Source: Candidatus Binataceae bacterium
GTDB lineage: Bacteria > Desulfobacterota > Binatia > Binatales > Binataceae
Length of the DNA stretch: 64,000 nucleotides
Assembly: GCA_036489375.1 (NCBI GenBank)
Contig: DASXFX010000054.1
Span: 210-64,209, forward strand
Reading direction: 5' to 3'
Within the stretch, counting starts at the first letter, position 1. Each line of letters opens with the position of its first letter. Below are positions 1-64,000 of this stretch, piece by piece. Both the position numbers and the translations under genes were made by a program. The notes under the pieces were generated by a model. The model was given only the letters and a program-made list of their open reading frames with translations. It had not been told where the DNA came from and searched no databases.

Positions 1-1
1 A

Positions 2-94
2 CGCGGCATCTTCAGAGAATGGAAGCGCGTCATGACGGGACGCGAAGCCGAGTCGGAACTGGTGGAAGGCGCGCGGTTGGCCGCCGCGGATTGA
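2..94 (+). CDS. 3' end of a CDS cut by the window edge, possibly the alpha subunit of the ring-hydroxylating oxygenase whose beta subunit follows
   Basis: The frame is open from nt 2 (RGIFREWKRVMTGREAESELVEGARLAAAD) and ends at TGA 92-94, 16 nt before the beta-subunit start. The identity is inferred from position only. Confidence 0.3.
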   Translation, partial: RGIFREWKRVMTGREAESELVEGARLAAAD

Positions 95-110
95 GCGGAG
101 CGTAACGAGG

Positions 111-581
111 GTGGAAAGCCAGCGCGAGCGGATCGAGTCGTTCCTCTACTATGAGGCGCGCCTTATCGACGAGCATAAGTACGACGAATGGCTGTCGTTG
201 TGGACCAGGGACGCGCTCTACTGGGTACCGTGTAATTCGGACGACGCCGATCCGGCCCGGCAGGCGATGATCATTTACGACGACCGCGGCCGGCTGGAAG
301 AGCGCATCTTGCGGCTGACGGGCACCTCGGCATGGGCGCAGCAGCCGCGCTCGCGGACGCGACGACTGTTATCGAATATCGAATTCCGCGAAGTCGAAGG
401 CGGCTACGCGGTCGAAGCGAACTTTATCCTCGCGGAGATTCGGCGCTCGAAGCAGGACATTTTCGCCGGCCGCGCACTTTATACGCTGCGCGATAACGGC
501 GAGAGCTTCAGTATCGCGGTGAAGAAGGTGCTGTTGCTGAACAACGACGATCCCATCGACAATCTTACCTTCATCGTTTGA
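111..581 (+). CDS. aromatic ring-hydroxylating dioxygenase beta subunit (SnoaL-like fold)
   Basis: 156 aa. The N-terminal FLYYEARLIDEHKYDEWLSLWTRDALYWVP is typical of the Ring_hydroxyl_B family. Confidence 0.8.
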   Translation: MESQRERIESFLYYEARLIDEHKYDEWLSLWTRDALYWVPCNSDDADPARQAMIIYDDRGRLEERILRLTGTSAWAQQPRSRTRRLLSNIEFREVEGGYAVEANFILAEIRRSKQDIFAGRALYTLRDNGESFSIAVKKVLLLNNDDPIDNLTFIV

Positions 582-766
582 ACGAGAGATGGATCGTGCG
601 CCTCAAGAGTGCTGCGCGACCGTTCGAGTCCGCTGGCGACAAGGACCTGCTAGCTCTCGCTAGAACTCAAGTATGTAACTAGCTCAGCTCCGCCGACTCA
701 GTCTTCGGCTGCAACGAGTCCATCTTGAATTTGTAAGTGATCGTCCTTGCCGGGTTGCCAGGGCGG

Positions 767-1774
767 CTACTTCATGGCGGTCTGCTTTGGATGGGACAAG
801 GCGGCAGGATTTGCTATGCGAATCGGCGCACCGCCGGCGAAAGCCAACACGGCGTCGAGCGTATCGGTGTAGAAAGCTCTCAAAGTTTCGTGCGTGACGT
901 AACCTAAATGCGGAGTGATGGTGACGTTATCCATCGTGCGGAAAGGATGGTCGGCGGGCGGCGGTTCGGTATCGAAGACATCGATACCCGCCCCCGCGAT
1001 GCGGCCGGTTCGGAGCGCCGCTATCAGATCGGCCTCGGTGACGATCGGCCCGCGCGAGGTATTGATCAGATAGGAAGTAGGTTTCATCAGCGCGAGTTCG
1101 CGGGCTGTTACCAGGCCGCGAGTCCGATCGCTTAGCACGACATGGATCGAGAGGACGTCGGAGAGGCGGAAGAGATCGTCCTTCTCGACGCGCCGCACAC
1201 CGACCGCCGCAGCGGCTTCCTCGGTAAGATTCTGACTCCACGCGATCACCGGCATCTCGAAGGCATGCGCATAGGTGGCCATCCGCTTGCCGATGCGACC
1301 GAGTCCGAGAAGGCCGAGCGTGCGACCCGCCAGGATCGTCCCCATCGTGGTTTGCCATCCACCCGCGCGCATCTGCCGGCTCGCGAGATCGAAGTGACGG
1401 ACCACGGCGATCATCAGTCCCCACGTCAGTTCCGGAGTTGCATTGAAGATGCCCGCGAAGATCGGGTTGGCGAAATTGGAATGCGCGACGATCACGCCGT
1501 GGTCAGTGGCGGCCTCCATATCGAGGTTGGGCAGGGTCAACCCGACGATGGTCACGAGTTTGAGATTAGGCAGGCGCTCAAACAAGGTACGCGGCAGACT
1601 CATCCGCTCGCGGACGGTGCAGAGGACATCGAAGGGCCGTAGCAACGAGGCCGCTTCGTCCTCGGAGAGATGGCGATCGAAGACAGTGATTTCGGCCGTC
1701 CCTGTGAGTACTGACCAGTTGGCGGACTGAAGCGCGACGTTGGCGTAATCGTCGAGAATCGCGATCTTTAGCAT
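767..1774 (-). CDS. D-isomer-specific 2-hydroxyacid dehydrogenase, NAD-binding
   Basis: It has the Rossmann motif GRTLGLLGLGRIGKRMA and a C-terminal GAGIDVFDTEPP...TPHLGY. I prefer the internal start MLKIAILDDY to the longer ORF that starts at 1834. Confidence 0.85.
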   Translation of the reverse strand: MLKIAILDDYANVALQSANWSVLTGTAEITVFDRHLSEDEAASLLRPFDVLCTVRERMSLPRTLFERLPNLKLVTIVGLTLPNLDMEAATDHGVIVAHSNFANPIFAGIFNATPELTWGLMIAVVRHFDLASRQMRAGGWQTTMGTILAGRTLGLLGLGRIGKRMATYAHAFEMPVIAWSQNLTEEAAAAVGVRRVEKDDLFRLSDVLSIHVVLSDRTRGLVTARELALMKPTSYLINTSRGPIVTEADLIAALRTGRIAGAGIDVFDTEPPPADHPFRTMDNVTITPHLGYVTHETLRAFYTDTLDAVLAFAGGAPIRIANPAALSHPKQTAMK

Positions 1775-1906
1775 CGATTGGCGTCCTTGGGTGGAGTTGC
1801 CCATATCCTTAAACTTTTCCCTCCACGGCTCCAAATGGAGAGGAGCGAGCTTGTCATTAACTATATCGTTCGATATAGTTTAAGCAGTCCTTTTGGAGGT
1901 ATCTTT

Positions 1907-2467
1907 ATGATGAATTGCGGTCCGTACTCAGGGCACTCACGTTTCGGTCGGCGGGCGCATTGGCATGGCTTCGGGATGATGTCGGGTCGGTTCTTTGGGC
2001 CGGGCGAAGTGCGCCTGGCGCTGCTTTCGCTGTTGGCCGACGAACCGATGCATGGCTACGAGCTGATGAAGCGGTTGGAGGAGCGATCGGGGGGGATTTA
2101 CCGGGCGAGCGCCGGCACGATTTATCCCACGCTGCAACAGCTTGAGGACGAGGGCCATATCGTTTCGGAGACGGTCGAAGGCAAGCGCGTTTACAAGCTG
2201 ACGGAAGCTGGACGGAGCGAACTCCATGAGCGCGACGAAACCGTGCGACAGATTTGGCGGCGGGCGCGGCGCTGGGAGGATTGGCGCGGGGCGATGGATC
2301 CGGACAGTGCCGAGATCAAGGGTCCGGCCGAGCGCCTGGTGAAGGCGGCATTCCGCGCGGTCGCGGGCGAGCAGGCGGCGCAACGAATCGAGCGGGTGCG
2401 CGAAATCCTTTTGCGCGCGTTGCGCGAGATCGAGGAGCTGGGAGGACGCAGCGGCGGCTCGCACTGA
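1907..2467 (+). CDS. PadR-family transcriptional regulator
   Basis: The winged-helix signature is LLSLLADEPMHGYELMKRLEERSGGIYRASAGTIYPTLQQLEDEGHI. The start is uncertain; the ORF is open from 1778. Confidence 0.85.
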   Translation: MMNCGPYSGHSRFGRRAHWHGFGMMSGRFFGPGEVRLALLSLLADEPMHGYELMKRLEERSGGIYRASAGTIYPTLQQLEDEGHIVSETVEGKRVYKLTEAGRSELHERDETVRQIWRRARRWEDWRGAMDPDSAEIKGPAERLVKAAFRAVAGEQAAQRIERVREILLRALREIEELGGRSGGSH

Positions 2468-2603
2468 GCATACCAGCGACGATCGCCGCTTCGCGTTGGC
2501 ATGCTGTTACGTCGCGTCCGCGACGGTTGCTCCAGTACGTTCGCAACCGTTCAATCGCCAGCGAGCGGCGCGATGGCAGCGCGTCGCGTTGGCAGATTGC
2601 GGC

Positions 2604-3392
2604 TCAGCGGCCCTTGAAATCGGGTTTGCGGCGTTCACGCCAGGCGCGGTGGCCCTCGGTCTTATCCTCGGTCATTTCGAGCGCCATGAAGCGATAGAGA
2701 TCTGCATGCGCCGCTTCGTCGAGCGGAACGTTGAGGCCGGAATTGAGCGACTCTTTCGCCACACGCGCGGCCAGCGGTGAGAGAGACGCGATGTGATCCG
2801 CAACCTTCATCGCCTGCGCCATCAGATCGTCGTGCGGAACGAGCCATTGGGCAAGGCCGACGCGATAGGCCTCGGCGGCGGGCAACGGGAATCCGAGCGC
2901 GAGGCGCATCGCGAGACCTTTGCCAATCCATCGCGCGGCGCGCAGCGCGCCACCCTGCGCGGGCAGGATGCCGAGGGCGACCTGGGGCAGGCGCCATTCG
3001 GCGCGGTCCGATGCGACAATCAAATCGCAACAAAAAGTGAGAATGCAGCCAATCCCGATCGCGTAACCGTTGACGGCGGCGACGATCGGCTTGGCGAACT
3101 CCGAGGTCAATACAATCGGACTAGAGCGCCGGCGGCGCGGGAGGCCCTCGATGAAGTTCGCGACCGAACTCTCAGTATGGGTTCGGGGATTCTTGAGGTC
3201 GGCGCCCGCACTGAAAGCGCCACCGCGATCGTCGCCGGTTAGAATGACGCAGCGAACGTCCTGGTCATCCTCGAGCTGAGGCAGTCGTTCCTGCAAGCCG
3301 ATCGCAAAATCGTTGCTCCAGGCGTTGCGCGCTTCAGGACGGCTCAGAGTCAAAATGGCGATGTGGCCGCGCTTCTCGTAAAGTAGTGGCAT
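2604..3392 (-). CDS. enoyl-CoA hydratase/isomerase (crotonase family)
   Basis: 262 aa, with LTLSRPEARNAW, FSAGADLK and AAVNGYAIGIGC crotonase motifs. Confidence 0.9.
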   Translation of the reverse strand: MPLLYEKRGHIAILTLSRPEARNAWSNDFAIGLQERLPQLEDDQDVRCVILTGDDRGGAFSAGADLKNPRTHTESSVANFIEGLPRRRRSSPIVLTSEFAKPIVAAVNGYAIGIGCILTFCCDLIVASDRAEWRLPQVALGILPAQGGALRAARWIGKGLAMRLALGFPLPAAEAYRVGLAQWLVPHDDLMAQAMKVADHIASLSPLAARVAKESLNSGLNVPLDEAAHADLYRFMALEMTEDKTEGHRAWRERRKPDFKGR

Positions 3393-3524
3393 CGATATTT
3401 CCTCTCAGGTTGTCGGCTGACAGTTGCGCAATCGTCGCGAGTTCCAAGTTTCGACACTCCGACTATTGCTCTTATCGGGCGTCATCTTGTCATTGTCAAT
3501 TATCCAACGGAGAGTGAGCCGCGC

Positions 3525-4292
3525 ATGAACCGGGTGCCGAAGATCGAATTCAACAAAGTTCCGGAAGTCACGCTGGCGTTCTGGATCATCAAAATCGCAG
3601 CAACGACGCTGGGTGAGACGGCTGGAGATGCGGTAACGATGACGATGCACATGGGTTACGCGATCGGCACGGCGATTTTCTTTACGTTATTCGTCATCAC
3701 CGCGGCGGCTCAGATCACGGCAAGGGCGTTTCATCCATTTCTCTACTGGGCAGTGATCGTCACTACCACCACCGTCGGTACGACGATGGCGGACTATGCG
3801 GATCGTTCGATTGGGCTCGGATATGTCGGCGGAACGCTTATCCTCTTCACGATCTTGATGGCTACGCTGGGAATCTGGCGATTCTCGATGGGGTCGGTGT
3901 CGGTCAACAATATCGATTCGCCCAAGGCCGAAATGTTCTATTGGGTGACGATTTTGTTTTCGAACACGCTCGGCACTGCGCTGGGCGACTTTCTGGCGGA
4001 CTCCGGGCCCGGGTATGAAGGCGGCGCGCTGGTATTCGCGGGCGCATTGCTATTGGTAGCGGCCGCATATTTCTATTCGAAGGCGTCGCATACTTTGTTG
4101 TTCTGGCTAGCGTTCATTCTGACGCGGCCCCTGGGCGCGACGGTGGGCGATCTGCTGACGAAGCCGCATGCTAACGGCGGCTTCGATCTCGGCCGTATCA
4201 GCTCGTCGCTAATCCTCGCGATTCTGATGATCGCGCTTATCGTGTTCACGCCGCAGAGAGCGGGAAGTCATCCCACCGCGGCGCCATCCTGA
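3525..4292 (+). CDS. polytopic membrane protein of unknown function (COG4705-like)
   Basis: 255 aa with 7-8 hydrophobic helices. The FWIIKIAATTLGETAGD motif recurs in degenerate form near the C-terminus (LTRPLGATVGD). The family assignment is from memory only. Confidence 0.55.
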   Translation: MNRVPKIEFNKVPEVTLAFWIIKIAATTLGETAGDAVTMTMHMGYAIGTAIFFTLFVITAAAQITARAFHPFLYWAVIVTTTTVGTTMADYADRSIGLGYVGGTLILFTILMATLGIWRFSMGSVSVNNIDSPKAEMFYWVTILFSNTLGTALGDFLADSGPGYEGGALVFAGALLLVAAAYFYSKASHTLLFWLAFILTRPLGATVGDLLTKPHANGGFDLGRISSSLILAILMIALIVFTPQRAGSHPTAAPS

Positions 4293-4413
4293 GCGGACGG
4301 TGGGAAAAGGGCTAGCGGGAACCGAGTCTCTGAGGGGGCCCAGCGTTTCGGGTTGTTAATTCTTGGGTAGGTCGATTAGATTTCCGAAGACGATCCCTGG
4401 ATGAGGAGAAATC

Positions 4414-5238
4414 ATGGGCAAGCTCGACGGAAAAGTCGCAGTAATAACAGGCTCCGCCAGCGGCATGGGACGCGCGACCGCGCTGCGTTTCGCGAAAGAA
4501 GGCGCCGCAGTGGTGATAGCCGATCTGAACTCGCAAGCGGGCGAAGCGACCGTCTCTGAAATAGCGGCGGGCGGCGGGCGCGCGGTCTTTCAACACACGG
4601 ACGTAGGCAGTGATGCGGCTATCAAGGCGCTGATCGATCGCGCAGTGAGCGAGTACGGACGGCTCGATATCACATACAACAATGCGGGCATCGGTGGAGC
4701 TACCGGTCGGCTCGAGGACACTACGGCGCCGGACTGGGACAAGAGTTTCGTAATTTTGACGCGCGCGGTTTTCCTCGGCATCAAGTATTCGATCGAGCCG
4801 ATGCGCAAGGTGGGCGGCGGATCGATCATTTCGACCTCGTCGGTGGCCGGACTGCGCGGAGTGGCCGGACTGCATGCGTACAGCGCCGCGAAGGCAGCGG
4901 TGGTGAGCCTCACGGAAAGCGCCGCCATCGAGCTGGGCCGCGACCGTATACGAGTGAATTGCATCTGCCCCGGTGGGATCCTGACGCCGTTGGTGTATCG
5001 CGGGATGCGTGGCGGCGAGGATGCGGCGCGCGTCAGCATGGCGAAGTCGCAACCAATTCCACGCGCCGGACGGCCCGAGGACATTGCGGCGATGGCGCTG
5101 TTCCTTGCGAGCGACGACGCCGAATGGATCACTGGCACGTCGATGGTAGTCGATGGCGGCATGAATACCGGCAACACCCGCATCAAGTTTGGCACGGGTT
5201 TCTCGGGACCTTCTTTCGAAAGGGCGGATCGAAGCTAG
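4414..5238 (+). CDS. SDR-family oxidoreductase
   Basis: It has GKVAVITGSASGMGRA (TGxxxGxG), NNAG and YSAAKAAV (YxxxK). Confidence 0.9.
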   Translation: MGKLDGKVAVITGSASGMGRATALRFAKEGAAVVIADLNSQAGEATVSEIAAGGGRAVFQHTDVGSDAAIKALIDRAVSEYGRLDITYNNAGIGGATGRLEDTTAPDWDKSFVILTRAVFLGIKYSIEPMRKVGGGSIISTSSVAGLRGVAGLHAYSAAKAAVVSLTESAAIELGRDRIRVNCICPGGILTPLVYRGMRGGEDAARVSMAKSQPIPRAGRPEDIAAMALFLASDDAEWITGTSMVVDGGMNTGNTRIKFGTGFSGPSFERADRS

Positions 5239-5373
5239 TCGAAGGGGCGACGCAATGGCCGATTGATGACGACCAACTGGCGCTGGCTGGTATCGGTCGC
5301 GGATCTGGACCGCAGGCGCGATTGGCAGGGTCTCTAGTCGAGTGCCGCGCGCTCTCCGGGGAGAAACACAACG

Positions 5374-6372
5374 ATGCGCTTTGGCCTGACCACTGATTTC
5401 CGAAATCCGCCGGGCTCCGGCAAGAGCACGGCATCGGTGTACGCCGAGATAATCGAGATGTTCGTCTGGGCGGAGACGCTTGGCTTCGATGCCGCCTACA
5501 TCTTCGAACATCACTTCACCGACGACGACTACATCTCGTCGCCGATGGTCGCAGCGACCGCGATTGCGGCGCGCACGAAGCGTATGCGCATCGGCCCGGA
5601 TATCGCGATACTGCCGCTGTATGAGCCCGTCCGCGTCGCAGAGGACGGCGCGGTGCTCGATCTGATCTCGAACGGACGCCTCGATTTTGGCGTGGGGTTG
5701 GGCTACCGGCCGCAAGAATACGCAGGCTACGGACTGGACATCGCTCGCAAGGGTTCGCGCGCCAACGAAGCCCTGCAAATCATTCGCTCCCTGTGGCAGG
5801 GCGAGACCGTCACCTTCCACGGCAAGCACTTCAAGGTCGAAGGCGCCAGGCTTTCGCCTCTTCCAGTACAGCAGCCGAATCCGCCCATCTGGGTAGGAGG
5901 CTTCAGTCGAGGGGCGACACGTCGTGCTGCGCGTTATGGCGATGGCTATGTAGGACCTTCGAATCACGCAATCTACCAGATGTACCTTGAGGAGTTGCGC
6001 GCTGCCGGCAAGGATCCAGCAAAGGCGCGCGTGATGGGCGGCGACATGTGGCTAGTCGTCACTGAGGATCCCGATCGAACATTCGCGACCTATGCACCTC
6101 ATCTCCTTTACTGGTTCAACTCGTATTCGAAATGGTTCGAAGGCACCGACACCAGTCCGTGGCCGCATCTCAATAATGCCGAAGATCTGCTCGCCAAGGG
6201 GCTCGTCAATGTTGTGACGCCAGCGGATGCGGTGAACCTGATTAAGGCTCGCATCGCTGAAGTTCCGGTTGAGATGTACACGATGATGCTCTCGCCTCCC
6301 GGAATCGCACTTAGCGCGGTCCGGACCAGCCTCGAATTATTCGCCAAGAAGGTGATGCCGCACTTCAAGTAG
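5374..6372 (+). CDS. LLM-class (luciferase-like) flavin/F420-dependent oxidoreductase
   Basis: 332 aa. The N-terminal region and overall length resemble luciferase-like monooxygenases (ETLGFDAAYIFEHHF, GRLDFGVGLGY). Confidence 0.85.
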   Translation: MRFGLTTDFRNPPGSGKSTASVYAEIIEMFVWAETLGFDAAYIFEHHFTDDDYISSPMVAATAIAARTKRMRIGPDIAILPLYEPVRVAEDGAVLDLISNGRLDFGVGLGYRPQEYAGYGLDIARKGSRANEALQIIRSLWQGETVTFHGKHFKVEGARLSPLPVQQPNPPIWVGGFSRGATRRAARYGDGYVGPSNHAIYQMYLEELRAAGKDPAKARVMGGDMWLVVTEDPDRTFATYAPHLLYWFNSYSKWFEGTDTSPWPHLNNAEDLLAKGLVNVVTPADAVNLIKARIAEVPVEMYTMMLSPPGIALSAVRTSLELFAKKVMPHFK

Positions 6373-6528
6373 AACTCCGCCTGCCGGTTCTCTATAGAGC
6401 CGGCGATATTCCTGACGCAGCGCCGAGCACTGGCTATGCGGTCGCTTTGGCCGGAGCAATGTCTTCGACCGAAGCGACCACATAGTGCGATCGACAGGCA
6501 ATGTAGATATCCCACTTCAGCGATCTCC

Positions 6529-9500
6529 TTAGCTCGGGTTGCTAACGTGGAAGATTTTCTCGGCGATATGTTGGCCGAGGCGCCGATAGCTTTCCCATTG
6601 TGCTTCATCGAAGAACTGCTCGGCGGTGCTTTGCTGCGGGAAGGCCGGGTTAGCTGAATGGTAGTTCGTCAAATCCTGAGGTTCCTCGCCAATTAAGGTC
6701 GGCTTCAGCAGTATCAAGTAGGAAATTGCATCGGGATCATCCAGGTAGGTGACCTTCGCCAGCGCGGCATGACGAACCGACAAGCGAGTCGGGATGCTCG
6801 ACTTGAAGAAGGCATTTCGAGTGGGGCCAGAAGGGACCGGCTCGGCAGCCCATTTGCCGCGTCGCAGTTGATCCAGCGTGCCGAAGAATTTCTTCTCGAT
6901 CGGCTGGAAGTGCTTTGCCACTTCGGCCATCGCGCGATCGAAAGCATGCTTGGAGGTGTCAGGATCGACGAAATTTATTTCGGCGTTGAAGTCCAAGCGC
7001 GCCTTGCGAATCAGATTGGCGAGTTCCTCGAAGTCATAGTCCGGGTCGGCGGCAGCGTCGATCAAAACGATCACCGGCAAACGACGCCGAATCAGCTCGT
7101 AGCCGCCCAGGTCTTCGAAATGGCCGCCGTCGGAGAGATACCAATACTGGCGCGCGGTACCGTGGAAGCGGCCAAGAAACTCGTCGAGGAAGGAGGATTG
7201 CACTGGCAGCAGCCAGGCGAAGAACCAACCGACCCATTGCGTCAATTTGTGGCCGGAAGCAAGCGAACGTGTACCGGAGTCCCACCAATAGCCCAGCCGC
7301 ACATTGAAGAAACCTGTGAGGAGACTGGCGCCGAGGCTGTTGCGGCTACCGAGGCCAGTTGAGACGGCGGCGCCGGAGATAGCGGTCCAGTTGCCGAGTG
7401 AGAGTTGCTGGCCTTTGAAGCTATCGGCCTCCTTCTTCTTCCGACCAAGAAAGCGAAAGGCCTTGCGCATATTGAAGACCCGGAAGGCGTCAGGGTCTTG
7501 AGGAAAGACCGCAAACTCCGGCGTCTGAGCCGGGTCTAGTGTCTGAGCCGGGTCTGGCGGTGGCGTCTGGTTAGCTATCGGAGGCTGGTCGGGTGTCGAA
7601 GGCTGGCCATCGATCGGAGCGTGGTCAGCCAGCGGAGCCTGGTCATCGATTAGCGCTTGGCGAGCTATGGGAGGCTGGTCGGGTGTCGAAGGCTGGCTTC
7701 GTTTCGACATAAACACGATGTGATGCTGCACGCCGACGCTGAAAGCCGCCGGCCCAATCGCCATACCAACGCCTTTGCGGTCGCGTTGCTCGATTTGACT
7801 GCGCCCATCGATGGTTTCGTTGATAGTTACGTTCACCAGATGCAACGGCGCCCCGGCCTTCCAGAATCGATCTTTGGAAGGACGCCAGTACTCTTCCTGG
7901 GCGATATCGTCGCCGTCGATGGGGTCGCTGACTCCGGCAGAACTATCGTCGCCGGCGAGATGTCGATCTTTGTTGGAGGCCCCCAGGTAAGCTCGAATCA
8001 GGCGCGCGCAGTAGAGTGGGTGGAGGCTGGTTCGATTAACGAAGACCCAGGCCATTTTGCTGTTAAACGAGCCGGTGACGATTGAATACAGCACCGCGAG
8101 GATAAGAAAACCGAGTACCAGGCGGCAGCTCCGGAGGTTCGCGTGCACGCTTGCCGCCGGGGTTCCCGATTGAGGACAGGCACACGCATTTGAAGGCCCA
8201 ACACACACATTTGACGGACTGGGACATGCGTTTGAGGCGACGGAGCACAGATTTGACGGGCTGGGAGGCGCATTCGAAGCGGCAGCACGCACATTTGAGG
8301 GGCTGGGACGTGCATTTGAAGGGCCGAGAGTGGCGTTTGGACGCGCAGAAAGCGCGTTTGGTGCACCGAGAGGCGCGTTTGGCGGACTTGAATGTTCGAT
8401 TAAAGGGCCGGGAGTGGCGTTTGGACCCGTGGAAGGCGCGTTTGTTGAACCGGGAAGTGGATTAGAAGGTGAATCGTATTTCGTTATCGAAGCGCCGGCC
8501 GGGGGGCTGGTCTTTGAATTACCAGAGGCTGTGACTTGCGGTTTTGCAGAGGTGGCAACTTGCGGTTTTGCATAACTGGCAGTCAAGCGCGGGGGGGCGT
8601 CGGAGGGCGCTGCGAAGTTGTAGGCGATCGCGTGCGAAAACCCGTCGAGTGAAACCAGGAATGGCAGGTAGATGAGAAACGCTCCGACCGCGGCCAAGAG
8701 CGAAAGTGGGAGTGACGGGCCGAGGCCCTTTTTGAAAGTGAAGAAACCCTTGATCGAGTTAGCAAAGGGAACGACGCCGGCGATGCCGCCGATGATAGCG
8801 ATCAACCAATGGGCGGGCCTGAACCTGTTCGTGAATTTCAGGGCAAAGAGGGATTGTCCGACGGAATCAAGGATGGCGAAGGCAAATACGGCGAGAGTCG
8901 CAATGAAAATCAACTCAAGCCATTTGGATATTTTGGTGCGAGCCATTTCGCTCTGATCGATCAGTTGCTTGGCATCCTCAGAGACCATCAGGGTGCAGGT
9001 GGGCAACAGCAGGAATGCAAGAAAGATAAAGATCGGCAGAGAAAGGGTTTCCCTTCCGTATCCCCCCGCCGCGTAACCCAGTCCGATTGAACAAAGCGCG
9101 GTCAGTGAGAAGAAAAGATAATGCCAGAAGCCGGGAGTTGGCTGACTGCGCAGGAGTGCAATTTGCCAACAGAGAAAGGTTATTTCGACGATTACGATCG
9201 AACCGACACGTAGAATTCCGACTGGTGGAGAGAAGACGCGGTATGCGACGATTCCGGCGGCCAGCAAAAGGAGCGCGAGTGCCAGGAGGGACAGGAGTCC
9301 CTGCCACATGGTTCTGAATCCCACGTTTAGCCTAAGCCAGTTGGTGGAGATCCATTCGAGAATTATTGAAATGCGAGTCGGACCTCTCGTTTTGGTTCCG
9401 GGAGCTGGCGTTGTTACCGTGCCGGTATTTACCGTGCCCGGATCGGGCAAGGCGAATGTCCAGTAGCCCCACGCAAGCGGCAGGACGAGAAACAAACCCA

Positions 9501-10254
9501 TGGCGACAGCGACATAAACAAAAGGACTAATCCAGAACCAATTTCCCAGCGCGGACATACGCGCGGTGGTCACGTCGAGTCGCTGAGCAAGCGAGCGCAG
9601 CCCAAACCTGGTCAGTTGCGAAAGTAGAAAGAGCGCCAGGAGACTGACGGATAGTAATAGTTGGACGGTGACCCAGTTGCGCAGAAATACTGTGATCGCG
9701 AGGAGTAGATCGCCGCTACCGTTGGGCGCGAGATAGCGACCGTTCTCGCGCAGCCATTGGAACACCTCGGTCTTCCAGCGGTCGACTGGATTAGGGAAAT
9801 CACGTTGAACGTTATGGTCGGGCGAGAGGATCTTTTCTATTTCTGTAAGTTTGTTGGGTTCGACTCCAGCGTTACGCCGATTTTCAGTTTCAACGGTGCT
9901 TTCGATGTCGGGCCGCGAAAACATGCGACCGTAGAAGGCGGCGAAGAATCCTCCGCCGGAAACGCTCGAAATATAGTCGATCTTGCGCAGCAGGCCGGGA
10001 CTTCTTGCCAGTGCCTGAAAGACGCCGAGGCAAAAGGTTGCACTGCGAATGCCTCCGCCGGACAGACCGAAACCGACGCTGGGAATGGATAAGCGCTGAT
10101 CAGCGTGCTCTTCGGAGTGCTGGTCGGCAGGCGCCTTTGAGTGCTGGTCGCGGATGCGCCAAAGCTCGCGTTCTCGCAGTACCAGATCGGTGGGATAGGC
10201 GATCCGTGCGGTGAGGGTGCGTGCATCCAGATCATCGCGCTCGGTAGTTGGCAA
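6529..10254 (-). CDS. giant membrane-embedded patatin/cPLA2-like phospholipase with internal repeat regions
   Basis: 1241 aa. GFGLSGGGIR (GGGxR, res 66-70) and YISSVSGGG (Ser99 elbow) lie at the N-terminus. YLSDGGHFEDLG (Asp1042) lies about 940 residues later. Hydrophobic helices span about res 183-545 and 711-728. Confidence 0.75.
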   Translation of the reverse strand: MPTTERDDLDARTLTARIAYPTDLVLRERELWRIRDQHSKAPADQHSEEHADQRLSIPSVGFGLSGGGIRSATFCLGVFQALARSPGLLRKIDYISSVSGGGFFAAFYGRMFSRPDIESTVETENRRNAGVEPNKLTEIEKILSPDHNVQRDFPNPVDRWKTEVFQWLRENGRYLAPNGSGDLLLAITVFLRNWVTVQLLLSVSLLALFLLSQLTRFGLRSLAQRLDVTTARMSALGNWFWISPFVYVAVAMGLFLVLPLAWGYWTFALPDPGTVNTGTVTTPAPGTKTRGPTRISIILEWISTNWLRLNVGFRTMWQGLLSLLALALLLLAAGIVAYRVFSPPVGILRVGSIVIVEITFLCWQIALLRSQPTPGFWHYLFFSLTALCSIGLGYAAGGYGRETLSLPIFIFLAFLLLPTCTLMVSEDAKQLIDQSEMARTKISKWLELIFIATLAVFAFAILDSVGQSLFALKFTNRFRPAHWLIAIIGGIAGVVPFANSIKGFFTFKKGLGPSLPLSLLAAVGAFLIYLPFLVSLDGFSHAIAYNFAAPSDAPPRLTASYAKPQVATSAKPQVTASGNSKTSPPAGASITKYDSPSNPLPGSTNAPSTGPNATPGPLIEHSSPPNAPLGAPNALSARPNATLGPSNARPSPSNVRAAASNAPPSPSNLCSVASNACPSPSNVCVGPSNACACPQSGTPAASVHANLRSCRLVLGFLILAVLYSIVTGSFNSKMAWVFVNRTSLHPLYCARLIRAYLGASNKDRHLAGDDSSAGVSDPIDGDDIAQEEYWRPSKDRFWKAGAPLHLVNVTINETIDGRSQIEQRDRKGVGMAIGPAAFSVGVQHHIVFMSKRSQPSTPDQPPIARQALIDDQAPLADHAPIDGQPSTPDQPPIANQTPPPDPAQTLDPAQTPEFAVFPQDPDAFRVFNMRKAFRFLGRKKKEADSFKGQQLSLGNWTAISGAAVSTGLGSRNSLGASLLTGFFNVRLGYWWDSGTRSLASGHKLTQWVGWFFAWLLPVQSSFLDEFLGRFHGTARQYWYLSDGGHFEDLGGYELIRRRLPVIVLIDAAADPDYDFEELANLIRKARLDFNAEINFVDPDTSKHAFDRAMAEVAKHFQPIEKKFFGTLDQLRRGKWAAEPVPSGPTRNAFFKSSIPTRLSVRHAALAKVTYLDDPDAISYLILLKPTLIGEEPQDLTNYHSANPAFPQQSTAEQFFDEAQWESYRRLGQHIAEKIFHVSNPS
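7519..7692 (-). repeat. Pro-rich direct repeats inside the patatin-like CDS: a roughly 90-bp period unit encoding PSTPDQPPIA, plus a DPAQT mini-repeat
   Basis: ctatcggaggctggtcgggtgtcgaaggctgg recurs about 91 nt later as ctatgggaggctggtcgggtgtcgaaggctgg. gtctgagccgggtct is duplicated at about 7521-7553. Confidence 0.7.
8170..8472 (-). repeat. about 14 degenerate 21-bp (7-aa) tandem repeats inside the patatin-like CDS, protein consensus x-P/S-S/P-N-A-x-x
   Basis: The plus strand shows recurring gcgtttga/gcatttga/acatttga units every 21 nt. The protein reads SPSNPLP GSTNAPS TGPNATP ... SPSNVRA AASNAPP SPSNLCS VASNACP SPSNVCV GPSNACA. Confidence 0.8.
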
Positions 10255-10375
10255 GGGAATCTCCTCGACTGAACCAGGCTACGTTCGCTCCGTGCCCTTG
10301 TTGATCGGAAGTTCCGGGACTCGTTCAGGTTACATGCCGCGATCGCCGCTCCAATTGAAAATCGTCATCGTTCTG

Positions 10376-11539
10376 TCAGCGACGCGTGCGATAGAAGAGG
10401 CGGATATCCTTGACCAACTGGTCGGGTTCTTCGCTTGGAGCAAAATGACCGCCCGCCGACATCGGCGTCCAATGCTGAAGGTTGTAGTAGCGTTCGGCCC
10501 ATTTGCGCGGCGGGATGAGCAACTCGCGGGGGAAGACCCCGATGCCGGTGGGCGCTTCGACGACCGGGGTCCTATCGTGCACAGGAACCCAGGGATGCTG
10601 CCGGGCCTCGTAGTAATAACGGACCGAGGTCACGAAGCATTCGGTCACCCAGTATAGCATGATGTGGGTGAGTAATTCATCCTTTTTGTAGCGTCGCTCG
10701 ATATCGCCGCCGCAATCGCTCCAGGCGCGACGACGCTCGAGGATCCAGGCCAGCAGGGCGACGGGAGAATCGTGCATGCCATAAGCGAGCGTCTGCGGAT
10801 CGCGGGTCTGCACCGCGACGTGGCTGATGATGCCGGGCCGCGCTTCGCGGGTGCGCGCCAAAGCCGCCTGTTCGTCGGGGCCGTAGTCGCTCTCCTTGAG
10901 GCCGCCGCCGCTGAAGAAATCCATCGGGATGGACAAGGTCAGATAAATGCCGATCAGATGCTGCGGATACTTGTGACCCAGTTGCTGGGTGACGAAGGCG
11001 CCCCAATCGCCGCCCTCGGCCGCGAATTTGGAGTAGCCGAGAACATCGCGCATCAAGGTGACCCACAGGTCGGCGGTGCGCCACCAGTTGATGCCGGGCT
11101 TAGTGAGCGGAGTCGAGAAGCAAAATCCGGGCAGCGAGGGCACGACCACGTCGAAGGCGTCGGCCGGATCGCCGCCGAAAGCAGCGGGGTCGGCGAGAGG
11201 CCTGATCACCTTCTGTAAGTCCCAAAAGGTCCAGGGCCAGCCGTGCGAGAGAATCAGCGGGATGGGCTTGGGCCCCTTACCCGGTTCGTGGATGAAATGG
11301 ATCGGGATTCCGTCGATGGTCGTGCGGTAGTGCGAAAAGCGGTTGATCTCGGCCTCATGCCGACGCCAGTCGTAGTGATCGCGCCAATAGGCGACCATTT
11401 CTTCAAGGTAGGCGCGGTTGGTGCCATAGGCCCAGTTTTCGTTGGCGAAATCGATTGGATAACGCACTCGCGAAAGTCGTTCGCGAAGGTCGGTCAGCAC
11501 GGCGTCGGGAACCGCTATCTTGAAGGCTTCCTTGTTCAT
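10376..11539 (-). CDS. epoxide hydrolase (microsomal-type, with N-terminal EHN domain)
   Basis: 387 aa, with FKIAVPDAVLTDLRERLSRVRYP, HGWPWTFWD (HGWP oxyanion motif) and an alpha/beta-hydrolase core. Confidence 0.85.
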   Translation of the reverse strand: MNKEAFKIAVPDAVLTDLRERLSRVRYPIDFANENWAYGTNRAYLEEMVAYWRDHYDWRRHEAEINRFSHYRTTIDGIPIHFIHEPGKGPKPIPLILSHGWPWTFWDLQKVIRPLADPAAFGGDPADAFDVVVPSLPGFCFSTPLTKPGINWWRTADLWVTLMRDVLGYSKFAAEGGDWGAFVTQQLGHKYPQHLIGIYLTLSIPMDFFSGGGLKESDYGPDEQAALARTREARPGIISHVAVQTRDPQTLAYGMHDSPVALLAWILERRRAWSDCGGDIERRYKKDELLTHIMLYWVTECFVTSVRYYYEARQHPWVPVHDRTPVVEAPTGIGVFPRELLIPPRKWAERYYNLQHWTPMSAGGHFAPSEEPDQLVKDIRLFYRTRR

Positions 11540-11664
11540 GGTTCACTCCTATGCCAGCGATTGTCGGCGATCTGCGTCGACAACAACGCCGGTCGATCAA
11601 AGTAGTGTAGTAGCCTGCGGAGTTGCATCGTTTGTTCTTTCACTCTCAAGTCGAGCAGCGCCCG

Positions 11665-12300
11665 CTATCTGATGGTGAAAGAGATACTTAGTTCCGCGCT
11701 ATCCGCGGTGCGGTGATTCCCGATTTCAAAACGATAGTGCGCGAGTGTTGTAGCGTGAGACGGACGCGCGCCGGCGTAAACCTCGTAGGCCTTGGAGAAG
11801 CGCTCGGACAGCTTGGGTGAACGATAGCCGGGACCGACGATCAGCGGTTGCGAAGTGCGAGCGCGATGTGCGATTTCGTTCGCGAGCGTACGCAACTCCT
11901 CGGGGACGTCTTCCGGCAGGGACGCGAGGACGAAGCTCTTGCCGATATCGCTCGCGAAGATTCCGTCGCGCGGGCTGGCGATGAACGATCTTTTGAGCAT
12001 CAGCTCGATGCGCTGAATCAAGACGCTACCGTTGACGGTCACGATGACTATCGCAAGATCGTGGAATTTCTCGCCGGTCGGTTGATAAACGATTTTCTGA
12101 TCGGAGTTCGGGCCAGGTTCGCGGCGCGTTTCAGCAAGGTGGAACCAGCGGAAGAATCCGTTCCGCTCCGCTTCGGCCAAAGGATGATTGAGAAAGTCGC
12201 CGATCGGCCCGGCGGGGGCGGCGGTGCGCGGGCCGATCCCGATCAACGCACGGGCGGCCGCGGTGAGAGCGGACGCCCGTGCGAATATCCTGGAGGCCAT
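11665..12300 (-). CDS. hypothetical protein
   Basis: This 211-aa ORF fits the operon, lying between the ADH and epoxide hydrolase genes on the same strand. I recognise no motif. Confidence 0.45.
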   Translation of the reverse strand: MASRIFARASALTAAARALIGIGPRTAAPAGPIGDFLNHPLAEAERNGFFRWFHLAETRREPGPNSDQKIVYQPTGEKFHDLAIVIVTVNGSVLIQRIELMLKRSFIASPRDGIFASDIGKSFVLASLPEDVPEELRTLANEIAHRARTSQPLIVGPGYRSPKLSERFSKAYEVYAGARPSHATTLAHYRFEIGNHRTADSAELSISFTIR

Positions 12301-12311
12301 GCGGCGAGCCT

Positions 12312-13397
12312 TCAGCTGAAGGTCAAAACGGTGCGCGTGACCTCGCCAGCTTCCATCGCGCGAAAAGCTTCGTTGACGTCCTGGAGGCGGCCGCGCTGGC
12401 TAATCATGTCGTCAAGATTGAGGCGGCCCTGCCGATACAGATCGAGATACTTGGGCATGTCGAGATGGAAGCGATTCGATCCCATGTAACAGCCCTGGAT
12501 CCGTTTCTCGACGAAGAGGTGTCCGGATTTGAATTCGACCTTCTGATCCGGGGGGATGGCGCCGACCAGCGTCGCAAGACCGCGCGGCGCGAGGCAATAG
12601 ATACATTGCTCGAGGACTTTCGGGTTACCGATCGCGTCGAAAGAGTATTCGACGCCGCCACCGCTGAGCCGTTTGATCTCGCGGACGGCGTCGGTGGTTG
12701 CGCCGTTGATAGCGTCGGTGGCGCCGAAGTGTTTGGCGATCTCGAGCTTGTTATCGCGAATGTCCACGGCGATGATCTGGCGCGCGCCGGCGATCCGCGC
12801 GCCCTGGATTACCGAGATTCCGACGCCGCCCGCGCCGAAAACCGCGACCGTTGATCCGGGTGCGACCTGCGCAGTATTGAGGGCGGCACCGACGCCGGTA
12901 GTAACGGCGCAACCGAGCAGGGCGGCGCGGTCGAGCGGAATATCGTCGGCGATTTTCAGGACGGCGCGCTCGTGCAGGAGCATCTTCTCGGCAAACGCGC
13001 CGAGGTCGGCAAACTGGGTGAGACGCACGCCCTTTTGCGACAGTCGCGGAGGCTCGTCGCGGCGCCGCTGGCAGTCGGCGCGGCCGACACACAGATGAGG
13101 ACGCCCGAGGAGGCATTGCGTGCAGTTGCCGCAATAAATCGAGGTGCAGGCGATGACGTGATCGCCCGGCTTGAGGGCCGCGACCTCACTGCCGACCGCC
13201 TCAATGATGCCGGCGGGCTCATGGCCGAGAATCGCCGGGGTCTTGGTCGGCAAGGTACCGTGCAGAACATGCAAATCGCTGTGGCAAACGCCGCTGGCGA
13301 CCGTGCGGATGAGGACTTCGCGCGGGCCGGGCTGATCGATCTCGACGTCTTCGATTGTGAGCGGCTGTTCGAGGGCGCGAAAAATTGCGGCTTTCAT
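12312..13397 (-). CDS. zinc-dependent alcohol dehydrogenase (MDR superfamily)
   Basis: It has GVCHSDLH (catalytic Zn), the structural Zn cysteines CGNCTQC and the Rossmann motif VAVFGAGGVG. Confidence 0.9.
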   Translation of the reverse strand: MKAAIFRALEQPLTIEDVEIDQPGPREVLIRTVASGVCHSDLHVLHGTLPTKTPAILGHEPAGIIEAVGSEVAALKPGDHVIACTSIYCGNCTQCLLGRPHLCVGRADCQRRRDEPPRLSQKGVRLTQFADLGAFAEKMLLHERAVLKIADDIPLDRAALLGCAVTTGVGAALNTAQVAPGSTVAVFGAGGVGISVIQGARIAGARQIIAVDIRDNKLEIAKHFGATDAINGATTDAVREIKRLSGGGVEYSFDAIGNPKVLEQCIYCLAPRGLATLVGAIPPDQKVEFKSGHLFVEKRIQGCYMGSNRFHLDMPKYLDLYRQGRLNLDDMISQRGRLQDVNEAFRAMEAGEVTRTVLTFS

Positions 13398-13499
13398 AAT
13401 TAAACATCTCCGGAATGCGGGATGACTTCAAGTGCGAAGCGTTCCCGGGTGAAAGTTGGTTTTTGCCTAATTCAATGGAATATGGTGCAATTTGCTTCC

Positions 13500-14384
13500 A
13501 TGGACAAGCACATCAGCAAACATGCCGAAACCGAGCATCTGGCGAGCGACGTAATTCATTATCGCGAGTACAAGATCCTGCTGCAGCCGGATCGCTTTAC
13601 GAGCAAGAATGGCTTTCTCGAATTTTGGGGAGCAGCTTCCAAGACGCTGAAGAAGCTCGGCCTCAAAGTGGACGTCGATGCAAATGCGTTCGACAGCCAG
13701 GTCAGAGAGGTGCTGTTTTACGACACGCCGCAGTTCGACCTTTACAATCATCATTTCATCCTGCGCAAACGCACCTTTTACGATCAGGGCTGGCCTCGCC
13801 CGGAGCACGAACTGACCTTCAAATACCGCGACCCGGAGCTGAAGAACGCGGCGGCGGTGGAGGTGCGTCCGCAATTGGGGGGACACGACGAAGTAAAGTT
13901 CAAAGAGGAGTTGTTGCTCGAACGCGATCGGTTGGGCGGAATGCGCAGCGTGTATTCGCATGGGTGCGTGTTGACCTCGCCCAAGATCGAGCTTGACCGC
14001 GGCGTCGAGGACATTACGCGCGCGTTTCCAACGCTGAAGAAGATTGACATCAGACCCCGAACGAAGATGGCGCTGGTCAACAATGTGGCGGTCGAAGAAG
14101 TGCAAAATACGATGGGAGTGATCCACTTCGGGCATCACTTCAAGGGCAAGACGACTATCGCGATATGGCGGAGCCGGGCGCTGGAACGATCCTTATCGGG
14201 CGAGTTCGCGTTTCAATGCAAATTCGATCGGCTGGAAGAAGTGAACAAGGAATCGCTGGAGCTGTCGGAGGAGTTCTACAAGAAAGTGCAGCTCGACTGC
14301 GCGGAATGGATCAAGCTAGGCACTACCAAGACTGCGATGGTGTACGGGCTCGGCGCTGGTGAACATTTGAAGAACCGTGAATGA
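13500..14384 (+). CDS. hypothetical protein, possibly CYTH-like (triphosphate tunnel) fold
   Basis: Alternating charged beta-strand motifs are present: REYKILL, FILRKRT, ELTFKYR, KFKEELLLE, EFAFQCKF. I prefer the start at MDKHISK; the ORF is open from 13422. The fold call is tentative. Confidence 0.45.
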   Translation: MDKHISKHAETEHLASDVIHYREYKILLQPDRFTSKNGFLEFWGAASKTLKKLGLKVDVDANAFDSQVREVLFYDTPQFDLYNHHFILRKRTFYDQGWPRPEHELTFKYRDPELKNAAAVEVRPQLGGHDEVKFKEELLLERDRLGGMRSVYSHGCVLTSPKIELDRGVEDITRAFPTLKKIDIRPRTKMALVNNVAVEEVQNTMGVIHFGHHFKGKTTIAIWRSRALERSLSGEFAFQCKFDRLEEVNKESLELSEEFYKKVQLDCAEWIKLGTTKTAMVYGLGAGEHLKNRE

Positions 14385-14440
14385 GCCATAGTAGGTGGTA
14401 GGCTTGGCGCCGCCACAAACGTCGGTAGAGGAAAAAGATA

Positions 14441-14468
14441 GGGCGAGCTTCGCGAACGAAGCCCGCCC
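14441..14468 (-). terminator. intrinsic terminator-like hairpin downstream of the 14489..14971 gene
   Basis: gggcgagcttcg / cgaa / cgaagcccgccc forms a 12-bp stem with 1 mismatch and a 4-nt loop. On the minus strand it is followed by a T run (tatcttttt). It lies between convergent genes. Confidence 0.5.
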
Positions 14469-14488
14469 CTTAGAAAGCGTTCGGAGAA

Positions 14489-14971
14489 TTATTGCTGCAC
14501 GAACGGAACGTTGGCCAGATAGGCTGACGCGCTGGCTGCGTGGAGCTTGGACTCAAGGATCCATGCTTGCAGGGCGACGCCGCCGGGCAAGTTCTTTTTC
14601 AGCTTTTCGATATAGCTGCTCAGGTTCTCGTTGCGGTCATGCTGGAGCTTTAGTCCCCGCGTGAGCAACTCCCTGGACTTCGGGCCGGGAATTACCTTTC
14701 CATCGGCTTGGCCGTCCAGATAAGCATTAACCAGATCGCGATAACCATGCTGGATCTTAAACAGTCGTTCCTGATAAGGGACATAGTAGACCAGAAACTT
14801 GTTCTTCAAGACATCGTCGGCAAAATGCATGTTGGTAACGACGTCTTCCTGACGGTGATCTTCGCGCTCCTCGTGCATCGCGGTGGGCGTCGGCTGTGCA
14901 TGAACCACCGTGGCCCAGCCTGAGGTGATAAGGCTCATCGCCACAAAGACTTCAAATATAACTTTTTTCAA
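14489..14971 (-). CDS. secreted hypothetical protein
   Basis: 160 aa with a signal-peptide-like N-terminus MKKVIFEVFVAMSLITSGWATVVHAQ. I recognise no domain. Confidence 0.55.
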   Translation of the reverse strand: MKKVIFEVFVAMSLITSGWATVVHAQPTPTAMHEEREDHRQEDVVTNMHFADDVLKNKFLVYYVPYQERLFKIQHGYRDLVNAYLDGQADGKVIPGPKSRELLTRGLKLQHDRNENLSSYIEKLKKNLPGGVALQAWILESKLHAASASAYLANVPFVQQ

Positions 14972-15141
14972 CTTAGATCCGCTCCGCTTCCAAGATTTAA
15001 ACTCGCTGTTTCTAGCTCGCCGATGACTCCATTGTCAACGCGGTCTGCTACTTATGATTGGTGACGGCCCGTAAGTCTCGCCAACAAGAAAGACTAATGG
15101 CCGGCGAGGATAAGATACGAGTTGCAAGGCTCAGGATAACG

Positions 15142-15969
15142 TTAAGGCTGCGAAACAACATAAACCACTTGGCTGCCGCTATAGAAGGGCTTGTAATAGA
15201 TTCCATTGGACATGTAGTAGCTGTTGCCGTTGATGGAGGTCCAGGTCGCGCCGGGTGGCAATGCATAAACGGTCGTGCCGAGTGGCGGCGGTCCGTATCC
15301 ATAGGGACCGTTGTTCTGGATGATAGTGGTTGAGGGAGCCTGGGCCTGAGAATTGGCCGTCATCATCGAGCCGACCGCCATCCCGCCGACGGCACCCAGA
15401 GCCGCGGCGCCAAGAACCGCGCCCGTATCTGAACCGCCATCGTAGCAGCAACCACCGTAGGGATTGCCGCCATTCCAGTTGGTGTCCCCAACATTGTTAT
15501 TGACGGTGGTAAGGGTATCGTTGTGCATAACGGCTTCGGTATGTTCCTGATTCTCCTGTAGCGTATTCGCTTCGTTGTACCTCGACTGCTGCTCAGCCAT
15601 CTGATTGGAGTTGTAGGTCTGATAGCCAGAGCTGGCGTTCGGATGAGACCCGTTAGAAGATTGCGAGTTTCCGTAACTGCCGTTCGAATGATTCCAGGAA
15701 CTGTCTCCACCGGAGTGACCCCAGGAGGAGCCACCACCATAGGAGCCATGGCTAAAGTTGCCGCCACTGAAACCGTCGCCACCGAAACCGTGAAATCCTC
15801 CTCCTCCGCCCCCGCCACCGAAACTGCGCCCGCCACCGCCGAAACCACCGCCCCCGCCACCCCATCGAGCAAAGGCCTCGGGCGCGGCCGCGACTGAGAT
15901 CGCGATCGAGATCATCATCGCTACACGCACAAAATAGCGGCCCGATTGCCGACGACCTGTCGTAATCAT
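15142..15969 (-). CDS. glycine-rich, Asn/Ser-rich exported protein with glycine-zipper segment and aromatic C-terminal motif
   Basis: It has GGGGGFGGGGRSFGGGGGGGGFHGFGG, then GAVLGAAALGAVGGMAVGSMM, then YYMSNGIYYKPFYSGSQVVYVV. An ATGA start/stop overlap with the upstream gene lies at 15966-15969. Confidence 0.6.
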   Translation of the reverse strand: MITTGRRQSGRYFVRVAMMISIAISVAAAPEAFARWGGGGGGFGGGGRSFGGGGGGGGFHGFGGDGFSGGNFSHGSYGGGSSWGHSGGDSSWNHSNGSYGNSQSSNGSHPNASSGYQTYNSNQMAEQQSRYNEANTLQENQEHTEAVMHNDTLTTVNNNVGDTNWNGGNPYGGCCYDGGSDTGAVLGAAALGAVGGMAVGSMMTANSQAQAPSTTIIQNNGPYGYGPPPLGTTVYALPPGATWTSINGNSYYMSNGIYYKPFYSGSQVVYVVSQP

Positions 15970-16760
15970 GGTTTCGACTCCTTGACCTCGAGAAACTCGA
16001 TGTGCTTGGCATCCTTGGGCAAAACAGCGCGGAAACGGCTGGCCGGAATCTCTTGCGGGAATTTCCAGTTCGAGAGGAATGCGATGTACTCGGGCGATCC
16101 TGGCTCGCTTCTGTAATTGATCAGGACCTTGAGCGGAACGGGCTTTCCGGAGCGGCTAAGCCATAGTTGGATGTCCGTTTTGGGCGACGAGAATGCGATG
16201 TGATTGGTCTCGATACCGTTCACGTCGTTTATTCCGACAAAGCCGCCATAAGTAATCAACTTGTGAAACGGCTGGCAGGGGTCGCTCGCCGCGAGGTCAG
16301 CTAGAGGAAATGTGAGGTTGTGCTTCTGCTCGGCACGATCCAGCATCGCGTCGATCGAGGGCGGAACGGTCTCGCTGGCATAGACCAGGCTGAGCGGATC
16401 GAGAATCGTCACGGTGTCACCGCTATACCAAAATCGCTTAGCCCCAAGGTCGCTACGATAATCTACAACAACTTTATCTGGCCTTTGAACGGCGAACTCC
16501 ATCGCGCCGGCAAACTGAACCTTTACGTTGGCCGGAAGGACTTCTTCGAACATCACTTCTGCGTGAAAACTGAACGCGTGCGCTGAACCTAGCGCCTCGC
16601 AGAACTGGGTCAGGAGCTTATCGGCATGGGGTGCGACGCGGTTCTGCACGACGCTCGCTTTTGGCGGTGGCTTCGGCTGCTCTGCGAACGCAATACTCAA
16701 AATCGGAAACAGTACCGCCCCCAAAAGGGTGATATTGCCGATCAATACCCTGCTGCGCAT
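15966..16760 (-). CDS. periplasmic LolA-like protein (DUF2092-like)
   Basis: 264 aa with a signal peptide (LLGAVLFPILSIAFA). The pattern SFHAEV...QRPDKVVVDY...YSGDTVTILDP...FPLADLAASDP resembles DUF2092. The family call is from memory. Confidence 0.55.
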   Translation of the reverse strand: MRSRVLIGNITLLGAVLFPILSIAFAEQPKPPPKASVVQNRVAPHADKLLTQFCEALGSAHAFSFHAEVMFEEVLPANVKVQFAGAMEFAVQRPDKVVVDYRSDLGAKRFWYSGDTVTILDPLSLVYASETVPPSIDAMLDRAEQKHNLTFPLADLAASDPCQPFHKLITYGGFVGINDVNGIETNHIAFSSPKTDIQLWLSRSGKPVPLKVLINYRSEPGSPEYIAFLSNWKFPQEIPASRFRAVLPKDAKHIEFLEVKESKP

Positions 16761-16883
16761 ATTGTCCTCTAAGGTTGAGTTCCGAATCCGGTTACGAGTT
16801 TTACGAATGAATCCGGCTTTTGTCGCTTCCTATAAATCAACATCGCGTAAAAGCAAAATTTGACCGAGGGTTGGTATTGTTGC

Positions 16884-16928
16884 CGCGCGACAGGTCGCGC
16901 GTCATTGATTCGAAGCTGATTTCGAATC
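16884..16928. promoter_or_regulatory. two adjacent perfect palindromes in the divergent promoter region between the DUF2092 operon and the cox operon
   Basis: cgcgcgac-ag-gtcgcgcg lies at 16884-16901 and gattcgaa-gctgat-ttcgaatc at 16907-16928. GAATCCGG also occurs at 16784, 16809 and 16924. Confidence 0.3.
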
Positions 16929-17120
16929 CGGATATGCAACGACGCTGAGTTTAAATCATTATTTAGCAACAGTGCGCAAGAGCGATCATATGGTATCGGG
17001 CCGAGCGGCGAGCTATACCGATAGCGGTTGGATGAAGCGTCGCTACAGGTTTGCGATTAAAGTTTCTGCGGCGATTTGGTCGGTTGGCAGCCATCCGTAG
17101 GGACATAGAGTGATTAGCCA

Positions 17121-18233
17121 ATGGGTGGGGGCGTCCGTTCGGTGAGTGATTCGATTGGGGTGCGGCTGCGGCGCGCCGGCGATCTCATACTATTGAGCTC
17201 GGTGAGTATGGGCGCTGTGCTGATGCTCGCCGGCACTCCCGCATCTGCCGAGGATTGGGGCATGGGCGCGGCGAACAGGGAAATCGCGCGCGGTGCCGTT
17301 TTTAGCCCGGTTTCGACGCCCGCGAGTGAAATCGCCACGCTGGCGTGGTTCACACTGGCGATCACCCTGGCAATTTTTCTAACCGTCGGCGGCCTCCTGC
17401 TATACAGTGTCATCCGCTTTCGGGCGCGTCCGAGCGACGAGCAGCGCGAACCTCCGCAGTTATACGGCAGCAATCCGATCGAGTTTGCGTGGACGGCAAT
17501 ACCGCTGTTGATCGTGTTCGTACTGGCTCTGACAACAGTCCGAACTATTTACGACGTGCAGGCGGCAGTCGAACCGCCAAACGCGGTCCACGTGCGGGTG
17601 ATTGGCCATCAATGGTGGTGGGAATTTCGATATCCCGATTTGGGCATAGTCACTGCGAACGAGCTGCATGTTCCGCTGAGCGACCCGGCGCACCCAACGC
17701 CAACGTGGCTCGAGCTTGAATCCGCGGATGTCGCCCACAGCTTTTGGGTACCGCGACTGGCCGGCAAGACCGATCTCATTCCGAACAAGATCAATACCAT
17801 GTGGATCGATCCACACCAGCCTGGAATTTATCTCGGCCAATGCGCCGAGTTCTGCGGCACGGAGCACGCGATGATGCTGATTCGCGTAGTGGTCGAGCCG
17901 CGCGCGAATTTCGATCGATGGGTAGCGGCGCAACGTATGCCTGCGTCGCCGCATGACGCCGTCGCACACGGTCGGCAGGTCTTCCAGACCAATGCGTGCG
18001 CGAGTTGCCACACCGTACAGGGAACTTCCGCGCACGGAACTTATGGACCCGACTTGACCCACATGATGAGCCGGCAGACAGTCGGATCCGGAGTCGCAAC
18101 GAACACGGCCGATCATTTGAAGATATGGGTGCGCGATCCGGCCCGCATGAAACCGGGGGCGTTGATGCCGGCGATGAATCTGTCCGAGAAGGACCTCGAT
18201 GACGTGGTGACATGGATGGTGACGCTCAAATAG
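17121..18233 (+). CDS. ctaC: cytochrome c oxidase subunit II with fused C-terminal cytochrome c domain (caa3-type)
   Basis: The CuA site is HSFWVP...CAEFCGTEHAMM and a C-terminal CASCH haem c motif is present. The start is uncertain; an alternative lies at 17208 (MGAVLMLAG). Confidence 0.9.
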   Translation: MGGGVRSVSDSIGVRLRRAGDLILLSSVSMGAVLMLAGTPASAEDWGMGAANREIARGAVFSPVSTPASEIATLAWFTLAITLAIFLTVGGLLLYSVIRFRARPSDEQREPPQLYGSNPIEFAWTAIPLLIVFVLALTTVRTIYDVQAAVEPPNAVHVRVIGHQWWWEFRYPDLGIVTANELHVPLSDPAHPTPTWLELESADVAHSFWVPRLAGKTDLIPNKINTMWIDPHQPGIYLGQCAEFCGTEHAMMLIRVVVEPRANFDRWVAAQRMPASPHDAVAHGRQVFQTNACASCHTVQGTSAHGTYGPDLTHMMSRQTVGSGVATNTADHLKIWVRDPARMKPGALMPAMNLSEKDLDDVVTWMVTLK

Positions 18234-18240
18234 GACTGCG

Positions 18241-19938
18241 ATGGCCGGCACTATAGACGACCGCTTCGCACTCGACGCCGGAGGCTCGGAACTCGCTTCC
18301 GCTAACGCATTACCAATTGCGGGCAAACTCCATGAGTGGATAACTACGGTCGATCACAAGAAGCTCGGCCTGATGTATATCGGCTGGGGGCTGATTTTTT
18401 TCCTGGTGGCAGGGCTGCAAGCCGCGACTATTCGCTTACAACTGGCCGTTCCAAACGCCGGGATCGTTTCGCCGCAGGTATTCAATCGGCTCCTAACTCT
18501 ACATGGCACGGCGATGGTGTTCCTCGTGGGAATGCCGATCCTGACGGGGTTCTTCAACTACCTGGTGCCCTTGATGATCGGGGCGCGCGACCTGGCGTTC
18601 CCGCGGCTCAACGCCTTTGGCTTCTGGTTATGGTTCTTTGGTTCTCTGCTTCTGTATTTCAGCTATATCGGCGGCGGCGGAATGGAAGGCGCAGGCAGCG
18701 CGCCCTCCGTCGGATGGTTCGCGTATGCGCCACTGACCGAGACTCCATTCTCGCGCGGCCATTCGACTGACTATTGGATAATCAGCATTTTACTGGCGAG
18801 TGTTGGTTCGACTGCAACTGCGGTTAACCTGATCGCGACCGCGTTCTCGATGCGTTGTCCGGGGATGGCGCTGAACAAGATGCCGGTGTTGGTCTGGCTT
18901 GCGGTAGTTGATGCCGGCCTGATGCTGGTAGCACTTCCGCCGCTGTCCGCCGCACAGATCATGCTGCTGCTCGATCGCTATATGGGAGCGCATTTTTTCG
19001 ATACGCAGGCTGGGGGCTCTGCGTTGCTGTGGCAGCACTTCTTCTGGATTTTCGGACATCCGGAAGTTTACGTTCTGGTGATTCCGGCGTTCGCGTTCGC
19101 ATCCGAGATAATCCCGGTATTTTCACGCAAAGTGATTTTTGGCTACGAAGTCATGGTCGCAGCGTCATGCGCAATCGGATTTTTAAGTCTCGGCGTATGG
19201 GCTCATCACATGTTCAGCGTGGGAATGACACCCGCTGGTAATGCTTTTTTCGTCACCTCAAGCATGCTCGTGGGGATCCCCACCGGTATCAAGATTTTTA
19301 ACTGGCTCGGGACGATGTGGGGCGGCCGCATCCGGCTGCGGGTACCGATGCTTTTTGCGATAGCATTCCTATTCCAGTTCCTGATCGCGGGCCTTACCGG
19401 GATCATTCTGGCAGTGGCGCCATTCGACTGGCAGCTCACTGATACCTATTTCGTGGTCGCGCACTTTCATTACGTTCTGATCGGCGGAATCGTCTTCATG
19501 ATTTTCGCTGCGATCTACTACTGGTTTCCCAAAGCGACGGGCCGAATGCTGGATGAACGGCTGGGCCAGTTGCATTTCTGGCTCTTCCTCATCGGCTTTC
19601 ACTTGACCTTTGACACCTTGCATTTCGCCGGATTGCAGGGAATGCCGCGGCGGATTTATACGTATCAACCGGGACGCGGCTTCGAACTGCCTAATCTGAT
19701 CGCTTCGATTGGCGTGATTTTTCAGGCTCTTGGGATGATCGCCTTCGTCTTCGATGTCATCAAGTCACTGACGTCGGGGAAGCCCGCAGGTAAAGATCCA
19801 TGGGACGCCTGGACGCTCGAATGGTCAACGTCATCGCCGCCGCCGGAATACAACTTTGCTGATCTTCCGACTGTGCATAGCCGACGTCCCTTGTGGGATT
19901 TGAAGCATCCCGAGGATCCCGATTGGAAGTATGAGTAA
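18241..19938 (+). CDS. ctaD: cytochrome c oxidase subunit I
   Basis: 565 aa, with TVDHKKLGLMYI, WFFGHPEVY-type WIFGHPEVYVL and HHMF motifs. Confidence 0.95.
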   Translation: MAGTIDDRFALDAGGSELASANALPIAGKLHEWITTVDHKKLGLMYIGWGLIFFLVAGLQAATIRLQLAVPNAGIVSPQVFNRLLTLHGTAMVFLVGMPILTGFFNYLVPLMIGARDLAFPRLNAFGFWLWFFGSLLLYFSYIGGGGMEGAGSAPSVGWFAYAPLTETPFSRGHSTDYWIISILLASVGSTATAVNLIATAFSMRCPGMALNKMPVLVWLAVVDAGLMLVALPPLSAAQIMLLLDRYMGAHFFDTQAGGSALLWQHFFWIFGHPEVYVLVIPAFAFASEIIPVFSRKVIFGYEVMVAASCAIGFLSLGVWAHHMFSVGMTPAGNAFFVTSSMLVGIPTGIKIFNWLGTMWGGRIRLRVPMLFAIAFLFQFLIAGLTGIILAVAPFDWQLTDTYFVVAHFHYVLIGGIVFMIFAAIYYWFPKATGRMLDERLGQLHFWLFLIGFHLTFDTLHFAGLQGMPRRIYTYQPGRGFELPNLIASIGVIFQALGMIAFVFDVIKSLTSGKPAGKDPWDAWTLEWSTSSPPPEYNFADLPTVHSRRPLWDLKHPEDPDWKYE

Positions 19939-20560
19939 CGTCAAGCCCATAACCATGGAGGCGGCGGCCCACACGATCGCGCCCCCAGCGATACTCCATC
20001 CGTGGGGATTACCTTCGCGCGGACGTGTTGGAATGATTGCGCTGATAACGACGGAAACTGCATTTTTTACGATTTTCGTGACTGCCTACGTTTTCTACAT
20101 CGGTAAGAGCCTGACGCCGCCGTATCCGCGAGACGTACTATCCTATCCGGTGTTCAATACGATCTGCCTCCTGTCGTCGAGCATTACGATCGCGTTGGCC
20201 TCACGCGCACTGAACGCTGGAGCGATCCGCAGGTTCGCTGTTTTATGGATCATCACCCTGGCACTCGGGGTCGAATTTCTCATCGGAACCGGACTCGAAT
20301 GGCATCGGCTTATATACCACGTCGGACTGACTATACGGACCAATCTTTTCGGCACGACTTACTATTCGCTGGTGGGGCTGCACGCGGTGCATGTGACTAT
20401 CGGATCGCTTGCGATCGCGCTGGTGGCGATGCTCACGCTGGCGGGTGCGGTTACGCAAGAGCATGCCGAACGGATTGAAATGCTTTCGTGGTACTGGCAT
20501 TTCGTCGATGCGGTCTGGATCGTCGTGTTCCTGACCGTCTATGTGGTAGGCACGAGGTAG
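19931..20560 (+). CDS. ctaE: cytochrome c oxidase subunit III
   Basis: 209 aa with 5 TM helices and the C-terminal WYWHFVDAVWIVVF motif. It overlaps ctaD by 8 nt. Confidence 0.9.
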   Translation: MSNVKPITMEAAAHTIAPPAILHPWGLPSRGRVGMIALITTETAFFTIFVTAYVFYIGKSLTPPYPRDVLSYPVFNTICLLSSSITIALASRALNAGAIRRFAVLWIITLALGVEFLIGTGLEWHRLIYHVGLTIRTNLFGTTYYSLVGLHAVHVTIGSLAIALVAMLTLAGAVTQEHAERIEMLSWYWHFVDAVWIVVFLTVYVVGTR

Positions 20561-20561
20561 A

Positions 20562-21404
20562 TTGCGCGTGGCTGGAGCGCTCGATTCAGAAGGTTCACGC
20601 TCGAGCATCAAGGCTCCTGCGCCGACCGGGATGCCGCTCCTCGCCGCAGCGGGAATCACACTCGCGTTCACCGGGCTGGTCACGAGCTTGGTGGTGACTG
20701 TAATTGGCGTCGTGCTCGCGATCAGCGGCTTCGTTGGATGGTTTCGCGAAGTGTTGCCGCGCGAACATCGTGAAGCGATCGTCGTGGAAAAACCGCTAGA
20801 GGAAGCTCCGCTGGCGCATATACCGGTGGCGCATTTACGGGTTGGCGAGCAGGACCATCGCGCTCGCCTCCCGCTCGAAATTTACCCTTACTCGGCGGGG
20901 ATTAAAGGCGGGATCGCCGGCGGATTCGTGATGGCACTGCTGGCCATGGTGCACGGCGCCGTACTTCATGGGAGTCCCTGGTACACGATCAATCTGCTGG
21001 CGGCGGCGGCGATGCCAAGCCTGGCGAGCGCGAGCGCGGCGACCCTAGCGAGCTTCAACTTGCATGCGTTCATGGTCGCGGTACTGGTCCATGCGTTCGT
21101 CTCGCTTCTGGTCGGATTACTCTATGGAGTCTTGCTGCCAATGCTGCCGAGCTATCCCATATTGCTCGCTGGTATCGTCGCGCCATTGCTATGGACCGGG
21201 TTGCTTTGGTCGACCCTAAACGTGATCGATCCACTGCTTGATGCGCGGCTGGATTGGGGATGGTTCGTGCTGTGCCAGATTGCCTTCGGCATCACTGCGG
21301 GAATCGTGGTGGGGCGATCGGAGAAGATTCGTACTTTGCAGCACCTTTCGTTCGCCGTGCGTAGCGGAGTCGAGGGCGACCTGGACCCTGAGGAGAAAGC
21401 GTGA
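20562..21404 (+). CDS. polytopic membrane protein of unknown function embedded in the cox/qcr operon
   Basis: 280 aa with a TTG start 1 nt after the ctaE stop, about 6 hydrophobic helices, and a 4-nt overlap with the next gene. I recognise no family. Confidence 0.55.
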   Translation: MRVAGALDSEGSRSSIKAPAPTGMPLLAAAGITLAFTGLVTSLVVTVIGVVLAISGFVGWFREVLPREHREAIVVEKPLEEAPLAHIPVAHLRVGEQDHRARLPLEIYPYSAGIKGGIAGGFVMALLAMVHGAVLHGSPWYTINLLAAAAMPSLASASAATLASFNLHAFMVAVLVHAFVSLLVGLLYGVLLPMLPSYPILLAGIVAPLLWTGLLWSTLNVIDPLLDARLDWGWFVLCQIAFGITAGIVVGRSEKIRTLQHLSFAVRSGVEGDLDPEEKA

Positions 21405-22087
21405 AAGCGCAGCGGCTAGCCGGGTATGCCGCAGCCGCGTTGGCCTTGGCGATGATCCATGCGTGCGACCGATTACCCGGACGGCCGAGCGCGGCCGCCC
21501 GTCCACTCAATCCTAATCAGGTTACCGATTTCGCAACGCTTTACGGCGAGAACTGCGCGGGCTGTCATGGTTCAAACGGCAATTTCGGCGCTGCGCTGCC
21601 ACTCAACAATCCAACCTATCTTGCGATTGTTGACGATGAATCAATCTCCGACGCAATCTCCAAGGGGCTCGCAGGGACTTCGATGCCCGCATTTGCCGTG
21701 AGCGGCGGCGGCATGCTGACGGATGCGCAGATCAAAGGCATCGTGAGCGGAATGCGAGCGCACTGGGGGAACGAACAGAACGCATTCGGCGGCGCGCCGC
21801 CCTACGCCTCGGCAGAGACGGGCGATCAGGTTCAGGGCGCGAAAGTCTATGCTGACTACTGCGCCTCCTGCCACAGCGCCAACGGAATCGGTGGCGGAAA
21901 ATCGGGGGCGATTGCCGATCCGTCTTTTCTGGCGCTGTACAGTGATCAGTCGTTGCGAACATTGATCATTGCGGGACGCCCCGACCTCGGCCATCCGGGA
22001 TGGCGCGACTACTCGGGCAAAGCTCCTCTCGATTCGACCCAAGTGAACGACCTCGTCGCGTGGCTCTCGGCAAAACGTGGATCGTGA
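21401..22087 (+). CDS. diheme cytochrome c
   Basis: It carries two CxxCH motifs (CAGCH, CASCH) and an N-terminal signal or possible lipoprotein anchor (ALAMIHAC). Confidence 0.85.
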   Translation: MKAQRLAGYAAAALALAMIHACDRLPGRPSAAARPLNPNQVTDFATLYGENCAGCHGSNGNFGAALPLNNPTYLAIVDDESISDAISKGLAGTSMPAFAVSGGGMLTDAQIKGIVSGMRAHWGNEQNAFGGAPPYASAETGDQVQGAKVYADYCASCHSANGIGGGKSGAIADPSFLALYSDQSLRTLIIAGRPDLGHPGWRDYSGKAPLDSTQVNDLVAWLSAKRGS

Positions 22088-22652
22088 GTCGCAGGATAAG
22101 CATCAAAGGATGGCCATGATCGAAAGCTCCGAAACGGGAACCAACGACGCGAGCCGCACAGAGTCGAGCCGACGGGGTTTTCTGCTTCGTGCCGGTATTC
22201 TGCTCAACGCGCTCGCCGTCGCTGCGTTTGCGATTCCGATAGCGAGCTACCTGCTAGGACCATTGAGACGCAGCGTTTTCCTCAAATGGATTTCGCTGGG
22301 CCCCGTGGGCGCCTTTCCAGAAAATCAGACGCGGCTCGCCATATATACGAATCCGTTTCGTCAGCCATGGGATGGCACCACCGCCGAGATTCCGTGCTGG
22401 GTGAGACGACTCAACGGCAATACGTTTCAAGTGTTCGCGATCAATTGCTCACATCTAGGTTGTCCGGTGCGATGGTTTCCGGAGTCGGAGCTATTCATGT
22501 GCCCATGCCATGGCGGTACTTTTCACGCAGACGGCGAACGCGCGTCCGGACCGCCGCCGCGCAGCCTTTATCAATACCCATATAAGGTTGAGAGCGGCGA
22601 ATTGTGGGTCAAAGCTGGCGAGATGCCGGTGATGAGACTCCCCAAGGCTTGA
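22077..22652 (+). CDS. Rieske [2Fe-2S] subunit of a cytochrome bc-type complex
   Basis: It has the twin-arginine signal SRRGFLLRAG and the Rieske boxes CSHLGCP and CPCHGG. Confidence 0.9.
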   Translation: MDRESQDKHQRMAMIESSETGTNDASRTESSRRGFLLRAGILLNALAVAAFAIPIASYLLGPLRRSVFLKWISLGPVGAFPENQTRLAIYTNPFRQPWDGTTAEIPCWVRRLNGNTFQVFAINCSHLGCPVRWFPESELFMCPCHGGTFHADGERASGPPPRSLYQYPYKVESGELWVKAGEMPVMRLPKA

Positions 22653-22669
22653 GAGACCGCGAAAGCGCA

Positions 22670-24136
22670 GTGACAAAGTTGAAAGCAGTGCAGCGCGCGA
22701 TCATCGAATGGATGCGACTGCGCTTGAGCTCACCGCAGCCGCCGAATAACGCTCCCTATCGAGTACCGCGCAGCGCCGTGAGCTGGGGCTATGTCTTTGG
22801 CAGCGCGACATTCGTGGTCTTACTACTGGAGGTGGTGACCGGGCTATGTCTTGCGCTGGTCTATTCGCCGTCAGCCGACAACGCATGGCAAAGCCTGCTC
22901 TATCTCAATTATCAGCAACCGCTCGGATGGTATCTGCGAGCGCTGCATTACTGGGGTTCAAATTTTCTTCTTGCGCTGATGGTTATCCACCTGGTGCAAG
23001 TCTTTGTGCTTGGCGCATACAAGTACCCACGCGAACTTACCTGGATCGGTGGCGTCCTGTTGCTGTTGCTCACGCTCGCAATGGCGTTGACGGGCGAAGT
23101 TCTGCGCTTCGATCAAGAAGCCTACTGGGACCTGGCGATCGGATTCGCTTTGGCCGGCCGCACTCCCATTATTGGCGGCTACCTGGTGCATTTTCTAATG
23201 GGTGGGCCGATCATCGCAGGCGCAACACTTGCGCGTATGTTCACGATGCACGTACTACTCCTGCCTGCCGCGATCCTTGCACTGACCGGATTGCATCTGC
23301 TGTTGGTCTATCGGCTTGGCATTAGTGAATGGCCGATGCCCGGGCGGCTTGTACGACGCGAAACGTATCTCAGCAACTATCGCACGACACTCGACCGCGA
23401 AGGCGAGCCTTTGATTCCAAATGGCTTGCGCAAGGACCTGATCTTCGCTGCGCTCATCGTTCTCGGGCTCATCGTGACTGCGGCTGTTATGGGGCCAAAA
23501 GGCCCGAATGGAGCGCCGAATCCCTCAATCATTCAGACTCGCCCGCATCCTGATTTCTTCTTCCTGTGGATGGAAGCACTTATGGGATTGCTGCCAGCGT
23601 GGCTGGATACTCCCTTTGCGCTCATCGTACTACCGATACTGTTAATTGGCTTGTTCGCGCTACCTCTCATTTCTCCGACCGGCGAGCGTCACATTCTGCG
23701 ACGCCCGCTCTCGATGGTCATCGCCATCATCGTGTTTGCCGTCCTGATAACAACGACGTGGTTGGGTACTTACGATCCGTGGTCGCCAGATATGAATGCC
23801 TGGAGTGCCACACCTATCCCGATCGCTTACCTTAAGGGACGGACGGCACTCGAGTTACAGGGTGCTATTCTGATTCAGGCTAAGCAGTGCCGCAATTGCC
23901 ATTCGTTGGGTGGATCCGGTGGGATGCGCGGACCAGAGTTGGACACTACTGCGACTCGCCTGACGCGCAACGAGTTGATTCGGCAGATTCTGCAAGGCGG
24001 CGGCAATATGCCGGGCTATGGTAAGGCACTTAGGCCCGCCGAGGTGGATGCGATCGTCGCCTTTCTAATGACTATGCATCCCGCAAACGAACCCCCGGCG
24101 CGCAGCTCCGCACGGCCCGCGGAGACGGGCGGCTAA
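22670..24136 (+). CDS. cytochrome b (b6 + subunit IV fused) with C-terminal cytochrome c domain
   Basis: It has cytochrome b helices with His ligands (MVIHLVQ, TMHVLLLP) and a C-terminal CRNCH. I prefer the GTG start at 22670, after the Rieske stop; the ORF is open from 22604. Confidence 0.85.
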   Translation: MTKLKAVQRAIIEWMRLRLSSPQPPNNAPYRVPRSAVSWGYVFGSATFVVLLLEVVTGLCLALVYSPSADNAWQSLLYLNYQQPLGWYLRALHYWGSNFLLALMVIHLVQVFVLGAYKYPRELTWIGGVLLLLLTLAMALTGEVLRFDQEAYWDLAIGFALAGRTPIIGGYLVHFLMGGPIIAGATLARMFTMHVLLLPAAILALTGLHLLLVYRLGISEWPMPGRLVRRETYLSNYRTTLDREGEPLIPNGLRKDLIFAALIVLGLIVTAAVMGPKGPNGAPNPSIIQTRPHPDFFFLWMEALMGLLPAWLDTPFALIVLPILLIGLFALPLISPTGERHILRRPLSMVIAIIVFAVLITTTWLGTYDPWSPDMNAWSATPIPIAYLKGRTALELQGAILIQAKQCRNCHSLGGSGGMRGPELDTTATRLTRNELIRQILQGGGNMPGYGKALRPAEVDAIVAFLMTMHPANEPPARSSARPAETGG

Positions 24137-24147
24137 ACGCATCGGTA

Positions 24148-25032
24148 ATGTATCCCATCACGTCGATAGCAGATACGGCTCTCGCCACGTGGCGGTTCCC
24201 CTGGTGGACGAGCGGTCTGCTGCTGCTGACGGTGACACTTTACGCGCGTGGCTTCGCAGGGTTACATCGGCAGATGCCGTCGCGCTTTCCGCTGCGGCGC
24301 CTGGGCTTCTTCCTTGCGGGCACCGCAGCGATCGCGCTCGCATTGATTTCGCCGCTCGAAGCGCTTGACGAGGCACTGCTCACTGCTCACATGGTGCAGC
24401 ACCTGCTGCTACTCACAATCGCACCGCCACTATTGTTGCTCGGTGCGCCGCAGATTCCAATGATACGGGGAATTCCGCCCAAGCTTGCGAAGCGAACTAT
24501 TGGCATCATCGCAAAGTCGCACTCGTGCAAGGGTTTGTTTAGATTCGTGACTCATCCAGTTAGCGCTTTCCTACTGTTTTCAGTTGCTATGCTTGGATGG
24601 CATCTGCCAGGACCGTTCGAGACTGCACTTCGCTCCGACTACTGGCACGCGCTGGAACATGGATGCTTCCTCTCCGCTGGAATGATCTTCTGGTATCCGA
24701 TCCTGCGGCCGTGGCCTGCCGTCGAGCAGTGGACGCGATGGGCGTTCGTCCCTTACCTGCTGATAGCCGATGCCGAGAATTCGGTGCTGGCAGCTTTCAT
24801 GGTTTTTTCAGGGCGGGTCATCTATTCATCCTACGCCAATCAGGCGCGCATCGATGGGATCCCTGCCATCACAGACCAGGTTGTCGCGGGTGCAGTTATG
24901 TGGTTGCCAGGCTCAATGCCATTTCTGATTCCCGCGATTGTTATCGTGATCCGCGCTCTCCAGCCGAGCACGCTAGCCACACCTCGAAGTGGTCACTATA
25001 TGCACGGCGTAGGTGTTGTCGACATCCATTAG
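24148..25032 (+). CDS. ctaG: caa3-type cytochrome c oxidase assembly factor CtaG
   Basis: 294 aa and polytopic, with a HMVQHLLLLTIAPPLLLLGAP signature as in the Caa3_CtaG family. Confidence 0.75.
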   Translation: MYPITSIADTALATWRFPWWTSGLLLLTVTLYARGFAGLHRQMPSRFPLRRLGFFLAGTAAIALALISPLEALDEALLTAHMVQHLLLLTIAPPLLLLGAPQIPMIRGIPPKLAKRTIGIIAKSHSCKGLFRFVTHPVSAFLLFSVAMLGWHLPGPFETALRSDYWHALEHGCFLSAGMIFWYPILRPWPAVEQWTRWAFVPYLLIADAENSVLAAFMVFSGRVIYSSYANQARIDGIPAITDQVVAGAVMWLPGSMPFLIPAIVIVIRALQPSTLATPRSGHYMHGVGVVDIH

Positions 25033-25117
25033 CCGTGCGTCGATTTCGTCCACTTTTCATTTGAACGAGGCGCAGGCGCCGAACTGTGCCGCCCGCCGTC
25101 CGATCGCACTTTGCCAG

Positions 25118-25981
25118 TTAATCAAACTTACGAATGAGTTCGGCGTAGCGCTCGAGCGTGGGCCATTGCCCATCTGGTTTTGCAGTTGGAACCAGGAATA
25201 GCACACGATGGAATCCGAGTTTAACCAACTCCCGAACTCGTCCCTCGAGTCCTCCGGCCGGTGCCATGTCGAAGGCGGTCATTACGCTTAGATCAATATC
25301 CTTAAACGAACGCCCGCGTCGCTCCACTTCGACCCGTATAGCTTCGACCCCGCCTGCTAAATCCACGCCCGCATCGACTGGAATCCAGCCATCGCAATAC
25401 TCAGCGACACGCGCGGGCACAAACTTCGACCACGCACCCATAAGCACTGGTGGTCCGCCCGCTTGCACTGGCTTAGGCCAGCACCACATCGGATCGAAGT
25501 TCACGAACTTGCCGTGGTACTCCGCGACCTCCTTGGTCCAAATCTCGCGCATCGCCAGAATCCGTTCCCGAGTGACCTTCCAACGGTCCTTGTAGTCCAC
25601 GCCATGATCCGCCATCTCCTCCGCATTCCAGCCGGCGCCAATACCCATCAGCAGGCGACCATTCGCCACACGATCCAGGCACGCCACAGTCTTGGCCAAA
25701 TTGATGGTGTTATGCTCCGGCACGAGACAGACCGAAGTGCCTACCTTGAGTTTCTCGGTGACCGCTGCCGCTGCGGCCAGTCCGATGAACGGATCAAAGA
25801 ACTGCTTATAGTATTCGGGTAGTTCACCGCCCATAACGAAGGGCGTTTTGCGGCTGGTAGGAATGTGTGAGTGCTCGCCAAACCAGACGGATTCAAAGCC
25901 ATGCGCTTCGGCCCATCGTCCGAATTCCGCCGGTTGAATTGTATAGTGCGTGGGTATCGCAACTAGTCCGAACTCGGCCAT
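25118..25981 (-). CDS. LLM-class F420-dependent oxidoreductase
   Basis: 287 aa, with GFESVWFGEHSHIP and GIGAGWN motifs typical of the luciferase-like family. Confidence 0.85.
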   Translation of the reverse strand: MAEFGLVAIPTHYTIQPAEFGRWAEAHGFESVWFGEHSHIPTSRKTPFVMGGELPEYYKQFFDPFIGLAAAAAVTEKLKVGTSVCLVPEHNTINLAKTVACLDRVANGRLLMGIGAGWNAEEMADHGVDYKDRWKVTRERILAMREIWTKEVAEYHGKFVNFDPMWCWPKPVQAGGPPVLMGAWSKFVPARVAEYCDGWIPVDAGVDLAGGVEAIRVEVERRGRSFKDIDLSVMTAFDMAPAGGLEGRVRELVKLGFHRVLFLVPTAKPDGQWPTLERYAELIRKFD

Positions 25982-26258
25982 AAATCTCTCCTATGGATTG
26001 TCTCGGGGTTGTAGGTCGGGGCATCGCCTTCGATTGGATTCCGCAGCCTACGAACAAAACCGTGAAATGTCTATTCATGAGTGCGTGCAACAATCATCCC
26101 GCTGTCAGAACACGAAACCAAACAGCCACTACTTCAAATACGAAGACCGTCACAACCGAGTAGATCTTGAAATCTGATATAAAACGCGTAGAGACTTTCG
26201 ACTCTGTTCAACTGCGGCTAAGCTCGATCGCGCGTCGTCCCGTAATTCGGCACCACAG

Positions 26259-28544
26259 TCATGTCGATGGCAGTCGGTCGTCTGCCATGAAGTGATCGAG
26301 GACGTTTGCGGTGATGCGCGATACGTTGTTGTCGTAGTTGTTATGCGAGAGGCTGCCGCACCACGCAATTGAACCAGTCGAGAACACCGCTCCGCCACCT
26401 AGCGTCGGGAAGTACACGATATCGGCACGAACGCCTGGATCCTGCGTTCCCCCGGCCCCGGGGTAAGTGAATAGGATCTCTTCCACCACTCGCTGATAGC
26501 TATCGGAGTGCCCTTCGGACGTCGCAACCAATCTCGCATTGGCCGGCGTACCGAGTGACAGGTCATAGCGGTCCACTTCGTGCCCGGCCGCACCTCCTCC
26601 GACCAGGCCGAAATCGCCGATCAATTCATCGTCAGGAACGCCGTCAAAGATAAACCGAGTGTCGTGGTCACGGCTGTCGGGCATGCGCCGGTAGCTCGAA
26701 GAGTAGTCGAAGCCTTGTGCGGCGAAGCCAACCCCAACCAGCTTTTGCGGTGGTCGCGCGCGATTGCGCCAAACCCCACCACGCTCTCCCGTAGTACTAT
26801 GGTAATACTCACCTGGCCGCGCCTGCCAGGCGCGAGAGCCGCCTTCCCCTTTTCGAACCTCAATCAAGTGGGGCTTTCCAGGAAAATAGGAAGTCACCCA
26901 GTAAAAGCCATTGCCTCCAAGATACATCAGTCGGCCACCCGCAATCAGGAACGTTTCCAACGCATCGAGCATCGCTGACGAATAGTACTCAGGGTGCGTT
27001 CCAGTGATCACAACCTTGTAGCTATTTATTAACGTGGTTCCTTCGAGATGCAGGTCTTCGTCCGTGATCACGTCGTAGGCGTAAGCCTTCGCCTCCAGCC
27101 AACCGACGAGATCGAGATCGGCTGCGAAGCCCCATAGCGAGCCGGTCTCATGACGGTAGTTCGGCCGCATGTTCGGTATTGGTCGCAAGCGACTCGAGTA
27201 ACAAACGCCGCTGCCGTCGGAGTGCACGTCATAAGTGGACAGCGCTAGTTCCGGATGCTCGTATAGGTATAGATCCTGCTGCTGAACGACCGCCGTACGC
27301 CCTATGATTGCTTCAATGCCTGCGCCCACCCCCATATGCTCGTTGGCATAAGCCATATAGCTAGCGGTCGGTGCAAGAAAAGCGATCTTCGCGGTAGGCC
27401 GTGCAGTAACTGGTCGCACGAAGAACGGGATATAGTCGATCGCATCGCGAATACGTAACCGTGCCGCATAAGCACCAGAGCGCATCGAATCCGCGATCTC
27501 CAGTTCAAAGTCTGGCTTCCAGTCGGCGTCTTCAAGGTCGTCATCGTGAAAGTGAATCGCGCCATATTCCGCAGGGGCATGGATGAAATGCTCACTTCGG
27601 CCGGCCCAGGTATGACCGGTCATCCCCCGCGCCGGCATATTGATACAACGGCCGTTCAGGTTATTGCCCGAAGTATCGGTTACCTTGTCGCTTGCGATGC
27701 TTGATGAAGCGATCTCATTCGCGAAGTCCCATCGAGCTATAGGTCCTACGCCTCCCGCTTCTCTACCTGTAGCCAAGGCGTCAAATTCAGCCGCACCTAA
27801 TGCGCGAGCATAAACACAAGGCCGGTCAATCTTGCCATTGTAATGCCCATCGACGATCGTTGCCCCGGTGGCTGACGACCCCGAGGCCCACCCGGCGAAC
27901 ACCATTTGGGATTCCGCAGAAAACTTGATTTGTTGGGTGATAGTCTCGTGCGTGATCGGAGCGGGCAAGATCGCGACTGGTCCGACCAAAGAATTGACGG
28001 AGTTCACTAATGGCCGAAGGTCAATGATCGCGCGGCCAGTGGAACTATCGTAGCTTGTGCCCGCTGAATACCAGACGTTGTCCAGAAGCGGAGTCGGCGC
28101 CGCAACGCGCAGGGAATGACCGACACCGTCGCCAATCCATAGGGCCAGTTGCCTTTGCTCATCGATCACCATCGCCCAACCCATGCGCAACTCGGGATCC
28201 CATCGGGCGAGAATCCCTTGCGCTCCCTTGCCGGCTGTCGTCGGCATTATGAATGCGTGCAGCGTAATCGCTATACCAAGATTCAGCAGCTGGGCCGGAT
28301 CGTCGATCAGAACGTGGGAGCCGGCATATACCGGTTGGTATCTCGCAGGATATTCATTACTGATCGATGTCTCGATTAGCTCTTCTTTGGGTCCGGGGCC
28401 CTTCGGGTTAGTGTCACCACGGATCAGGCGAACGATATCCGCTCGATAGGACGTTCCGCCTTCCGCGCTAACCATGAAACGGATCCGTTGGCCGGAACTC
28501 ACACTAATGCGATCGCTGTACCCATGAATGGATTCGCTGGACAT
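26259..28544 (-). CDS. N,N-dimethylformamidase large (beta) subunit-family protein
   Basis: 761 aa. The N-terminal IHGYSDRISVSSGQRIRFMVS, the length and the C-terminal SIAWCGSL region resemble the DMFase large-subunit family. The call is from memory, not from an alignment. Confidence 0.65.
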   Translation of the reverse strand: MSSESIHGYSDRISVSSGQRIRFMVSAEGGTSYRADIVRLIRGDTNPKGPGPKEELIETSISNEYPARYQPVYAGSHVLIDDPAQLLNLGIAITLHAFIMPTTAGKGAQGILARWDPELRMGWAMVIDEQRQLALWIGDGVGHSLRVAAPTPLLDNVWYSAGTSYDSSTGRAIIDLRPLVNSVNSLVGPVAILPAPITHETITQQIKFSAESQMVFAGWASGSSATGATIVDGHYNGKIDRPCVYARALGAAEFDALATGREAGGVGPIARWDFANEIASSSIASDKVTDTSGNNLNGRCINMPARGMTGHTWAGRSEHFIHAPAEYGAIHFHDDDLEDADWKPDFELEIADSMRSGAYAARLRIRDAIDYIPFFVRPVTARPTAKIAFLAPTASYMAYANEHMGVGAGIEAIIGRTAVVQQQDLYLYEHPELALSTYDVHSDGSGVCYSSRLRPIPNMRPNYRHETGSLWGFAADLDLVGWLEAKAYAYDVITDEDLHLEGTTLINSYKVVITGTHPEYYSSAMLDALETFLIAGGRLMYLGGNGFYWVTSYFPGKPHLIEVRKGEGGSRAWQARPGEYYHSTTGERGGVWRNRARPPQKLVGVGFAAQGFDYSSSYRRMPDSRDHDTRFIFDGVPDDELIGDFGLVGGGAAGHEVDRYDLSLGTPANARLVATSEGHSDSYQRVVEEILFTYPGAGGTQDPGVRADIVYFPTLGGGAVFSTGSIAWCGSLSHNNYDNNVSRITANVLDHFMADDRLPST

Positions 28545-28579
28545 GGCTCTCGTCCCTGATAGTCGCGTGCTGAAGCTGC

Positions 28580-28939
28580 CTAGCGCCGATTCAATTCTTC
28601 GATTCGCATGAGGAATACCGCGTGCATCGCCTTGGCTTCGGAATCAAACGATCGGTCATCGACGAACGTCGGTGCCTGCCCTCGAACCTTGGAAGTACGG
28701 GCAATTCGCCACTGTTCAAACGGCCGCGTACAGACCAACAGATACTTTCCGTTTGGGGCCGTGCGTCTGATCAAATTCAGCACGCGCTTCAATGCGTCGC
28801 TGTGATTTCCAAGGGGATCCCGCTCGTGTTCGGCAATGATTTTCGTCGTAAGCAGTGACCGAATTGCTTCACGAATTCGTCCGTACCACATTTGGAACAC
28901 GACTTCGCCACGGTCAGAGATGGCGCTAGTCTCTCTCAT
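28580..28939 (-). CDS. small protein immediately upstream of the DMFase-like large subunit (candidate small/alpha subunit)
   Basis: 119 aa, lying 35 nt upstream of the large-subunit gene on the same strand. Size and position match the dmfA1-dmfA2 layout. I cannot verify sequence similarity. Confidence 0.4.
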   Translation of the reverse strand: MRETSAISDRGEVVFQMWYGRIREAIRSLLTTKIIAEHERDPLGNHSDALKRVLNLIRRTAPNGKYLLVCTRPFEQWRIARTSKVRGQAPTFVDDRSFDSEAKAMHAVFLMRIEELNRR

Positions 28940-28978
28940 CGATCCCTACCTCGCACTCATTCGGGCGCCGATAGCAAC

Positions 28979-29407
28979 TCAAGCGAAAGTTCCCTCAGGG
29001 TAGTCGGGAAAGCAGGCGATCCCTTCCTGCAGCTTGAGCCACGGCTGCCCTTCCGAACACCAAATACTAAAAGTTGGTTTGACCTTATTTTTGTCATCGA
29101 GCGTTCCACCCATCATGGAACGAATCTCAGGAAAGCGGTCGAGCGTGATCGAAATGGCGGAACCGCAGACCGGACAAAAGTGACGCCGCAGCCGCTTGCC
29201 ATCGGTTTCGAACTCGAAGGTCGCCAGCCTTCCCTCGATCATAACGGCGTCCTTCGGAAAAACCACGCCAATCAAAAACGAGGATCCAGACTGTCGCTGA
29301 CAGCGGCGGCACTGGCACAGCCCGATGGACATCGGTTCGCCTTCATAGCGATACCGTACCGAGCCACACAGACATCCACCAGTCCCGCCCGAATTCACGT
29401 CAGCCAT
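28979..29407 (-). CDS. GFA-family (CENP-V/glutathione-dependent formaldehyde-activating-like) zinc protein
   Basis: It shows the GGCLCGSVRY...CQCRRCQRQSGS...CPVCG cysteine pattern of the GFA domain. Confidence 0.85.
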   Translation of the reverse strand: MADVNSGGTGGCLCGSVRYRYEGEPMSIGLCQCRRCQRQSGSSFLIGVVFPKDAVMIEGRLATFEFETDGKRLRRHFCPVCGSAISITLDRFPEIRSMMGGTLDDKNKVKPTFSIWCSEGQPWLKLQEGIACFPDYPEGTFA

Positions 29408-29500
29408 GATGATTCTCCCTGACCCCGCGAGTGGCCGTCCAGTCGATCTCTATGCCGATACGTTACAAGTGACTCCAACCCAATACTGGCACAGCTCCAC

Positions 29501-30661
29501 TTAGTATGACCTGGGCATTCCGAGTAGATGCTCACCGACGAAGCTCAAAATCAAATTGTTCGAAATCGGAGCGGTGCGGTAGAGGCGCGCCTCCCGCCAC
29601 TTGCGCTCGACATGATATTCCTTCGCAAAACCGTATCCGCCGAGCGTGTTCAACGCCGCCTCTCCGGCCTCCCATGCTGCCTCGGAAGCCAGGTACTTGG
29701 TCATATTGGCTTCCGCGCCACACGGCAATCCGGCATCGAATAAAGTCGCCGCCTTAAACCTCATCAAGCTTGCTGCTTCCACTGCCACGTGAGCCTTGGC
29801 AATCGGGAACTGTACGCCCTGATTCATCCCGATGGGTCGTTCGAATACCCGTCGCTCGTTTGCGTACTTGACTGAGTATTCGACGAACCAGCGGCCGTCG
29901 CCGACTGATTCACTGCCGACCAAAATTCGCTCCGCGTTGAGTGAACTAAGTACATACGAAAATCCCCTGCCCTCTTCGCCGATCAGCGCCTCGCGCGGCA
30001 GGATGAGATTATCGATGAAGAGCTGGTTGGTCCCGTGATTCACCATAGTGGCAATAGGTACTGCCTTGATCGCATGGCCAGTCTCTTTCAGATCCACCAG
30101 GAATAGGCTCATTCCGTCGGTCTTCTTCTTGACCTGCTCAAAAGGAGTGGTTCGAGTAAGCAATAGCAGCATGTCAGAATGCTGATAGCGCGAAGTAAAG
30201 ATCTTCTGTCCATTGACTACATACTGATCGCCCTCGCGGCGTGCGAACGTCTTGATCCGGGGCGTTTCAGAACCCGCATCCGGCTCGGTGATACCAAAAG
30301 ATTGCAGTCGTAATTCCCCCGACGCGATCCGCGGCAAATAACGCTGCTTCTGCGCAGCGCTACCATGCTTGAGGATCGACGCCATCGTGTACATCTGCGC
30401 GTGACATGCAACGGCGTTGCCGCCACTGCGATTAATCTCTTCAAGAATCAGGGAGGCCTCCAGCATCCCGAGTCCTGCACCGCCATATTCCTGAGGAATC
30501 AACGCCGCCAGCCAACCCGCCGCACTCAGCGTCTTGACGAATTCTTCCGGATACGCACCCTTCTCATCACACTGGCGCCAGTAGTCATTGCCGAACCGCG
30601 CGCACAACGCAGTCACGGCGTCCCGGATTTCCTTCTGACTATCGGACAACTCAAACTCCAT
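29501..30661 (-). CDS. acyl-CoA dehydrogenase
   Basis: 386 aa, with ITEPDAGSE and the C-terminal GGYGFAKEYHVERKWREARLY. Confidence 0.9.
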   Translation of the reverse strand: MEFELSDSQKEIRDAVTALCARFGNDYWRQCDEKGAYPEEFVKTLSAAGWLAALIPQEYGGAGLGMLEASLILEEINRSGGNAVACHAQMYTMASILKHGSAAQKQRYLPRIASGELRLQSFGITEPDAGSETPRIKTFARREGDQYVVNGQKIFTSRYQHSDMLLLLTRTTPFEQVKKKTDGMSLFLVDLKETGHAIKAVPIATMVNHGTNQLFIDNLILPREALIGEEGRGFSYVLSSLNAERILVGSESVGDGRWFVEYSVKYANERRVFERPIGMNQGVQFPIAKAHVAVEAASLMRFKAATLFDAGLPCGAEANMTKYLASEAAWEAGEAALNTLGGYGFAKEYHVERKWREARLYRTAPISNNLILSFVGEHLLGMPRSY

Positions 30662-30691
30662 CTAACTGCTCCATCGTCGCTGCTGTGCAAT

Positions 30692-31477
30692 CTAACGATT
30701 TTTCCAGACTGGTTTGCGCTTCTCGTTGAAGGCCGCGATACCCTCAAGCCGGTCTTCACTGCCTACGAGTACATTGTAACCGGCGATGTCGAGGGCATAG
30801 GCAGTACCAAAGTCGCAGTCCGTTCCGCGCCTTAGCGAAACCTTGGCCGCACGAACCGACATCGGCGCGCTCGCGACAATTTCAGTCGCAATCTCAAGCG
30901 CCGCCTCGAGTGCCGCGCCAGCCGGGACTACGCGATTGACCAACCCCCATTCATACGCGGTGTCTGCCTTTATCGCACGACCCGTATAGACCAGTTCGCT
31001 GGCGCGGCGAACCCCGATCGCGCGGGCAAGATGTTGCACGCCACCGCCGCCCGGCATGATCCCGCGAGTGATTTCCTTGAGCGCAAATTCAGCCGTCTCC
31101 GAGGCAACAATGAAATCTGTTCCCAACGCCAACTCGCAACCGCCAGCGTAAGCGAAGCCCTCAACCGCGGCGACGATCGGTACCGGAAATTTCCACAGAG
31201 CCTCGAACATCTCTTCGATCAAGTGATGTTGATGGCGCCACTGCTCGTTGGTCATTCCGTTACGTTCTTTCAGATCACCACCAGTTGAAAATGATCGAGT
31301 ACCCTCCCCTGTCATGACTACGGATCGCAATTGCGGGTTACTGGGCTGTTCGCGAAATAGCTGCAAAAGCTCAGTGATCATCTGCGTATTCATCGCATTC
31401 AACGCGCCGGGCCGATTCAGAGTCAAAACCGCGAGGCCGGGGGTGCCGGCATCCCAATCCAATTTCAGGGTTTCCAT
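30692..31477 (-). CDS. enoyl-CoA hydratase/isomerase
   Basis: 261 aa, with LTLNRPGALNAM, FSTGGDLK and AAVEGFAYAGGCEL. Confidence 0.9.
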   Translation of the reverse strand: METLKLDWDAGTPGLAVLTLNRPGALNAMNTQMITELLQLFREQPSNPQLRSVVMTGEGTRSFSTGGDLKERNGMTNEQWRHQHHLIEEMFEALWKFPVPIVAAVEGFAYAGGCELALGTDFIVASETAEFALKEITRGIMPGGGGVQHLARAIGVRRASELVYTGRAIKADTAYEWGLVNRVVPAGAALEAALEIATEIVASAPMSVRAAKVSLRRGTDCDFGTAYALDIAGYNVLVGSEDRLEGIAAFNEKRKPVWKNR

Positions 31478-31681
31478 TCCAGAACCTATGGTGCTCCAAC
31501 CGGAGGATTCAAACTAAATAACACAATGCGCAGGTAGTCATCGCGATGGCGCGATCTTCCTCAAACCGCTTTATGGATGACGATCTCGCTATGGCGGCAG
31601 AAACTGAAAAGCCGTTCTCCATCGATAAGTCACGAAAGCGAAAGGAGGGATATGCCGATCTTCACTATATCGTGGCTCCTC

Positions 31682-32896
31682 TTACACCCACCGAGGCACG
31701 ACGTCGGGCGCGATGCCAAATGCCATCTTTCCGATCAGGCCAAGTGTTTCATAACCGGCGATAGGATGTATGACGCCGGCCCGCACGTCCCGGTACATCT
31801 GTTCGAGCGGACTCGAACGCGAGATCGCTGCACCCCCCGCAATCCGCATTGCCTTATCCACCACGCCCATCGCGGTCTCAGTTACGAAATGCTTACAAGC
31901 GAGGAGATCCATGACTGGAGGATTGGCACGCAACGACGGTTCGCTGAGAGGGCTCGCCGTCTGTATCAACATCGCGCGCGCCGCTTTCAGACCTACTTCC
32001 ATCTCGGCAGCGAGAAACTGGTTGCCCGGGTAATGACTCACAGATCGGTCAAAGGGAATCTGGGTCCGCTCACTTGCCCAGTTGATTGCATAGTCCCGAG
32101 CTGCCTTAGCGATGCCTAGGTAACAGGCCGAAATTGAGGTCAGGAACCACGAGACGAAGATACTGTTGTAAGTGTCCCAAGTGCGCGCCGGCCGAGCTTT
32201 TACTTCACCCTCGGGTATGAATACATTTTCCCAGACGATGTCATGGCTGGCGGAGGCTCGGATGCTCATGGTATCCCAGTTGTTCTGGATTTTGATGCCG
32301 GGGGTGCCCGCGGGCATTGTAAAGAATAAACACAGCGGTCCCTTTACCGGATCGTCATAATGGGCGGTCTCTTCGAAGAAATTAGCGCAGACGCACAAGC
32401 TGCCAAAGCCGGCGCGGCCGTTGACCCGGTAGCCATCTTTAACTTTTTCTGCGCGCCGCGTAGTGTCATTGAGCCCAGCAAACCCAACCACAGTATTGAT
32501 CCTCGGGTCGCTCGTGCCCGAACATAATACGAGACCGTCTTGGGCGGCAGCCTCCAGAAATGACCTCTGACTTTCATCTCCCAAGCGCCACTGGTCGGCG
32601 CGGACCGCTACATTGAACAGATGCATATTGATCGCGACCGCGGTCGGTCCATCCCCTTGCGCCAGCCGCTCCTGCGCAAGGATGAAATCAAGCAAGCCAG
32701 CGCCGCCCCCACCTAGCTCCGACGGGAGCGTCATAGTCAGGTAGCCAGAGCGCTTCATTGCTTCGATATTTTCCAAGGGGAAGGAATTCTCGCGATCATG
32801 CTGTGAGACCCGGGTCTTGAAGTCATCGGCGTGGGTAGCGGCTAAGTTGAGAAATCGTTGTTGCCGCTCGACCGCTGTCATCTGCAGTTTCTTCAC
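31682..32896 (-). CDS. acyl-CoA dehydrogenase-family protein
   Basis: It follows the ACAD fold pattern (GGGGAGLLDF, MRIAGGAAISRSSPLEQMYRDVRAG). I prefer the GTG start at 32896, 7 nt after GGGAGG; the ORF is open to 32944. Confidence 0.8.
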   Translation of the reverse strand: MKKLQMTAVERQQRFLNLAATHADDFKTRVSQHDRENSFPLENIEAMKRSGYLTMTLPSELGGGGAGLLDFILAQERLAQGDGPTAVAINMHLFNVAVRADQWRLGDESQRSFLEAAAQDGLVLCSGTSDPRINTVVGFAGLNDTTRRAEKVKDGYRVNGRAGFGSLCVCANFFEETAHYDDPVKGPLCLFFTMPAGTPGIKIQNNWDTMSIRASASHDIVWENVFIPEGEVKARPARTWDTYNSIFVSWFLTSISACYLGIAKAARDYAINWASERTQIPFDRSVSHYPGNQFLAAEMEVGLKAARAMLIQTASPLSEPSLRANPPVMDLLACKHFVTETAMGVVDKAMRIAGGAAISRSSPLEQMYRDVRAGVIHPIAGYETLGLIGKMAFGIAPDVVPRWV

Positions 32897-33023
32897 GACG
32901 TTGCCTCCCATCCCATCAGGGTCTCGGTCAGGCAGATCACGCACCCGAGTAAGATTATGATGACGCTCAGTTTCCAGTCATACGGCTTTGCAGTTGCCTC
33001 GAAGTTTCAAGCCCATGCCAGAT

Positions 33024-34742
33024 TTAACCGCGACTGACACTCTGCGGACCGCGGACGACCTTACCGGGAAGCGCGCCGGTCGGCTGGCCGTCTTCGAAAG
33101 TAACCTCGCCGCTGACGATCGTGAATTTGTACCCGTCCGCTCTTTGCACGAAGCGTCGGCCGTTCGCCGGCAAATCGAAAACCATCTCCGGCGGATGCAG
33201 CCGCAGCTGTTCGAATTCGATCAGGTTGACGTCCGCCTTCATCCCCGGTGCGAGCGTCCCGCGGTCCTGCAGTCCGTAGAGCTGTGCGGTGTCGTGGGTC
33301 TGACGCTTTACTGCGAATTCGAGTGGAATGCGTTCGCCGCGGCGGCGATCGCGCACCCAATGCGTCAGCAGATAGGTGGGCATGCTGGCATCGCAGATCA
33401 CGCCGCAATGCGCACCGCCGTCACTCAGCGACAACACTGTATTCGGGTTGGCGAGCTGCGGCAGGATCGCATCGAAGGAGTAGTTCCTGTATGCCAGCGG
33501 CATATAGATGATTTCGCGGCCGTCGCGTTCGAGCAGTGTGTCATAGGCGATCTCCTGAGGCGTCCGGTGCGAACTCTTCGCGCGTTCCAGGATGCTCTTG
33601 TCGGCCGTCGGTTCGTAGTCCGGCGGATCGCCGAGCGAGAAGTGATGCTGGAAGCCGGCGACCATCCCGAGGGTCTGCTCCTCCTTCACTGCCGGCGCGT
33701 CATTGAGAATTTGTGCTCGCACTTGCGGGTCGCGCATCCGCGCTACGCGCTCGTCGTGATTGAGACCGGCCATCAACTGGCGATAGCTGCGGTGCGTGCT
33801 GAACGGATGTACCGAGCTTTGGAGGCTCATCAGCGACGCCGCCGGTCGCGCAGCAACTTGTGCGACCATGCGGCCGCCCTGCGCGTTGCTGCGTTCGATG
33901 AATTCCAAGATGCCACGCATCTTCATGCCGGAACGCCGCGAGATCAGCGCGGCAAGGGAAATCGGGCGGCCGGTTTCCGCCGATAGACGCGCCATCCATT
34001 CGAGGTCTGCATCGTCGCCGGTGATGTCAGAGATGATCTCGAACACTCCATGCCCGGCTTCGCCCAACGCGCGGCCGATCCCTAACATCTCGTCGATCGC
34101 GGCGAAGGTTCCCGGAACGTAGGCCTTGTCGCGCGTCCGATGCACCAGGGTTCGCGATGTGCTGACGCCCAGCGCTCCCGCCTTGACCCCATCGCGCACG
34201 ACCGCCGCCATGCGGGCGATGTCCTCGGCGGTCGCCGGTTGATTTTCAGCACCGCGCTCACCCATGACGTAGGCCCGCACCGCGCAATGCGGCACGTGCG
34301 TTCCCACGTCGAGCACTCGCTTCATCCGCGAAAGGGCGTCGAGGTACTCGGCGAACGATTCCCATTCGAAGTTGATACCCGCGGTCAGGGTCTCGGTTGG
34401 AATATCTTCGACGCCGTCCATCATGCTGATGAGAAATGCTTCTTTGCCGCGCCGGACCGGAGCGAAGCCGACTCCGCAATTGCCCATCACTAGAGTAGTG
34501 ACGCCGTGCCAGCTCGAAGGCGAGAGGTAAGGATCCCACGCCACCTGTCCATCATAATGAGTATGGATGTCGACCCAGCCGGGCGTCATCAGCAACCCGC
34601 TTGCATCAATTTCGCGACGGCCCGGACCGGCCTTTCCTCCAACGCTGACGATCTTTCCGTCGTCGATCGCGAGGTCGCCAACGAATCCGGGCGCGCCGGT
34701 ACCGTCGATGATTCTGCCATTACGAATTACCAGGTCATTCAT
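33024..34742 (-). CDS. N-acyl-D-amino-acid deacylase-family amidohydrolase
   Basis: It has DLVIRNGRIIDGTGAPGFVGDLAIDDGKIVSVG and the DIHTHYD metal motif. I prefer the start at MNDLVIRNG; the ORF is open to 34799. Confidence 0.85.
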   Translation of the reverse strand: MNDLVIRNGRIIDGTGAPGFVGDLAIDDGKIVSVGGKAGPGRREIDASGLLMTPGWVDIHTHYDGQVAWDPYLSPSSWHGVTTLVMGNCGVGFAPVRRGKEAFLISMMDGVEDIPTETLTAGINFEWESFAEYLDALSRMKRVLDVGTHVPHCAVRAYVMGERGAENQPATAEDIARMAAVVRDGVKAGALGVSTSRTLVHRTRDKAYVPGTFAAIDEMLGIGRALGEAGHGVFEIISDITGDDADLEWMARLSAETGRPISLAALISRRSGMKMRGILEFIERSNAQGGRMVAQVAARPAASLMSLQSSVHPFSTHRSYRQLMAGLNHDERVARMRDPQVRAQILNDAPAVKEEQTLGMVAGFQHHFSLGDPPDYEPTADKSILERAKSSHRTPQEIAYDTLLERDGREIIYMPLAYRNYSFDAILPQLANPNTVLSLSDGGAHCGVICDASMPTYLLTHWVRDRRRGERIPLEFAVKRQTHDTAQLYGLQDRGTLAPGMKADVNLIEFEQLRLHPPEMVFDLPANGRRFVQRADGYKFTIVSGEVTFEDGQPTGALPGKVVRGPQSVSRG

Positions 34743-34879
34743 TGGCGTGGCTCTCCAGCGATGCAGGTGTCGAGGATTTCCCTTGCCCGGGAACGCCAAG
34801 GCGGCCCCAAAGAAAAGTCCTCAACGAGCTTGACCGCGATTGTACCCGCATGGTGCAGCACCGCAAGGTTTGGTGCGGC

Positions 34880-35212
34880 TCATTTAGAGCCTTCGAACAC
34901 TTCCTTGGCGATTGACGCGGCCGTAATCGCCGTCGGCCATCCGGAGTAGAACGCCAAGTGAGTAATCAGCTCCCCGAGCTCATCCTTGGTCACGCCATTC
35001 TGGAGGGCGCGGCCCAAATGAGCGCGAAGCTGTTCTGGCCGATAGAGCGCGAGCAGAGCAGCGACTGTGATCAGGCTGCGATCGCGTTTGGAGAGACCCG
35101 GCCTCTCCCAGACGTCGCCAAAGACCACTTTCTCAGTCAAATCGATCAGTTTGGGCACGATTGGACGAAGCTTTTCGATCGGGCTGGATGGTTTCGGTGG
35201 TGTTGCACTCAT
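34880..35212 (-). CDS. carboxymuconolactone decarboxylase (AhpD-like) family protein
   Basis: 110 aa, with GDVWERPGLSKRDRSLITVAAL...LRAHL...G.TKDEL.E...HLAFYSGWP. Confidence 0.85.
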   Translation of the reverse strand: MSATPPKPSSPIEKLRPIVPKLIDLTEKVVFGDVWERPGLSKRDRSLITVAALLALYRPEQLRAHLGRALQNGVTKDELGELITHLAFYSGWPTAITAASIAKEVFEGSK

Positions 35213-35691
35213 AAGTGCCTCCTAGAATCGATTGGTTAGGCTCAATTCTAACTGCGCATGGGCAGAATCGAATTGCAACGAGCACTGAATCGACGAAGCG
35301 GCGGGGGTCTCTGGCCGTAGCGGCGCCGGCAGAATTCGTAATCGAGGTTGCGGCAGCAAAAGGTTGGCGAAGGTCGTAAAAATGGGTCCGTTCGCTAAAA
35401 AATAGGATTGCACCAAATCTCTGGTCCTGTTCCTCCCTACAAACAGCAGTATAGCATAACTGAAGGTCGCTGGATCGCTGTGTCGAAGATTTAACGGCGT
35501 TCGATCGCGCACTTCGCCGGCAGACCGATTTTCCTAGCTGGAAGCGAGGATGGTCTATATCCTTGCCCGAAGCGAAGATGGTCGTAAGCCAGCGCGACGT
35601 TTATGCCCTTCAACACGTGACCACGCCGATACTGCCCTGAAAAAGGGAGAATCCGATGCAGCGGTCATGGAGATGACGGACTAGTTCCGCA

Positions 35692-35815
35692 GACTTTACA
35701 CGTCGCTGAGCCTTACACATCAACACACGTCGCTGAGCCTTACACATCAACACACGTCGCCAGGGCCTTACACATCAACACACGTCGCAGGGCCATACAC
35801 ATCGACGATGTCAGC
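35692..35815. repeat. 27-bp tandem repeat (about 3 full and 2 degenerate copies), unit ccttacacatcaacacacgtcgctgag
   Basis: Full copies lie at 35711-35737 and 35738-35764, with a third starting about 35765-35766. A truncated copy precedes them at 35692-35710. A degenerate copy (ccatacacatcgacgatgtcagc) overlaps the stop codon of the 35811..36965 gene. Confidence 0.85.
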
Positions 35816-36965
35816 GGGTGAAGGATCCCCAGGCGGGGAGTGGCGTGCCTGCGGCGATTGATCGGGCGAGCAGTTGGCCCATTCGCACGCTCAAGGCGAC
35901 GCCGTGTCCGGCGTAGGCTCCAGCCACCATTATCCTTGAAGATGATGGATGATGGGTAATAAGCGGGATGGCATTCTCCCTGAACGCGATCGGGCCGGCC
36001 CACGAAGCTGAAAAGCTGACCTGCTGAAGACGCGGGTGCAACTGGCGAACTCGTTGCTCTAGCGCTTCGAGCGCCGCGCCGGGTTGGCCTGCGCTCACGT
36101 CGAGCTCTTCGAGTTCCGCCGGTGAGCCGAAGACCAATTGCGAGCCAAAGATCACGCGCCCGTCCGCGATCGTTCTGCCCCACAGATAAGGATAATCAGT
36201 CGTGTAGAAGGGAATGTTCTCCGCCAGCCCGATGGCCTCCAGCGTGGACGGTGGAAGCGGCTCCGTCGCACAGGCGAAAGTGAGCGAACTCCTGATGCCG
36301 GAGGAGTTGGTGAGAAACGGGCCGGTCCAGGCGTTCAAGGCCAGGACGATGAATCCCGGATGAATGGTTTCGCCGTCGCTCTCGATCGCCAGTTGAGGCT
36401 CAACGGTGATTTTCTGAACCGAGCGGGCCTCAAGAACAATGGCTCCGCGCGAAACCGCAGCCCGTGCGATTCCGCTGACGAGGGCGGCGGGCTCGACCGT
36501 CCCGCCCTTTACCGTCTTGACGATGAAGATCGACTGGCCGCTATCGTTCCAGGGAAGCTTGCGCTCATTCCCACTCGATTGATGCTCGATTTCCCAACAT
36601 CCTGGGAGCGACAAATCGCAATCGATGCGCTCCTCGGCGACCAGCGCTTCGAGCCCGGGTACGCACGAATCGACTTCATCGAGAATTCCGGCGGCAGTTC
36701 CTTCGAGCACGAGACCGCCGGTTCTGCCGCTGGCACCATCACCGATACGAACTGCTTCGAAAACGGTCGCGCGGATTCCGCGCCGCGCCAGGTGGTAGGC
36801 GGTCGAGGCACCGGTCAGACCGCCACCGATGATCGCGACTTCAGGAGGCGGGCCCGATGGCATTCCGGCGGAGGGCACGAGTTCCGTAGTGCGGCGCCAT
36901 GGGGTCTCCCCCCAACGTCTTCGACTTTTATCCATGACAGTCGCGTCAAGCCGATCGAGTTTCAC
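35811..36965 (-). CDS. FAD-dependent oxidoreductase (DAO family)
   Basis: It has the dinucleotide-binding motif VAIIGGGLTGASTAYHLARRG and is about 384 aa long. The exact start is uncertain. Confidence 0.8.
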   Translation of the reverse strand: MKLDRLDATVMDKSRRRWGETPWRRTTELVPSAGMPSGPPPEVAIIGGGLTGASTAYHLARRGIRATVFEAVRIGDGASGRTGGLVLEGTAAGILDEVDSCVPGLEALVAEERIDCDLSLPGCWEIEHQSSGNERKLPWNDSGQSIFIVKTVKGGTVEPAALVSGIARAAVSRGAIVLEARSVQKITVEPQLAIESDGETIHPGFIVLALNAWTGPFLTNSSGIRSSLTFACATEPLPPSTLEAIGLAENIPFYTTDYPYLWGRTIADGRVIFGSQLVFGSPAELEELDVSAGQPGAALEALEQRVRQLHPRLQQVSFSASWAGPIAFRENAIPLITHHPSSSRIMVAGAYAGHGVALSVRMGQLLARSIAAGTPLPAWGSFTR

Positions 36966-37084
36966 GAGCCGTTCGCGCAGCTTGGGGATTCGTGCGGCCC
37001 GCCACGGCCCTGGTCGCGTCTGCGCTCGCCTCGATCCTCGGTTTCACCTTTTGGCCGTCCAAGACGATGACGGACCTTGTTTAA

Positions 37085-37339
37085 TCTTCGCGTGTTCGCA
37101 CGTGCGTTGAAAGAGCAATCTTTGTCGCGGCGCGTGACGCGGGTTTATCGGATCAGGATCGATACACCTACTACGAGGAGATGTTATGGGACAGCTTTAT
37201 GAAGAGTAACCCGTTGGCGGTCCTATGGCCGCAGATGCTGGCGATGGCGATTTTGGGCGGAGGGTTGATCACGTTCGCATCGATCCGCTTCCACAAAATT
37301 CTCGACCAGGCACCGCAAAACAGTCACTGCGCCAGTTAG
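37085..37339 (+). pseudogene. remnant of the 3' end of an ABC-2-type transporter permease gene
   Basis: The frame is open between TAA 37082-37084 and TAG 37337-37339. It reads ...YTYYEEMLWDSFMKSNPLAVLWPQMLAMAILGGGLITFASIRFHKILD, like the last TM helix and basic tail of ABC-2 permeases. No upstream permease body or ATPase gene is present. Confidence 0.35.
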
Positions 37340-37341
37340 TT

Positions 37342-38193
37342 TCACGGAAGGATCGCAAAGGCGCGAGCCGGGAAGCCAAGACCATGCCTGGGCTTCGGCC
37401 AGCTAACCACTATCAGCGCGCCGGTAGCAGGTACGCGGTCGAGGTTAGCCATCACCTCGATCTGCCAATGACCGTGAGTAAGTAGCCAGGTCTCGGAACT
37501 GAGGTCGTCGGTCGTATCGGTATCCATCGATTCGTGACCATTGGCGACGATGCCGCGCTGTTCGTACAGGAATTTGATGGCTTCGAGCGACCAGGCTGGA
37601 AAGCGCGCGCGTTTGAAGCGCTCGGGATCGGTCTCCCAATCTTTATACATATCGGTGCGAAGGGCAGCGAATGCGCCGGCAGGAACGCGCCCGTGAAGCC
37701 GTTCCCAGTCCTTGATGTCCGCGACGCTCAGCGCGTGATTCGGATCGTGTTTCAGGATCGGCGTGAGGTCGAAGACGACCAACGGCAGGATCATTTGCTT
37801 GAGCGGAAGTTGGTCGAGCGTGAGGCCGTTCGGATCGAAGTGCGCGGGCGGGTCGATATGAGTGCCGTACTGTCCCACCATCGAGTAGAAGTCCGCACGG
37901 AAATGATCCTTCTCGATGGTGTAAGGTTGGGCGGTCATGGGATCGGCCGCACGCGAAAAGGTCGCTTGGCCAAAACCTTTCCATACCGGCGTCAACGGGC
38001 TGAAGGAGTGGGTCAAGTCCACGAATTGCTTCGAGGCGATGATTCGATACGCTTCGGCCAGCGAATTATTCTGGACCGTTTCCGCGTGGACCGGGGCTGC
38101 GTCGCTGGGTCCGGCAAAGACGATCCTTCCCGTCAGCGCCGCGTTGATCAGAATAAGGAAAGCGAACAATACGCGGACCGGCTGCCGCTTCAT
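37342..38193 (-). CDS. secreted cyclase-family protein (kynurenine formamidase-like)
   Basis: It has the GQYGTHIDPPAHF metal motif and the signal peptide MKRQPVRVLFAFLILINAALTGRIVFA. I prefer the start at 38193; the ORF is open to 38250. Confidence 0.8.
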   Translation of the reverse strand: MKRQPVRVLFAFLILINAALTGRIVFAGPSDAAPVHAETVQNNSLAEAYRIIASKQFVDLTHSFSPLTPVWKGFGQATFSRAADPMTAQPYTIEKDHFRADFYSMVGQYGTHIDPPAHFDPNGLTLDQLPLKQMILPLVVFDLTPILKHDPNHALSVADIKDWERLHGRVPAGAFAALRTDMYKDWETDPERFKRARFPAWSLEAIKFLYEQRGIVANGHESMDTDTTDDLSSETWLLTHGHWQIEVMANLDRVPATGALIVVSWPKPRHGLGFPARAFAILP

Positions 38194-38267
38194 CAAGGAG
38201 CTCCCAGGGTTGGTACGTCGTCGTCCGGACTCACTTGCAGAGCCAATCATTAGCCCTACGAGATCTC

Positions 38268-38708
38268 TTACCCAGGATTCACAGACATATAAGCGGTGTG
38301 GAATGTGCGCGACTTGAACTTCCAGTTGTCGCCAACCTTCACATATTCGTCTTCATAGTAACCGCTGCCGACCCATTCCAGGTTGTTGCGGAGGTTGCGC
38401 AACTCCACATAGCAACGTCCGGTAGCGCGACCGCCGCCGGCCAGATCGATCACGTGATTATGGATATAAGGCCGCGGCGTCAGATCGCCCTGCGTGAGGC
38501 CGTTGTAAAGCTTCAGCAAAGAGTCGCGCCCGCTCGCGCGATGTTCGCGCTTCATGCCCTTGGTGACAAACTCACCGTCGTTCGCAAAGAGATCGACAAG
38601 CCCCGCCATGTCGTTGCGCCATACGCAGTCGCAATACTTGAGCGGCAGTTCGCGAATCCCTTCGCGATCGGCCAGATCTCCCGCTAACTGTTCGATGCTC
38701 TTGGGCAT
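38268..38708 (-). CDS. SnoaL-like/NTF2-fold protein (paralog A)
   Basis: 146 aa, with LADREGIRELPLKYCDCVWRNDMAGLVDLFANDG...GRCYVEL...YYEDEYVKVGDNWKF. Confidence 0.7.
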   Translation of the reverse strand: MPKSIEQLAGDLADREGIRELPLKYCDCVWRNDMAGLVDLFANDGEFVTKGMKREHRASGRDSLLKLYNGLTQGDLTPRPYIHNHVIDLAGGGRATGRCYVELRNLRNNLEWVGSGYYEDEYVKVGDNWKFKSRTFHTAYMSVNPG

Positions 38709-38710
38709 GA

Positions 38711-39175
38711 CTATTTCTCCTTGGGGCCAGCGGTCCCGGTAGCCAGCTTCGGTTCCATGTGAACCATCTGCGCGCGGCGCGACTGGAATTTCCAGGTGTC
38801 GCCAACTTTGACGTATTCGTCGTGGTAGTAGCCGGTGCCGAGCCAGCTCAGGTTATTGCTGGCGTCGCGCAGCTCGACGTAGCAGCGCCCGCTCGCGTGG
38901 CCGCTACCTTTGAGCTCGATCACATGGTTATGGATGTAAGGCCGCGGCGTCAGCGTCGCCAGTCCGGCCTTGTAAGTCTTCTGCAATGCGGCAGGGCCCT
39001 TGTTGGTGATCTCTTTGTCGTTACTGATGATGGTAAAGACTCCATCGTCGGCAAAAAGGCTGACGAGTCCGTCAACGTCGCCACGCCACACAAAGTCGCA
39101 GTAACGCTGAGGCAGTTCGCGAATGGCCTCGCGATCGGCCAACTCGGTCACGATCTGTTCGGTGGTTTTCGCCAT
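38711..39175 (-). CDS. SnoaL-like/NTF2-fold protein (paralog B)
   Basis: It aligns along its whole length with paralog A (LADREAIRELPQRYCDFVWRGDVDGLVSLFADDG...YYHDEYVKVGDTWKF). The start at MAKTTEQ (39175) replaces the longer ORF that runs to 39355. Confidence 0.7.
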   Translation of the reverse strand: MAKTTEQIVTELADREAIRELPQRYCDFVWRGDVDGLVSLFADDGVFTIISNDKEITNKGPAALQKTYKAGLATLTPRPYIHNHVIELKGSGHASGRCYVELRDASNNLSWLGTGYYHDEYVKVGDTWKFQSRRAQMVHMEPKLATGTAGPKEK

Positions 39176-39384
39176 GGCTCCGTACCTCCTGATTGATGAT
39201 CGCCGGGCGCGGCACTGTTCTGCCCGAAACCCTTGGCGCCATGCGGGATGCTTAGCACCGAACGGCGTCGGCGTGAAAGCGCAGGACCTACACGGTTGAT
39301 GCTCGCCAGCCACGCGCATCCTCGCTTCTGATTCCCAGCGGTGGTAAGTCTGCATCGAGTTGGCCGGCTAATCTGAGGAGGCTT

Positions 39385-39972
39385 GTGATGTCAGGATCAG
39401 GCGTAATTTCGATTCATCCGTCGGTGGACAACGGCATCAAACCGGGCGCGAAGGATTTTACTGGCGGCACGTTAGTCTGCAAATGCGCGCAGAATCCGGT
39501 CAAGGTCAGGGTCAAATCGCAATCCGCATATAATCACGCGTGCGGCTGCACGAAGTGTTGGAAGCCCGCGGGCGCGCTCTTTGCGGTCGTAGCGGTCGCA
39601 CTGCGCAGCACATTGTCCGTGACGGATAACGAGGACAAGCTCGCGATCGTCGATCCCGCCGCTGCCATCCAGCGCTACGCATGCAAGGGCTGTGGCGTAC
39701 ATATGTATGGCCGGATCGAGAACGCCAAGCATCCGTTTTACGGCCTCGATTTCATTCATACCGAGCTTTCACCCGAAGCAGGATGGTCGGAGCCTGGTTT
39801 CGCCGCGTTCGTTTCATCGATCATCGAGAGCGGCGCCGACCCGGCGAATCAGGACGCAGTCCGCGGAAGGTTGCGCGAGCTTGGCCTCGAGCCTTACGAC
39901 TGCCTTTCGCCGCCGCTGATGGATGCAATCGCGACGCACATCGCCAAAGCCGCGGGCGTGCTGAAAGCGTGA
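39385..39972 (+). CDS. gfa: S-(hydroxymethyl)glutathione synthase (glutathione-dependent formaldehyde-activating enzyme)
   Basis: [34 protein letters not shown]...[11 protein letters not shown] closely matches the Paracoccus Gfa pattern as I remember it. Confidence 0.85.
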
Positions 39973-40028
39973 TTGGTGAAAATCGACGGATAATCTTGCG
40001 GACTCATTGACGACGGGAGCGATCTGCG

Positions 40029-40850
40029 ATGCCGAGGATTACTGCGAACAATTGCGAGATGTCGTACGAACTCGATGACTTCAGCGATCCGTGGCGGCAG
40101 TCCGAAACTATCTGGATCCAGCACGGGTTCGGCCGCAATCTACGCTTCTGGCAGCATTGGGTACCGCTGCTTGCCGGTCATCTCCGAGTCTTGAGACGCG
40201 ACATGCGCGGTCACGGTCAATCCGCCGATCCGGGACCGAATCATAAATGGTCAGCGGAAGAATTGCTGCTCGACATGAAAGCCTTTCTCGACGCGCTTGG
40301 ACTCGATCAGGTTCATTATTTGGGCGAATCGATTGGCGGGACCCTGGGCATCGCATTCGCGGCGCGATGGCCTGAGCGGCTGAAGAGCCTGACGCTGCTC
40401 GCGACTCCAACTTCGATTCCGCCGCGGGTCCAAAAGCTCTTCGCGCTCGGTTACGAGGATTGGCCGACCGCTCTCGGCAAGCTCGGTTCCGGCGGATGGG
40501 CCAAGGCATTGATGGAATCAGGTGGCGGTCTGACTGGCGGCGACCCGGTGCGCGAACAGTGGGTTATCAACGAATGGTCGCGGATTCCCACTCATGTGTT
40601 GCAAGGATTATGTCGCGCGGTTCCAAGCGTCGATGTGGCTCCGCTGTTGGCTCAAATCAAGGTGCCAACTTTGATCTTGGCGCCGGCGAACAGCACCTAT
40701 GAACCCTTGAAGGCGCAGGTCGCGATGCGCGACGCGATCCCTGGCGCGCGGATCGCAGTAATCAACGGCAAGGGACACGAAATATACGCCGACCAGGCCG
40801 AGGCCTGCGCCCGCGCGGTACGTGAGTTCATCGCATCGCTAAGCAACTAG
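40029..40850 (+). CDS. alpha/beta-fold hydrolase
   Basis: 273 aa, with the HGFG oxyanion region, the nucleophile elbow GESIGG and a C-terminal GKGHE histidine. Confidence 0.85.
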   Translation: MPRITANNCEMSYELDDFSDPWRQSETIWIQHGFGRNLRFWQHWVPLLAGHLRVLRRDMRGHGQSADPGPNHKWSAEELLLDMKAFLDALGLDQVHYLGESIGGTLGIAFAARWPERLKSLTLLATPTSIPPRVQKLFALGYEDWPTALGKLGSGGWAKALMESGGGLTGGDPVREQWVINEWSRIPTHVLQGLCRAVPSVDVAPLLAQIKVPTLILAPANSTYEPLKAQVAMRDAIPGARIAVINGKGHEIYADQAEACARAVREFIASLSN

Positions 40851-40902
40851 TATCGTTGCAGTCGAAGTTCTCCGAACGACGACCTTCGGTTTCAGACTTG
40901 CT

Positions 40903-42717
40903 CTATTGATTATTGGCGCTGCGATTGTCGGCAACTTGCGCGTTGATCGCATAGGGCCCAGCGCCGAAGGTAGGCAGGATAACCCATTTCAGGCCGGAAG
41001 TATCGACGCCCCCTTGCGAGGTTCCGCTTGAATTATGTTCGAGCCTCGCGCTGCTAATCATGCGCGCCTGCATACCGAGCAAATGCGCCGACTTTATCGC
41101 ATCGCCGAGACTGACGAAGTGCATCGGCAAGGGCAGCCTGTCACCCCAATCGACGTAGCCGTAAGAGAAGAAATCACCGTCAGTCTGACCGGGATTATTG
41201 GGCGCATTTGGCGTGATCATAATCGCCTGCTGCTTCAAGGCGGAATAAAAGCTCAGCTTCACCATGATAAGGCCGGCACTGGTCTGGACGTAAAATGGAT
41301 ATGGATTGACGGGTGTTTGTTGCTGCAACTCGACATCAATCTCGATCAGTTGCGCATCAGGCGACCATTGTTGCGCGCGGACGAGTGCCTTTTGCGCCAT
41401 CGTTTCCAGATCGGGCAAAGGCCAGGAGTCTTTCAAGGGTGCGATCTCGCCTGAATGCGCGGCCGTAATCGATGCGTACGGGTTGGCAGGATTGTAGTTG
41501 GCTAACGGATTCGAACCCTGAGGGGACGGCTGCGATGCCGGCGCGCTGCTTTGCGCTGAAGGTTGATTGGGAGTGGGGGCGGAATTGCTATGAAACATGA
41601 GGAAACCGACCAGAAATGCGATCACGATCACGCCGGCACCGATCGCGGGTATCGCCCAAGAGGGCAACGACCTTAAAAATTCGGCCAGACCGGGTCCTGG
41701 ATCCGGTTGTGGCGGTGGAGGAGGAGGCACGGGCTGGCCGCCTTGGGGAAGGCCAATCGCGGCCTGAAAGTCCTGGATGGTCGGATAGCGCTGCGCGGCT
41801 TTGACGGCGAGCGACGTCATCAGAGCCTGCTCGGCGGCGTGGGGAATATCGGCGCCAACCGCACTCGGCAACTGAATTGTGTCTTCGGCGAGGCGATCGA
41901 TCGATGGCGGCGGAATCGAGCCGGTGAGGAGATGATAGAAGGTTGCGCCGACTGCATAGACGTCGGTCCAGGGTCCCTGCTTGCCCGTGCTGCGATATTG
42001 CTCTTCCGGTGCGTAGCCGACTTTAAGGATCACCGAAAGACGCTGGCTGCGATCGCGCAAGGCCTGGCGTGCCGCGCCGAAGTCGAGCAGCTTAACCAAC
42101 CCCGAGGTCGTGACATAAATGTTGTCGGGGCTGATGTCCCGATGGAGGACGTTGACCCGATGCACCTCGCGCAGCGCGTCCATCACCGGCGTCATGATGC
42201 CGAGGGCCTCATCGAAGGCGAGACGGCCGCCGCGATCTTTCAAGTGATCTTTGAGGGTGGTGCCCTCAAGATATTCCATCACGAGGTAGGCGGTGCCGTG
42301 CGCGGGAAAGAAATTGGTGACCGAGATAATTCCGGGATGGCCTTCGAACTGCGCGACCATCCGCGCTTCATCGAGGAAGCGCTCGAGGCCGTAGTTGAAG
42401 TCGTCCTTTGACGGTCCGCTGTGCGGCACGACCTCACTGGTATCAACTGAGCGGCTGGCCATTCCGCTCGGCATGTATTCCTTGATCGCGATGCGGCGGG
42501 CGAGGCGGATATCCCAAGCGAGGTAGGTGATCGCGAAGCCGCCTGCGCCAAGCGCGCGGCCGACGATATATTGATCGTTGAGCACCGAGCGCGGTGGCAG
42601 TTGGAACGGCACCGAAGGCGGTCCATTCTCGTCGAAGCCGCAAGTGGGGCAGATCGCAGCGCCACCGCGATCGATCATGCAGCCCATGCAAAGGCGCGCG
42701 GTTTCGTCTGGGGGCAT
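40903..42717 (-). CDS. Hanks-type Ser/Thr protein kinase with N-terminal zinc ribbon, one TM helix and a roughly 230-aa extracytoplasmic domain of unknown fold
   Basis: It has CMGC...CPTC, GAGGFAITY, IAIKEY, HRDISPDN, DFGAA and GYAPEE, with the TM helix IPAIGAGVIVIAFLVGFLMF. The start at MPPDE (42717) lies 1 nt after the PP2C stop; the ORF is open to 42792. Confidence 0.9.
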   Translation of the reverse strand: MPPDETARLCMGCMIDRGGAAICPTCGFDENGPPSVPFQLPPRSVLNDQYIVGRALGAGGFAITYLAWDIRLARRIAIKEYMPSGMASRSVDTSEVVPHSGPSKDDFNYGLERFLDEARMVAQFEGHPGIISVTNFFPAHGTAYLVMEYLEGTTLKDHLKDRGGRLAFDEALGIMTPVMDALREVHRVNVLHRDISPDNIYVTTSGLVKLLDFGAARQALRDRSQRLSVILKVGYAPEEQYRSTGKQGPWTDVYAVGATFYHLLTGSIPPPSIDRLAEDTIQLPSAVGADIPHAAEQALMTSLAVKAAQRYPTIQDFQAAIGLPQGGQPVPPPPPPQPDPGPGLAEFLRSLPSWAIPAIGAGVIVIAFLVGFLMFHSNSAPTPNQPSAQSSAPASQPSPQGSNPLANYNPANPYASITAAHSGEIAPLKDSWPLPDLETMAQKALVRAQQWSPDAQLIEIDVELQQQTPVNPYPFYVQTSAGLIMVKLSFYSALKQQAIMITPNAPNNPGQTDGDFFSYGYVDWGDRLPLPMHFVSLGDAIKSAHLLGMQARMISSARLEHNSSGTSQGGVDTSGLKWVILPTFGAGPYAINAQVADNRSANNQ

Positions 42718-42718
42718 C

Positions 42719-43528
42719 CTATTTCGATTCCTGATTCGTAATCCTGATGCAGAGGACAGTAACGTTATCCTGATGCGGAAGTTCGCGTGCAAGTGCGCTC
42801 GCAGTCAGCGTGTCGGCGGTTTCCTGCGCATCGGCGGCGCTGGTCGCGATGCGCGCGATCTCCTCGTGGCTGAGCGCGCGATAGAGGCCGTCACTGCAAA
42901 GAATGACGGTATCGCCAGCAGTTACGGCAACGCCTTCGCTCGGCGAATCGATCTGGGCGATGCCGCCGGCGCCGACGTAACTCGTAAGCGCATCGCGATC
43001 GGGATCGATCGCCGCATCCTCCGGCGACATGACGCCGCGCTTCACCAACTCGGCGAGCTTCGCGCCCAGCGTATGCGGATGATTAAGCTGGGTCAGGGCG
43101 CCGTCACGGCAGAGATAAAGCGCACTGTCGCCTACTGACATCCAGTACAAACCCGATGGTGCGAAGGCCGCCGCCACCAGCGTCGAGCCGACGTCGCGCG
43201 CCAGATCGACCGCCGTAGCAAACTCGAATACGGAACGATCGGCAGCTTCGACTGCACGGCCCAAGGCCTGCGTGATCGGTTCGCCAATCTGTTTGGTCGC
43301 GTAATGCTGAAGAAAGGCGCGCACCGCGAGCTGGCTCGCTTCGGCGCCGTGGGCCATCCCGCCCATGCCATCGGCGACGATCGCCAGCATCCCGCCGTGC
43401 GCCATAAGGCCGGCGTCGTTGGGATCGGAGAACCCGAACGAGTCCTGCTGATCCTCGCGCTTGCCTACGTCCTGGGCATTGCCGGGCGCGTAAACCAGCC
43501 CGTCAGTCCCAATGAAATGTGTCGTCAC
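42719..43528 (-). CDS. PP2C-family Ser/Thr phosphatase
   Basis: 269 aa, with GKREDQQDSF, VADGMGGMAHG and LCSDGL motifs. Confidence 0.9.
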   Translation of the reverse strand: MTTHFIGTDGLVYAPGNAQDVGKREDQQDSFGFSDPNDAGLMAHGGMLAIVADGMGGMAHGAEASQLAVRAFLQHYATKQIGEPITQALGRAVEAADRSVFEFATAVDLARDVGSTLVAAAFAPSGLYWMSVGDSALYLCRDGALTQLNHPHTLGAKLAELVKRGVMSPEDAAIDPDRDALTSYVGAGGIAQIDSPSEGVAVTAGDTVILCSDGLYRALSHEEIARIATSAADAQETADTLTASALARELPHQDNVTVLCIRITNQESK

Positions 43529-44081
43529 AAAGGGGCCAGAACATCAGCTTGCTTTTGCCGACTTCGACGATATCTCGCGAGGTCAGTTTCATCGGCGTGT
43601 TGACCATCTGCTCGTTGAGATACACCAGACCCGCCGCTTCGCCCGGCAGTATCCAGAAAACGCGATGCTTCGGATCGTAGGCGACTGATGCGTGCTTGTC
43701 ACGTGACACGCTCTCATCGCCGGTGAGCGCAATATCCATCGCAGGACTGCGGCCGATGAAATTCTTCTCGCCGTGGATCCTGAAGTCGCGACCCTTGTCC
43801 GGGCCCTCGACGCACACCAGCCAGCCGACGACGGGACTTATGCCCGACGAAGTATCGCGATAGACCGCGCGCGTTACGCCAGGGTCGGCCGAGGCTATTG
43901 GCGCTGCTGGTGGAGGAGCCGCGGGAGCCGCTGCGACCGGCGCCGGCGCGGGCGCGCTTGCGTGATCGGGTACGCGTCGCGTTTTTCCTTCGACGACATC
44001 GGCGCCCACCCCGCAATAGGGACACGACGTATGCTTGGCGGCGTCGTAGAAGTGACCGTGACTGCATCGCATCATCGCCAT
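43503..44081 (-). CDS. zinc-ribbon + FHA domain protein
   Basis: The N-terminal CSHGH...CPYCG is followed by a Pro/Ala linker and an FHA core (IGRSPAMDIALTGDESVSRDKHASV...NEQMV). It overlaps the PP2C start by 26 nt. Confidence 0.85.
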   Translation of the reverse strand: MAMMRCSHGHFYDAAKHTSCPYCGVGADVVEGKTRRVPDHASAPAPAPVAAAPAAPPPAAPIASADPGVTRAVYRDTSSGISPVVGWLVCVEGPDKGRDFRIHGEKNFIGRSPAMDIALTGDESVSRDKHASVAYDPKHRVFWILPGEAAGLVYLNEQMVNTPMKLTSRDIVEVGKSKLMFWPLCDDTFHWD

Positions 44082-44094
44082 CGTAAAATCACCC

Positions 44095-44679
44095 TCAATC
44101 GAAAAGGCTGGCGGCGTAATCGCCGGTTCCGACGTTGAAATCGAATTGAACGTCCTGGCTTTGCTGGATGACGAGATTTTTCGAACGCGGCTGGGCGTTC
44201 ACCGTCGAAAGTGAAATCGTGCAGGCACCCGGTTTGGTCAGGTTCGCACTGGCCTCGAAGTGGTACGGCCCCGGATGAATGGCGAAGAGGTAGATGCCGT
44301 AGGAACTGCCGTCAGGCTGCGCATCCGTGGAACGATAGCCAACGGACGGCGCGCCGGACGGCTGGATCGCCGACTTGAGCACAAAGGTGGCACAGGGTAG
44401 ATTCTGGTCGTTACTCCCACCGATCGACAGCAGTGCAAAGGGCGGCATCTGATTTCCCGACGCCTTCTCGGCGGCGATCTGCGCCTTGAGACTCTCGTTC
44501 TTGGACTTGAGGTCGGCGGTTTCGGCGTTGCCGCTCGAACTCGCCGCCGACGCGTTCTGCGCCTTGAAGTAGTATGGGAACAACGCAAGCGTCAGGAAAC
44601 AGAACGCGCCGAGCGCGCCCGTCAGCAAGTCGAGCACCGACATGTTGAAGATGCTGACCTCGCGATTGCGCGGCTTCAT
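44095..44679 (-). CDS. TolR/ExbD-like single-pass membrane protein, paralog 2, with a non-canonical periplasmic domain
   Basis: MKPRNREVSIFNMSVLDLLTGALGAFCFLTLALF has the basic N-terminus, TM helix and membrane-embedded Asp17 positioned as in TolR D23 and ExbD D25. A coiled-coil-like segment and a beta-rich domain follow. Confidence 0.55.
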   Translation of the reverse strand: MKPRNREVSIFNMSVLDLLTGALGAFCFLTLALFPYYFKAQNASAASSSGNAETADLKSKNESLKAQIAAEKASGNQMPPFALLSIGGSNDQNLPCATFVLKSAIQPSGAPSVGYRSTDAQPDGSSYGIYLFAIHPGPYHFEASANLTKPGACTISLSTVNAQPRSKNLVIQQSQDVQFDFNVGTGDYAASLFD

Positions 44680-44738
44680 CGTGCGCTCCGCTCAATTCGT
44701 AGGTACGCTTTCACTTGATAGTTCATAGCCGGGCCTGA

Positions 44739-45335
44739 TCAATTCTTAAAAACCTGTGCAAATTGCAGATCGGCAGCTTGCACGTCGAAATTCAGATTGT
44801 ACGACGTGAGTGCGGTCCCACTGAGGTCCTGACTCACCTGTTGAGTACCGCTCGCACCGTACTCAAACACATAGATGGTGCAGGGCAGGCTCTGTGCATG
44901 GGCGGTTAGCGAAAGATTGTAGGTGCCGGGCGCCAGCAGGAACATGTTCAGGTTCAGGTCGTAGCCGTTTTGAACGTAGTTAGGCAGCATCTTGACCGCC
45001 GCTTCACCCCCTGGGCCACTCGCGCTTGCGACCTGGAAGGCACCGCAAACCGTATTCTGCGGGTTCGACATCGTCACAAACGCCATCGCAAACGGCGGCA
45101 TCCCGTTCTGGTTCGCTTTGGCGCTGGCCAGCTCGCTCTCGAGTTTGACATGGACTTCTTTCAGGGCTTGGGCTGCCTTTGCTTCCGCAGCCTTATCCGC
45201 AGCGGAGCCGCCGACAACCTTGAAGTAGGAAGGGAATAACGCGAGGGTCAGGAAACAAAACGCCCCAAGTGCCCCCGTCAACAGGTCGAGCACCGACATG
45301 TTGAAGATATTGACCTCGCGATTGCGCGGCTTCAC
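44739..45335 (-). CDS. TolR/ExbD-like single-pass membrane protein, paralog 1
   Basis: The GTG start at 45335 overlaps the stop of the MotA/ExbB-like gene (GTGA). VKPRNREVNIFNMSVLDLLTGALGAFCFLTLALF is nearly identical to paralog 2. The longer ORF that runs to 45602 is rejected. Confidence 0.55.
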   Translation of the reverse strand: MKPRNREVNIFNMSVLDLLTGALGAFCFLTLALFPSYFKVVGGSAADKAAEAKAAQALKEVHVKLESELASAKANQNGMPPFAMAFVTMSNPQNTVCGAFQVASASGPGGEAAVKMLPNYVQNGYDLNLNMFLLAPGTYNLSLTAHAQSLPCTIYVFEYGASGTQQVSQDLSGTALTSYNLNFDVQAADLQFAQVFKN

Positions 45336-46201
45336 CGGGGTCCCTCGTACAGCCGATTGATCAGGTTGCGTAGCGTGTAAGTGCCCGCGAGATTGATCGC
45401 CGTCTCTTCCTTCTCCTGCGCGAGATACAGCACAAAGACCAGGATTGCGCTCTCCATCAGCGCGACCATCGTACAGTTGAAGCCGAGCGACAGGGCCTGC
45501 GCGATTTCGTAAATGGAGATGTTGCCGTTCTCCGGCACCAGCGCGAGCGACCCGCCCAGGCCGACCACGGTGCCGATAAATCCCACGGTCGGAATCAGCC
45601 ACGCGATGTAGCGGATCAGCCCATAGCGCAGATCGACGCGATGCTCGATCAACTCCAGGCTTGAATTCATCACCCCGACGACCTGCTCGACCGAACGGCC
45701 CGACTGGAATTGCAGGATGGACACGTCGATCAGGTACGGCAGGAATCCATGCTCGCGGCCAAACATGTGCGCAACGCGACGGCGGATTGGGGCGAGGTCA
45801 GCTTGCTGCAGCACGGTTTCCTGATCCTCGGGCAGCAGATGCATTTCGGCAAACGCGTGTTCGCTAAGCGCGGATCGCCAACGCACCCACAGTTCGCCCA
45901 GCCCGATGAAAAACAGGATGTGCTCGAGATTCTGGATCGTGAAGGGATAGGGAAAATGCGAATACTTGCTGTGATCGGTCAGAATCTCGGCGCCGTGGCT
46001 GTCTTTCGGAAAGATGATCGTAAGCGCGATGATGAACAAGACTGCCGCGCCGAGCGAGAGCAGCATCACCGTCCGCCGATCGGGCGTCGTCGAGAGTTGC
46101 TCAATCAGTCCGCTTCCGTGCGCTGCAGTAGGGGTTCGCTGTTCGATTGGGGCCTTCGGCGGAGCGGGAGGTACCGGCGCTGCCTGCGATGGTTGACTCA
46201 T
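45332..46201 (-). CDS. MotA/TolQ/ExbB-family proton channel protein
   Basis: 289 aa with TolQ-like topology: TM1 at res about 45-65, a cytoplasmic loop of about 130 aa, then IPTVGFIGTVVGLGG and IAQALSLGFNCTMVALMESAILVFVLYL, which resemble the MotA_ExbB signature. Confidence 0.7.
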   Translation of the reverse strand: MSQPSQAAPVPPAPPKAPIEQRTPTAAHGSGLIEQLSTTPDRRTVMLLSLGAAVLFIIALTIIFPKDSHGAEILTDHSKYSHFPYPFTIQNLEHILFFIGLGELWVRWRSALSEHAFAEMHLLPEDQETVLQQADLAPIRRRVAHMFGREHGFLPYLIDVSILQFQSGRSVEQVVGVMNSSLELIEHRVDLRYGLIRYIAWLIPTVGFIGTVVGLGGSLALVPENGNISIYEIAQALSLGFNCTMVALMESAILVFVLYLAQEKEETAINLAGTYTLRNLINRLYEGPR

Positions 46202-46228
46202 CTAACGTAACTCCCTCCTCGGCTTGCT

Positions 46229-46759
46229 TCATTCACCGCATACCGGGCAGCGCTGCCCGCGTGTTTTGATCGCTCCGCAATCACATCGTATCAATGCCGA
46301 TTTACCGCTGGACGCCTTCTGCGGGGGCGGCGGTCGTACAACTCCCTGCGCGGGTACTGGTGTGGGCGTCACTGCCGGAGATGGCGCCACTGCTGGAGAT
46401 GGCGCGAGGACCTGCGCCGGGGCAGAAGCGGGCGGCGCAACCGAACTCGACAACGCCTCGAAGACATCTCGCGCGGCCAGCGTCACTTCGCCGAAGCGCA
46501 GAGTGTCGGTGAGAAATATCGTTTCCTCGCCGAGTTTGAACTCGCGCCCCTGGCGCAGCAGCACGGTGCCGTTCTGGCTGCCGAGATCACGCACCAGCAT
46601 TCGATCGTTACCCAGCATCAGAATCTCGGCATGAACCCGGCTGACCGAATCGTCTGCGATAGGGATGTCGCAGGTCGTGGCGCGTCCCAAGGTGAATTTA
46701 CGTGAGCTCATAAGGCGGACTTCGCTTCGCCCCTCGAGAATACCGTGGAGTTCCCGCAT
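46229..46759 (-). CDS. FHA domain protein with C-terminal zinc ribbon
   Basis: The FHA core is FTLGRATTCDIPIADDSVSRVHAEI...GSQNGT. A Pro-rich linker follows, and the C-terminus is CDCG...CPVCGE. Confidence 0.85.
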   Translation of the reverse strand: MRELHGILEGRSEVRLMSSRKFTLGRATTCDIPIADDSVSRVHAEILMLGNDRMLVRDLGSQNGTVLLRQGREFKLGEETIFLTDTLRFGEVTLAARDVFEALSSSVAPPASAPAQVLAPSPAVAPSPAVTPTPVPAQGVVRPPPPQKASSGKSALIRCDCGAIKTRGQRCPVCGE

Positions 46760-47224
46760 CTACCCGCCTGACGGAGCGCAACCAGGCAGTTTGACGCGCA
46801 CATCGGCATCTCGCTCGCCCTGCGGGCGCAAGATGCTGCCAGACGCCGTTGCGCGCCAGTATAGCGACCCGTTGCTGTCTATTCCAATACGTGAGCTAAC
46901 GATATTAGCCAGACTGCCAATTGGCGATTGATCGTGTAGCTCTGCGAGCCATTTCGGGCAGCCGGATCGTCAGCGGCAGTCGCACCGGATATCGAGTCGC
47001 TGCAAACCATTCGATACACCGGCGAAAGATCGTCGATACTCGTCGCCAACTCAACTTGGCGGCTAACGGCAAAACTCCTTGCAAATTCGACTTCTGTCGA
47101 GGGCATACACATTGCTGGTTAGCGCTTCGCAAGACACTACTTCCGGAGTCGGCAACTATAACGGGCGGCAAAGCGCCGACTTCGAGGGTCACAGATTGCG
47201 CATTACAGAGAAGGGGAGAAAATC

Positions 47225-48154
47225 ATGGCCGATGACACAGACTCAACCGTGGATACGACAACCACCGGATCGACCGATTCGAGCGATCAGACGACCACCG
47301 ACTCCACCACGACCAACGCAAGCGACCCGACGTCGGCGGACGCGTCATCGCAAGGCTCAGGAACGCCAGCGGCGAGCGCAAACGACCCGGGTCAACCTTA
47401 TCTCTTCGTTGATCTTTACTCCGGAGACGACGGCCGACTGGTCGGGAAGCATCCAAACTGGCCGGTTCTCGCGAGCACCAGCGGCTATTTCGGAGCGATC
47501 CTGAAGGCCTGGGACGGCACGCAATTCAACGATGGAGGCTGGTTCCAGCGAAACTGGCCCGCGGTCCGTGGCGCGGGCGGTGATCGTTATGGCGACGCGT
47601 GGTTTCGCGGCGCTTACCTGTTCCTAGAATTTCTGCAGAGCGGAGCGGACCAGGCGGATGCATATTTGAAGGCGGTGGACGCGGCTGGCGGCTGGGACCG
47701 CGGCGACATCCTGCCGATCATCGACGTGGAGCAAGGGGGCGAGGGCAAGCCGGCCGCCAACGGCAAGCCGGCGGTAGCGCCTCATCCGAATCGCTCCGCG
47801 AGCAAACAGCAAGTGATCGATTGCGCGACGGCGTGCGCCAACCGAATCCGGGAATGCACCGGTCGCCGCGTGATCCTGTACGGGCGCGGAGCGATGCGCG
47901 ATCTCAGCATCAACGATCGCATGGGATGCGACCTCGTGTGGAATCCCGCATACACCGCGACGATGGTGATGCACGGCCTCGAAGCTTGGAACCTGGAGGA
48001 CGTCGTGCTGTGGCAATACTGCGGCGACGGGACGGCGGCGGTCGCCAAGCTGCCGCGTTCGGTGCCCGGATTCGGCACGTGCGACTTGAGTGTATTCGTG
48101 AAAGGCGCGCAAGCCCCGACCTTGCAAATGGTTCGCGACAACCTGCTGTCGTAG
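47225..48154 (+). CDS. GH25-family muramidase (lysozyme) with Thr/Ser/Asp-rich N-terminal tail and no signal peptide
   Basis: GH25-like motifs appear in order: FVDLYSG, RGAYLFLEF, ILPIIDVEQGG, VLWQYCGDG, CDLSVF. The N-terminal 57 aa are low complexity (about 17 Thr). A GAAGGGGAG RBS precedes the ATG. Confidence 0.75.
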   Translation: MADDTDSTVDTTTTGSTDSSDQTTTDSTTTNASDPTSADASSQGSGTPAASANDPGQPYLFVDLYSGDDGRLVGKHPNWPVLASTSGYFGAILKAWDGTQFNDGGWFQRNWPAVRGAGGDRYGDAWFRGAYLFLEFLQSGADQADAYLKAVDAAGGWDRGDILPIIDVEQGGEGKPAANGKPAVAPHPNRSASKQQVIDCATACANRIRECTGRRVILYGRGAMRDLSINDRMGCDLVWNPAYTATMVMHGLEAWNLEDVVLWQYCGDGTAAVAKLPRSVPGFGTCDLSVFVKGAQAPTLQMVRDNLLS

Positions 48155-48280
48155 ATTCGATTCGCCGATAGTGGGTCGTGGCATGTCACCCACGATGACT
48201 GTTCACCGTGCGGAGTAAGAGACTTCGCTGTGCACCCTAGACCAAGGTGGCGGCCTCAAAACGTGCGATTACGTGACGGC

Positions 48281-48309
48281 CGCGGCATCCCGATCGCAGG
48301 GATGCCGCG
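48281..48309. terminator. GC-rich perfect hairpin between convergent genes (possible terminator)
   Basis: cgcggcatccc / gatcgca / gggatgccgcg forms an 11-bp perfect stem. No clear U-tract follows on either strand. Confidence 0.3.
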
Positions 48310-48342
48310 AACGTAACGCTCACTCACGCGGTCGAACCGATC

Positions 48343-48708
48343 TCAGAATCCGAAGAAGAGATTGATACCCTGCGGCGGCGCCGAGTACTCGGGGCCCGGC
48401 GCATAATATTGGTCCGGCTCCGGCACGGAATAGTAGTTCGGTTGCGGCGCATAGTAATAATCGGTCCGCGGCGGATGGTACGCGGGTCCGCGGCCGCCGT
48501 GATTGCGGTCATCGTGATGTTGAGCGCCGCCATGATCGCCACCGCCGTGATGGTCGTCGGCGACAGCCGGCGACACCGTGAAGCAGCCGATCACTAAAGC
48601 GAACGTGGTTACCGCCACGATCCCCACTATCCTAAAGCGCACGGTCTTTTCCGGCCTTGGCGATAACTGCATGCTGCCTCTCCAACGCGGGAACGACCCC
48701 CGCTTCAC
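48343..48708 (-). CDS. small exported His/Gly- and Tyr/Pro-rich protein
   Basis: The hydrophobic N-terminus IVGIVAVTTFALVIGCF is followed by DDHHGGGDHGGAQHHDDRNHGG and YYYAPQPNYYSVPEPDQYYAPGPEY. The start is either the GTG at 48708 (GTGA overlap with the upstream stop) or the ATG at 48672. Confidence 0.5.
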   Translation of the reverse strand: MKRGSFPRWRGSMQLSPRPEKTVRFRIVGIVAVTTFALVIGCFTVSPAVADDHHGGGDHGGAQHHDDRNHGGRGPAYHPPRTDYYYAPQPNYYSVPEPDQYYAPGPEYSAPPQGINLFFGF

Positions 48709-49265
48709 TTGTTCTCCGCGGTCTGCTTGGCTGCCGAAACCCGTTCACGAGTGCGGAACAGGGAGTCCGCACTTTTCTTCTGTGCGTCCGACATGGTGTC
48801 GTAGAGCGCCTCGAAGGGCGGAATGAATTTCTTCATTCCAGCATCGTGCGCTTCGATGACCAGCTCATAGGATTTGACGAAGTCCACCGCGGTCATCGAT
48901 TGCGCGTCGGCATTGCGCTGTTTTTGAAGGTCCATCATCGCGAGCGCGTTGTTGCGCATCACTTGCGCGAGATCGTCCCATTGGGGCTTCTGCGCAGCCG
49001 TAATGTGGAGTTTCTTGTGCAGATCCCTGATGTGCGCCTCGACCGCCGCGGGCCCGGCTGATTCCGCCATTGGGGCTGCCATCGCCGTCTCTGAAGAAGC
49101 CTTGGCGAGCAGCACGGGAGCCACCGGCGACTGGTTCGCGGCGGCCTGCGGGAAATTACCTGAGGAGGCAAACAAGGGACCGGCGAGAACGAGCGCGCCG
49201 ATCATCGTCACCGCGGCGCTGGTTGCGCGGGCGCCTGGATGCTTGAAGAGGTTCATGATGTACAC
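48705..49265 (-). CDS. Spy/CpxP-like periplasmic protein (LTxxQ motifs)
   Basis: It has a signal peptide, LHITAAQKPQW and MSDAQKKSADSL LTxxQ-like motifs, and helical composition. Confidence 0.55.
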   Translation of the reverse strand: MYIMNLFKHPGARATSAAVTMIGALVLAGPLFASSGNFPQAAANQSPVAPVLLAKASSETAMAAPMAESAGPAAVEAHIRDLHKKLHITAAQKPQWDDLAQVMRNNALAMMDLQKQRNADAQSMTAVDFVKSYELVIEAHDAGMKKFIPPFEALYDTMSDAQKKSADSLFRTRERVSAAKQTAENK

Positions 49266-49566
49266 TCCTTGTCGAACTGCGATGCCTGAAACGTTGAAAC
49301 CACAATGCGGCTAAACTTCATCGCCACGCAGACTTGACTTTCCCGGATTGGAGGAATGCGGATGCGGCGAGGTCGGGTTTTTGCTACCAGCGTTAGCTTT
49401 CACACAACGCGATCGATAACTCCATCTGCATTCGCAGCGATAAGTGCTCCGCAGCACATTCGTGTATGTAATGCGACTGACTACTCAGGCAGACAGCTTC
49501 GAGCGCGTGGCACGTACGACCAGAGCGCAAGAAAAAGAACTGTGGTGCGAACCACACTGCGCGCGG

Positions 49567-49623
49567 GAAGCACTCCCGTGCAGGAAGCATCACTCGCAAA
49601 GAAGCACCGCATGTAAGAAGCAC
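49567..49623. promoter_or_regulatory. four phased GAAGCAY direct repeats in a divergent intergenic region
   Basis: gaagcac lies at 49567, gaagcat at 49584, gaagcac at 49601 and gaagcac at 49617 (spacing 17, 17 and 16 nt). The palindrome tgtggt-gcga-accaca precedes them at 49541-49556. Confidence 0.3.
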
Positions 49624-49781
49624 AAGTAGGTCGTCACGGTTGTAACGACATGATTCACCCAGGTCCCGCACATAGGTATGTATGTCGGGGAGTCTAGCGA
49701 GGTAGCGACCCGGTACGTGAGATTGCGGCAATTTTCCAAAGTGCAAGGATGACTTCCGAATTCGATAGTACGGAGTGAGCG

Positions 49782-50585
49782 ATGATTCTTGATTGGATTT
49801 ACAACAATCCAACTTGGTTGTGGGGAAGCATAGTTGTCGGGCTCTTCGCCGGGAGCGCCTGCGGCGGTCTGTGCATTTTCCATCGCCTGGTACATCTTGA
49901 GATACGCCGGACTCACAATGAACTGACCGGATTTGCGATTGCAGTGATTAGCGTCACCTATGCGGTCCTGCTGGCATTTATTGCGATCGCGACGTGGGAG
50001 TCCTTCAGCGAGGCCGGACAGATAGTCGATAGCGAGGCGGACTACGTCGGCAGCATCTATCGGGACACGCAGGGTCTGCCCCCGAGCATGGGCCAGGACA
50101 TCCGCAGCGATACCCAGGACTACGTCAACACCGTGATCGAGCAGGAGTGGCCGGTGCAGCGGACGGGGCGGACGCCGAGCCAGGGCTGGGAGCCGCTGCG
50201 CAAAATCCATAGCGCGATCGTGACGATGCGGCCGGTCAACTTGGGCGAAGCGGTGATCCAGGCCGAACTGCTGCGGACGCTGAACGAGCTGTATCGCGCT
50301 CGCGCGAGCCGGCTCTCGGCGGTCGAGGGCCATATCCCGGAAGTGATCTGGTGGATCATCTTCGTTGGCGGCGCGCTGACGACGGGCTACACCTTTCTCT
50401 TCGGCTTCCATGATTTCCGCATGCACCTGGTGTTGACCGGATCGGTGGCAGTCTCGCTGTCGCTGGTGGTGGTGCTGATCATCGCGCTCGACTGGCCATT
50501 TCGCGGCGGCGTCAGTATCTCGCCTGACGCGTTTGTAAAGGTGGAGCAATCCTGGGCAGATCTCTCGTTTCCCAAGAATCAGTGA
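49782..50585 (+). CDS. membrane protein, DUF4239-like
   Basis: 267 aa with two N-terminal and two C-terminal TM helices flanking a soluble core. The family call is from memory of this architecture. Confidence 0.5.
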   Translation: MILDWIYNNPTWLWGSIVVGLFAGSACGGLCIFHRLVHLEIRRTHNELTGFAIAVISVTYAVLLAFIAIATWESFSEAGQIVDSEADYVGSIYRDTQGLPPSMGQDIRSDTQDYVNTVIEQEWPVQRTGRTPSQGWEPLRKIHSAIVTMRPVNLGEAVIQAELLRTLNELYRARASRLSAVEGHIPEVIWWIIFVGGALTTGYTFLFGFHDFRMHLVLTGSVAVSLSLVVVLIIALDWPFRGGVSISPDAFVKVEQSWADLSFPKNQ

Positions 50586-50661
50586 TCGGAGAGCGCGGGA
50601 CGAGGACGCGGCGTGTTGGCAGTTCGACGCCGTATTTTGTAGGCTCGAACGGGTAAAGCAC

Positions 50662-51837
50662 ATGGCGAATTTCGATCTCAAAGACCGCTCCGCGGTGGTC
50701 GGGGTAGGCAATTCACAGTACGGCCGGCGCTTGATGCGCAGTCCGACCGACCTCGCGGCCGACGCTATCGCAAACGCGTTGGACGATGCGGGCCTTTCGC
50801 GCGAGGCGCTGGACGGCATGATCGTCAGCTTCGGATCGCCGATCGGGGCTGACGGCGACACGATCGCGCAGTTGCTTGGGCTGAAGCTGCGATCGTGCAA
50901 TCAGACTTGGGCGCATGGACGCTTCACCGCGAGCTGTATCCAGTGGGCAGCGATGATCGTCAACGCGGGGATGGCCGATGCGGTCGCGTGCCTGGCGGCG
51001 GTGAGCTTCTCCGGGCTGCGACGTCCGATGATGGGCGGCGCGAGCGATCGCGAGGGTGCGCGCGAGGCGGGCGGCGGGCACGGCGAAGATCCAGTTTACG
51101 GCATGACTTCGCCGGGTGCGGGCGCCGCGCTGGTGGCGCGCCGCTATTTCGATCGTTACGGCACCGACAGCCGCGCACTGGCGGCGGTGCCGATCGCCTT
51201 TCGCAAGCACGCCGCGATGAATCCCGCGGCGATTATGCGGGAACCGATGACGGTCGAAGACCATCAACGTTCGCGCTTCGTCTGCGAGCCGCTCCATCTG
51301 CTCGACTACTGCCTGATCAACGATGGCGCCGCGTGCGTGATCGTAACGACCGCGGAACGCGCCCGGGATCTGAAACGGCCGCCGGTCTATATCAGCGGGA
51401 TGCAAGGGCTGCCGGGCGGTCATGAGGAATTCATCTGGGCCTATCCCGGATTCGGGGTAGTGCAGCAGCCGGTGTTCGAGTATGAGGCCGGGTTGCAGCC
51501 GGTGTACCAGATGGCGGGAGTGACGCCGAAGGAAATCGACGCGCTGTTCACCTACGACGCCTTCTCGATCCTGCCGTGGATCGCGCTGGAGCGCTTCGGC
51601 TTCTGCAAGCCGGGGGAGGCAGCAGCGTTCACCCAGGACGGCCGGATCGAAGTCGGCGGCGAATTGCCAATCAACACCAACGGCGGCTTGCTTTCGGAAG
51701 CGCATATCATGGGCTGGAACCATCAGGTGGAGGTCGTGCGGCAGTTGCGCGGCGAATGCGGGCCGCGGCAGGTGAAGGACGCGGAGGTTATTCAGTGGGC
51801 GAATGCGTATGGCGACTCGCTGATTTACCACAAGTAG
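50662..51837 (+). CDS. thiolase-like protein (SCP-x/lipid-transfer-type thiolase)
   Basis: 391 aa, with the N-terminal RSAVVGVGNSQYGRR and the C-terminal NTNGGLLSEAHIMGWNHQVEVVRQLRGE. Confidence 0.85.
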   Translation: MANFDLKDRSAVVGVGNSQYGRRLMRSPTDLAADAIANALDDAGLSREALDGMIVSFGSPIGADGDTIAQLLGLKLRSCNQTWAHGRFTASCIQWAAMIVNAGMADAVACLAAVSFSGLRRPMMGGASDREGAREAGGGHGEDPVYGMTSPGAGAALVARRYFDRYGTDSRALAAVPIAFRKHAAMNPAAIMREPMTVEDHQRSRFVCEPLHLLDYCLINDGAACVIVTTAERARDLKRPPVYISGMQGLPGGHEEFIWAYPGFGVVQQPVFEYEAGLQPVYQMAGVTPKEIDALFTYDAFSILPWIALERFGFCKPGEAAAFTQDGRIEVGGELPINTNGGLLSEAHIMGWNHQVEVVRQLRGECGPRQVKDAEVIQWANAYGDSLIYHK

Positions 51838-52312
51838 CGGACCTCGCAGGCGGTGACGGGTGGGCGAGCGTGAAACGTACATGCTGCGGTTCGCGGCTGG
51901 CGTGGCGGTCGTGTCGGGGCTCGCGATGATGGCGATCGACCCAAGCCTGGTGAGCGTGTCGGGCCTCGCGATCGTCTCGATGTTGGTGAACTTGGCGATC
52001 GGTAAGCGGCCAGAGATCGAGGAAGGCTGGCTTCTGGGAAGGCTGGAGTTGGGTTCGTTTGGACAAAAGCAGATTTCGCGGCGGGCCGTTGTGACCGGAA
52101 TTTGAGTGGGGTGATTGCGGACCTGACAAGCTCAAGCAGGATCGGATATTGCCACTCTGTAGAGTTGCGTTGAGTAGCATCATGCAACTGAATGTAGCAC
52201 GAATTCGGCGGAACGCGAAATTTTTATAGTCAGGGTGAGGGCTGAAGCCCGCGAACGATAGCGGCGGGCGAAAACTTCGGGCGGCGGGTATGGCCCGAGG
52301 CGAGGAACATCG

Positions 52313-52738
52313 ATGGCAGAAACGCAGGCGAAGTATCAGAAACCCCTTCCCGCCATTACGTCATTGAACCAGCCGTATTGGGATGCGTTGAAGCGGCGCG
52401 AATTGCGCATGCAGAAGTGCGATGGATGCGGACGGATATGGTATCCGCCGTCGCCGCTGTGTCCCGGATGCTGGTCGCGCAAGTTCACGTGGACGCGACT
52501 GAGCGGGCGCGGAAAGATCAATACGTGGGTGGTATTTCACCAGGCGTATTTTCGCAGCTACGAGCAGGATATTCCGTACAACGTGGTGGAAGTGGAACTG
52601 GACGAGGGTCCGCGAATCCTGACGAACCTGATCGGGCTGGCGAACGGCGACATTCGCGCGGGCCAGCCGGTCGAGATAGTTTTCGACGACGTGACCGACG
52701 AGATCACGTTGGCAAAATTCAAGCCGCGCGCCGCCTGA
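52313..52738 (+). CDS. Zn-ribbon/OB-fold protein (DUF35 family)
   Basis: It has a CDGCGRIWYPPSPLCPGC rubredoxin-like ribbon followed by an OB fold. This family is a typical partner of SCP-x thiolases. Confidence 0.85.
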   Translation: MAETQAKYQKPLPAITSLNQPYWDALKRRELRMQKCDGCGRIWYPPSPLCPGCWSRKFTWTRLSGRGKINTWVVFHQAYFRSYEQDIPYNVVEVELDEGPRILTNLIGLANGDIRAGQPVEIVFDDVTDEITLAKFKPRAA

Positions 52739-52758
52739 ATGCGAAGGAGTAAATCTCC

Positions 52759-53937
52759 ATGGCGAAAATCCTCGAAGGTATCCGCGTATTCGACCTGACG
52801 ATTGCGGCGGTCGGTCCGTGGGCGACCAAGCTGCTGGGCGCGATGGGCGCTGACGTGATCAAGGTTGAGGCACCGGGCGGCGACCGCCTGTCGCACATGG
52901 TGCCGCCGACGATCAAGGGAAACTCGGTGCTCTACATCTCCGCGAATCACAACAAGCGGATGATCGAGCTCGATTTGAAGAAGGAAGCCGACCGGGCGAT
53001 CGCGCTGAAGATCATCGAGCAGAGCGACGTGTTCGTGCAGAACATGCGGCCGGGCGCGGTGGAGCGGTTGGGGCTCGGTTATGAGGTCGTCGCCAAGGTC
53101 AATCCGCGGATGATTTATGTAGCCGCGTCGGCCTATGGGCGCACCGGTCCGATGGCGGGAGAGGCGGGAATCGATCCGACGGTGCAGTCGTTCTGCGGCT
53201 GGTGCGGCATCACCGGACCCGATCATGGACGCGGTGAGATCTACCGTCACCTGGCACATCTGGATTTGACTACCGCGACGACGATCACGCAGGCGGTACT
53301 GCAGGCTTTGATTGCGCGAGAGCGGACCGGGCGCGGCCAGCGGATAGAAATCGAGATGCTGACGGCGGCGATGGCGTTGCAGACGACGCGGCTGGCGGAA
53401 TATTTCGCGACCGGAGAACAGCCGGCGCCATTGGGGAGCGCCGCGGCGGCGACCGCACCGCACCAGGCGTTCGAATGCCAGGACCAACGCTATATCGCGA
53501 TTGGCGTGGAACGCGATGAACAATGGCCGGGCTTTTGTAGAGCGCTGAAGCTCGACGAGCTGATTTCCGATCAACGCTTCGCGACGAATCCGCAAAGGGT
53601 GGCGCATCGGGTAGAGCTGGCATCGATGCTGGCGGAGCGATTCAAAACGAAGCCGGTGGCGTGGTGGACGATCCGGCTCAACCACGAGCAGGTCCCGTGC
53701 GGGCCGTTCCTGACGTTCGCGGAGCTGCGCAATCATCCGCAGGTTCTGGCCAACGGCCATATCGTCGAAATTGACACGCCGCATTGGGGATCGATGCACG
53801 TGGATGGACTGCCGTGGAAGTTCGAGGGTACGCCGGCGGGTCCGATTCGCGCGGGAGGAAAGCCGGGCGAGCATGCCGCGGAGATCCTGGCGGAGCTGGG
53901 GATCGTTGACGACCGTGGCGCAGGCGGATCGAAGTGA
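52759..53937 (+). CDS. family III CoA-transferase (CaiB/BaiF)
   Basis: It has ILEGIRVFDLTIAAVGPWATKLLGAMGADVIKVEAPGGD and is about 390 aa long. Confidence 0.9.
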   Translation: MAKILEGIRVFDLTIAAVGPWATKLLGAMGADVIKVEAPGGDRLSHMVPPTIKGNSVLYISANHNKRMIELDLKKEADRAIALKIIEQSDVFVQNMRPGAVERLGLGYEVVAKVNPRMIYVAASAYGRTGPMAGEAGIDPTVQSFCGWCGITGPDHGRGEIYRHLAHLDLTTATTITQAVLQALIARERTGRGQRIEIEMLTAAMALQTTRLAEYFATGEQPAPLGSAAAATAPHQAFECQDQRYIAIGVERDEQWPGFCRALKLDELISDQRFATNPQRVAHRVELASMLAERFKTKPVAWWTIRLNHEQVPCGPFLTFAELRNHPQVLANGHIVEIDTPHWGSMHVDGLPWKFEGTPAGPIRAGGKPGEHAAEILAELGIVDDRGAGGSK

Positions 53938-55109
53938 GCAACGCGGGGAGCCTCGACGGGTTTCGCGTCCTGGATTTCACGCAGGGACTTTGCGGCCCCT
54001 TCTGCACGATGCAGTTAGGCGACGGCGGCGCCGAGGTGATCAAGGTTGAACCGCCCGCGGGCGATTTCGCGCGGCGGATGGGTCCGCCATTTATCGGCGG
54101 AGAGAGCGCGGTATTCCTGAGCCTCAACCGGAACAAGAAGAGCGTAGTGATCGACCTCGAGAGCGCCAGCGGCCGCGAGATGGCGGCGCGGATGGCGCGC
54201 GAGGCCGATGTAGTCGTCGAAGATTTCGGGCCGGGCGGGGCGACGACGCGGGGCCTCGATTACGCGCAACTGCGCGCCGCGAACCCGAAGCTGATCTATT
54301 GCTCGATCACGCCTTTCGGCGAAGAGGGTCCGCTGCGTCATCTGCCAGGGTCAGAACTGGTGGTGCAAGCGATGGCGGAGTACAGCGCGTCGCTGGGACG
54401 AATCGGCGATCCGCCGGTGCGAGTGGGCGCGGATATCGCGAGCCTCAACACCGGCACCTTCGCGGCGCAAGCGATACTCGGCGGCCTGTTTCATCGTCTG
54501 CGAAGCGGTGAAGGCCAGCGCGTCGCGGTGAGCGAGTTCGGCGCGCTGCTGCATATGCGGGGAATCATGTGGTCCTCTTTGAGCGACCCCGACGACTGGT
54601 ACGGCTTCCATCTCGACCACTACATCAAGCCGCCGGATTACGGCTATCAAACGAAAAACGGATCGTTCTACTTCATTCTGCGGCGTGGCAACAGCGAGGA
54701 CTGGGATCGGCTGGTGATGGAACTGGGGATGGAGGAGGCGCTCGCGGACTCGCGGTTTGACGATTACGGGCGCGCGGCGACGAGTATCGGGCGTCACGCG
54801 ACGGAGGTGAAGCCGATCTGGGAAAAGGCGTTCGCGAAGCGCACGCGCGAAGAGCTGGTCGATCTGGTGAAGAGCATCGGCGGCGACGCGGTGCCGATCA
54901 TGGAATACCCCGAGCTACTGGCGCATCCGCAGGTGGCGGCGCTGGAAGTCGTCGCGGAAATCGATCATCCGACGGCGGGCCGCTTGAAAACCATACGCCC
55001 GGTGGCGCGACTATCCGACACGCCCAATTCGATTCGGCTGGCGCCGCCGACGCTCGGCCAGCATACCGACGAGATCTTGCGCGCGACCGGCCTTACGCAA
55101 GGCGGCTAA
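53934..55109 (+). CDS. family III CoA-transferase (CaiB/BaiF)
   Basis: It has LDGFRVLDFTQGLCGPFCTMQLGDGGAEVIKVEPPAGD. A GTGA overlap links it to the preceding paralog. Confidence 0.9.
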   Translation: MSNAGSLDGFRVLDFTQGLCGPFCTMQLGDGGAEVIKVEPPAGDFARRMGPPFIGGESAVFLSLNRNKKSVVIDLESASGREMAARMAREADVVVEDFGPGGATTRGLDYAQLRAANPKLIYCSITPFGEEGPLRHLPGSELVVQAMAEYSASLGRIGDPPVRVGADIASLNTGTFAAQAILGGLFHRLRSGEGQRVAVSEFGALLHMRGIMWSSLSDPDDWYGFHLDHYIKPPDYGYQTKNGSFYFILRRGNSEDWDRLVMELGMEEALADSRFDDYGRAATSIGRHATEVKPIWEKAFAKRTREELVDLVKSIGGDAVPIMEYPELLAHPQVAALEVVAEIDHPTAGRLKTIRPVARLSDTPNSIRLAPPTLGQHTDEILRATGLTQGG

Positions 55110-55162
55110 CGAGTCATCGCCACGGCGATGAGATAGTGCGCCGGGCCGGCCGGCGCGAAGAG

Positions 55163-55927
55163 CTACTGCGCGAAGGCGCCGCCGTCCACCGGCATCGCAA
55201 CGCCGGTGACGTAGGACGCGCGATCGGAGCACAGCCACGCGACGCTCTCGCCAATTTCCTCGGGCTCGCCGAAACGCTTGAGCGGTTCCGCCCGGATGAA
55301 GCGCTGCTCGGCCTCGGCGCTGCCGCGCATGATGCGCTGCATCATCGGCGTGCGAATCGGACCGGGGCAGACGGCATTGACGCGGATGCGATGGCGGCCG
55401 TATTCGAGGGCGGCGGTCTTGGTGAGCCCGGCCACGCCGTGCTTGGAGGCGACATAGGCGGGACCGCCGACGCTGCCGACCAGCCCGGCCATCGAGGAGG
55501 TATTAACGATCGCGCCGCCGCCACCTTGATTGAGCATCTGCGCAATTTCGGCCTTCATGCACAGCCACACGCCGGTGAGGTTGATCGCGAGCACGCGATG
55601 CCAGTTCTCGTCGGTACACTTGTGCGTCACCGCGCCTTCGCCTTCGATACCAGCATTGTTGAAAGCGCAGTCGATGCGGCCGTAGGTCTCGACCGCTTTG
55701 GCGACGAGCGCGGCAACCTCTTGCGGCTGCGAGACGTCAACCTTCATGAAGATCGCGTCGGCGCCGCCGTCCTTCAAGGCCTTGAGCGTTTCCATGCCGG
55801 CGTCCGCAACGACGTCAGCGATCAGAAGCTTGGCGCCCTCGCGCGCGAAGATTTTCGAGGTTGCGCGGCCGATGCCCGATCCTGCGCCGGTGATGATTGC
55901 GATTTTGCCGTCGAGTATTCCAGCCAT
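55163..55927 (-). CDS. SDR-family oxidoreductase
   Basis: It has GKIAIITGAGSGIGRA, NNAG and YVASKHGV. Confidence 0.9.
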   Translation of the reverse strand: MAGILDGKIAIITGAGSGIGRATSKIFAREGAKLLIADVVADAGMETLKALKDGGADAIFMKVDVSQPQEVAALVAKAVETYGRIDCAFNNAGIEGEGAVTHKCTDENWHRVLAINLTGVWLCMKAEIAQMLNQGGGGAIVNTSSMAGLVGSVGGPAYVASKHGVAGLTKTAALEYGRHRIRVNAVCPGPIRTPMMQRIMRGSAEAEQRFIRAEPLKRFGEPEEIGESVAWLCSDRASYVTGVAMPVDGGAFAQ

Positions 55928-56009
55928 GATTCAGATCAACCTCCTGCAACGAACCTTTGCGTTAATGCCGATGACAACCGTGATGTGGCGATGGCCTCGG
56001 CAGCGGGAA

Positions 56010-57122
56010 TTACAGTTTGGGATCGAGCGAAACCGAGACCGCGTGTTCACCCGCGACGCGGCCGGCGAGTGTGTTAATCGCGCGATCGAGATCGTTCAAC
56101 GCGAAGCTGTGAGTGTGCATCTTCTCGAAGGGATACTTGCGCGATTCGATGAGCTTGACCGCGATCGCAAAGGAATCGAAGTCCGCGTTCTTGACGCCCC
56201 TGATGGTCAATTCCTTGGAAAAGATGCGGTCGTTTCTGAGATCGGGAATCATCGCGTCGGGCCCTTTGACGCCGGCGAGGATAATTGTTCCGCCGGGGCG
56301 CGCGATTTCTACAGCCTGGGAAATTGGCGCCATGGTCTCGGCAGTCACATCGATAACCACGTCGGCGCCCTCGCCGCGAGTCAATTCGCGCACCCGCGCG
56401 ACCACGTCCTCGTCGGCAAAGATGGTGGCGTCGGCGCCGAACTCCTCGGCCAGCTTGAGACGGCGCGCGCTTTGGCGCCGAGCGATCACTGCGACATGCG
56501 CGGCACCGGCTTCGCGCGCGGCGGCGGCACAGGCGATGCCGCGCTGGCCCGCGCCAAAGATCACGACGGTATCGCCCATGCGGGTGCCCGGCACACGATG
56601 GGCCCAACTGACTCCAGCGGCAATCGGCTGATAGAGCGCGGCCAATTCGGCGGGCACGTCGGGCGCGATCTTGTGCAGCGCGACCTCGGGATCGAGGTAC
56701 ATGAATTCCGCCATGCCGCCCCATAAAGCCGGCGCAATGGTGGTTGGGATGAAGCCGCAGACCGATATTTTCGCGCCCGCGCGGCCGGTGCGGCAGTTGC
56801 GCGAATCGCCGCGTTTGCAGGCGCGACAATGACCGCATCCGCGAGTGGGTTCGACGGCGACGCGGTCGCCCGCCTTGAGACTCCAGCGACGCGCCGCCTC
56901 GTCACCGATCTCTTCGATAATGCCGACCGGCTCGTGGCCGGGGATCATCGGCAGACTCAAGAGTCCGTTGAGCTTGCCGTCGTACTGATCGACGTCGCTG
57001 CCGCAGATGCCGCAGGCTTCGACTCGCATCAGCGCGTCGTCGGGACCGATGCGCGGCAAATCGAACTGCTGCATTTCGAATCGTTTGTCGCCGACCTGGA
57101 CGACCGCACGCGCCTTAGCCAT
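56010..57122 (-). CDS. zinc-dependent alcohol/threonine dehydrogenase-like MDR
   Basis: It has GICGSDV, GHEPVG, the structural Zn cysteines CGHCRACKRGDSRNC and the Rossmann motif VVIFGAGQRG. Confidence 0.9.
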   Translation of the reverse strand: MAKARAVVQVGDKRFEMQQFDLPRIGPDDALMRVEACGICGSDVDQYDGKLNGLLSLPMIPGHEPVGIIEEIGDEAARRWSLKAGDRVAVEPTRGCGHCRACKRGDSRNCRTGRAGAKISVCGFIPTTIAPALWGGMAEFMYLDPEVALHKIAPDVPAELAALYQPIAAGVSWAHRVPGTRMGDTVVIFGAGQRGIACAAAAREAGAAHVAVIARRQSARRLKLAEEFGADATIFADEDVVARVRELTRGEGADVVIDVTAETMAPISQAVEIARPGGTIILAGVKGPDAMIPDLRNDRIFSKELTIRGVKNADFDSFAIAVKLIESRKYPFEKMHTHSFALNDLDRAINTLAGRVAGEHAVSVSLDPKL

Positions 57123-57277
57123 ATCGATTCACCGGCCGCCCTGTAACTCGCGCTGGGACGGCCCTCCTTCGCCGCGTCACTGTAGAATGTTTTGCGCGCG
57201 AGAGGGTAACGCGAAAGGCAACTTTTAGCGCGCTCGCATCGCGATCTGATAAGCTACGCCCGCTCGGCCCAGGATCG

Positions 57278-58075
57278 GTGCGGAAGCGAATTCGCTGGAT
57301 GCAGTCATCAAAGAAAAAAATCGAGGTGTCCGCTGTGCGTGCGGTCGTGAGACGCGGTCGCATTCGCACGCATCAAGCGATCATCGCGATGCTTACGTTG
57401 GCGACGATAATGGTCATTTGCGGCGTCCTGACGGCGGGTCCGAGCATGGCGCAGCAATCGCCGGAAACCAAGGACAAGCTCTTTCTGCTGGTGGCAAATC
57501 GCGACATGCCGGACCCGGTCTTTCAGCACACGGTGATACTGATGTTGCCGGCGTCGCCGATGTCGCTGGTGGCGGGCGTCGTAATCAACAAACCGACCAA
57601 GATGACGATGGGTCAACTGTTCAGCGGTTCGTCGAAAATGAAGCGCTCGGCGCAGGCGGTTTACTTCGGCGGTCCGGTGGACCTGGATTCGCCGATCGTG
57701 CTGGTGCGCAGTGCGCGAGCGCCGGAGGGCGCAGTGCGCCTGTTCGAGGACGTCTATGCGAGCGCGGATGCGAGATCGATCGCGGAACTCCTGCAGCGTC
57801 CGGGATCCGACAAGGACCTGCGGCTGTATCTCGGGCGCGCGCAATGGACGCTGGCGCAACTCCATTCCGAGATCCTCCAGGGCGCGTGGACGATAACGGC
57901 GGCAAGCGCCGCACTGGTGTTCAGCGCGAATCCCGACAGCCTGTGGCAAGAGCTCATCGACAAGGCGAAGATCCGAGATATCGAATGGAGCATCGGTGCT
58001 TTTCCGACTGGTGCTGCCGATGATTCCAGGCGGCCGGCCTGCGCGCTATCAGCGGATCCACCCGACCCGGAATGA
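57278..58075 (+). CDS. YqgE/AlgH-family protein with N-terminal signal-like extension
   Basis: DPVFQHTVILMLP...GVVINKP and LGRAQWTLAQLHSEILQGAW match the UPF0301 pattern. The domain is preceded by AIIAMLTLATIMVICGVLTAGPSMAQQ. Confidence 0.75.
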   Translation: MRKRIRWMQSSKKKIEVSAVRAVVRRGRIRTHQAIIAMLTLATIMVICGVLTAGPSMAQQSPETKDKLFLLVANRDMPDPVFQHTVILMLPASPMSLVAGVVINKPTKMTMGQLFSGSSKMKRSAQAVYFGGPVDLDSPIVLVRSARAPEGAVRLFEDVYASADARSIAELLQRPGSDKDLRLYLGRAQWTLAQLHSEILQGAWTITAASAALVFSANPDSLWQELIDKAKIRDIEWSIGAFPTGAADDSRRPACALSADPPDPE

Positions 58076-59364
58076 ATCTGCCAACGGCGAGCGAGAAAGC
58101 TCCGGCGCTGGCCGCGGCCACCGCATCGTCGCCAAGGTTTTTCTACGGCTGGGTAGTGGTCGCATGCGCATTCACGATCCTGTGCATCGCGTACGGCATC
58201 CAGTTCACGTTCGGCGTGTTCATGCCGTTCATCTCGGCCGACACGGGATGGGATCGCGGCAGCCTCTCGCTGCCGTATTCGATGTACATATTCGTCTATA
58301 GCGCCTTGGGCGTAGTGAGCGGACGGCTGACCGATCGCGTGGGGCCGCGCAGCGTACTGACGGTCGGAGGCTGCGTGCTCGGCACCGGCGTGATGCTCAT
58401 GAGCCGAGTCCACGCGTTGTGGCAACTCTACATTGTGCTGGGCGTGATTGCCGCCGCCGGGATGAGTGCGGCTTACGTTCCGTGCAACGCGACGGTGGTC
58501 CGATGGTTCACGCAAAAGCGCGGGCTCGCATTGAGTATCGCCTCGAGCGGCGCAAGCTTCGGCACGTTCATCTTTCCGCCGCTCGCAACCGCGCTGATCG
58601 CGGCGTATGGCTGGCGCAGCACGTACGCGATTCTGGGATTGATCGGGGTGTGCGGCATCGTCGCCTGTGCGACGTTCATCGTGCGCGATCCCGAAAAACT
58701 CGGGCTACTGCCGGACGGTGAGCCGGCGCATGCATCGACCATCGATGAAGCGATCGGCGATCTTTCGCTCATCGAGAACTGGACCTTGGCGGAAGCACAG
58801 CGAACCGGATCATTCTGGATGCTGAATGCGATCTTCACGCTGACGTGGCTGGTGGTATTCATGCCGATGGTGCATATCGTTCCGTTTGCGATGGATCTCG
58901 GCATTTCGCCGTTCCTCGCGGCGATGACGATCAGCGTTATCGGTTTCGCGGGATTCGCCGGCCGCCTCACAATTGGCCCGATCTCGGATCGGCTGGGTCG
59001 AGTGCCGACGCTCGGACTGGGCCTGTTGCTGCAAGCGACGTCATTTTTCGGCTTCACCTTCAGCACGGGTCTCGGGTTGTTATACCCGGCTGCGGCGGTC
59101 TTTGGATTTTCCTACGGCGGGGTCACGGCTTTGTTCCCAGCCTTGGTCGGAGACTTCTTCGGCCGTATCGCGATCGGCGCGATTGTCGGATTCATTTTCG
59201 CGCTCGCGGGTTCACCGGCGGCGTTCGGCCCGCTCATCGCGGGGTACATTTACGATGCGACGAAGAGCTACCACGCGGCATTCGTGCTGAGCGCGGCGCT
59301 GAATCTGATCGCGCTCGCAATGGTCTTTATGCTGAAGAAGCCGCACCGCATCGAGCAGTCTTGA
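58072..59364 (+). CDS. MFS transporter (oxalate/formate antiporter-like)
   Basis: 430 aa with 12 predicted TM helices and a GRLTDRVGPR loop motif. An ATGA overlap links it to the upstream gene. Confidence 0.85.
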   Translation: MNLPTASEKAPALAAATASSPRFFYGWVVVACAFTILCIAYGIQFTFGVFMPFISADTGWDRGSLSLPYSMYIFVYSALGVVSGRLTDRVGPRSVLTVGGCVLGTGVMLMSRVHALWQLYIVLGVIAAAGMSAAYVPCNATVVRWFTQKRGLALSIASSGASFGTFIFPPLATALIAAYGWRSTYAILGLIGVCGIVACATFIVRDPEKLGLLPDGEPAHASTIDEAIGDLSLIENWTLAEAQRTGSFWMLNAIFTLTWLVVFMPMVHIVPFAMDLGISPFLAAMTISVIGFAGFAGRLTIGPISDRLGRVPTLGLGLLLQATSFFGFTFSTGLGLLYPAAAVFGFSYGGVTALFPALVGDFFGRIAIGAIVGFIFALAGSPAAFGPLIAGYIYDATKSYHAAFVLSAALNLIALAMVFMLKKPHRIEQS

Positions 59365-59404
59365 GATGTCGGCGCTCGTCATTCGGCGCTGATGAGCCAG
59401 TCGC

Positions 59405-61024
59405 TCAATGGGCGGCAGAACCGCCCGCCCGCGCGCGCTTGAGCAGCAGGAAGCCGGGCGCGAACAGCGCCGCCGTCAGCGCCAGCATTCGATAGATATC
59501 GTTGTAGGCGAGCAGCGACGCTTGCCGCTGCACTACCTGGTAAACCATCGCGAGGCCCTGCGCCTGCTGCGCCAGCAGCCCGTTCATCAGATGGAAATGC
59601 GGCGACCCCGGCATCAGCGGACCGGCCTGATCCGTGCGCCACGCGTCGAAGGTCGTGAAGTGCTGCGTGAGATACGCCTGATGCGTCTGCTCCTGGCTGT
59701 TGAGCATATTCGTGACCAGCGAAATGCCGATCGCCGATCCGGTATTGCGCATCATGTTGTAGAGGCTCGCCGCGTATCCCATCCGCTCCTTGGACACGCA
59801 AGCCAGCGTCGCCGCCGACATCGCCGGGAAAATCAGTCCCGAGCCCAGCCCCGAAAGAATCATCGCGAAGCGCACGTAACTGATACCGACGTCGAGCGTC
59901 CAGCGGCTCATCGACCACAACGCACACGCCATCAGTACGAAGCCGAGGCCCACGAACCAACGCGTATCGTACGCCCGGCGCGAGATTTGTCCGATGAAGA
60001 ACATCCCGGCGAGCGTGCCGAAGCCTCGCGGCAATACTGCGATGCCGGATTTCCACGGCGAGTATCCGAGCAGCTCCTGGAAGAACAGCGGATTCAGCAG
60101 GTTCATGCCGAATACCACCAGCATCATGATCAGGATGAGCATGACCGACACGTCGAACAGCGGAATCGCCATGATGCGCAAGTCCAGGATCGGTTCCGAA
60201 AAATGGAGTTCGCGATAGACCAGCAGCACCAGCGCGACTACCGCGACCGTCGTGAACACGCAGACCCATGGCGCATTGAACCAATCCGCGCGCTGTCCCC
60301 GATCGAGCACGATCTGCAGCAGTCCCAGTCCCAACGCCAGGTAGATGATCCCGGGGTAATCGATCTTCCGCGCGCGCGCCTGCGATTTGCGGATATGCTC
60401 CGGATCGTGCACGAAGATCGTCACCATGATCGCGGCGAAAATCCCGATCGGCAGATTGATATAGAAGTTCCAGCGCCAGTTCCAGTTGTAGGTGATCCAT
60501 CCGCCGAGCGTCGGTCCGAGCATCGGCGACGTCAGCAGCCCCATGCCCCATACCGACATCGCCAGGCCCTGCTCTTCAGGCGGGAAGGTCTCCATCATGA
60601 TGGCCTGCGACGACGGGATCATCGCCGCGCCGGCACCGCCCTGGATCACCCGGAAAATGACCATCTGCGTCAAGGACTCCGCGGCGCCGCACAGCCCCGA
60701 AGCGACCACGAACGCCACTACCGACAGCAGGAAGTAGCGCTTGCGTCCGAAGCGCGCCGAGATCCATCCGGTCAGCGGGATCATGATTCCGTTGGCCACG
60801 ATGTAGCTGGTCAGTATCCACGTGACTTCGTCGCGGCTGGCGGAAAAACTGCCCTGCATGTGCGGCAGCGAAACGTTCACGATCGATGTATCGAGGACTT
60901 CCAGCGTCGCCCCGAGCATCACCGCTATTGCCACCAGCCACTTGTGCGGTGCCCGCCGCTCCGTCAGCGCATGCGCGCCCGTCTTATCGGCCGCTGCGGC
61001 CGGTGAAGCACTCATCCTCGACAA
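59405..61024 (-). CDS. MFS transporter, DHA2 (EmrB/QacA-like, 14-TM) efflux family
   Basis: 539 aa, with LDTSIVNVSLPHM, GWISARFGRKR and about 14 hydrophobic helices. Confidence 0.85.
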   Translation of the reverse strand: MSRMSASPAAAADKTGAHALTERRAPHKWLVAIAVMLGATLEVLDTSIVNVSLPHMQGSFSASRDEVTWILTSYIVANGIMIPLTGWISARFGRKRYFLLSVVAFVVASGLCGAAESLTQMVIFRVIQGGAGAAMIPSSQAIMMETFPPEEQGLAMSVWGMGLLTSPMLGPTLGGWITYNWNWRWNFYINLPIGIFAAIMVTIFVHDPEHIRKSQARARKIDYPGIIYLALGLGLLQIVLDRGQRADWFNAPWVCVFTTVAVVALVLLVYRELHFSEPILDLRIMAIPLFDVSVMLILIMMLVVFGMNLLNPLFFQELLGYSPWKSGIAVLPRGFGTLAGMFFIGQISRRAYDTRWFVGLGFVLMACALWSMSRWTLDVGISYVRFAMILSGLGSGLIFPAMSAATLACVSKERMGYAASLYNMMRNTGSAIGISLVTNMLNSQEQTHQAYLTQHFTTFDAWRTDQAGPLMPGSPHFHLMNGLLAQQAQGLAMVYQVVQRQASLLAYNDIYRMLALTAALFAPGFLLLKRARAGGSAAH

Positions 61025-61052
61025 TCCACCTGTTACTACGCGCTCGAATCGA

Positions 61053-62180
61053 TCAGGAAAATCGCGGCATTACCTTGTTCGCGAACAGCTCCAGCTCTCC
61101 CACCACCTCGTCCTGCTCCAGGTACCCCTGCCCAATCTGCAGATGTACTTCGTTGAAGCCGAGCTGCTCGAAGGCGGTTTCGATCTGGCGGCTGACCTCG
61201 TCCGGAGTTCCTACGATTGCCATCGGCCGCGCCTGGTCGAACGGCAGGAACCATTGATCCCACACCCACCAGTGTTCCTCGAGTCTCGCCAGCGCGCGCT
61301 CGCGGCTGCGATCGATCGAGATGATTCCGCCCCACGCTGCGATATCGTCCGCGGCCACACTACGCCCGGCGCGATCCGCTTCTTCCTTGTACGCGTCCCA
61401 CAGCCCGCGGCAGAACTCCAGGTTGTTCGCCAGCACGATTGGCTTGCCGCCCTCGCGCGCCCAGAACCGAATCGTCCGCATGCTGTGCGCAAAGGCGCCG
61501 TACAGCTTCGGATAGGGCTTCTGATACGGCCGCGGCGCGATTCCGATCTTCGTCACGCGCCCGTCCGGCTCGACCCCTTTGCCGAACTTGAGGTACGCGG
61601 AATGCGGTTGCACCAGGTCCTTCGGCGGAAAGGTCCAGTATTTGCCCTCGTAACTGAAGACGTCGTTGGTCCATGCGGTCTTCACGATACGAACCGACTC
61701 TTCGAAGATCTCCCGGTTGATCTGATCCTGCTCGTCGTGGCGCTTGGCGAGGTCCGGTGTCGTCGCCCGCGCGCCCGGGACCGCAGCGTAGTTCTGAAAC
61801 CAGCGCGCCTGATATCCCCGTGTGAAACCGACCGCCAGCCGCCCCTTGAGCACGTGGTCAAGCGTCGCGATCTCCTCGGCCACTCGCACCGGATTATGCG
61901 TCGGCAACACGTACCCTAGCGTGTTCGCCCGCAGGCGTTTCGAGTTCAAGCCGATGAACATGCTGGACATGCCCGGATGATTGGTCTCTTCGAACCCTTC
62001 AATTTGCAGGTGATGTTCGTTGTGGCCGTAGCCGGTATAACCGAGTTCGTCCGCCGCATGCACGTATGCGCGAACTTCCTCCAGATAGCGCTGGTACAGG
62101 TCGTCGCGCTGACCCGCCATCCCCTGCTCTAATTCCTTTCGTCGTCCGACCGCGCCCGCCTGAATCAGATGAAATTCCAT
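61053..62180 (-). CDS. LLM-class flavin-dependent oxidoreductase
   Basis: 375 aa with a luciferase-like pattern and the C-terminal LFANKVMPRFS. Confidence 0.85.
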   Translation of the reverse strand: MEFHLIQAGAVGRRKELEQGMAGQRDDLYQRYLEEVRAYVHAADELGYTGYGHNEHHLQIEGFEETNHPGMSSMFIGLNSKRLRANTLGYVLPTHNPVRVAEEIATLDHVLKGRLAVGFTRGYQARWFQNYAAVPGARATTPDLAKRHDEQDQINREIFEESVRIVKTAWTNDVFSYEGKYWTFPPKDLVQPHSAYLKFGKGVEPDGRVTKIGIAPRPYQKPYPKLYGAFAHSMRTIRFWAREGGKPIVLANNLEFCRGLWDAYKEEADRAGRSVAADDIAAWGGIISIDRSRERALARLEEHWWVWDQWFLPFDQARPMAIVGTPDEVSRQIETAFEQLGFNEVHLQIGQGYLEQDEVVGELELFANKVMPRFS

Positions 62181-62181
62181 T

Positions 62182-63417
62182 CTAATCGCCCTCTCTCATC
62201 GTTCCGGCACTTATATATTCTTCCGCCACTTTGTGATGTTGACGGATCAGCAGTTCCTGATCCTGCAGCACCATTTCCGTCTTCGCCCCCGATGCCAGCA
62301 TCGTCTGGGTCCGTTCAAGCGTGCTGCCGTCCTCCATATTGATGTCGCGAAGAATGACCTTGGCGTATTCCTGGCTGAACCGCTCCGCCAGCGTCTTCGC
62401 CTTGGGATAATAGAACCGCGCCTCCCACAGCGTGCGGTCTTCCGCCAGCGGCCAGAAGATGTGCGTCAGGTACGATCTTTCTGACACGTACATCAGGCAA
62501 TTCGGGAAGATCGCGTTGCCGTCCGTCGCCCAGCGCGGGTCGCGCGTCGGGTTTATACCTTTCGGCGGGTTGATGCTCGCGTGCTTGATCACGGTGGCGC
62601 CGGAGCCGTACCGCAGCGCGAAGGACTCGACCGTCGTCGGCTTGCGATCGTAATTTCCGCCGAGCGAAATCCGGCCATGACGCGGATACAGCGTGAAGTT
62701 CAGCGCGTGTCCATATTTGTTCACCGTGTCGGAAAACACATTCGGGATCGTCTTATGATGCAACGTCGGGATGTGCCACACCTCCTGAAAAGCGTCCTTG
62801 ATCACTTTCCAGTTGGCTTTTATCTCGGTCTGCCAGAAAAACAGTGTGGCCCCTAGTTCGCCAAAGGGATAGCCGCCGAACCCCGTCCCTATTTCCCCAA
62901 GATACTCGCGCAGGCTCTCCACCGGATGCGGGTCCGCGTTGATAAACACGAACCCTTCCCAGGTATCGACCGCGATCGGCGTCATTCCGAGGTCGGCCTT
63001 GTTCAAATTGAAAAAACTCGCCTCGTCCGCGATGTGACTCAGCGACCCGTCGAGGGCATAGGCCCAGCCGTGGAACTTGCACGTGAACAGACCCTTGCAA
63101 GTTCCGCCGGTATCCGCAACCAGCTTGTTGCCGCGATGCGCGCACATGTTATGAAACGCGCGGATCGCGCCGTCCTTGCCGCGCACGATCAATATCGACG
63201 TCTGCAGCACTGCCAGGTCTTTGACGAAGTAGTCGCCCGGATTCGGAATCTGCTCGACCCGTCCTATATTGAGCCACACCTTGCGAAAAATCTGCGCGCG
63301 CTCCTTCTCGAAATAATCGCGCGAGACGTAAGGCTCGATCGGGATCGGCCCGGTCCCGAGCTCGGGATATTGGTCGTGCCATTTCTTTTCGTTCGATGTG
63401 CGCAGGGCAGTAGCCAT
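62182..63417 (-). CDS. Rieske-type aromatic ring-hydroxylating oxygenase alpha subunit
   Basis: It has the Rieske boxes CAHRGNKL and CKFHGWAY. I prefer the start at MATALRTS (63417); the ORF is open to 63519. Confidence 0.85.
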   Translation of the reverse strand: MATALRTSNEKKWHDQYPELGTGPIPIEPYVSRDYFEKERAQIFRKVWLNIGRVEQIPNPGDYFVKDLAVLQTSILIVRGKDGAIRAFHNMCAHRGNKLVADTGGTCKGLFTCKFHGWAYALDGSLSHIADEASFFNLNKADLGMTPIAVDTWEGFVFINADPHPVESLREYLGEIGTGFGGYPFGELGATLFFWQTEIKANWKVIKDAFQEVWHIPTLHHKTIPNVFSDTVNKYGHALNFTLYPRHGRISLGGNYDRKPTTVESFALRYGSGATVIKHASINPPKGINPTRDPRWATDGNAIFPNCLMYVSERSYLTHIFWPLAEDRTLWEARFYYPKAKTLAERFSQEYAKVILRDINMEDGSTLERTQTMLASGAKTEMVLQDQELLIRQHHKVAEEYISAGTMREGD

Positions 63418-63436
63418 CGCCGGGGCCTCCTCGATT

Positions 63437-63763
63437 TCAATCGTGGACCGGAACGAACCTGGTGTATTCGTAGCCATCGACCACGCCCGGCTGTCCGAAG
63501 TTTTCAACCGCCGGCGCAACCTCCGCCAGCGACAGGGTCATGAAGAACAGCCGCTTTACGTCGTCCGGCGCGGCATCCAGCGGAAAATCGTTCAGGTGCT
63601 TCAGAATCTCGTCGAGCCGCGCCACCATCGCATCGTAGAAAGCTTTGATTGCCGCCATCCCGATAGTCTGGCGCCGGGCCGTTCGTTCCCGCTCCGTCGC
63701 CAACGACCAGTCGATGAACGATTCGAGTCCCGCAAACGCCGCCGGTAATTGTCGTTCAGCCAT
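63437..63763 (-). CDS. hypothetical protein
   Basis: This 108-aa ORF ends 19 nt upstream of the oxygenase start on the same strand. I recognise no motif. Confidence 0.4.
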   Translation of the reverse strand: MAERQLPAAFAGLESFIDWSLATERERTARRQTIGMAAIKAFYDAMVARLDEILKHLNDFPLDAAPDDVKRLFFMTLSLAEVAPAVENFGQPGVVDGYEYTRFVPVHD

Positions 63764-63807
63764 TCTTCATGCCCCCGCTCTGGCGTGATATCGAGTTGCC
63801 CTACCTC

Positions 63808-64000
63808 TCAGGAGTAGCGCGGCAGCAGCTTCTTGCCGAACACTTCGATTTGCCGCTTCACTTCGTCCTTCGGCAGGAATCCCTGGTCTCCCTGCCATAC
63901 GAACCACTCGGGGTTGGCCTTCTCGACCAGCTCGTCGAGCCCACGCTTTACGTCATCCACCGATCCCATGTACGCAAACTTCACCCGCTCAATCCGATCG
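63808..64000 (-). CDS. 3' part of an LLM-class oxidoreductase gene, cut by the window edge
   Basis: The minus-strand frame ends ...IEVFGKKLLPRYS-TGA (stop at 63808-63810), paralleling the ...LFANKVMPRFS terminus of the 61053 LLM gene. Confidence 0.5.
   Translation of the reverse strand, partial: DRIERVKFAYMGSVDDVKRGLDELVEKANPEWFVWQGDQGFLPKDEVKRQIEVFGKKLLPRYS

Follow-up and report, generated by a model that had tools for sequence, protein, structure and literature searches.

A TolQ/ExbB-like channel encoded with FHA, PP2C and Hanks-kinase genes: a candidate motor under phosphorylation control in Binataceae and other bacteria

The 64,000-nucleotide stretch of Candidatus Binataceae DNA analyzed here (the window) carries a cassette of seven genes, in which a putative ion-driven motor with subunits A and B is encoded together with two FHA proteins, a PP2C-type phosphatase and a Hanks-type kinase (Table 1). 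We favor, with a probability of roughly 55%, the reading that the cassette encodes a self-contained new 5:2 motor of the TolQR/ExbBD class, whose cytoplasmic face would be controlled by FHA adaptors under the kinase/phosphatase pair. The gene set is found in at least five bacterial phyla, and the cassette thus appears to represent a type of ion-driven motor, coupled to protein phosphorylation, that has not been studied before. We found no description of such a motor-signalling cassette in the literature. An earlier note on this DNA likewise knew of no stator-like motor encoded within an FHA/phosphatase/kinase cassette. This agrees with the literature as to the kinase/phosphatase link, which is unprecedented, but the link between FHA proteins and a motor is not wholly so, because AglRQS of Myxococcus has cytoplasmic FHA and Zn-ribbon partners, GltG and GltJ.

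Table 1. Features of the motor-signalling cassette in the window
Feature	Position	Strand	Description
Weak sigma-70-like promoter match	46858..46887	-	9/12 matches; ~100 nt upstream of FHA1 start
FHA1-ZnR	46229..46759	-	N-terminal FHA, Pro/Ala-rich linker, C-terminal Zn ribbon CDCGAIKTRGQRCPVCG; soluble
A subunit, 289 aa	45332..46201	-	MotA/TolQ/ExbB-family channel; three strong hydrophobic helices (hydropathy)
B1	44739..45335	-	Single-pass; TolR/ExbD-like N-terminal helix with invariant Asp17; GTG start overlaps A stop
B2	44095..44679	-	B1 paralog, about 41-43% identity; first ~38 residues nearly identical
ZnR-FHA2	43503..44081	-	N-terminal Zn ribbon RCSHGHFYDAAKHTSCPYCG, Pro/Ala linker, GarA/OdhI-like FHA; soluble
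PP2C-type Ser/Thr phosphatase	42719..43528	-	PF13672 E=7.5e-17 (Pfam)
ZnR-Hanks kinase	40903..42717	-	PF00069 E=2e-30 (Pfam); N-terminal Zn ribbon CMGCMIDRGGAAICPTCG

The ORF list of the window places all seven genes on the minus strand in the order FHA1-ZnR, A, B1, B2, ZnR-FHA2, PP2C and ZnR-Hanks kinase (5' to 3'), at the coordinates and with the tight junctions that had been claimed for them. The overlap of the A stop and the B1 start (GTGA, 45332-45335) and the PP2C/kinase junction (TAG-g-ATG at 42717-42721, with the kinase ATG 1 nt past the PP2C stop) were read directly from the sequence, and the overlap of 26 nt between FHA2 and PP2C was taken from the ORF coordinates. The same types of junction recur in the other Binataceae loci, where the 4-nt A/B overlap, an FHA2/PP2C overlap of 23-26 nt and the 1-nt PP2C/kinase gap are all kept. 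Because these overlaps are conserved, the seven genes fit a single operon, as the earlier note had read them. The sigma-70-like match in Table 1 is the sole promoter candidate in the divergent intergenic region of 465 nt; the number of such sites in this region is not above that in shuffles, so the match is a pointer only.

We then surveyed the loci of 80 non-redundant species-level genomes from Binataceae, Acidobacteriota, Verrucomicrobiota, "Bdellovibrionales" and one Gammaproteobacteria MAG. The gene for the Asp-helix protein B adjoins A in 77 of them, and the signalling genes are present in many: the kinase in 52 loci, FHA2 in 50, PP2C in 49 and FHA1, directly upstream of A, also in 49. 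Such recurrence in non-redundant genomes of several phyla puts the arrangement far beyond chance. The same families were also found in a distant branch comprising SAR86, Parabeggiatoa, Alphaproteobacteria and Rhizobium leguminosarum BT01, and synteny across phyla, on which the earlier note had made its proposal depend, is thus borne out. In both deep branches A has FHA genes beside it, also at loci from which B and the kinase have relocated, and the FHA1-A spacing ranges in both from a 4-nt overlap to a gap of ~30 nt. In many Verrucomicrobia, A-B and a Zn-ribbon protein are kept but no FHA, PP2C or kinase gene adjoins them, so phospho-control is not obligatory for the motor. The neighbours of the cassette are unrelated housekeeping genes, which differ between genomes, and flagellar stator genes are never among them. 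Clustering of ORFs over the 80 loci, combined with Pfam searches of recurrent neighbour clusters and annotated neighbourhoods, found no TonB, TolA, Pal, OmpA-like, Glt, Tss or stator-client gene near the cassette, and neither TolB nor a TonB-dependent receptor was present in the neighbourhoods examined. The cassette therefore stands outside Tol-Pal, TonB, gliding and T6SS loci, as had been supposed.

The A subunit, proposed before as a MotA/ExbB member, has a significant Pfam match to PF01618 (MotA_ExbB; 38.8 bits against a cut-off of 22.9). Its AF2 model (pLDDT 84.6) agrees with this and is predicted to have a TolQ/ExbB-like fold, the top Foldseek matches being TolQ and ExbB with a probability of 1.00 and TM of 0.55-0.66 normalised to the target. 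Against the NCBIfam equivalog models of TolQ, ExbB, MotA and PomA, A scores 12-15 bits where the cut-offs are 135-341 bits, and these models rule it out as an AglR or TolQ orthologue. The pore motifs GFIGT and CT(M) are conserved. In the conservation profile the cytoplasmic domain and C-tail reach 0.58-0.62 against 0.29 in the periplasmic loop, and the C-terminal helix is highly conserved together with the cytoplasmic domain. The last two helices hold Thr-containing motifs conserved throughout the alignments, with T211 and T244 invariant in those of the close branch; the alignments show no Thr that is invariant in both branches, and the substrate may thus be something other than the motor itself.

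The two B proteins had been described as TolR/ExbD-like paralogs, and this description holds in part. Their resemblance to TolR/ExbD is confined to the N-terminal ~40 residues including Asp17, where the helix aligns with the motif EINIxPLLDVL in an alignment of E. coli TolR and ExbD with B proteins of other phyla. However, neither B1 nor B2 matches ExbD/TolR, MotB or any other Pfam or NCBIfam model, and the fold differs, so they were rejected as members of the ExbD/TolR family. A comparison of the B family with E. coli TolR by hhalign gave no support either, and homology to the known axle proteins thus rests on the short motif and gene position. The AF2 model of B1 predicts helices at 12-40 and 47-74 and then a periplasmic beta-sandwich at 83-190 with pLDDT >90, a coiled-coil-like helical stalk linking the N-terminal Asp helix to the sandwich; a structure search with it gave no significant PDB match. 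The periplasmic domain varies by lineage, and vWA, beta-helix or Sel1 domains are found elsewhere in place of the beta-sandwich. Two B genes are present in all 11 Binataceae loci and a single one in the others, the second B gene being restricted to Binataceae.

Among the signalling proteins, FHA1 matches PF00498 at E=1e-12 as well as FHA domains in the PDB, retains the phospho-Thr-binding motifs GR, SxxH and NG, and has no hydrophobic segment by hydropathy. FHA2 matches the same family at E about 1e-6 (1.4e-6), with GarA/OdhI as top PDB matches, and its NG loop lacks the canonical Asn. Its linker contains the conserved Thr-x-x-Val motifs T34 and T70, and most members in both branches have a Thr with V, I or L at +3, 15-35 residues before the FHA2 domain. 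The Zn ribbons noted earlier on FHA1, FHA2 and the kinase are present and belong to three distinct types, each of them conserved: C[ED]CGAIKxxGxxCPxC in the FHA1 orthologues at A, CMGCMxxRGxxxxCPxC in the co-oriented kinases of the cassette, and the FHA2 type in the gene that follows B in every phylum. In Verrucomicrobia this last ribbon stands at the N-terminus of a TM-anchored beta-helix protein, which indicates that A-B is constantly paired with the ribbon and not with the FHA domain; the ribbons are likely docking modules of the signalling proteins. In the distant branch, Cys-less peptides occupy the positions of the FHA terminal ribbons. The PP2C scores 148.7 bits against the NCBIfam Stp1/IreP model, under the equivalog cut-off of 230, and shows by eye the metal-binding motifs DGMGG, SDG and DN. 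The kinase contains HRD, DFG and APE motifs followed by a Pro-rich linker, one transmembrane helix at 356-374 (hydropathy) and an extracytoplasmic domain of ~230 aa, for which we found no detectable relatives and no PDB sequence match; in other lineages this position is taken by FGE-sulfatase or PDZ domains. Both enzymes have retained their catalytic motifs, as read from the translations and in agreement with the HMM matches.

Modules of an FHA protein, a PP2C and a Hanks kinase that are attached to envelope machines are represented by Fha1-PppA-PpkA of the H1-T6SS, FhaA/FhaB-PstP-PknA/B and GarA/OdhI. The triad of reader, eraser and writer is the same here: the cassette PP2C is Stp1/PstP-like, and GarA/OdhI are nearest to FHA2, whose conserved upstream Thr resembles their self-inhibitory motif. 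In contrast to these modules, the partner would be an ion-driven motor rather than a secretion sheath, a cell-wall synthase or a metabolic enzyme, and the two FHA proteins and the kinase all bear dedicated Zn ribbons. On the motor side, TolQ-TolR-TolA and ExbB-ExbD-TonB provide the best structural matches of A and share its three strong hydrophobic helices, the Thr-containing pore helices and an Asp axle helix with an EINI..LLD-like motif, and the third gene of Verrucomicrobia, coding for a ZnR-TM-periplasmic-domain protein, has a TolA/TonB-like topology. The cassette differs from them in the coiled coil and beta-sandwich that replace the ExbD/TolR periplasmic domain, in the low equivalog scores of A, in the tie of its genes to FHA, PP2C and kinase genes, and in the lack of their client genes from the neighbourhoods examined. 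The closest precedent is the Agl-Glt system of Myxococcus, in which a TolQ-like AglR5 pentamer surrounds two differing TolR-like Asp helices, AglQ and AglS. GltG is predicted to place its FHA domain against the cytoplasmic side of the AglR pentamer (PMC11761067). The two helices correspond to B1 and B2, and FHA and Zn-ribbon partners are common to both systems. However, GltG and GltJ are anchored in the membrane and carry terminal TonB-C domains that reach an outer-membrane complex, whereas the FHA/ZnR proteins here are soluble with no TonB-C or Glt gene nearby, and the Agl-Glt components named in PMC11761067 include no kinase/PP2C pair dedicated to the system.

In the reading we prefer, an A pentamer would surround a dimer of B helices, possibly a B1/B2 heterodimer in Binataceae like AglQ/AglS, and the buried invariant Asp of B would carry the ion. 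B would form a coiled-coil periplasmic stalk ending in a lineage-variable binding-type domain, which would engage a periplasmic target. FHA1-ZnR and ZnR-FHA2 would be soluble adaptors that contact and serve the conserved face of A, docking probably via their terminal Zn ribbons. The single-pass kinase would sense an extracytoplasmic cue by its C-terminal ectodomain and write phospho-Thr marks, most plausibly on the TxxV/I motif of the FHA2 linker, in which case FHA2 would be a GarA/OdhI-like intramolecular switch; the kinase itself or loops of A are other possible sites. PP2C would remove the marks and the FHA domains would read them, setting the motor engaged or idle. Control would run from the signalling proteins to the motor, which would be gated by Thr phosphorylation, as the earlier note had hypothesized.

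The flow could also be the reverse, which we regard as rather unlikely: A-B would sense the envelope or proton-motive force, the variable periplasmic domain of B binding a cue so that the channel opens or rotates, and FHA, kinase and PP2C would be the downstream output, in the way that ZorAB passes an envelope signal to cytoplasmic effectors. A variable periplasmic domain of B and a conserved cytoplasmic face of A do make a pattern of variable input and constant output, and larger cassettes fuse FHA to trypsin-like proteases and vWA domains resembling effectors. However, with its transmembrane helix and ectodomain the kinase already provides the system with a dedicated sensor. Zorya ZorAB is a non-flagellar MotAB-like 5:2 complex coupling the envelope to cytoplasmic proteins, as A-B would be, but the cassette has no long ZorA-like cytoplasmic tail, no peptidoglycan-binding ZorB domain and no ZorC/D/E; its PADLOC match to ZorA is insignificant (13 bits), and its context is one of housekeeping genes with high cross-phylum conservation.

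It is less probable still that the cassette is a conflict or stress system, in which the A-B channel would dissipate the membrane potential and lead to dormancy or abortive infection, FHA holding it closed and the kinase detecting an invader or damage as the trigger. Proteins of the vWA-FHA and trypsin-FHA types are found in related cassettes, one of which has a diversity-generating retroelement beside kinases with FGE-sulfatase ectodomains; bacterial conflict systems commonly show such themes (PMC7159879). The kinase domain also scores well against defence-kinase models, e.g. PD-T4-6 and Mad6, though these are generic Hanks-kinase matches. On the other hand, no PADLOC system model matches the cassette, its neighbours are not defence genes, and we found no phage copy and a single plasmid copy, on a chromid. 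Moreover, A keeps 55-65% identity between phyla and its identity drops with taxonomic distance, highest within Binataceae and followed by Acidobacteriota and Verrucomicrobiota, which suggests mostly vertical inheritance, unlike that of defence islands.

That the motor is an accessory of a Tol-Pal, TonB, Agl-Glt, T6SS or flagellar machine encoded elsewhere, with the signalling genes a generic regulator adjacent by chance, is very improbable: FHA1 weakly matches GltG and TagH (NCBIfam) and one alphaproteobacterial locus lies inside a flagellar export gene cluster, but the equivalog scores of A and the lack of client genes nearby speak against it, and chance juxtaposition would not account for the FHA genes that stay by A across the two deep branches.

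All seven open reading frames claimed in the earlier note are present on the minus strand, and five of them were identified by Pfam and NCBIfam. The gene A, which had been taken for a MotA/TolQ/ExbB-like channel, does encode a MotA/ExbB member, as its product matched PF01618 over residues 166-259 with E=9e-10 and a score above the cut-off; the precomputed PF01618 annotation was also found on the A homologues listed. The tight junctions described earlier are real as well: the A stop and the start of B1 have a GTGA in common at 45332-45335, FHA2 and PP2C overlap by 26 nt, and one base lies between the TAG of PP2C and the ATG of the kinase gene. Since the three junction types were found again in other Binataceae loci, they are operon features and not artefacts of ORF calling. 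Promoter and terminator scans gave sites no better than those in shuffles, and no family was matched in an Rfam search of the whole window. The cassette probably belongs with the TolQR-type 5:2 motors, as a variant that has a phospho-signalling set built in.

Coordinates of the cassette genes, other window genes and individual loci in other genomes or records
Feature	Sequence	Coordinates	Strand	Assignment or content
FHA1	window	46229-46759	-	FHA PF00498, E=1e-12 (Pfam)
A	window	45332-46201	-	MotA_ExbB PF01618, 38.8 bits vs 22.9 cut-off
B1	window	44739-45335	-	Asp-helix partner of A
B2	window	44095-44679	-	Asp-helix partner of A, paralog of B1
FHA2	window	43503-44081	-	FHA PF00498, E=1.4e-6 (Pfam)
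PP2C	window	42719-43528	-	PP2C_2 PF13672, E=7.5e-17
Kinase	window	40903-42717	-	Pkinase, E=2e-30
GH25 lysozyme-like ORF	window	47225-48154	+	Pfam E=1e-7; Thr/Ser/Asp-rich N-terminus; divergent from operon
Patatin-like protein	window	6529-10254	-	1241 aa; unrelated to cassette
N,N-dimethylformamidase-like protein	window	26259-28544	-	unrelated to cassette
Cytochrome oxidase/cytochrome b gene cluster	window	17121-24136	+	unrelated to cassette
B-beta-helix fusion	L073, Chthoniobacter MAG	10826-13507		893 aa
B with Sel1 repeats and following gene	L029, gammaproteobacterial MAG	10903-14293
Diversity-generating retroelement	L091, 10.3-Mb metagenome contig	12399-13839		bAvd + reverse transcriptase
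Distant cassette	L090, alphaproteobacterial MAG	1-16798
Distant cassette	L092, pRlBT01d, NZ_CP125637.1	153360-174064
Site in a near-identical contig	L088, ENA contig	12674-13559

The A protein has 289 residues, all identical to those of a protein that NCBI lists under Candidatus Binataceae, the lineage from whose metagenome-assembled genome the window comes. It is strongly hydrophobic at 45-63, 199-217 and 243-261. When its AlphaFold2 model (53 homologues, mean pLDDT 84.6) was compared with solved structures by Foldseek, the predicted fold came closest to TolQ (9avi, 8vlw), ExbB (5sv0), TolAQR (9ddm) and TonB-ExbBD complexes, these top matches having a probability of 1.00 and TM scores of 0.55-0.66 normalised to the target, and the model ranked MotA, PomA and ZorA below TolQ and ExbB. 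TolQ, ExbB and MotA carry conserved polar (Thr) residues in both pore-lining C-terminal helices. In A, the last two helices contain T211 (GFIGT) and T244 (CTM), which are invariant in alignments of the close branch (Binataceae, Acidobacteriota, Verrucomicrobiota and others), and the two motifs stay conserved over 117 sequences of both this and the distant branch. Over these 117 sequences, the mean column identity is 0.58-0.62 in the cytoplasmic parts versus 0.29 in the periplasmic loop. Because it scored 12-15 bits against NCBIfam equivalog cut-offs of 135-341, A is not orthologous to any characterised motor (TolQ, 12.7 vs 221; ExbB, 13.8 vs 135; MotA, 12.4 vs 340; PomA, 14.6 vs 341).

The TolR/ExbD-like label previously given to B1 and B2 holds for their N-terminal Asp helix, but neither the HMM evidence nor the periplasmic fold places them in the ExbD/TolR family. 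As in ExbD and TolR, the N-terminal helix of B has a conserved Asp after a basic or polar tail. The first ~40 residues of B1/B2, MKPRNREVNIFNMSVLDLLTGALGAFCFLTLALFP, align with the TolR/ExbD motif EINIxPLLDVL at Asp17, and the stretch RNREINIFNMSLLD aligns with SEINIVPLLD of E. coli TolR and HDINVTPFID of E. coli ExbD, the Asp being invariant in that alignment. Both paralogs possess Asp17, and this residue is nearly invariant in 25 B proteins from several phyla. The ExbD HMM (PF02472) did not match B1 or B2 at E<=1, and ExbD was not among the 25 Pfam families most often matched by the 25 B proteins at E<=10. The AlphaFold2 model of B predicts a membrane helix, a long second helix forming a helical stalk, and an all-beta sandwich with pLDDT >90. 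For this modelled sandwich Foldseek returned nothing from the PDB at E<=0.001. Its matches included neither TolR nor ExbD, and the marginal ones of the periplasmic domain were to DUF4425 or generic beta-sandwiches only; Pfam at relaxed thresholds found just coiled-coil noise in this domain. Since the B family and E. coli TolR could not be linked statistically with hhalign, and the ExbD and MotB_plug models were unmatched, B is not filed as ExbD/TolR, whose periplasmic domain is alpha/beta instead of all-beta. We also rejected a MotB/ZorB-type stator anchor, which would bring an OmpA-like peptidoglycan-binding domain or a MotB plug: neither OmpA nor MotB_plug had a Pfam match in B1, B2 or the 25 relatives. 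By gene position and Asp helix, B is an axle-type partner outside the ExbD/TolR and MotB families. Its full-length relatives are almost confined to Binataceae, and the N-terminal helix alone is spread wider. In TolQR, ExbBD and MotAB, five A subunits rotate round two B helices as ions pass a buried Asp, and A and B retain the motifs that such rotation requires.

FHA1 has all of the phospho-Thr-binding GR, SRVH and NG, while FHA2 keeps GR and SR..H and has the Asn of NG replaced (AG here, SG in the consensus). The closest relatives of FHA2 are GarA/OdhI, and in most members of both branches a Thr with V/I/L at +3 lies 15-35 residues ahead of the FHA domain; this likeness and the conserved upstream Thr suggest that FHA2 may be a GarA-like self-binding switch. 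Hydropathy and Pfam revealed no hydrophobic segment and no TonB-C match in FHA1 or FHA2. PP2C scored 62 bits against a Pfam cut-off of 24 and shows DGMGG, SDG and QDN in its translation, and it was rejected as an Stp1/IreP orthologue (equivalog 148.7 vs 230 cut-off). The kinase (PF00069, 106.6 bits vs 31.7 cut-off) has the motifs IAIKEY, HRDISPDN, DFG and YAPEE conserved in 41 orthologues, followed in its architecture by one membrane helix and a ~230-residue ectodomain, for which Pfam and PDB sequence searches found no relative. Related cassette kinases have FGE-sulfatase or PDZ at the ectodomain position. Because of this helix and ectodomain, and of the domains found there elsewhere, the kinase would be the obvious sensor of the system.

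We then considered conservation. A scan of one genome per GTDB species confirmed 102 loci, and we kept 80 of these; the 80 non-redundant loci analysed comprise scan loci plus L001, L003 and L005, which replaced their duplicates. ORFs were called in all of them, followed by iterative search with the seven window proteins and all-against-all clustering. The loci come from Binataceae, from MAGs labelled Bdellovibrionales, from one Gammaproteobacteria MAG, from Acidobacteriota (Bryobacteraceae, Terriglobia, Solibacter, Vicinamibacterales and the cultured Paludibaculum fermentans) and from Verrucomicrobiota (Chthoniobacterales, Udaeobacter), so that the gene set recurs across several phyla. A is present in all 80 loci and B adjoins it in 77; the other families are the kinase (52 loci), FHA2 with its Zn ribbon (50), FHA1 with its Zn ribbon (49), PP2C (49) and a trypsin-FHA fusion (25). 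The order is always FHA1-A-B-B-FHA2-PP2C-kinase in Binataceae and typically FHA1-A-B-FHA2-PP2C-(vWA-FHA)-(trypsin-FHA)-PP2C-kinase(-kinase) in Acidobacteriota; many Verrucomicrobiota have A-B and a third gene only. Downstream of FHA2 in L003/L057 and other Acidobacteriota there are a cytoplasmic trypsin-like protease-FHA, a vWA-FHA, a long PP2C and a second kinase. These extra proteins, absent from the window, may be effectors or additional adaptors.

Three types of Zn ribbon occur across the loci, each conserved in its own protein. First, the C-terminus of FHA1 carries C[ED]CGAIKxxGxxCPxC. Second, the protein after B (FHA2 here) begins with CxxGH[FY]YDxxKHxxCP[WY]C. Third, the co-oriented kinase has CMGCMxxRGxxxxCPxC at its N-terminus. 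The FHA1 and FHA2 of the distant branch have, where these ribbons would be, the peptides GPVxRNPxTGEII and YRGPDGKII, which contain no Cys. As the cytoplasmic parts of A are far more conserved than its periplasmic loop, we infer from these sequences that the signalling proteins probably attach, by their terminal ribbon or ribbon-like modules, to the side of the A pentamer that faces the cytoplasm. The large proteins encoded by the third gene in Verrucomicrobiota were rejected as FHA proteins, their match being confined to the first ~55 residues and Pfam giving beta-helix. Those residues form a Zn ribbon (RIRCSCGRVYDPxKHxxCPxCG) that is homologous to the N-terminal part of FHA2 in the window, MMRCSHGHFYDAAKHTSCPYCG; behind it come a membrane helix and then, in the periplasm, a right-handed beta-helix. 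The periplasmic part of the system has been exchanged from lineage to lineage. Two single loci are worth recording: B itself is fused to a right-handed beta-helix in L073, and in L029 B bears Sel1 repeats and the gene after it encodes two Zn ribbons, a TM helix and Sel1 repeats.

A full-library search with the A family returned 112 clusters (50% identity) at E<=1e-30 and 397 at E<=1e-10. Relatives 30-45% identical to the window protein are found in SAR86, Candidatus Parabeggiatoa and an alphaproteobacterial MAG, on two contigs of 6.3 Mb and 10.3 Mb, and on the 1.33-Mb chromid of Rhizobium leguminosarum BT01. These distant loci have FHA1 directly upstream of A, together with FHA2, PP2C, kinase and a B with the same N-terminal helix, whose C-terminal domain is often vWA or beta-rich. 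No feature is more stable across the family than the adjacency of A and FHA, which is kept even where B sometimes lies elsewhere in the cluster. The L090 cassette reads kinase, vWA-FHA, FHA, A, FHA, PP2C, vWA, PP2C, trypsin-FHA and is inserted in a flagellar export cluster (FliO/P/Q/R, FlhB, FliE, CsrA), the sole such case in ~90 loci. L092, from the cultured and genetically tractable R. leguminosarum BT01, has PP2C-FHA-A-B, then a secreted 180-aa protein, a 1610-aa protein without Pfam match and an FHA protein, as well as a divergent kinase-PDZ/FHA/PP2C set. Inside the distant cassette version of L091, the retroelement is flanked by two Ser/Thr kinases with FGE-sulfatase ectodomains, and the kinase sensor domain there may be hypervariable.

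In the reading we prefer, to which we give a probability of roughly 0.55, phospho-Thr marks would be set by the kinase and PP2C and read by FHA adaptors docked on A; this reading of the marks would decide whether the motor is engaged, with the stalk and terminal domain of B as periplasmic output or anchor. The observation in the earlier note stands on all three points fixed beforehand, because A has its MotA/ExbB match, the synteny recurs and no Tol-Pal, TonB, gliding or T6SS locus holds the cassette in the neighbourhoods examined. The opposite direction, in which the signal runs from the motor to the kinase set, seems to us unlikely. We consider it improbable that the cassette is a conflict or stress system whose effector, the channel, depolarises the membrane. 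This idea is kept alive by the diversity-generating retroelement beside kinases in one distant locus, but PADLOC gives no system, with generic kinase/PP2C matches and an insignificant ZorA only; no phage copy was found in the search, a single one of 72,556 plasmid records matched (the chromid L092), the gene context is housekeeping, and conservation across phyla is very high. It is hardly credible that the motor serves as accessory to some known machine whose genes lie elsewhere; the neighbours are housekeeping genes and no Tol-Pal, TonB, gliding or T6SS embedding was seen at the examined loci.

Of the systems described so far, the Myxococcus Agl-Glt gliding motor comes closest (PMC11761067): its TolQ-like pentamer is paired with two TolR-like helices that differ from each other, GltJ brings a Zn ribbon and GltG several FHA domains on the cytoplasmic side, and one of these FHA domains is predicted to rest on the pentamer. 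The two B paralogs here recall the AglQ/AglS heterodimer of Myxococcus. However, GltG and GltJ are membrane-anchored TonB-C proteins in a large glt cluster, whereas FHA1 and FHA2 have neither feature, and no dedicated kinase/PP2C pair is among the components given in PMC11761067; for these reasons the cassette lies outside Agl-Glt. FHA1 was rejected as GltG (equivalog 31.5 vs 650 cut-off), and no Glt-like family was seen among the conserved cassette neighbours. Zorya was discarded as well, the PADLOC ZorA match (13.3 bits, E=0.008) being insignificant and no other Zor protein being found, and so was the T6SS Fha-PpkA-PppA set (TagH 29.9 bits vs 120), with no Tss genes in the window or the examined neighbourhoods. 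The claim of novelty must thus be narrowed: the cassette is undescribed in the literature searched, but a TolQR-type motor decorated with FHA and Zn ribbon already exists in Myxococcus. Full-text search for a motor with FHA, PP2C, kinase and Zn ribbon, in a corpus covering subscription journals thinly, gave no description, and targeted term searches in two recent surveys of MotAB/ExbBD/TolQR diversity turned up no passage tying motors to FHA/kinase signalling.

To our knowledge, the jobs of 5:2 ion motors are few (flagellar rotation, TonB uptake, Tol-Pal division, gliding/T9SS and Zorya defence), and each newly found one has opened a field. The chances are about even that the cassette represents a functional class of 5:2 ion-driven rotary motors not recognised before. 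Their cytoplasmic face would dock FHA adaptors via Zn-ribbon or ribbon-like peptides, their conservation would extend from Binatota, Acidobacteriota and Verrucomicrobiota into several classes of proteobacteria, and they would probably drive or sense a periplasmic process. If so, the class would stand beside flagellar stators, Ton, Tol, Agl, GldLM and Zorya, as the first in which an ion motor is coupled directly to phospho-Thr signalling by Hanks kinase and PP2C, and it would give bacterial Ser/Thr signalling a new kind of target. The motor family is widespread in abundant, little-studied soil phyla, with an unusually conserved channel subunit. Its own set of writer, eraser and reader offers an experimental handle on switching the motor on and off, the three Zn-ribbon types are testable docking modules, and P. 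fermentans and R. leguminosarum BT01 are cultured hosts.

All-against-all clustering of the 80 loci found no further conserved family beside the cassette beyond lineage-level synteny, with which the recurrent neighbour clusters tested, all housekeeping enzymes, are consistent. The genes flanking it in the window (GH25, LTXXQ, hydrolase, GFA, bestrophin) are near the cassette in no other locus, Binataceae included, and the remaining window genes are metabolic and respiratory. Finally, the L088 contig is 99.5% identical with three indels across the operon, and in its public gene calls PP2C is broken up, giving an antisense ORF and a fragment of 141 aa; as the window copy of PP2C is intact, these indels are probably an assembly error in that record.

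What the first reader, a model, noticed from the sequence alone, without database searches (positions are those of the whole stretch)
44095..45335. Two tandem TolR/ExbD-like paralogs: near-identical TM anchors with a conserved membrane Asp, but diverged non-ExbD periplasmic domains
Both proteins begin (M/V)KPRNREV(S/N)IFNMSVLDLLTGALGAFCFLTLALFP. This gives a basic cytoplasmic tip followed by a TM helix with Asp17 positioned like the proton-binding Asp of TolR (D23), ExbD (D25) and MotB (D32). At the DNA level, the 89 nt encoding this anchor (44591-44679 versus 45247-45335) differ at only about 10 positions in my hand alignment. Two runs of 24 nt are identical. The rest of each gene has diverged heavily: a coiled-coil-like Ala/Lys/Glu segment, then a beta-rich domain sharing only scattered motifs such as NQ(N/M)PPFA and C(A/G)(T/A)F. 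One channel gene with two different TolR-like partners mirrors the AglR/AglQ/AglS gliding motor of Myxococcus. However, these periplasmic domains do not look like canonical ExbD/TolR or OmpA-like peptidoglycan-binding domains. The anchor is conserved far more strongly than the periplasmic domains. That pattern suggests both paralogs plug into the same channel while contacting different periplasmic targets.
Basis: seen in the sequence. Interest (0 to 1): 0.7.

Follow-up and report, generated by a model that had tools for sequence, protein, structure and literature searches.

The report
New partner subunits for proton motor
Two neighbouring genes encode membrane-anchored proteins that most likely form the central "axle" of a previously undescribed proton-driven membrane motor, found in many soil bacteria and here wired to a protein-phosphorylation switch.

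Summary
Two tandem minus-strand genes (parA 44739-45335, parB 44095-44679) share a near-identical 38-residue N-terminal anchor and a diverged C-terminus. The 89-nt anchors differ at 10 positions.

The anchor is a single membrane helix with Asp17. That Asp is present in 241 of 241 alignable homologues. The family has about 950 clusters at 50% identity in Binatota, Acidobacteriota and Verrucomicrobiota. It has no Pfam, NCBIfam or PADLOC model.

In about 90 loci, wherever upstream sequence is held, the gene lies directly downstream of a MotA/ExbB-family gene. The predicted fold of that gene's product is closest to TolQ/ExbB.

The periplasmic part is a helical stalk plus an 8-stranded beta-sandwich. 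It is not the ExbD fold and has no solved relative. It evolves faster than the anchor (omega 0.15-0.39 against 0-0.09).

Sequence homology to ExbD/TolR is not detectable. These proteins work like TolR/ExbD but are not shown to be members of that family.

The duplication is old and specific to Binataceae. The pair sits in a conserved operon: FHA, channel, parA, parB, FHA, PP2C, Ser/Thr kinase.

Best reading: a new B-subunit family of a TolQ-like 5:2-type motor, probably regulated by phospho-threonine. Its cellular output is unknown.

The parts
46229..46759 (-). FHA1: N-terminal FHA domain, Pro/Ala-rich linker and C-terminal CxC...CxxC zinc ribbon. First gene of the operon.
   Evidence: Pfam FHA E 1e-12. 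Cys motif read in the translation. Conserved at this position in Binataceae and Acidobacteriota loci.
45332..46201 (-). MotA/ExbB/TolQ-family channel (A) subunit, 289 aa. A GGAGG Shine-Dalgarno sequence lies upstream of the ATG.
   Evidence: Pfam PF01618 E 9e-10. AF2 pLDDT 82.8. Foldseek best hits are TolQ and ExbB, then MotA, PomA and ZorA. The TM2 motif P-x-x-G-x-x-G-T-V-x-G aligns to the TolQ T145 region. 100% identical to P0241, a Candidatus Binataceae MAG protein.
44739..45335 (-). parA, 198 aa. The GTG start overlaps the stop of the channel gene (GTGA). It comprises the anchor (residues 1-38), a helical stalk and a beta-sandwich.
45222..45335 (-). parA anchor, residues 1-38. It has a basic tip (KPRNRE) and a membrane helix of about residues 10-34. 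The Asp17 codon is GAC at 45285-45287.
44742..45098 (-). parA periplasmic beta domain (residues 80-198) with a conserved Cys pair (C97, C152).
   Evidence: Homology to the parB domain. Cys positions.
44095..44679 (-). parB, 194 aa. ATG start with its own ribosome-binding site, 59 nt after parA. Same architecture as parA.
44566..44679 (-). parB anchor, residues 1-38. The Asp17 codon is GAC at 44629-44631.
44098..44445 (-). parB periplasmic beta-sandwich (residues 79-194), eight strands, with a conserved Cys pair (C96, C153). It is preceded by helix 51-73.
   Evidence: AF2 pLDDT above 90 over residues 81-180. No significant Foldseek match in PDB or BFVD.
43503..44081 (-). FHA2: N-terminal zinc ribbon, Pro/Ala linker and C-terminal FHA domain.
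   Evidence: Pfam FHA E 1.4e-6. It has the lowest dN/dS of the seven genes compared, 0.06-0.07.
42719..43528 (-). PP2C-type Ser/Thr phosphatase.
   Evidence: Pfam PP2C_2 E 7.5e-17.
40903..42792 (-). Hanks-type Ser/Thr kinase. It has an N-terminal zinc ribbon, a kinase domain, a Pro-rich linker, one TM segment (about 375-406) and an extracytoplasmic domain of about 220 aa that has no family match. These coordinates give the longest ORF. The likely start is the ATG at 42717, two nucleotides after the PP2C stop.
   Evidence: Pfam Pkinase E 2e-30. TM from a hydropathy scan. Sequence.

Best explanation
parA and parB are paralogous B-type (axle or plug) subunits of a previously undescribed TolQ/ExbB-like ion-driven motor of the 5:2 kind.

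**Proposed architecture**
- Each protein has a short basic cytoplasmic tip.
- Each has one membrane helix carrying the invariant Asp17. This is inferred to sit inside a pentamer of the upstream MotA/ExbB-family protein and to carry the proton, as TolR D23, ExbD D25 and MotB D32 do.
- Each has a periplasmic helical stalk that holds a disulfide-capable beta-sandwich head.

**Modular design**
- The anchor is the constant module that plugs into the motor.
- The stalk and head form a variable output or targeting module. In other phyla it is replaced by other beta-rich domains or by much longer coiled coils.

**The duplication**
- In Binataceae an old duplication produced two B subunits, and every genome examined keeps both.
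- Either they form a heterodimeric axle, as predicted for AglQ/AglS, or they build two alternative motors on one channel.

**Regulation**
- The operon also encodes two FHA/zinc-ribbon proteins, a PP2C phosphatase and a transmembrane Ser/Thr kinase.
- Motor assembly or activity is therefore most likely gated by threonine phosphorylation. FHA domains would dock on the phosphorylated cytoplasmic face of the channel.

**Shown and inferred**
- Shown: gene adjacency, conservation, topology features, folds and evolutionary rates.
- Inferred: 5:2 stoichiometry, proton use, heterodimer formation, the phospho-target and the cellular output.
For: 1. **Adjacency.** In every fetched locus that holds upstream sequence (about 90 loci, three phyla), the anchor gene lies immediately downstream of a MotA/ExbB-family gene. 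The two often overlap by 4 nt.
2. **Pair without the kinase module.** In Chthoniobacterales loci the pair occurs without FHA, PP2C or kinase genes. Channel plus anchor protein is therefore the core unit.
3. **Channel fold.** The AF2 model of the channel protein (pLDDT 82.8) matches only 5:2-motor A subunits among its top hits. TolQ gives TM 0.64-0.67, followed by ExbB, MotA, PomA and ZorA. The TolQ-type TM2 motif containing the channel Thr is invariant.
4. **Anchor conservation.** Eighteen positions within residues 13-35 are invariant in 102 sequences. Asp17 is present in 241/241 sequences. The profile search finds 949 clusters, always with the anchor at residue 1.
5. **Topology.** Three basic residues precede the helix. 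There is one hydrophobic segment. Every copy has a conserved Cys pair in the C-terminal domain.
6. **Modularity.** Distant homologues share only the anchor and stalk and carry different C-termini in the same operon slot.
7. **Selection.** Anchor omega is 0-0.09 and beta-domain omega is 0.15-0.39.
8. **Duplication.** The A and B clades each span Binataceae, apart from L022_B, which groups with the A clade. Both copies are kept in 14/14 genomes. Their stalk lengths co-vary, Spearman 0.92.
9. **Precedent.** AglR5-AglQ-AglS is modelled as a heterodimeric plug with an FHA domain docked on the pore (PMC11761067).
Against: - No sequence-level link to ExbD, TolR or MotB was found. There is no Pfam hit at E<=1. 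hhalign against ExbD/TolR gives probability 0.4% and does not align the anchor, although that comparison profile had low diversity. A profile search of PDB gives nothing at E<=10.
- AF2 did not model the N-terminal 50 residues as a confident helix (pLDDT below 50).
- No complex prediction could be run. Insertion into the channel, stoichiometry and heterodimer formation are all inferred.
- The stalk-length correlation and the clade-level co-variation of anchor and channel residues are not corrected for phylogeny.
- No phospho-acceptor site was identified.
- The cellular function of the motor is unknown.
Confidence: 0.7

Rival explanations
1. The proteins are true but extremely diverged members of the ExbD/TolR family. 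They would serve an ordinary Ton- or Tol-like system whose periplasmic domain has been replaced.
For: - The anchor motif IFNMS(V/L)LD(L/I)L resembles EINIVPLLDVL of TolR and INVTPFIDVM of ExbD when the sequences are read side by side.
- The partner protein has a TolQ/ExbB-like fold.
- The Asp lies near the cytoplasmic end of the helix, as in TolR and ExbD.
Against: - Neither paralogue nor any distant homologue hits PF02472 at E<=1.
- hhalign does not align the anchors.
- The periplasmic domain is all-beta and not the alpha/beta ExbD fold.
- No TonB-, TolA- or Pal-like gene lies in the operon, and no ExbD/TolR-like sequence occurs in the window or in the fetched loci.
- The operon partners are FHA, PP2C and kinase genes or a beta-helix protein. 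None of these is typical of Ton or Tol systems.
Confidence: 0.12
2. The proteins are bitopic scaffolds or sensors of the Ser/Thr-kinase pathway. The conserved helix would bind the kinase's membrane segment or another membrane protein and not the channel lumen. The MotA/ExbB-like protein would work independently.
For: - In Binatota and Acidobacteriota the genes are always co-operonic with FHA, PP2C and kinase genes.
- The kinase has a membrane helix and an extracytoplasmic domain.
Against: - In Chthoniobacterales the channel-anchor pair persists with no detectable FHA, PP2C or kinase gene within the fetched flanks.
- The coupling is with the channel gene: it is immediately adjacent and often overlaps.
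- An invariant buried Asp is the hallmark of ion-coupled B subunits and is not needed for a scaffold.
- The beta domain shows no meaningful similarity to the kinase ectodomain (E 0.035).
Confidence: 0.08
3. The N-terminus is a cleaved Sec signal peptide, and the products are soluble periplasmic or secreted beta-sandwich proteins.
For: - The N-terminus has a basic n-region and a hydrophobic core.
- Small residues follow the helix (ASA in parB, GSA in parA).
- AF2 gives low confidence for residues 1-50.
Against: - Signal peptides are not conserved at the sequence level. Here 18 positions are invariant and the segment is almost identical across three phyla.
- A charged Asp sits in the middle of the hydrophobic core in 241/241 sequences.
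- The candidate cleavage motifs lie 9-11 residues beyond the hydrophobic core and are not conserved in distant homologues.
- dN/dS of the segment is 0-0.09.
Confidence: 0.03
4. The whole operon is an envelope-surveillance or defence device of the Zorya type. The fast-evolving, duplicated periplasmic heads would sense an invader or envelope damage. The motor would then relay the signal to the kinase/FHA module.
For: - The periplasmic domains evolve two to four times faster than the other operon proteins.
- The domain is exchanged between lineages.
- There is a weak PADLOC ZorA match for the channel (E 0.008) and generic kinase matches to PD-T4-6.
- ZorA appears among the structural neighbours.
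Against: - Omega is well below 1 everywhere, so there is no gene-wide signature of an arms race.
- There is no effector such as a nuclease, protease or toxin in the Binataceae operon.
- The flanks are metabolic genes and not a defence island.
- The system is vertically conserved in every Binataceae genome examined, with the operon order intact. This is unlike patchy defence systems.
- The PADLOC matches are generic.
Confidence: 0.07

Closest known systems
TolQ-TolR and ExbB-ExbD (Tol-Pal and Ton motors)
   Same: - The A subunit has a TolQ/ExbB-like fold and the TM2 P..G..GTV.G motif.
- The partner is a small N-in bitopic protein with an invariant Asp near the cytoplasmic end of its helix.
- The partner is encoded directly downstream of the A subunit.
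   Different: - The anchor shows no detectable sequence homology to PF02472.
- The periplasmic part is a helical stalk plus a beta-sandwich, not the alpha/beta TolR/ExbD domain.
- There is no TolA, TonB or Pal gene in the operon.
- The operon carries FHA, PP2C and kinase genes.
AglR-AglQ-AglS with GltG/GltJ (Myxococcus gliding motor)
   Same: - One TolQ-like channel gene is paired with two different single-pass Asp-bearing partners, predicted to form a heterodimeric plug.
- An FHA domain (GltG) is predicted to dock on the cytoplasmic face of the pore, and GltJ carries a zinc-ribbon domain (PMC11761067).
- Here there are two FHA proteins, each with a zinc ribbon. FHA1 weakly matches the GltG model (E 7e-8, 31.5 bits against a cut-off of 650).
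   Different: - AglQ and AglS are TolR-like in fold, and these proteins are not.
- GltG and GltJ are membrane proteins with TonB-like C-termini. FHA1 and FHA2 have no hydrophobic segment.
- No other Glt genes lie nearby.
- A kinase/phosphatase pair is present here.
GldL-GldM / PorL-PorM (type IX secretion and gliding motor)
   Same: The B subunit is a bitopic protein whose periplasmic part is a dimeric helical region followed by beta-sandwich (Ig-like) domains reaching away from the membrane. This rests on established knowledge of GldLM structures and was not tested here.
   Different: - There is no Pfam GldM or PorM match.
- According to the published GldLM structures (recalled, not checked here), GldM has no membrane Asp; the key acidic residue is in GldL.
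- The A subunit here is structurally closer to TolQ/ExbB.
ZorA-ZorB (Zorya anti-phage motor)
   Same: It is a MotA/ExbB-family motor coupled to a cytoplasmic signalling output and not to flagella or transport. ZorA is among the structural neighbours, and there is a weak PADLOC ZorA hit.
   Different: - There is no long ZorA tail.
- No ZorB-type peptidoglycan-binding domain was detected (no OmpA-like Pfam hit).
- No ZorC/ZorD effectors were seen in the operon.
- Conservation is vertical and not island-like.
PpkA-PppA-Fha1 threonine-phosphorylation pathway of type VI secretion, and the actinobacterial FhaA-FhaB-PstP-PknA/B cluster
   Same: The operon logic is the same: a transmembrane Hanks kinase, a PP2C phosphatase and FHA proteins controlling a membrane machine. 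This comparison rests on established knowledge. FHA1 and FHA2 match FhaB/FipA and TagH models only at the domain level.
   Different: The controlled machine here is a MotA/ExbB-type motor. No such coupling was found in the searchable literature.

Membership tests
ExbD/TolR (Pfam PF02472) | Significant match to the family profile. | tested here: not met
   hmmscan against Pfam at E<=1 gives no PF02472 hit for parA, parB or nine homologues. hhalign of the family alignment against an ExbD/TolR alignment gives probability 0.4% and leaves the anchor unaligned. That ExbD/TolR profile had low diversity.
ExbD/TolR (Pfam PF02472) | Single N-in membrane helix with a conserved Asp near its cytoplasmic end. 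| tested here: met
   There is one hydrophobic segment, residues 10-36, after a basic tip. Asp17 is invariant in 102 sequences and in 241/241 sequences.
ExbD/TolR (Pfam PF02472) | Periplasmic alpha/beta domain of the TolR/ExbD type. | tested here: not met
   AF2 gives helix 51-73 followed by eight beta strands with no further helices. No ExbD or TolR chain appears among the 50 Foldseek PDB hits listed.
ExbD/TolR (Pfam PF02472) | Encoded next to an ExbB/TolQ-type gene. | tested here: met
   Immediately downstream in every locus that holds upstream sequence. The partner's fold is TolQ/ExbB-like.
MotB/PomB/ZorB (OmpA-like B subunits) | C-terminal OmpA-like peptidoglycan-binding domain. | tested here: not met
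   No OmpA-family Pfam hit. The fold is all-beta.
B subunit of a 5:2 ion-driven motor (functional class) | A dimer of membrane helices inside an A-subunit pentamer, with ion-coupled rotation. | not testable with these tools
   Only single-chain prediction was available. This needs a multimer prediction or cryo-EM.
MotA/ExbB/TolQ family (the upstream partner, PF01618) | Profile match above the gathering score, and the fold of a 5:2-motor A subunit. | tested here: met
   PF01618 scores 38.8 bits against a cut-off of 22.9. Foldseek gives TolQ 9avi_A at E 6e-4 with TM 0.64, and 9ddn_E with TM 0.67.
AglQ/AglS (Myxococcus) | TolR-like fold, and membership of an Agl-Glt gene set. | tested here: not met
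   The fold is not TolR-like. No Glt-like genes lie among the neighbours. Direct sequence comparison with AglQ/AglS was not run.
GldM/PorM | Match to the GldM_N/GldM_C profiles. | tested here: not met
   No such Pfam hit at E<=1.
Sec signal peptide (cleaved) | Poorly conserved hydrophobic core without charge, and an AxA site 3-7 residues after it. | tested here: not met
   The core is near-invariant and contains Asp. Candidate sites are distant and not conserved. No dedicated signal-peptide predictor was available.

The most novel reading that the evidence does not exclude
This is a distinct, so far undescribed class of 5:2-type proton motor. It has a TolQ-like pentamer and a new, non-ExbD axle family with exchangeable periplasmic heads. 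It is widespread in soil Acidobacteriota, Verrucomicrobiota and Binatota.

In Binatota and Acidobacteriota it is switched by a dedicated Ser/Thr kinase, PP2C and FHA module. That would make it the first ion-driven motor found in an operon dedicated to threonine-phosphorylation control. In Binataceae it would use a heterodimeric axle, as proposed for AglQ/AglS.
Probability: 0.4. Interest if true: 0.8.

Novelty: new variant of a known kind. Interest (0 to 1): 0.66.

Why it matters
Ion-driven 5:2 motors are known in only a handful of functional classes: MotAB, ExbBD, TolQR, AglRQS, GldLM and ZorAB. Each new class has revealed a new way in which cells use the proton gradient to do work beyond the inner membrane.

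- **A further candidate class.** It has about 950 sequence clusters at 50% identity in three phyla. Most named source genomes are soil and sediment MAGs. It has no Pfam or NCBIfam model, and no paper was found in four full-text searches.
- **A natural modular design.** An almost invariant anchor is combined with exchangeable periplasmic modules. This is a natural experiment in how motor output is retargeted.
- **A testable link between two systems.** The conserved operon link to a kinase, a phosphatase and two FHA proteins suggests a connection between Hanks-type signalling and a proton motor.
- **An independent case for an open question.** The retained parA/parB pair bears on whether two different B subunits share one channel as a heterodimer. 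That question is still open for AglQ/AglS.
- **A route to experiment.** A cultured carrier, Paludibaculum fermentans (locus L090), makes experiments feasible.

Tried and rejected
1. **Gene conversion between the anchors.** Rejected. Within-genome A-B DNA identity equals between-genome identity. The absence of synonymous differences in codons 2-17 recurs in all genomes, so it reflects codon bias and constraint.
2. **Gene-wide positive selection on the beta domain.** Not found. Omega is 0.15-0.39, and dS is near saturation. Site models were not run.
3. **Sequence link to ExbD/TolR.** Pfam, NCBIfam and PADLOC gave nothing. The PDB profile search gave nothing at E<=10. hhalign gave nothing. The TolR homologue search returned only enterobacterial sequences at 86% identity or more, so the comparison profile was shallow. 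That was a poor use of a capped search.
4. **Fold assignment of the beta domain.** In PDB the best hit is DUF4425 (3u6g) at E 0.05 with TM 0.35. In BFVD the best is E 4e-3 with TM 0.20. Both were rejected as uninformative.
5. **Similarity of the beta domain to the kinase ectodomain or to anything else in the window.** None.
6. **Pfam on distant homologues' C-termini.** Only coiled-coil noise.
7. **Structure prediction with locus-derived sequences.** It was repeated with database homologues.
8. **P0423.** This 6971-aa protein in the representatives search has 17 weak stretches against the profile's stalk and beta region. It lacks the anchor and was treated as a repeat artefact.
9. **Co-variation of anchor residues 20 and 30 with channel residues 206 and 242**. 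This is a single clade-level change, so it was not used as evidence.
10. **Literature.** Four full-text searches combining MotA, ExbB or TolQ with FHA, PP2C or kinase terms returned no paper. Two reviews or phylogenies of 5:2 motors do not mention FHA.
Full report
**1. What is in the sequence**

The finding's coordinates hold two tandem ORFs on the minus strand.
- parB is 44095-44679, 194 aa, with an ATG start.
- parA is 44739-45335, 198 aa. Its GTG start overlaps the TGA stop of the upstream gene.
- Independent gene calls on other contigs carrying the identical parB give the same 198-aa parA.

BLASTP between the two gives 47% identity over 156 residues, E 4e-38.

The DNA statement is exact.
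- The first 89 nt differ at 10 positions, with two identical runs of 24 nt.
- Within residues 1-35 the only differences are the start codon and residue 9.

**2. The DNA-level identity is not gene conversion**

I extracted parA and parB from 14 Binataceae genomes.
- Anchor DNA identity (nt 4-105) within a genome, A against B, averages 0.870.
- Between genomes it is 0.856 for A-A, 0.852 for B-B and 0.850 for A-B.
- The 5' 50 nt use the same codons in all genomes.

The pattern is purifying selection on the protein plus codon bias. It is not recent exchange between the copies.

**3. Context**

The two genes sit in a tightly packed seven-gene minus-strand operon:
- FHA1 (46229-46759): FHA domain plus C-terminal zinc ribbon.
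- A MotA/ExbB-family protein (45332-46201): Pfam PF01618, E 9e-10.
- parA.
- parB.
- FHA2 (43503-44081): zinc ribbon plus FHA domain.
- A PP2C phosphatase (42719-43528).
- A Hanks-type kinase (40903-42792) with an N-terminal zinc ribbon, one membrane segment and an extracytoplasmic domain of about 220 aa with no family match.

The channel protein is 100% identical to a protein of a Candidatus Binataceae MAG.

All nine Binataceae loci fetched with parB contain the same seven genes in the same order. The flanks are not conserved: the window's flanking GH25 and alpha/beta-hydrolase genes have no match in those loci. In the window the neighbours are metabolic genes, an LTXXQ protein and a GH25 muramidase. 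The seven genes are therefore the unit.

**4. The family**

Neither paralogue matches any model in Pfam, NCBIfam or PADLOC.
- The word-indexed search found 129 relatives. All are 'hypothetical', and the named ones are Binataceae.
- The weakest hits (214-285 aa) share only the anchor and a coiled-coil segment and have unrelated beta-rich C-termini.
- A pattern scan of GTDB species genomes with the anchor found 86 loci. They are in Binataceae, Acidobacteriota (Bryobacterales, Terriglobia, Vicinamibacterales, and the cultured Paludibaculum fermentans) and Verrucomicrobiota (Chthoniobacterales, Udaeobacter).
- An exhaustive profile search of 1.84 billion cluster representatives found 949 proteins at E<=1e-3 and 368 at E<=1e-10. 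Lengths are 52-510 aa, and the anchor is always at residue 1.

Conservation of the anchor is extreme.
- In 102 aligned sequences, M13, S14, V15, D17, L18, L19, T20, G21, A22, G24, A25, F26, C27, F28, L29, L31, L33 and P35 are invariant.
- Across 241 alignable sequences from both searches, Asp17 is present in all 241. I10, F11, N12, S14 and G24 are at about 100%.

**5. The partner**

In every fetched locus that holds upstream sequence, a homologue of the MotA/ExbB-family gene lies immediately upstream of the anchor gene. The two often overlap by four bases.
- The protein is strongly conserved across the three phyla, with mean column identity 60%.
- The TM2 motif P204, T205, G207, F208, I209, G210, T211 and the TM3 residues T244, A247, L248, S251, A252 are invariant.
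- Sequence searches of PDB give only marginal MotA/PomA hits, E about 0.1.
- The AF2 model (pLDDT 82.8, pTM 0.73) matches 5:2-motor A subunits throughout the 50 Foldseek hits listed.
- The best are TolQ (9avi_A, E 6e-4, TM 0.64; 9ddn_E, TM 0.67). ExbB, MotA, PomA and ZorA follow.
- hhalign places P..G..GTV.G onto the TolQ segment that contains T145 (weak, E 0.0024).

Whether the protein has three TM segments like TolQ or four like MotA remains open. Residues 95-106 form a short hydrophobic helix, and the conserved PDRR before TM1 would favour an N-in topology.

**6. Two operon types**

- In Binatota and Acidobacteriota the order is FHA, channel, X, FHA, PP2C, then the kinase. Acidobacteriota insert a trypsin-FHA fusion and a second PP2C-like gene before the kinase.
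- In Chthoniobacterales the channel-X pair is followed by a conserved right-handed beta-helix protein of about 700 aa. X is 300-430 aa with a long coiled coil. No FHA, PP2C or kinase homologue is detected in the flanks.

The channel-X pair is therefore the core, and the phospho-signalling genes are a lineage-specific control module. This argues against X being primarily a kinase scaffold.

**7. The periplasmic part**

AF2 on a 102-sequence alignment gives helix 51-73 and then eight strands between residues 82 and 183. pLDDT is above 90 over residues 81-180.
- Foldseek finds nothing significant. In PDB the best hit is DUF4425 at E 0.05 with TM 0.35. In BFVD the best is E 4e-3 with TM 0.20.
- This is not the alpha/beta ExbD/TolR fold and not an OmpA-like domain.
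- Every parA and parB has exactly three Cys: C27 in the helix, and a pair 54-58 residues apart in the beta domain. This fits an oxidising periplasmic location.
- The N-terminal 50 residues were modelled with pLDDT below 50 and without a helix. That neither supports nor refutes a membrane helix.

The case against a cleaved signal peptide rests on three points:
- The segment is invariant across three phyla.
- An Asp is buried in the hydrophobic core.
- The candidate cleavage sites are not conserved.

**8. Evolutionary rates**

I computed Nei-Gojobori estimates against six orthologous loci.

| Region or gene | dN/dS |
|---|---|
| Anchor | 0.00-0.09 |
| Stalk | 0.07-0.23 |
| Beta domain | 0.15-0.39 |
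| Channel | 0.07-0.13 |
| FHA2 | 0.06-0.07 |
| PP2C | 0.10-0.23 |
| Kinase | 0.12-0.20 |

The heads are under purifying selection but are the least constrained part of the operon. There is no gene-wide positive selection. dS is 0.3-2.5, so the estimates are rough.

**9. The duplication**

- A neighbour-joining tree of the non-anchor part separates an A clade and a B clade, each spanning the Binataceae genomes. L022_B is an exception and groups with the A clade.
- One divergent Binataceae lineage (L026) has its own pair.
- Both copies are present in 14 of 14 genomes.
- Outside Binataceae the gene is single-copy.
- The distance from the anchor to the first beta-domain Cys varies between genomes (77-101 residues) and co-varies between A and B (Spearman 0.92, n=14, not corrected for phylogeny).

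That fits two heads held at a matched height. A heterodimeric stalk would require this, and a common target layer would also explain it.

**10. Is it an ExbD/TolR?**

Read side by side, IFNMS(V/L)LD(L/I)L resembles EINIVPLLDVL of TolR and INVTPFIDVM of ExbD. The position of the Asp near the cytoplasmic end of the helix also matches.

The tests failed, however.
- There is no PF02472 hit at E<=1.
- hhalign of the family alignment against an ExbD/TolR alignment aligns only an irrelevant 7-residue stretch, probability 0.4%. That alignment used E. coli and Serratia ExbD, verified against PDB, plus E. coli TolR and seven related enterobacterial TolR sequences.
- The comparison profile was shallow, so this is absence of evidence. 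Together with the different periplasmic fold, it means family membership cannot be claimed.

The functional analogy stands on context and anatomy.

**11. Mechanism proposed**

- Shown:
  - An N-in bitopic protein with an invariant membrane Asp.
  - Always encoded next to a TolQ/ExbB-like channel protein that retains the channel threonines.
  - A modular, faster-evolving periplasmic stalk and head.
  - Linkage to FHA, PP2C and kinase genes in two phyla.
- Inferred:
  - Two anchor helices sit in a channel pentamer, and Asp17 cycles protons.
  - Rotation or a power stroke is transmitted through the stalk to the head.
  - In Binataceae the axle is a parA-parB heterodimer or two alternative homodimers.
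  - The kinase phosphorylates a cytoplasmic Thr of the machine, FHA1 and FHA2 bind it, and PP2C resets it.

The closest precedent is the Myxococcus Agl-Glt motor. Structural modelling there predicts an AglQ-AglS heterodimer in an AglR pentamer, with the FHA domain of GltG attached to the cytoplasmic face of the pore, and GltJ carries a zinc ribbon (PMC11761067). FHA1 even gives a sub-threshold hit to the GltG model (31.5 bits against a cut-off of 650). No other Glt genes are nearby, and the B subunits here are not TolR-like in fold.

**12. Novelty**

- Four full-text searches combining MotA, ExbB or TolQ with FHA, PP2C or kinase terms returned nothing.
- A review of 5:2 motors and a 2025 phylogeny of MotAB and its non-flagellar relatives do not mention FHA. 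The latter notes 'other proteins with unknown function' in the ExbB/TolQ-like clade.
- The anchor family is absent from Pfam-A (2025), NCBIfam (2026) and PADLOC.

I rate it a new variant of a known kind. It is an ion-driven motor of the MotA/ExbB type with a new B-subunit family and a new regulatory context. The cellular output (envelope maintenance, surface motility or secretion, or signalling) is unknown. That, together with the lack of any complex model, keeps the score below the top range.

Noticed in passing
window 46229-46759, 43503-44081, 40903-42792 (all minus strand): All three cytoplasmic signalling proteins of the operon carry a short Cys4- or Cys3His-type zinc ribbon. It is C-terminal in FHA1, N-terminal in FHA2 and N-terminal in the kinase. 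In FHA1 and FHA2 a Pro/Ala-rich linker joins it to the FHA domain. The shared module may be a common docking element.
   Followed up: partly
L054 7149-9254 and homologous positions in about 30 Chthoniobacterales loci (for example L045, L046, L057, L066, L086): In Verrucomicrobiota the channel-anchor pair is followed by a conserved right-handed beta-helix protein of about 700 aa (PF13229, NosD-like) in place of the FHA/PP2C/kinase genes. The anchor protein there is 300-430 aa with a long coiled coil.
   Followed up: partly
L090 8613-9830 (Paludibaculum fermentans) and many Acidobacteriota loci: Acidobacteriota versions of the operon insert a trypsin-like protease fused to an FHA domain, plus a second PP2C-like gene, between the PP2C and the kinase.
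   Followed up: partly
window 45332-46201 (residues 206 and 242) against anchor residues 20 and 30: Binataceae channels have V206 and N242 where nearly all other sampled lineages have L206 (a few M or F) and D242. Binataceae anchors have T20 and T30 where nearly all others have C20 and M30. This is one clade-level co-change. It is suggestive of contact but confounded by phylogeny.
   Followed up: partly
window 45332-46201, residues 93-109: A short, nearly invariant hydrophobic helix (ILFFIGLGELWVRWR) with a conserved acidic residue (E103; Asp in two Verrucomicrobiota loci) follows a conserved HFPYPFTIQN loop after TM1. It is unclear whether this is a fourth membrane segment as in MotA or a cytoplasmic helix as in TolQ.
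   Followed up: no
L026 497-1463 (a Binataceae MAG): A divergent Binataceae lineage has its own pair of anchor genes (171 and 174 aa). An FHA1-like segment follows them rather than preceding the channel, and about 1.5 kb lies before FHA2. This may be an independent duplication or a rearranged operon.
   Followed up: no
window 47225-48154 (+): A GH25 muramidase-like protein with a Thr/Ser/Asp-rich N-terminal region of about 60 residues is transcribed divergently from the operon. It is not conserved next to the operon in related genomes.
   Followed up: partly
window 48343-49265 (-): An LTXXQ-family (CpxP/Spy-like) periplasmic protein at 48705-49265 is followed by a small ORF rich in His, Gly and Tyr (HHGGGDHGG, repeated YY) with a hydrophobic N-terminus. 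The small ORF has no Pfam match.
   Followed up: no
P0423 (6971 aa): A giant repeat protein scored E 4e-24 against the family profile through 17 weak stretches that match the stalk and beta region only. It lacks the anchor, so this is probably a repeat or compositional artefact.
   Followed up: partly
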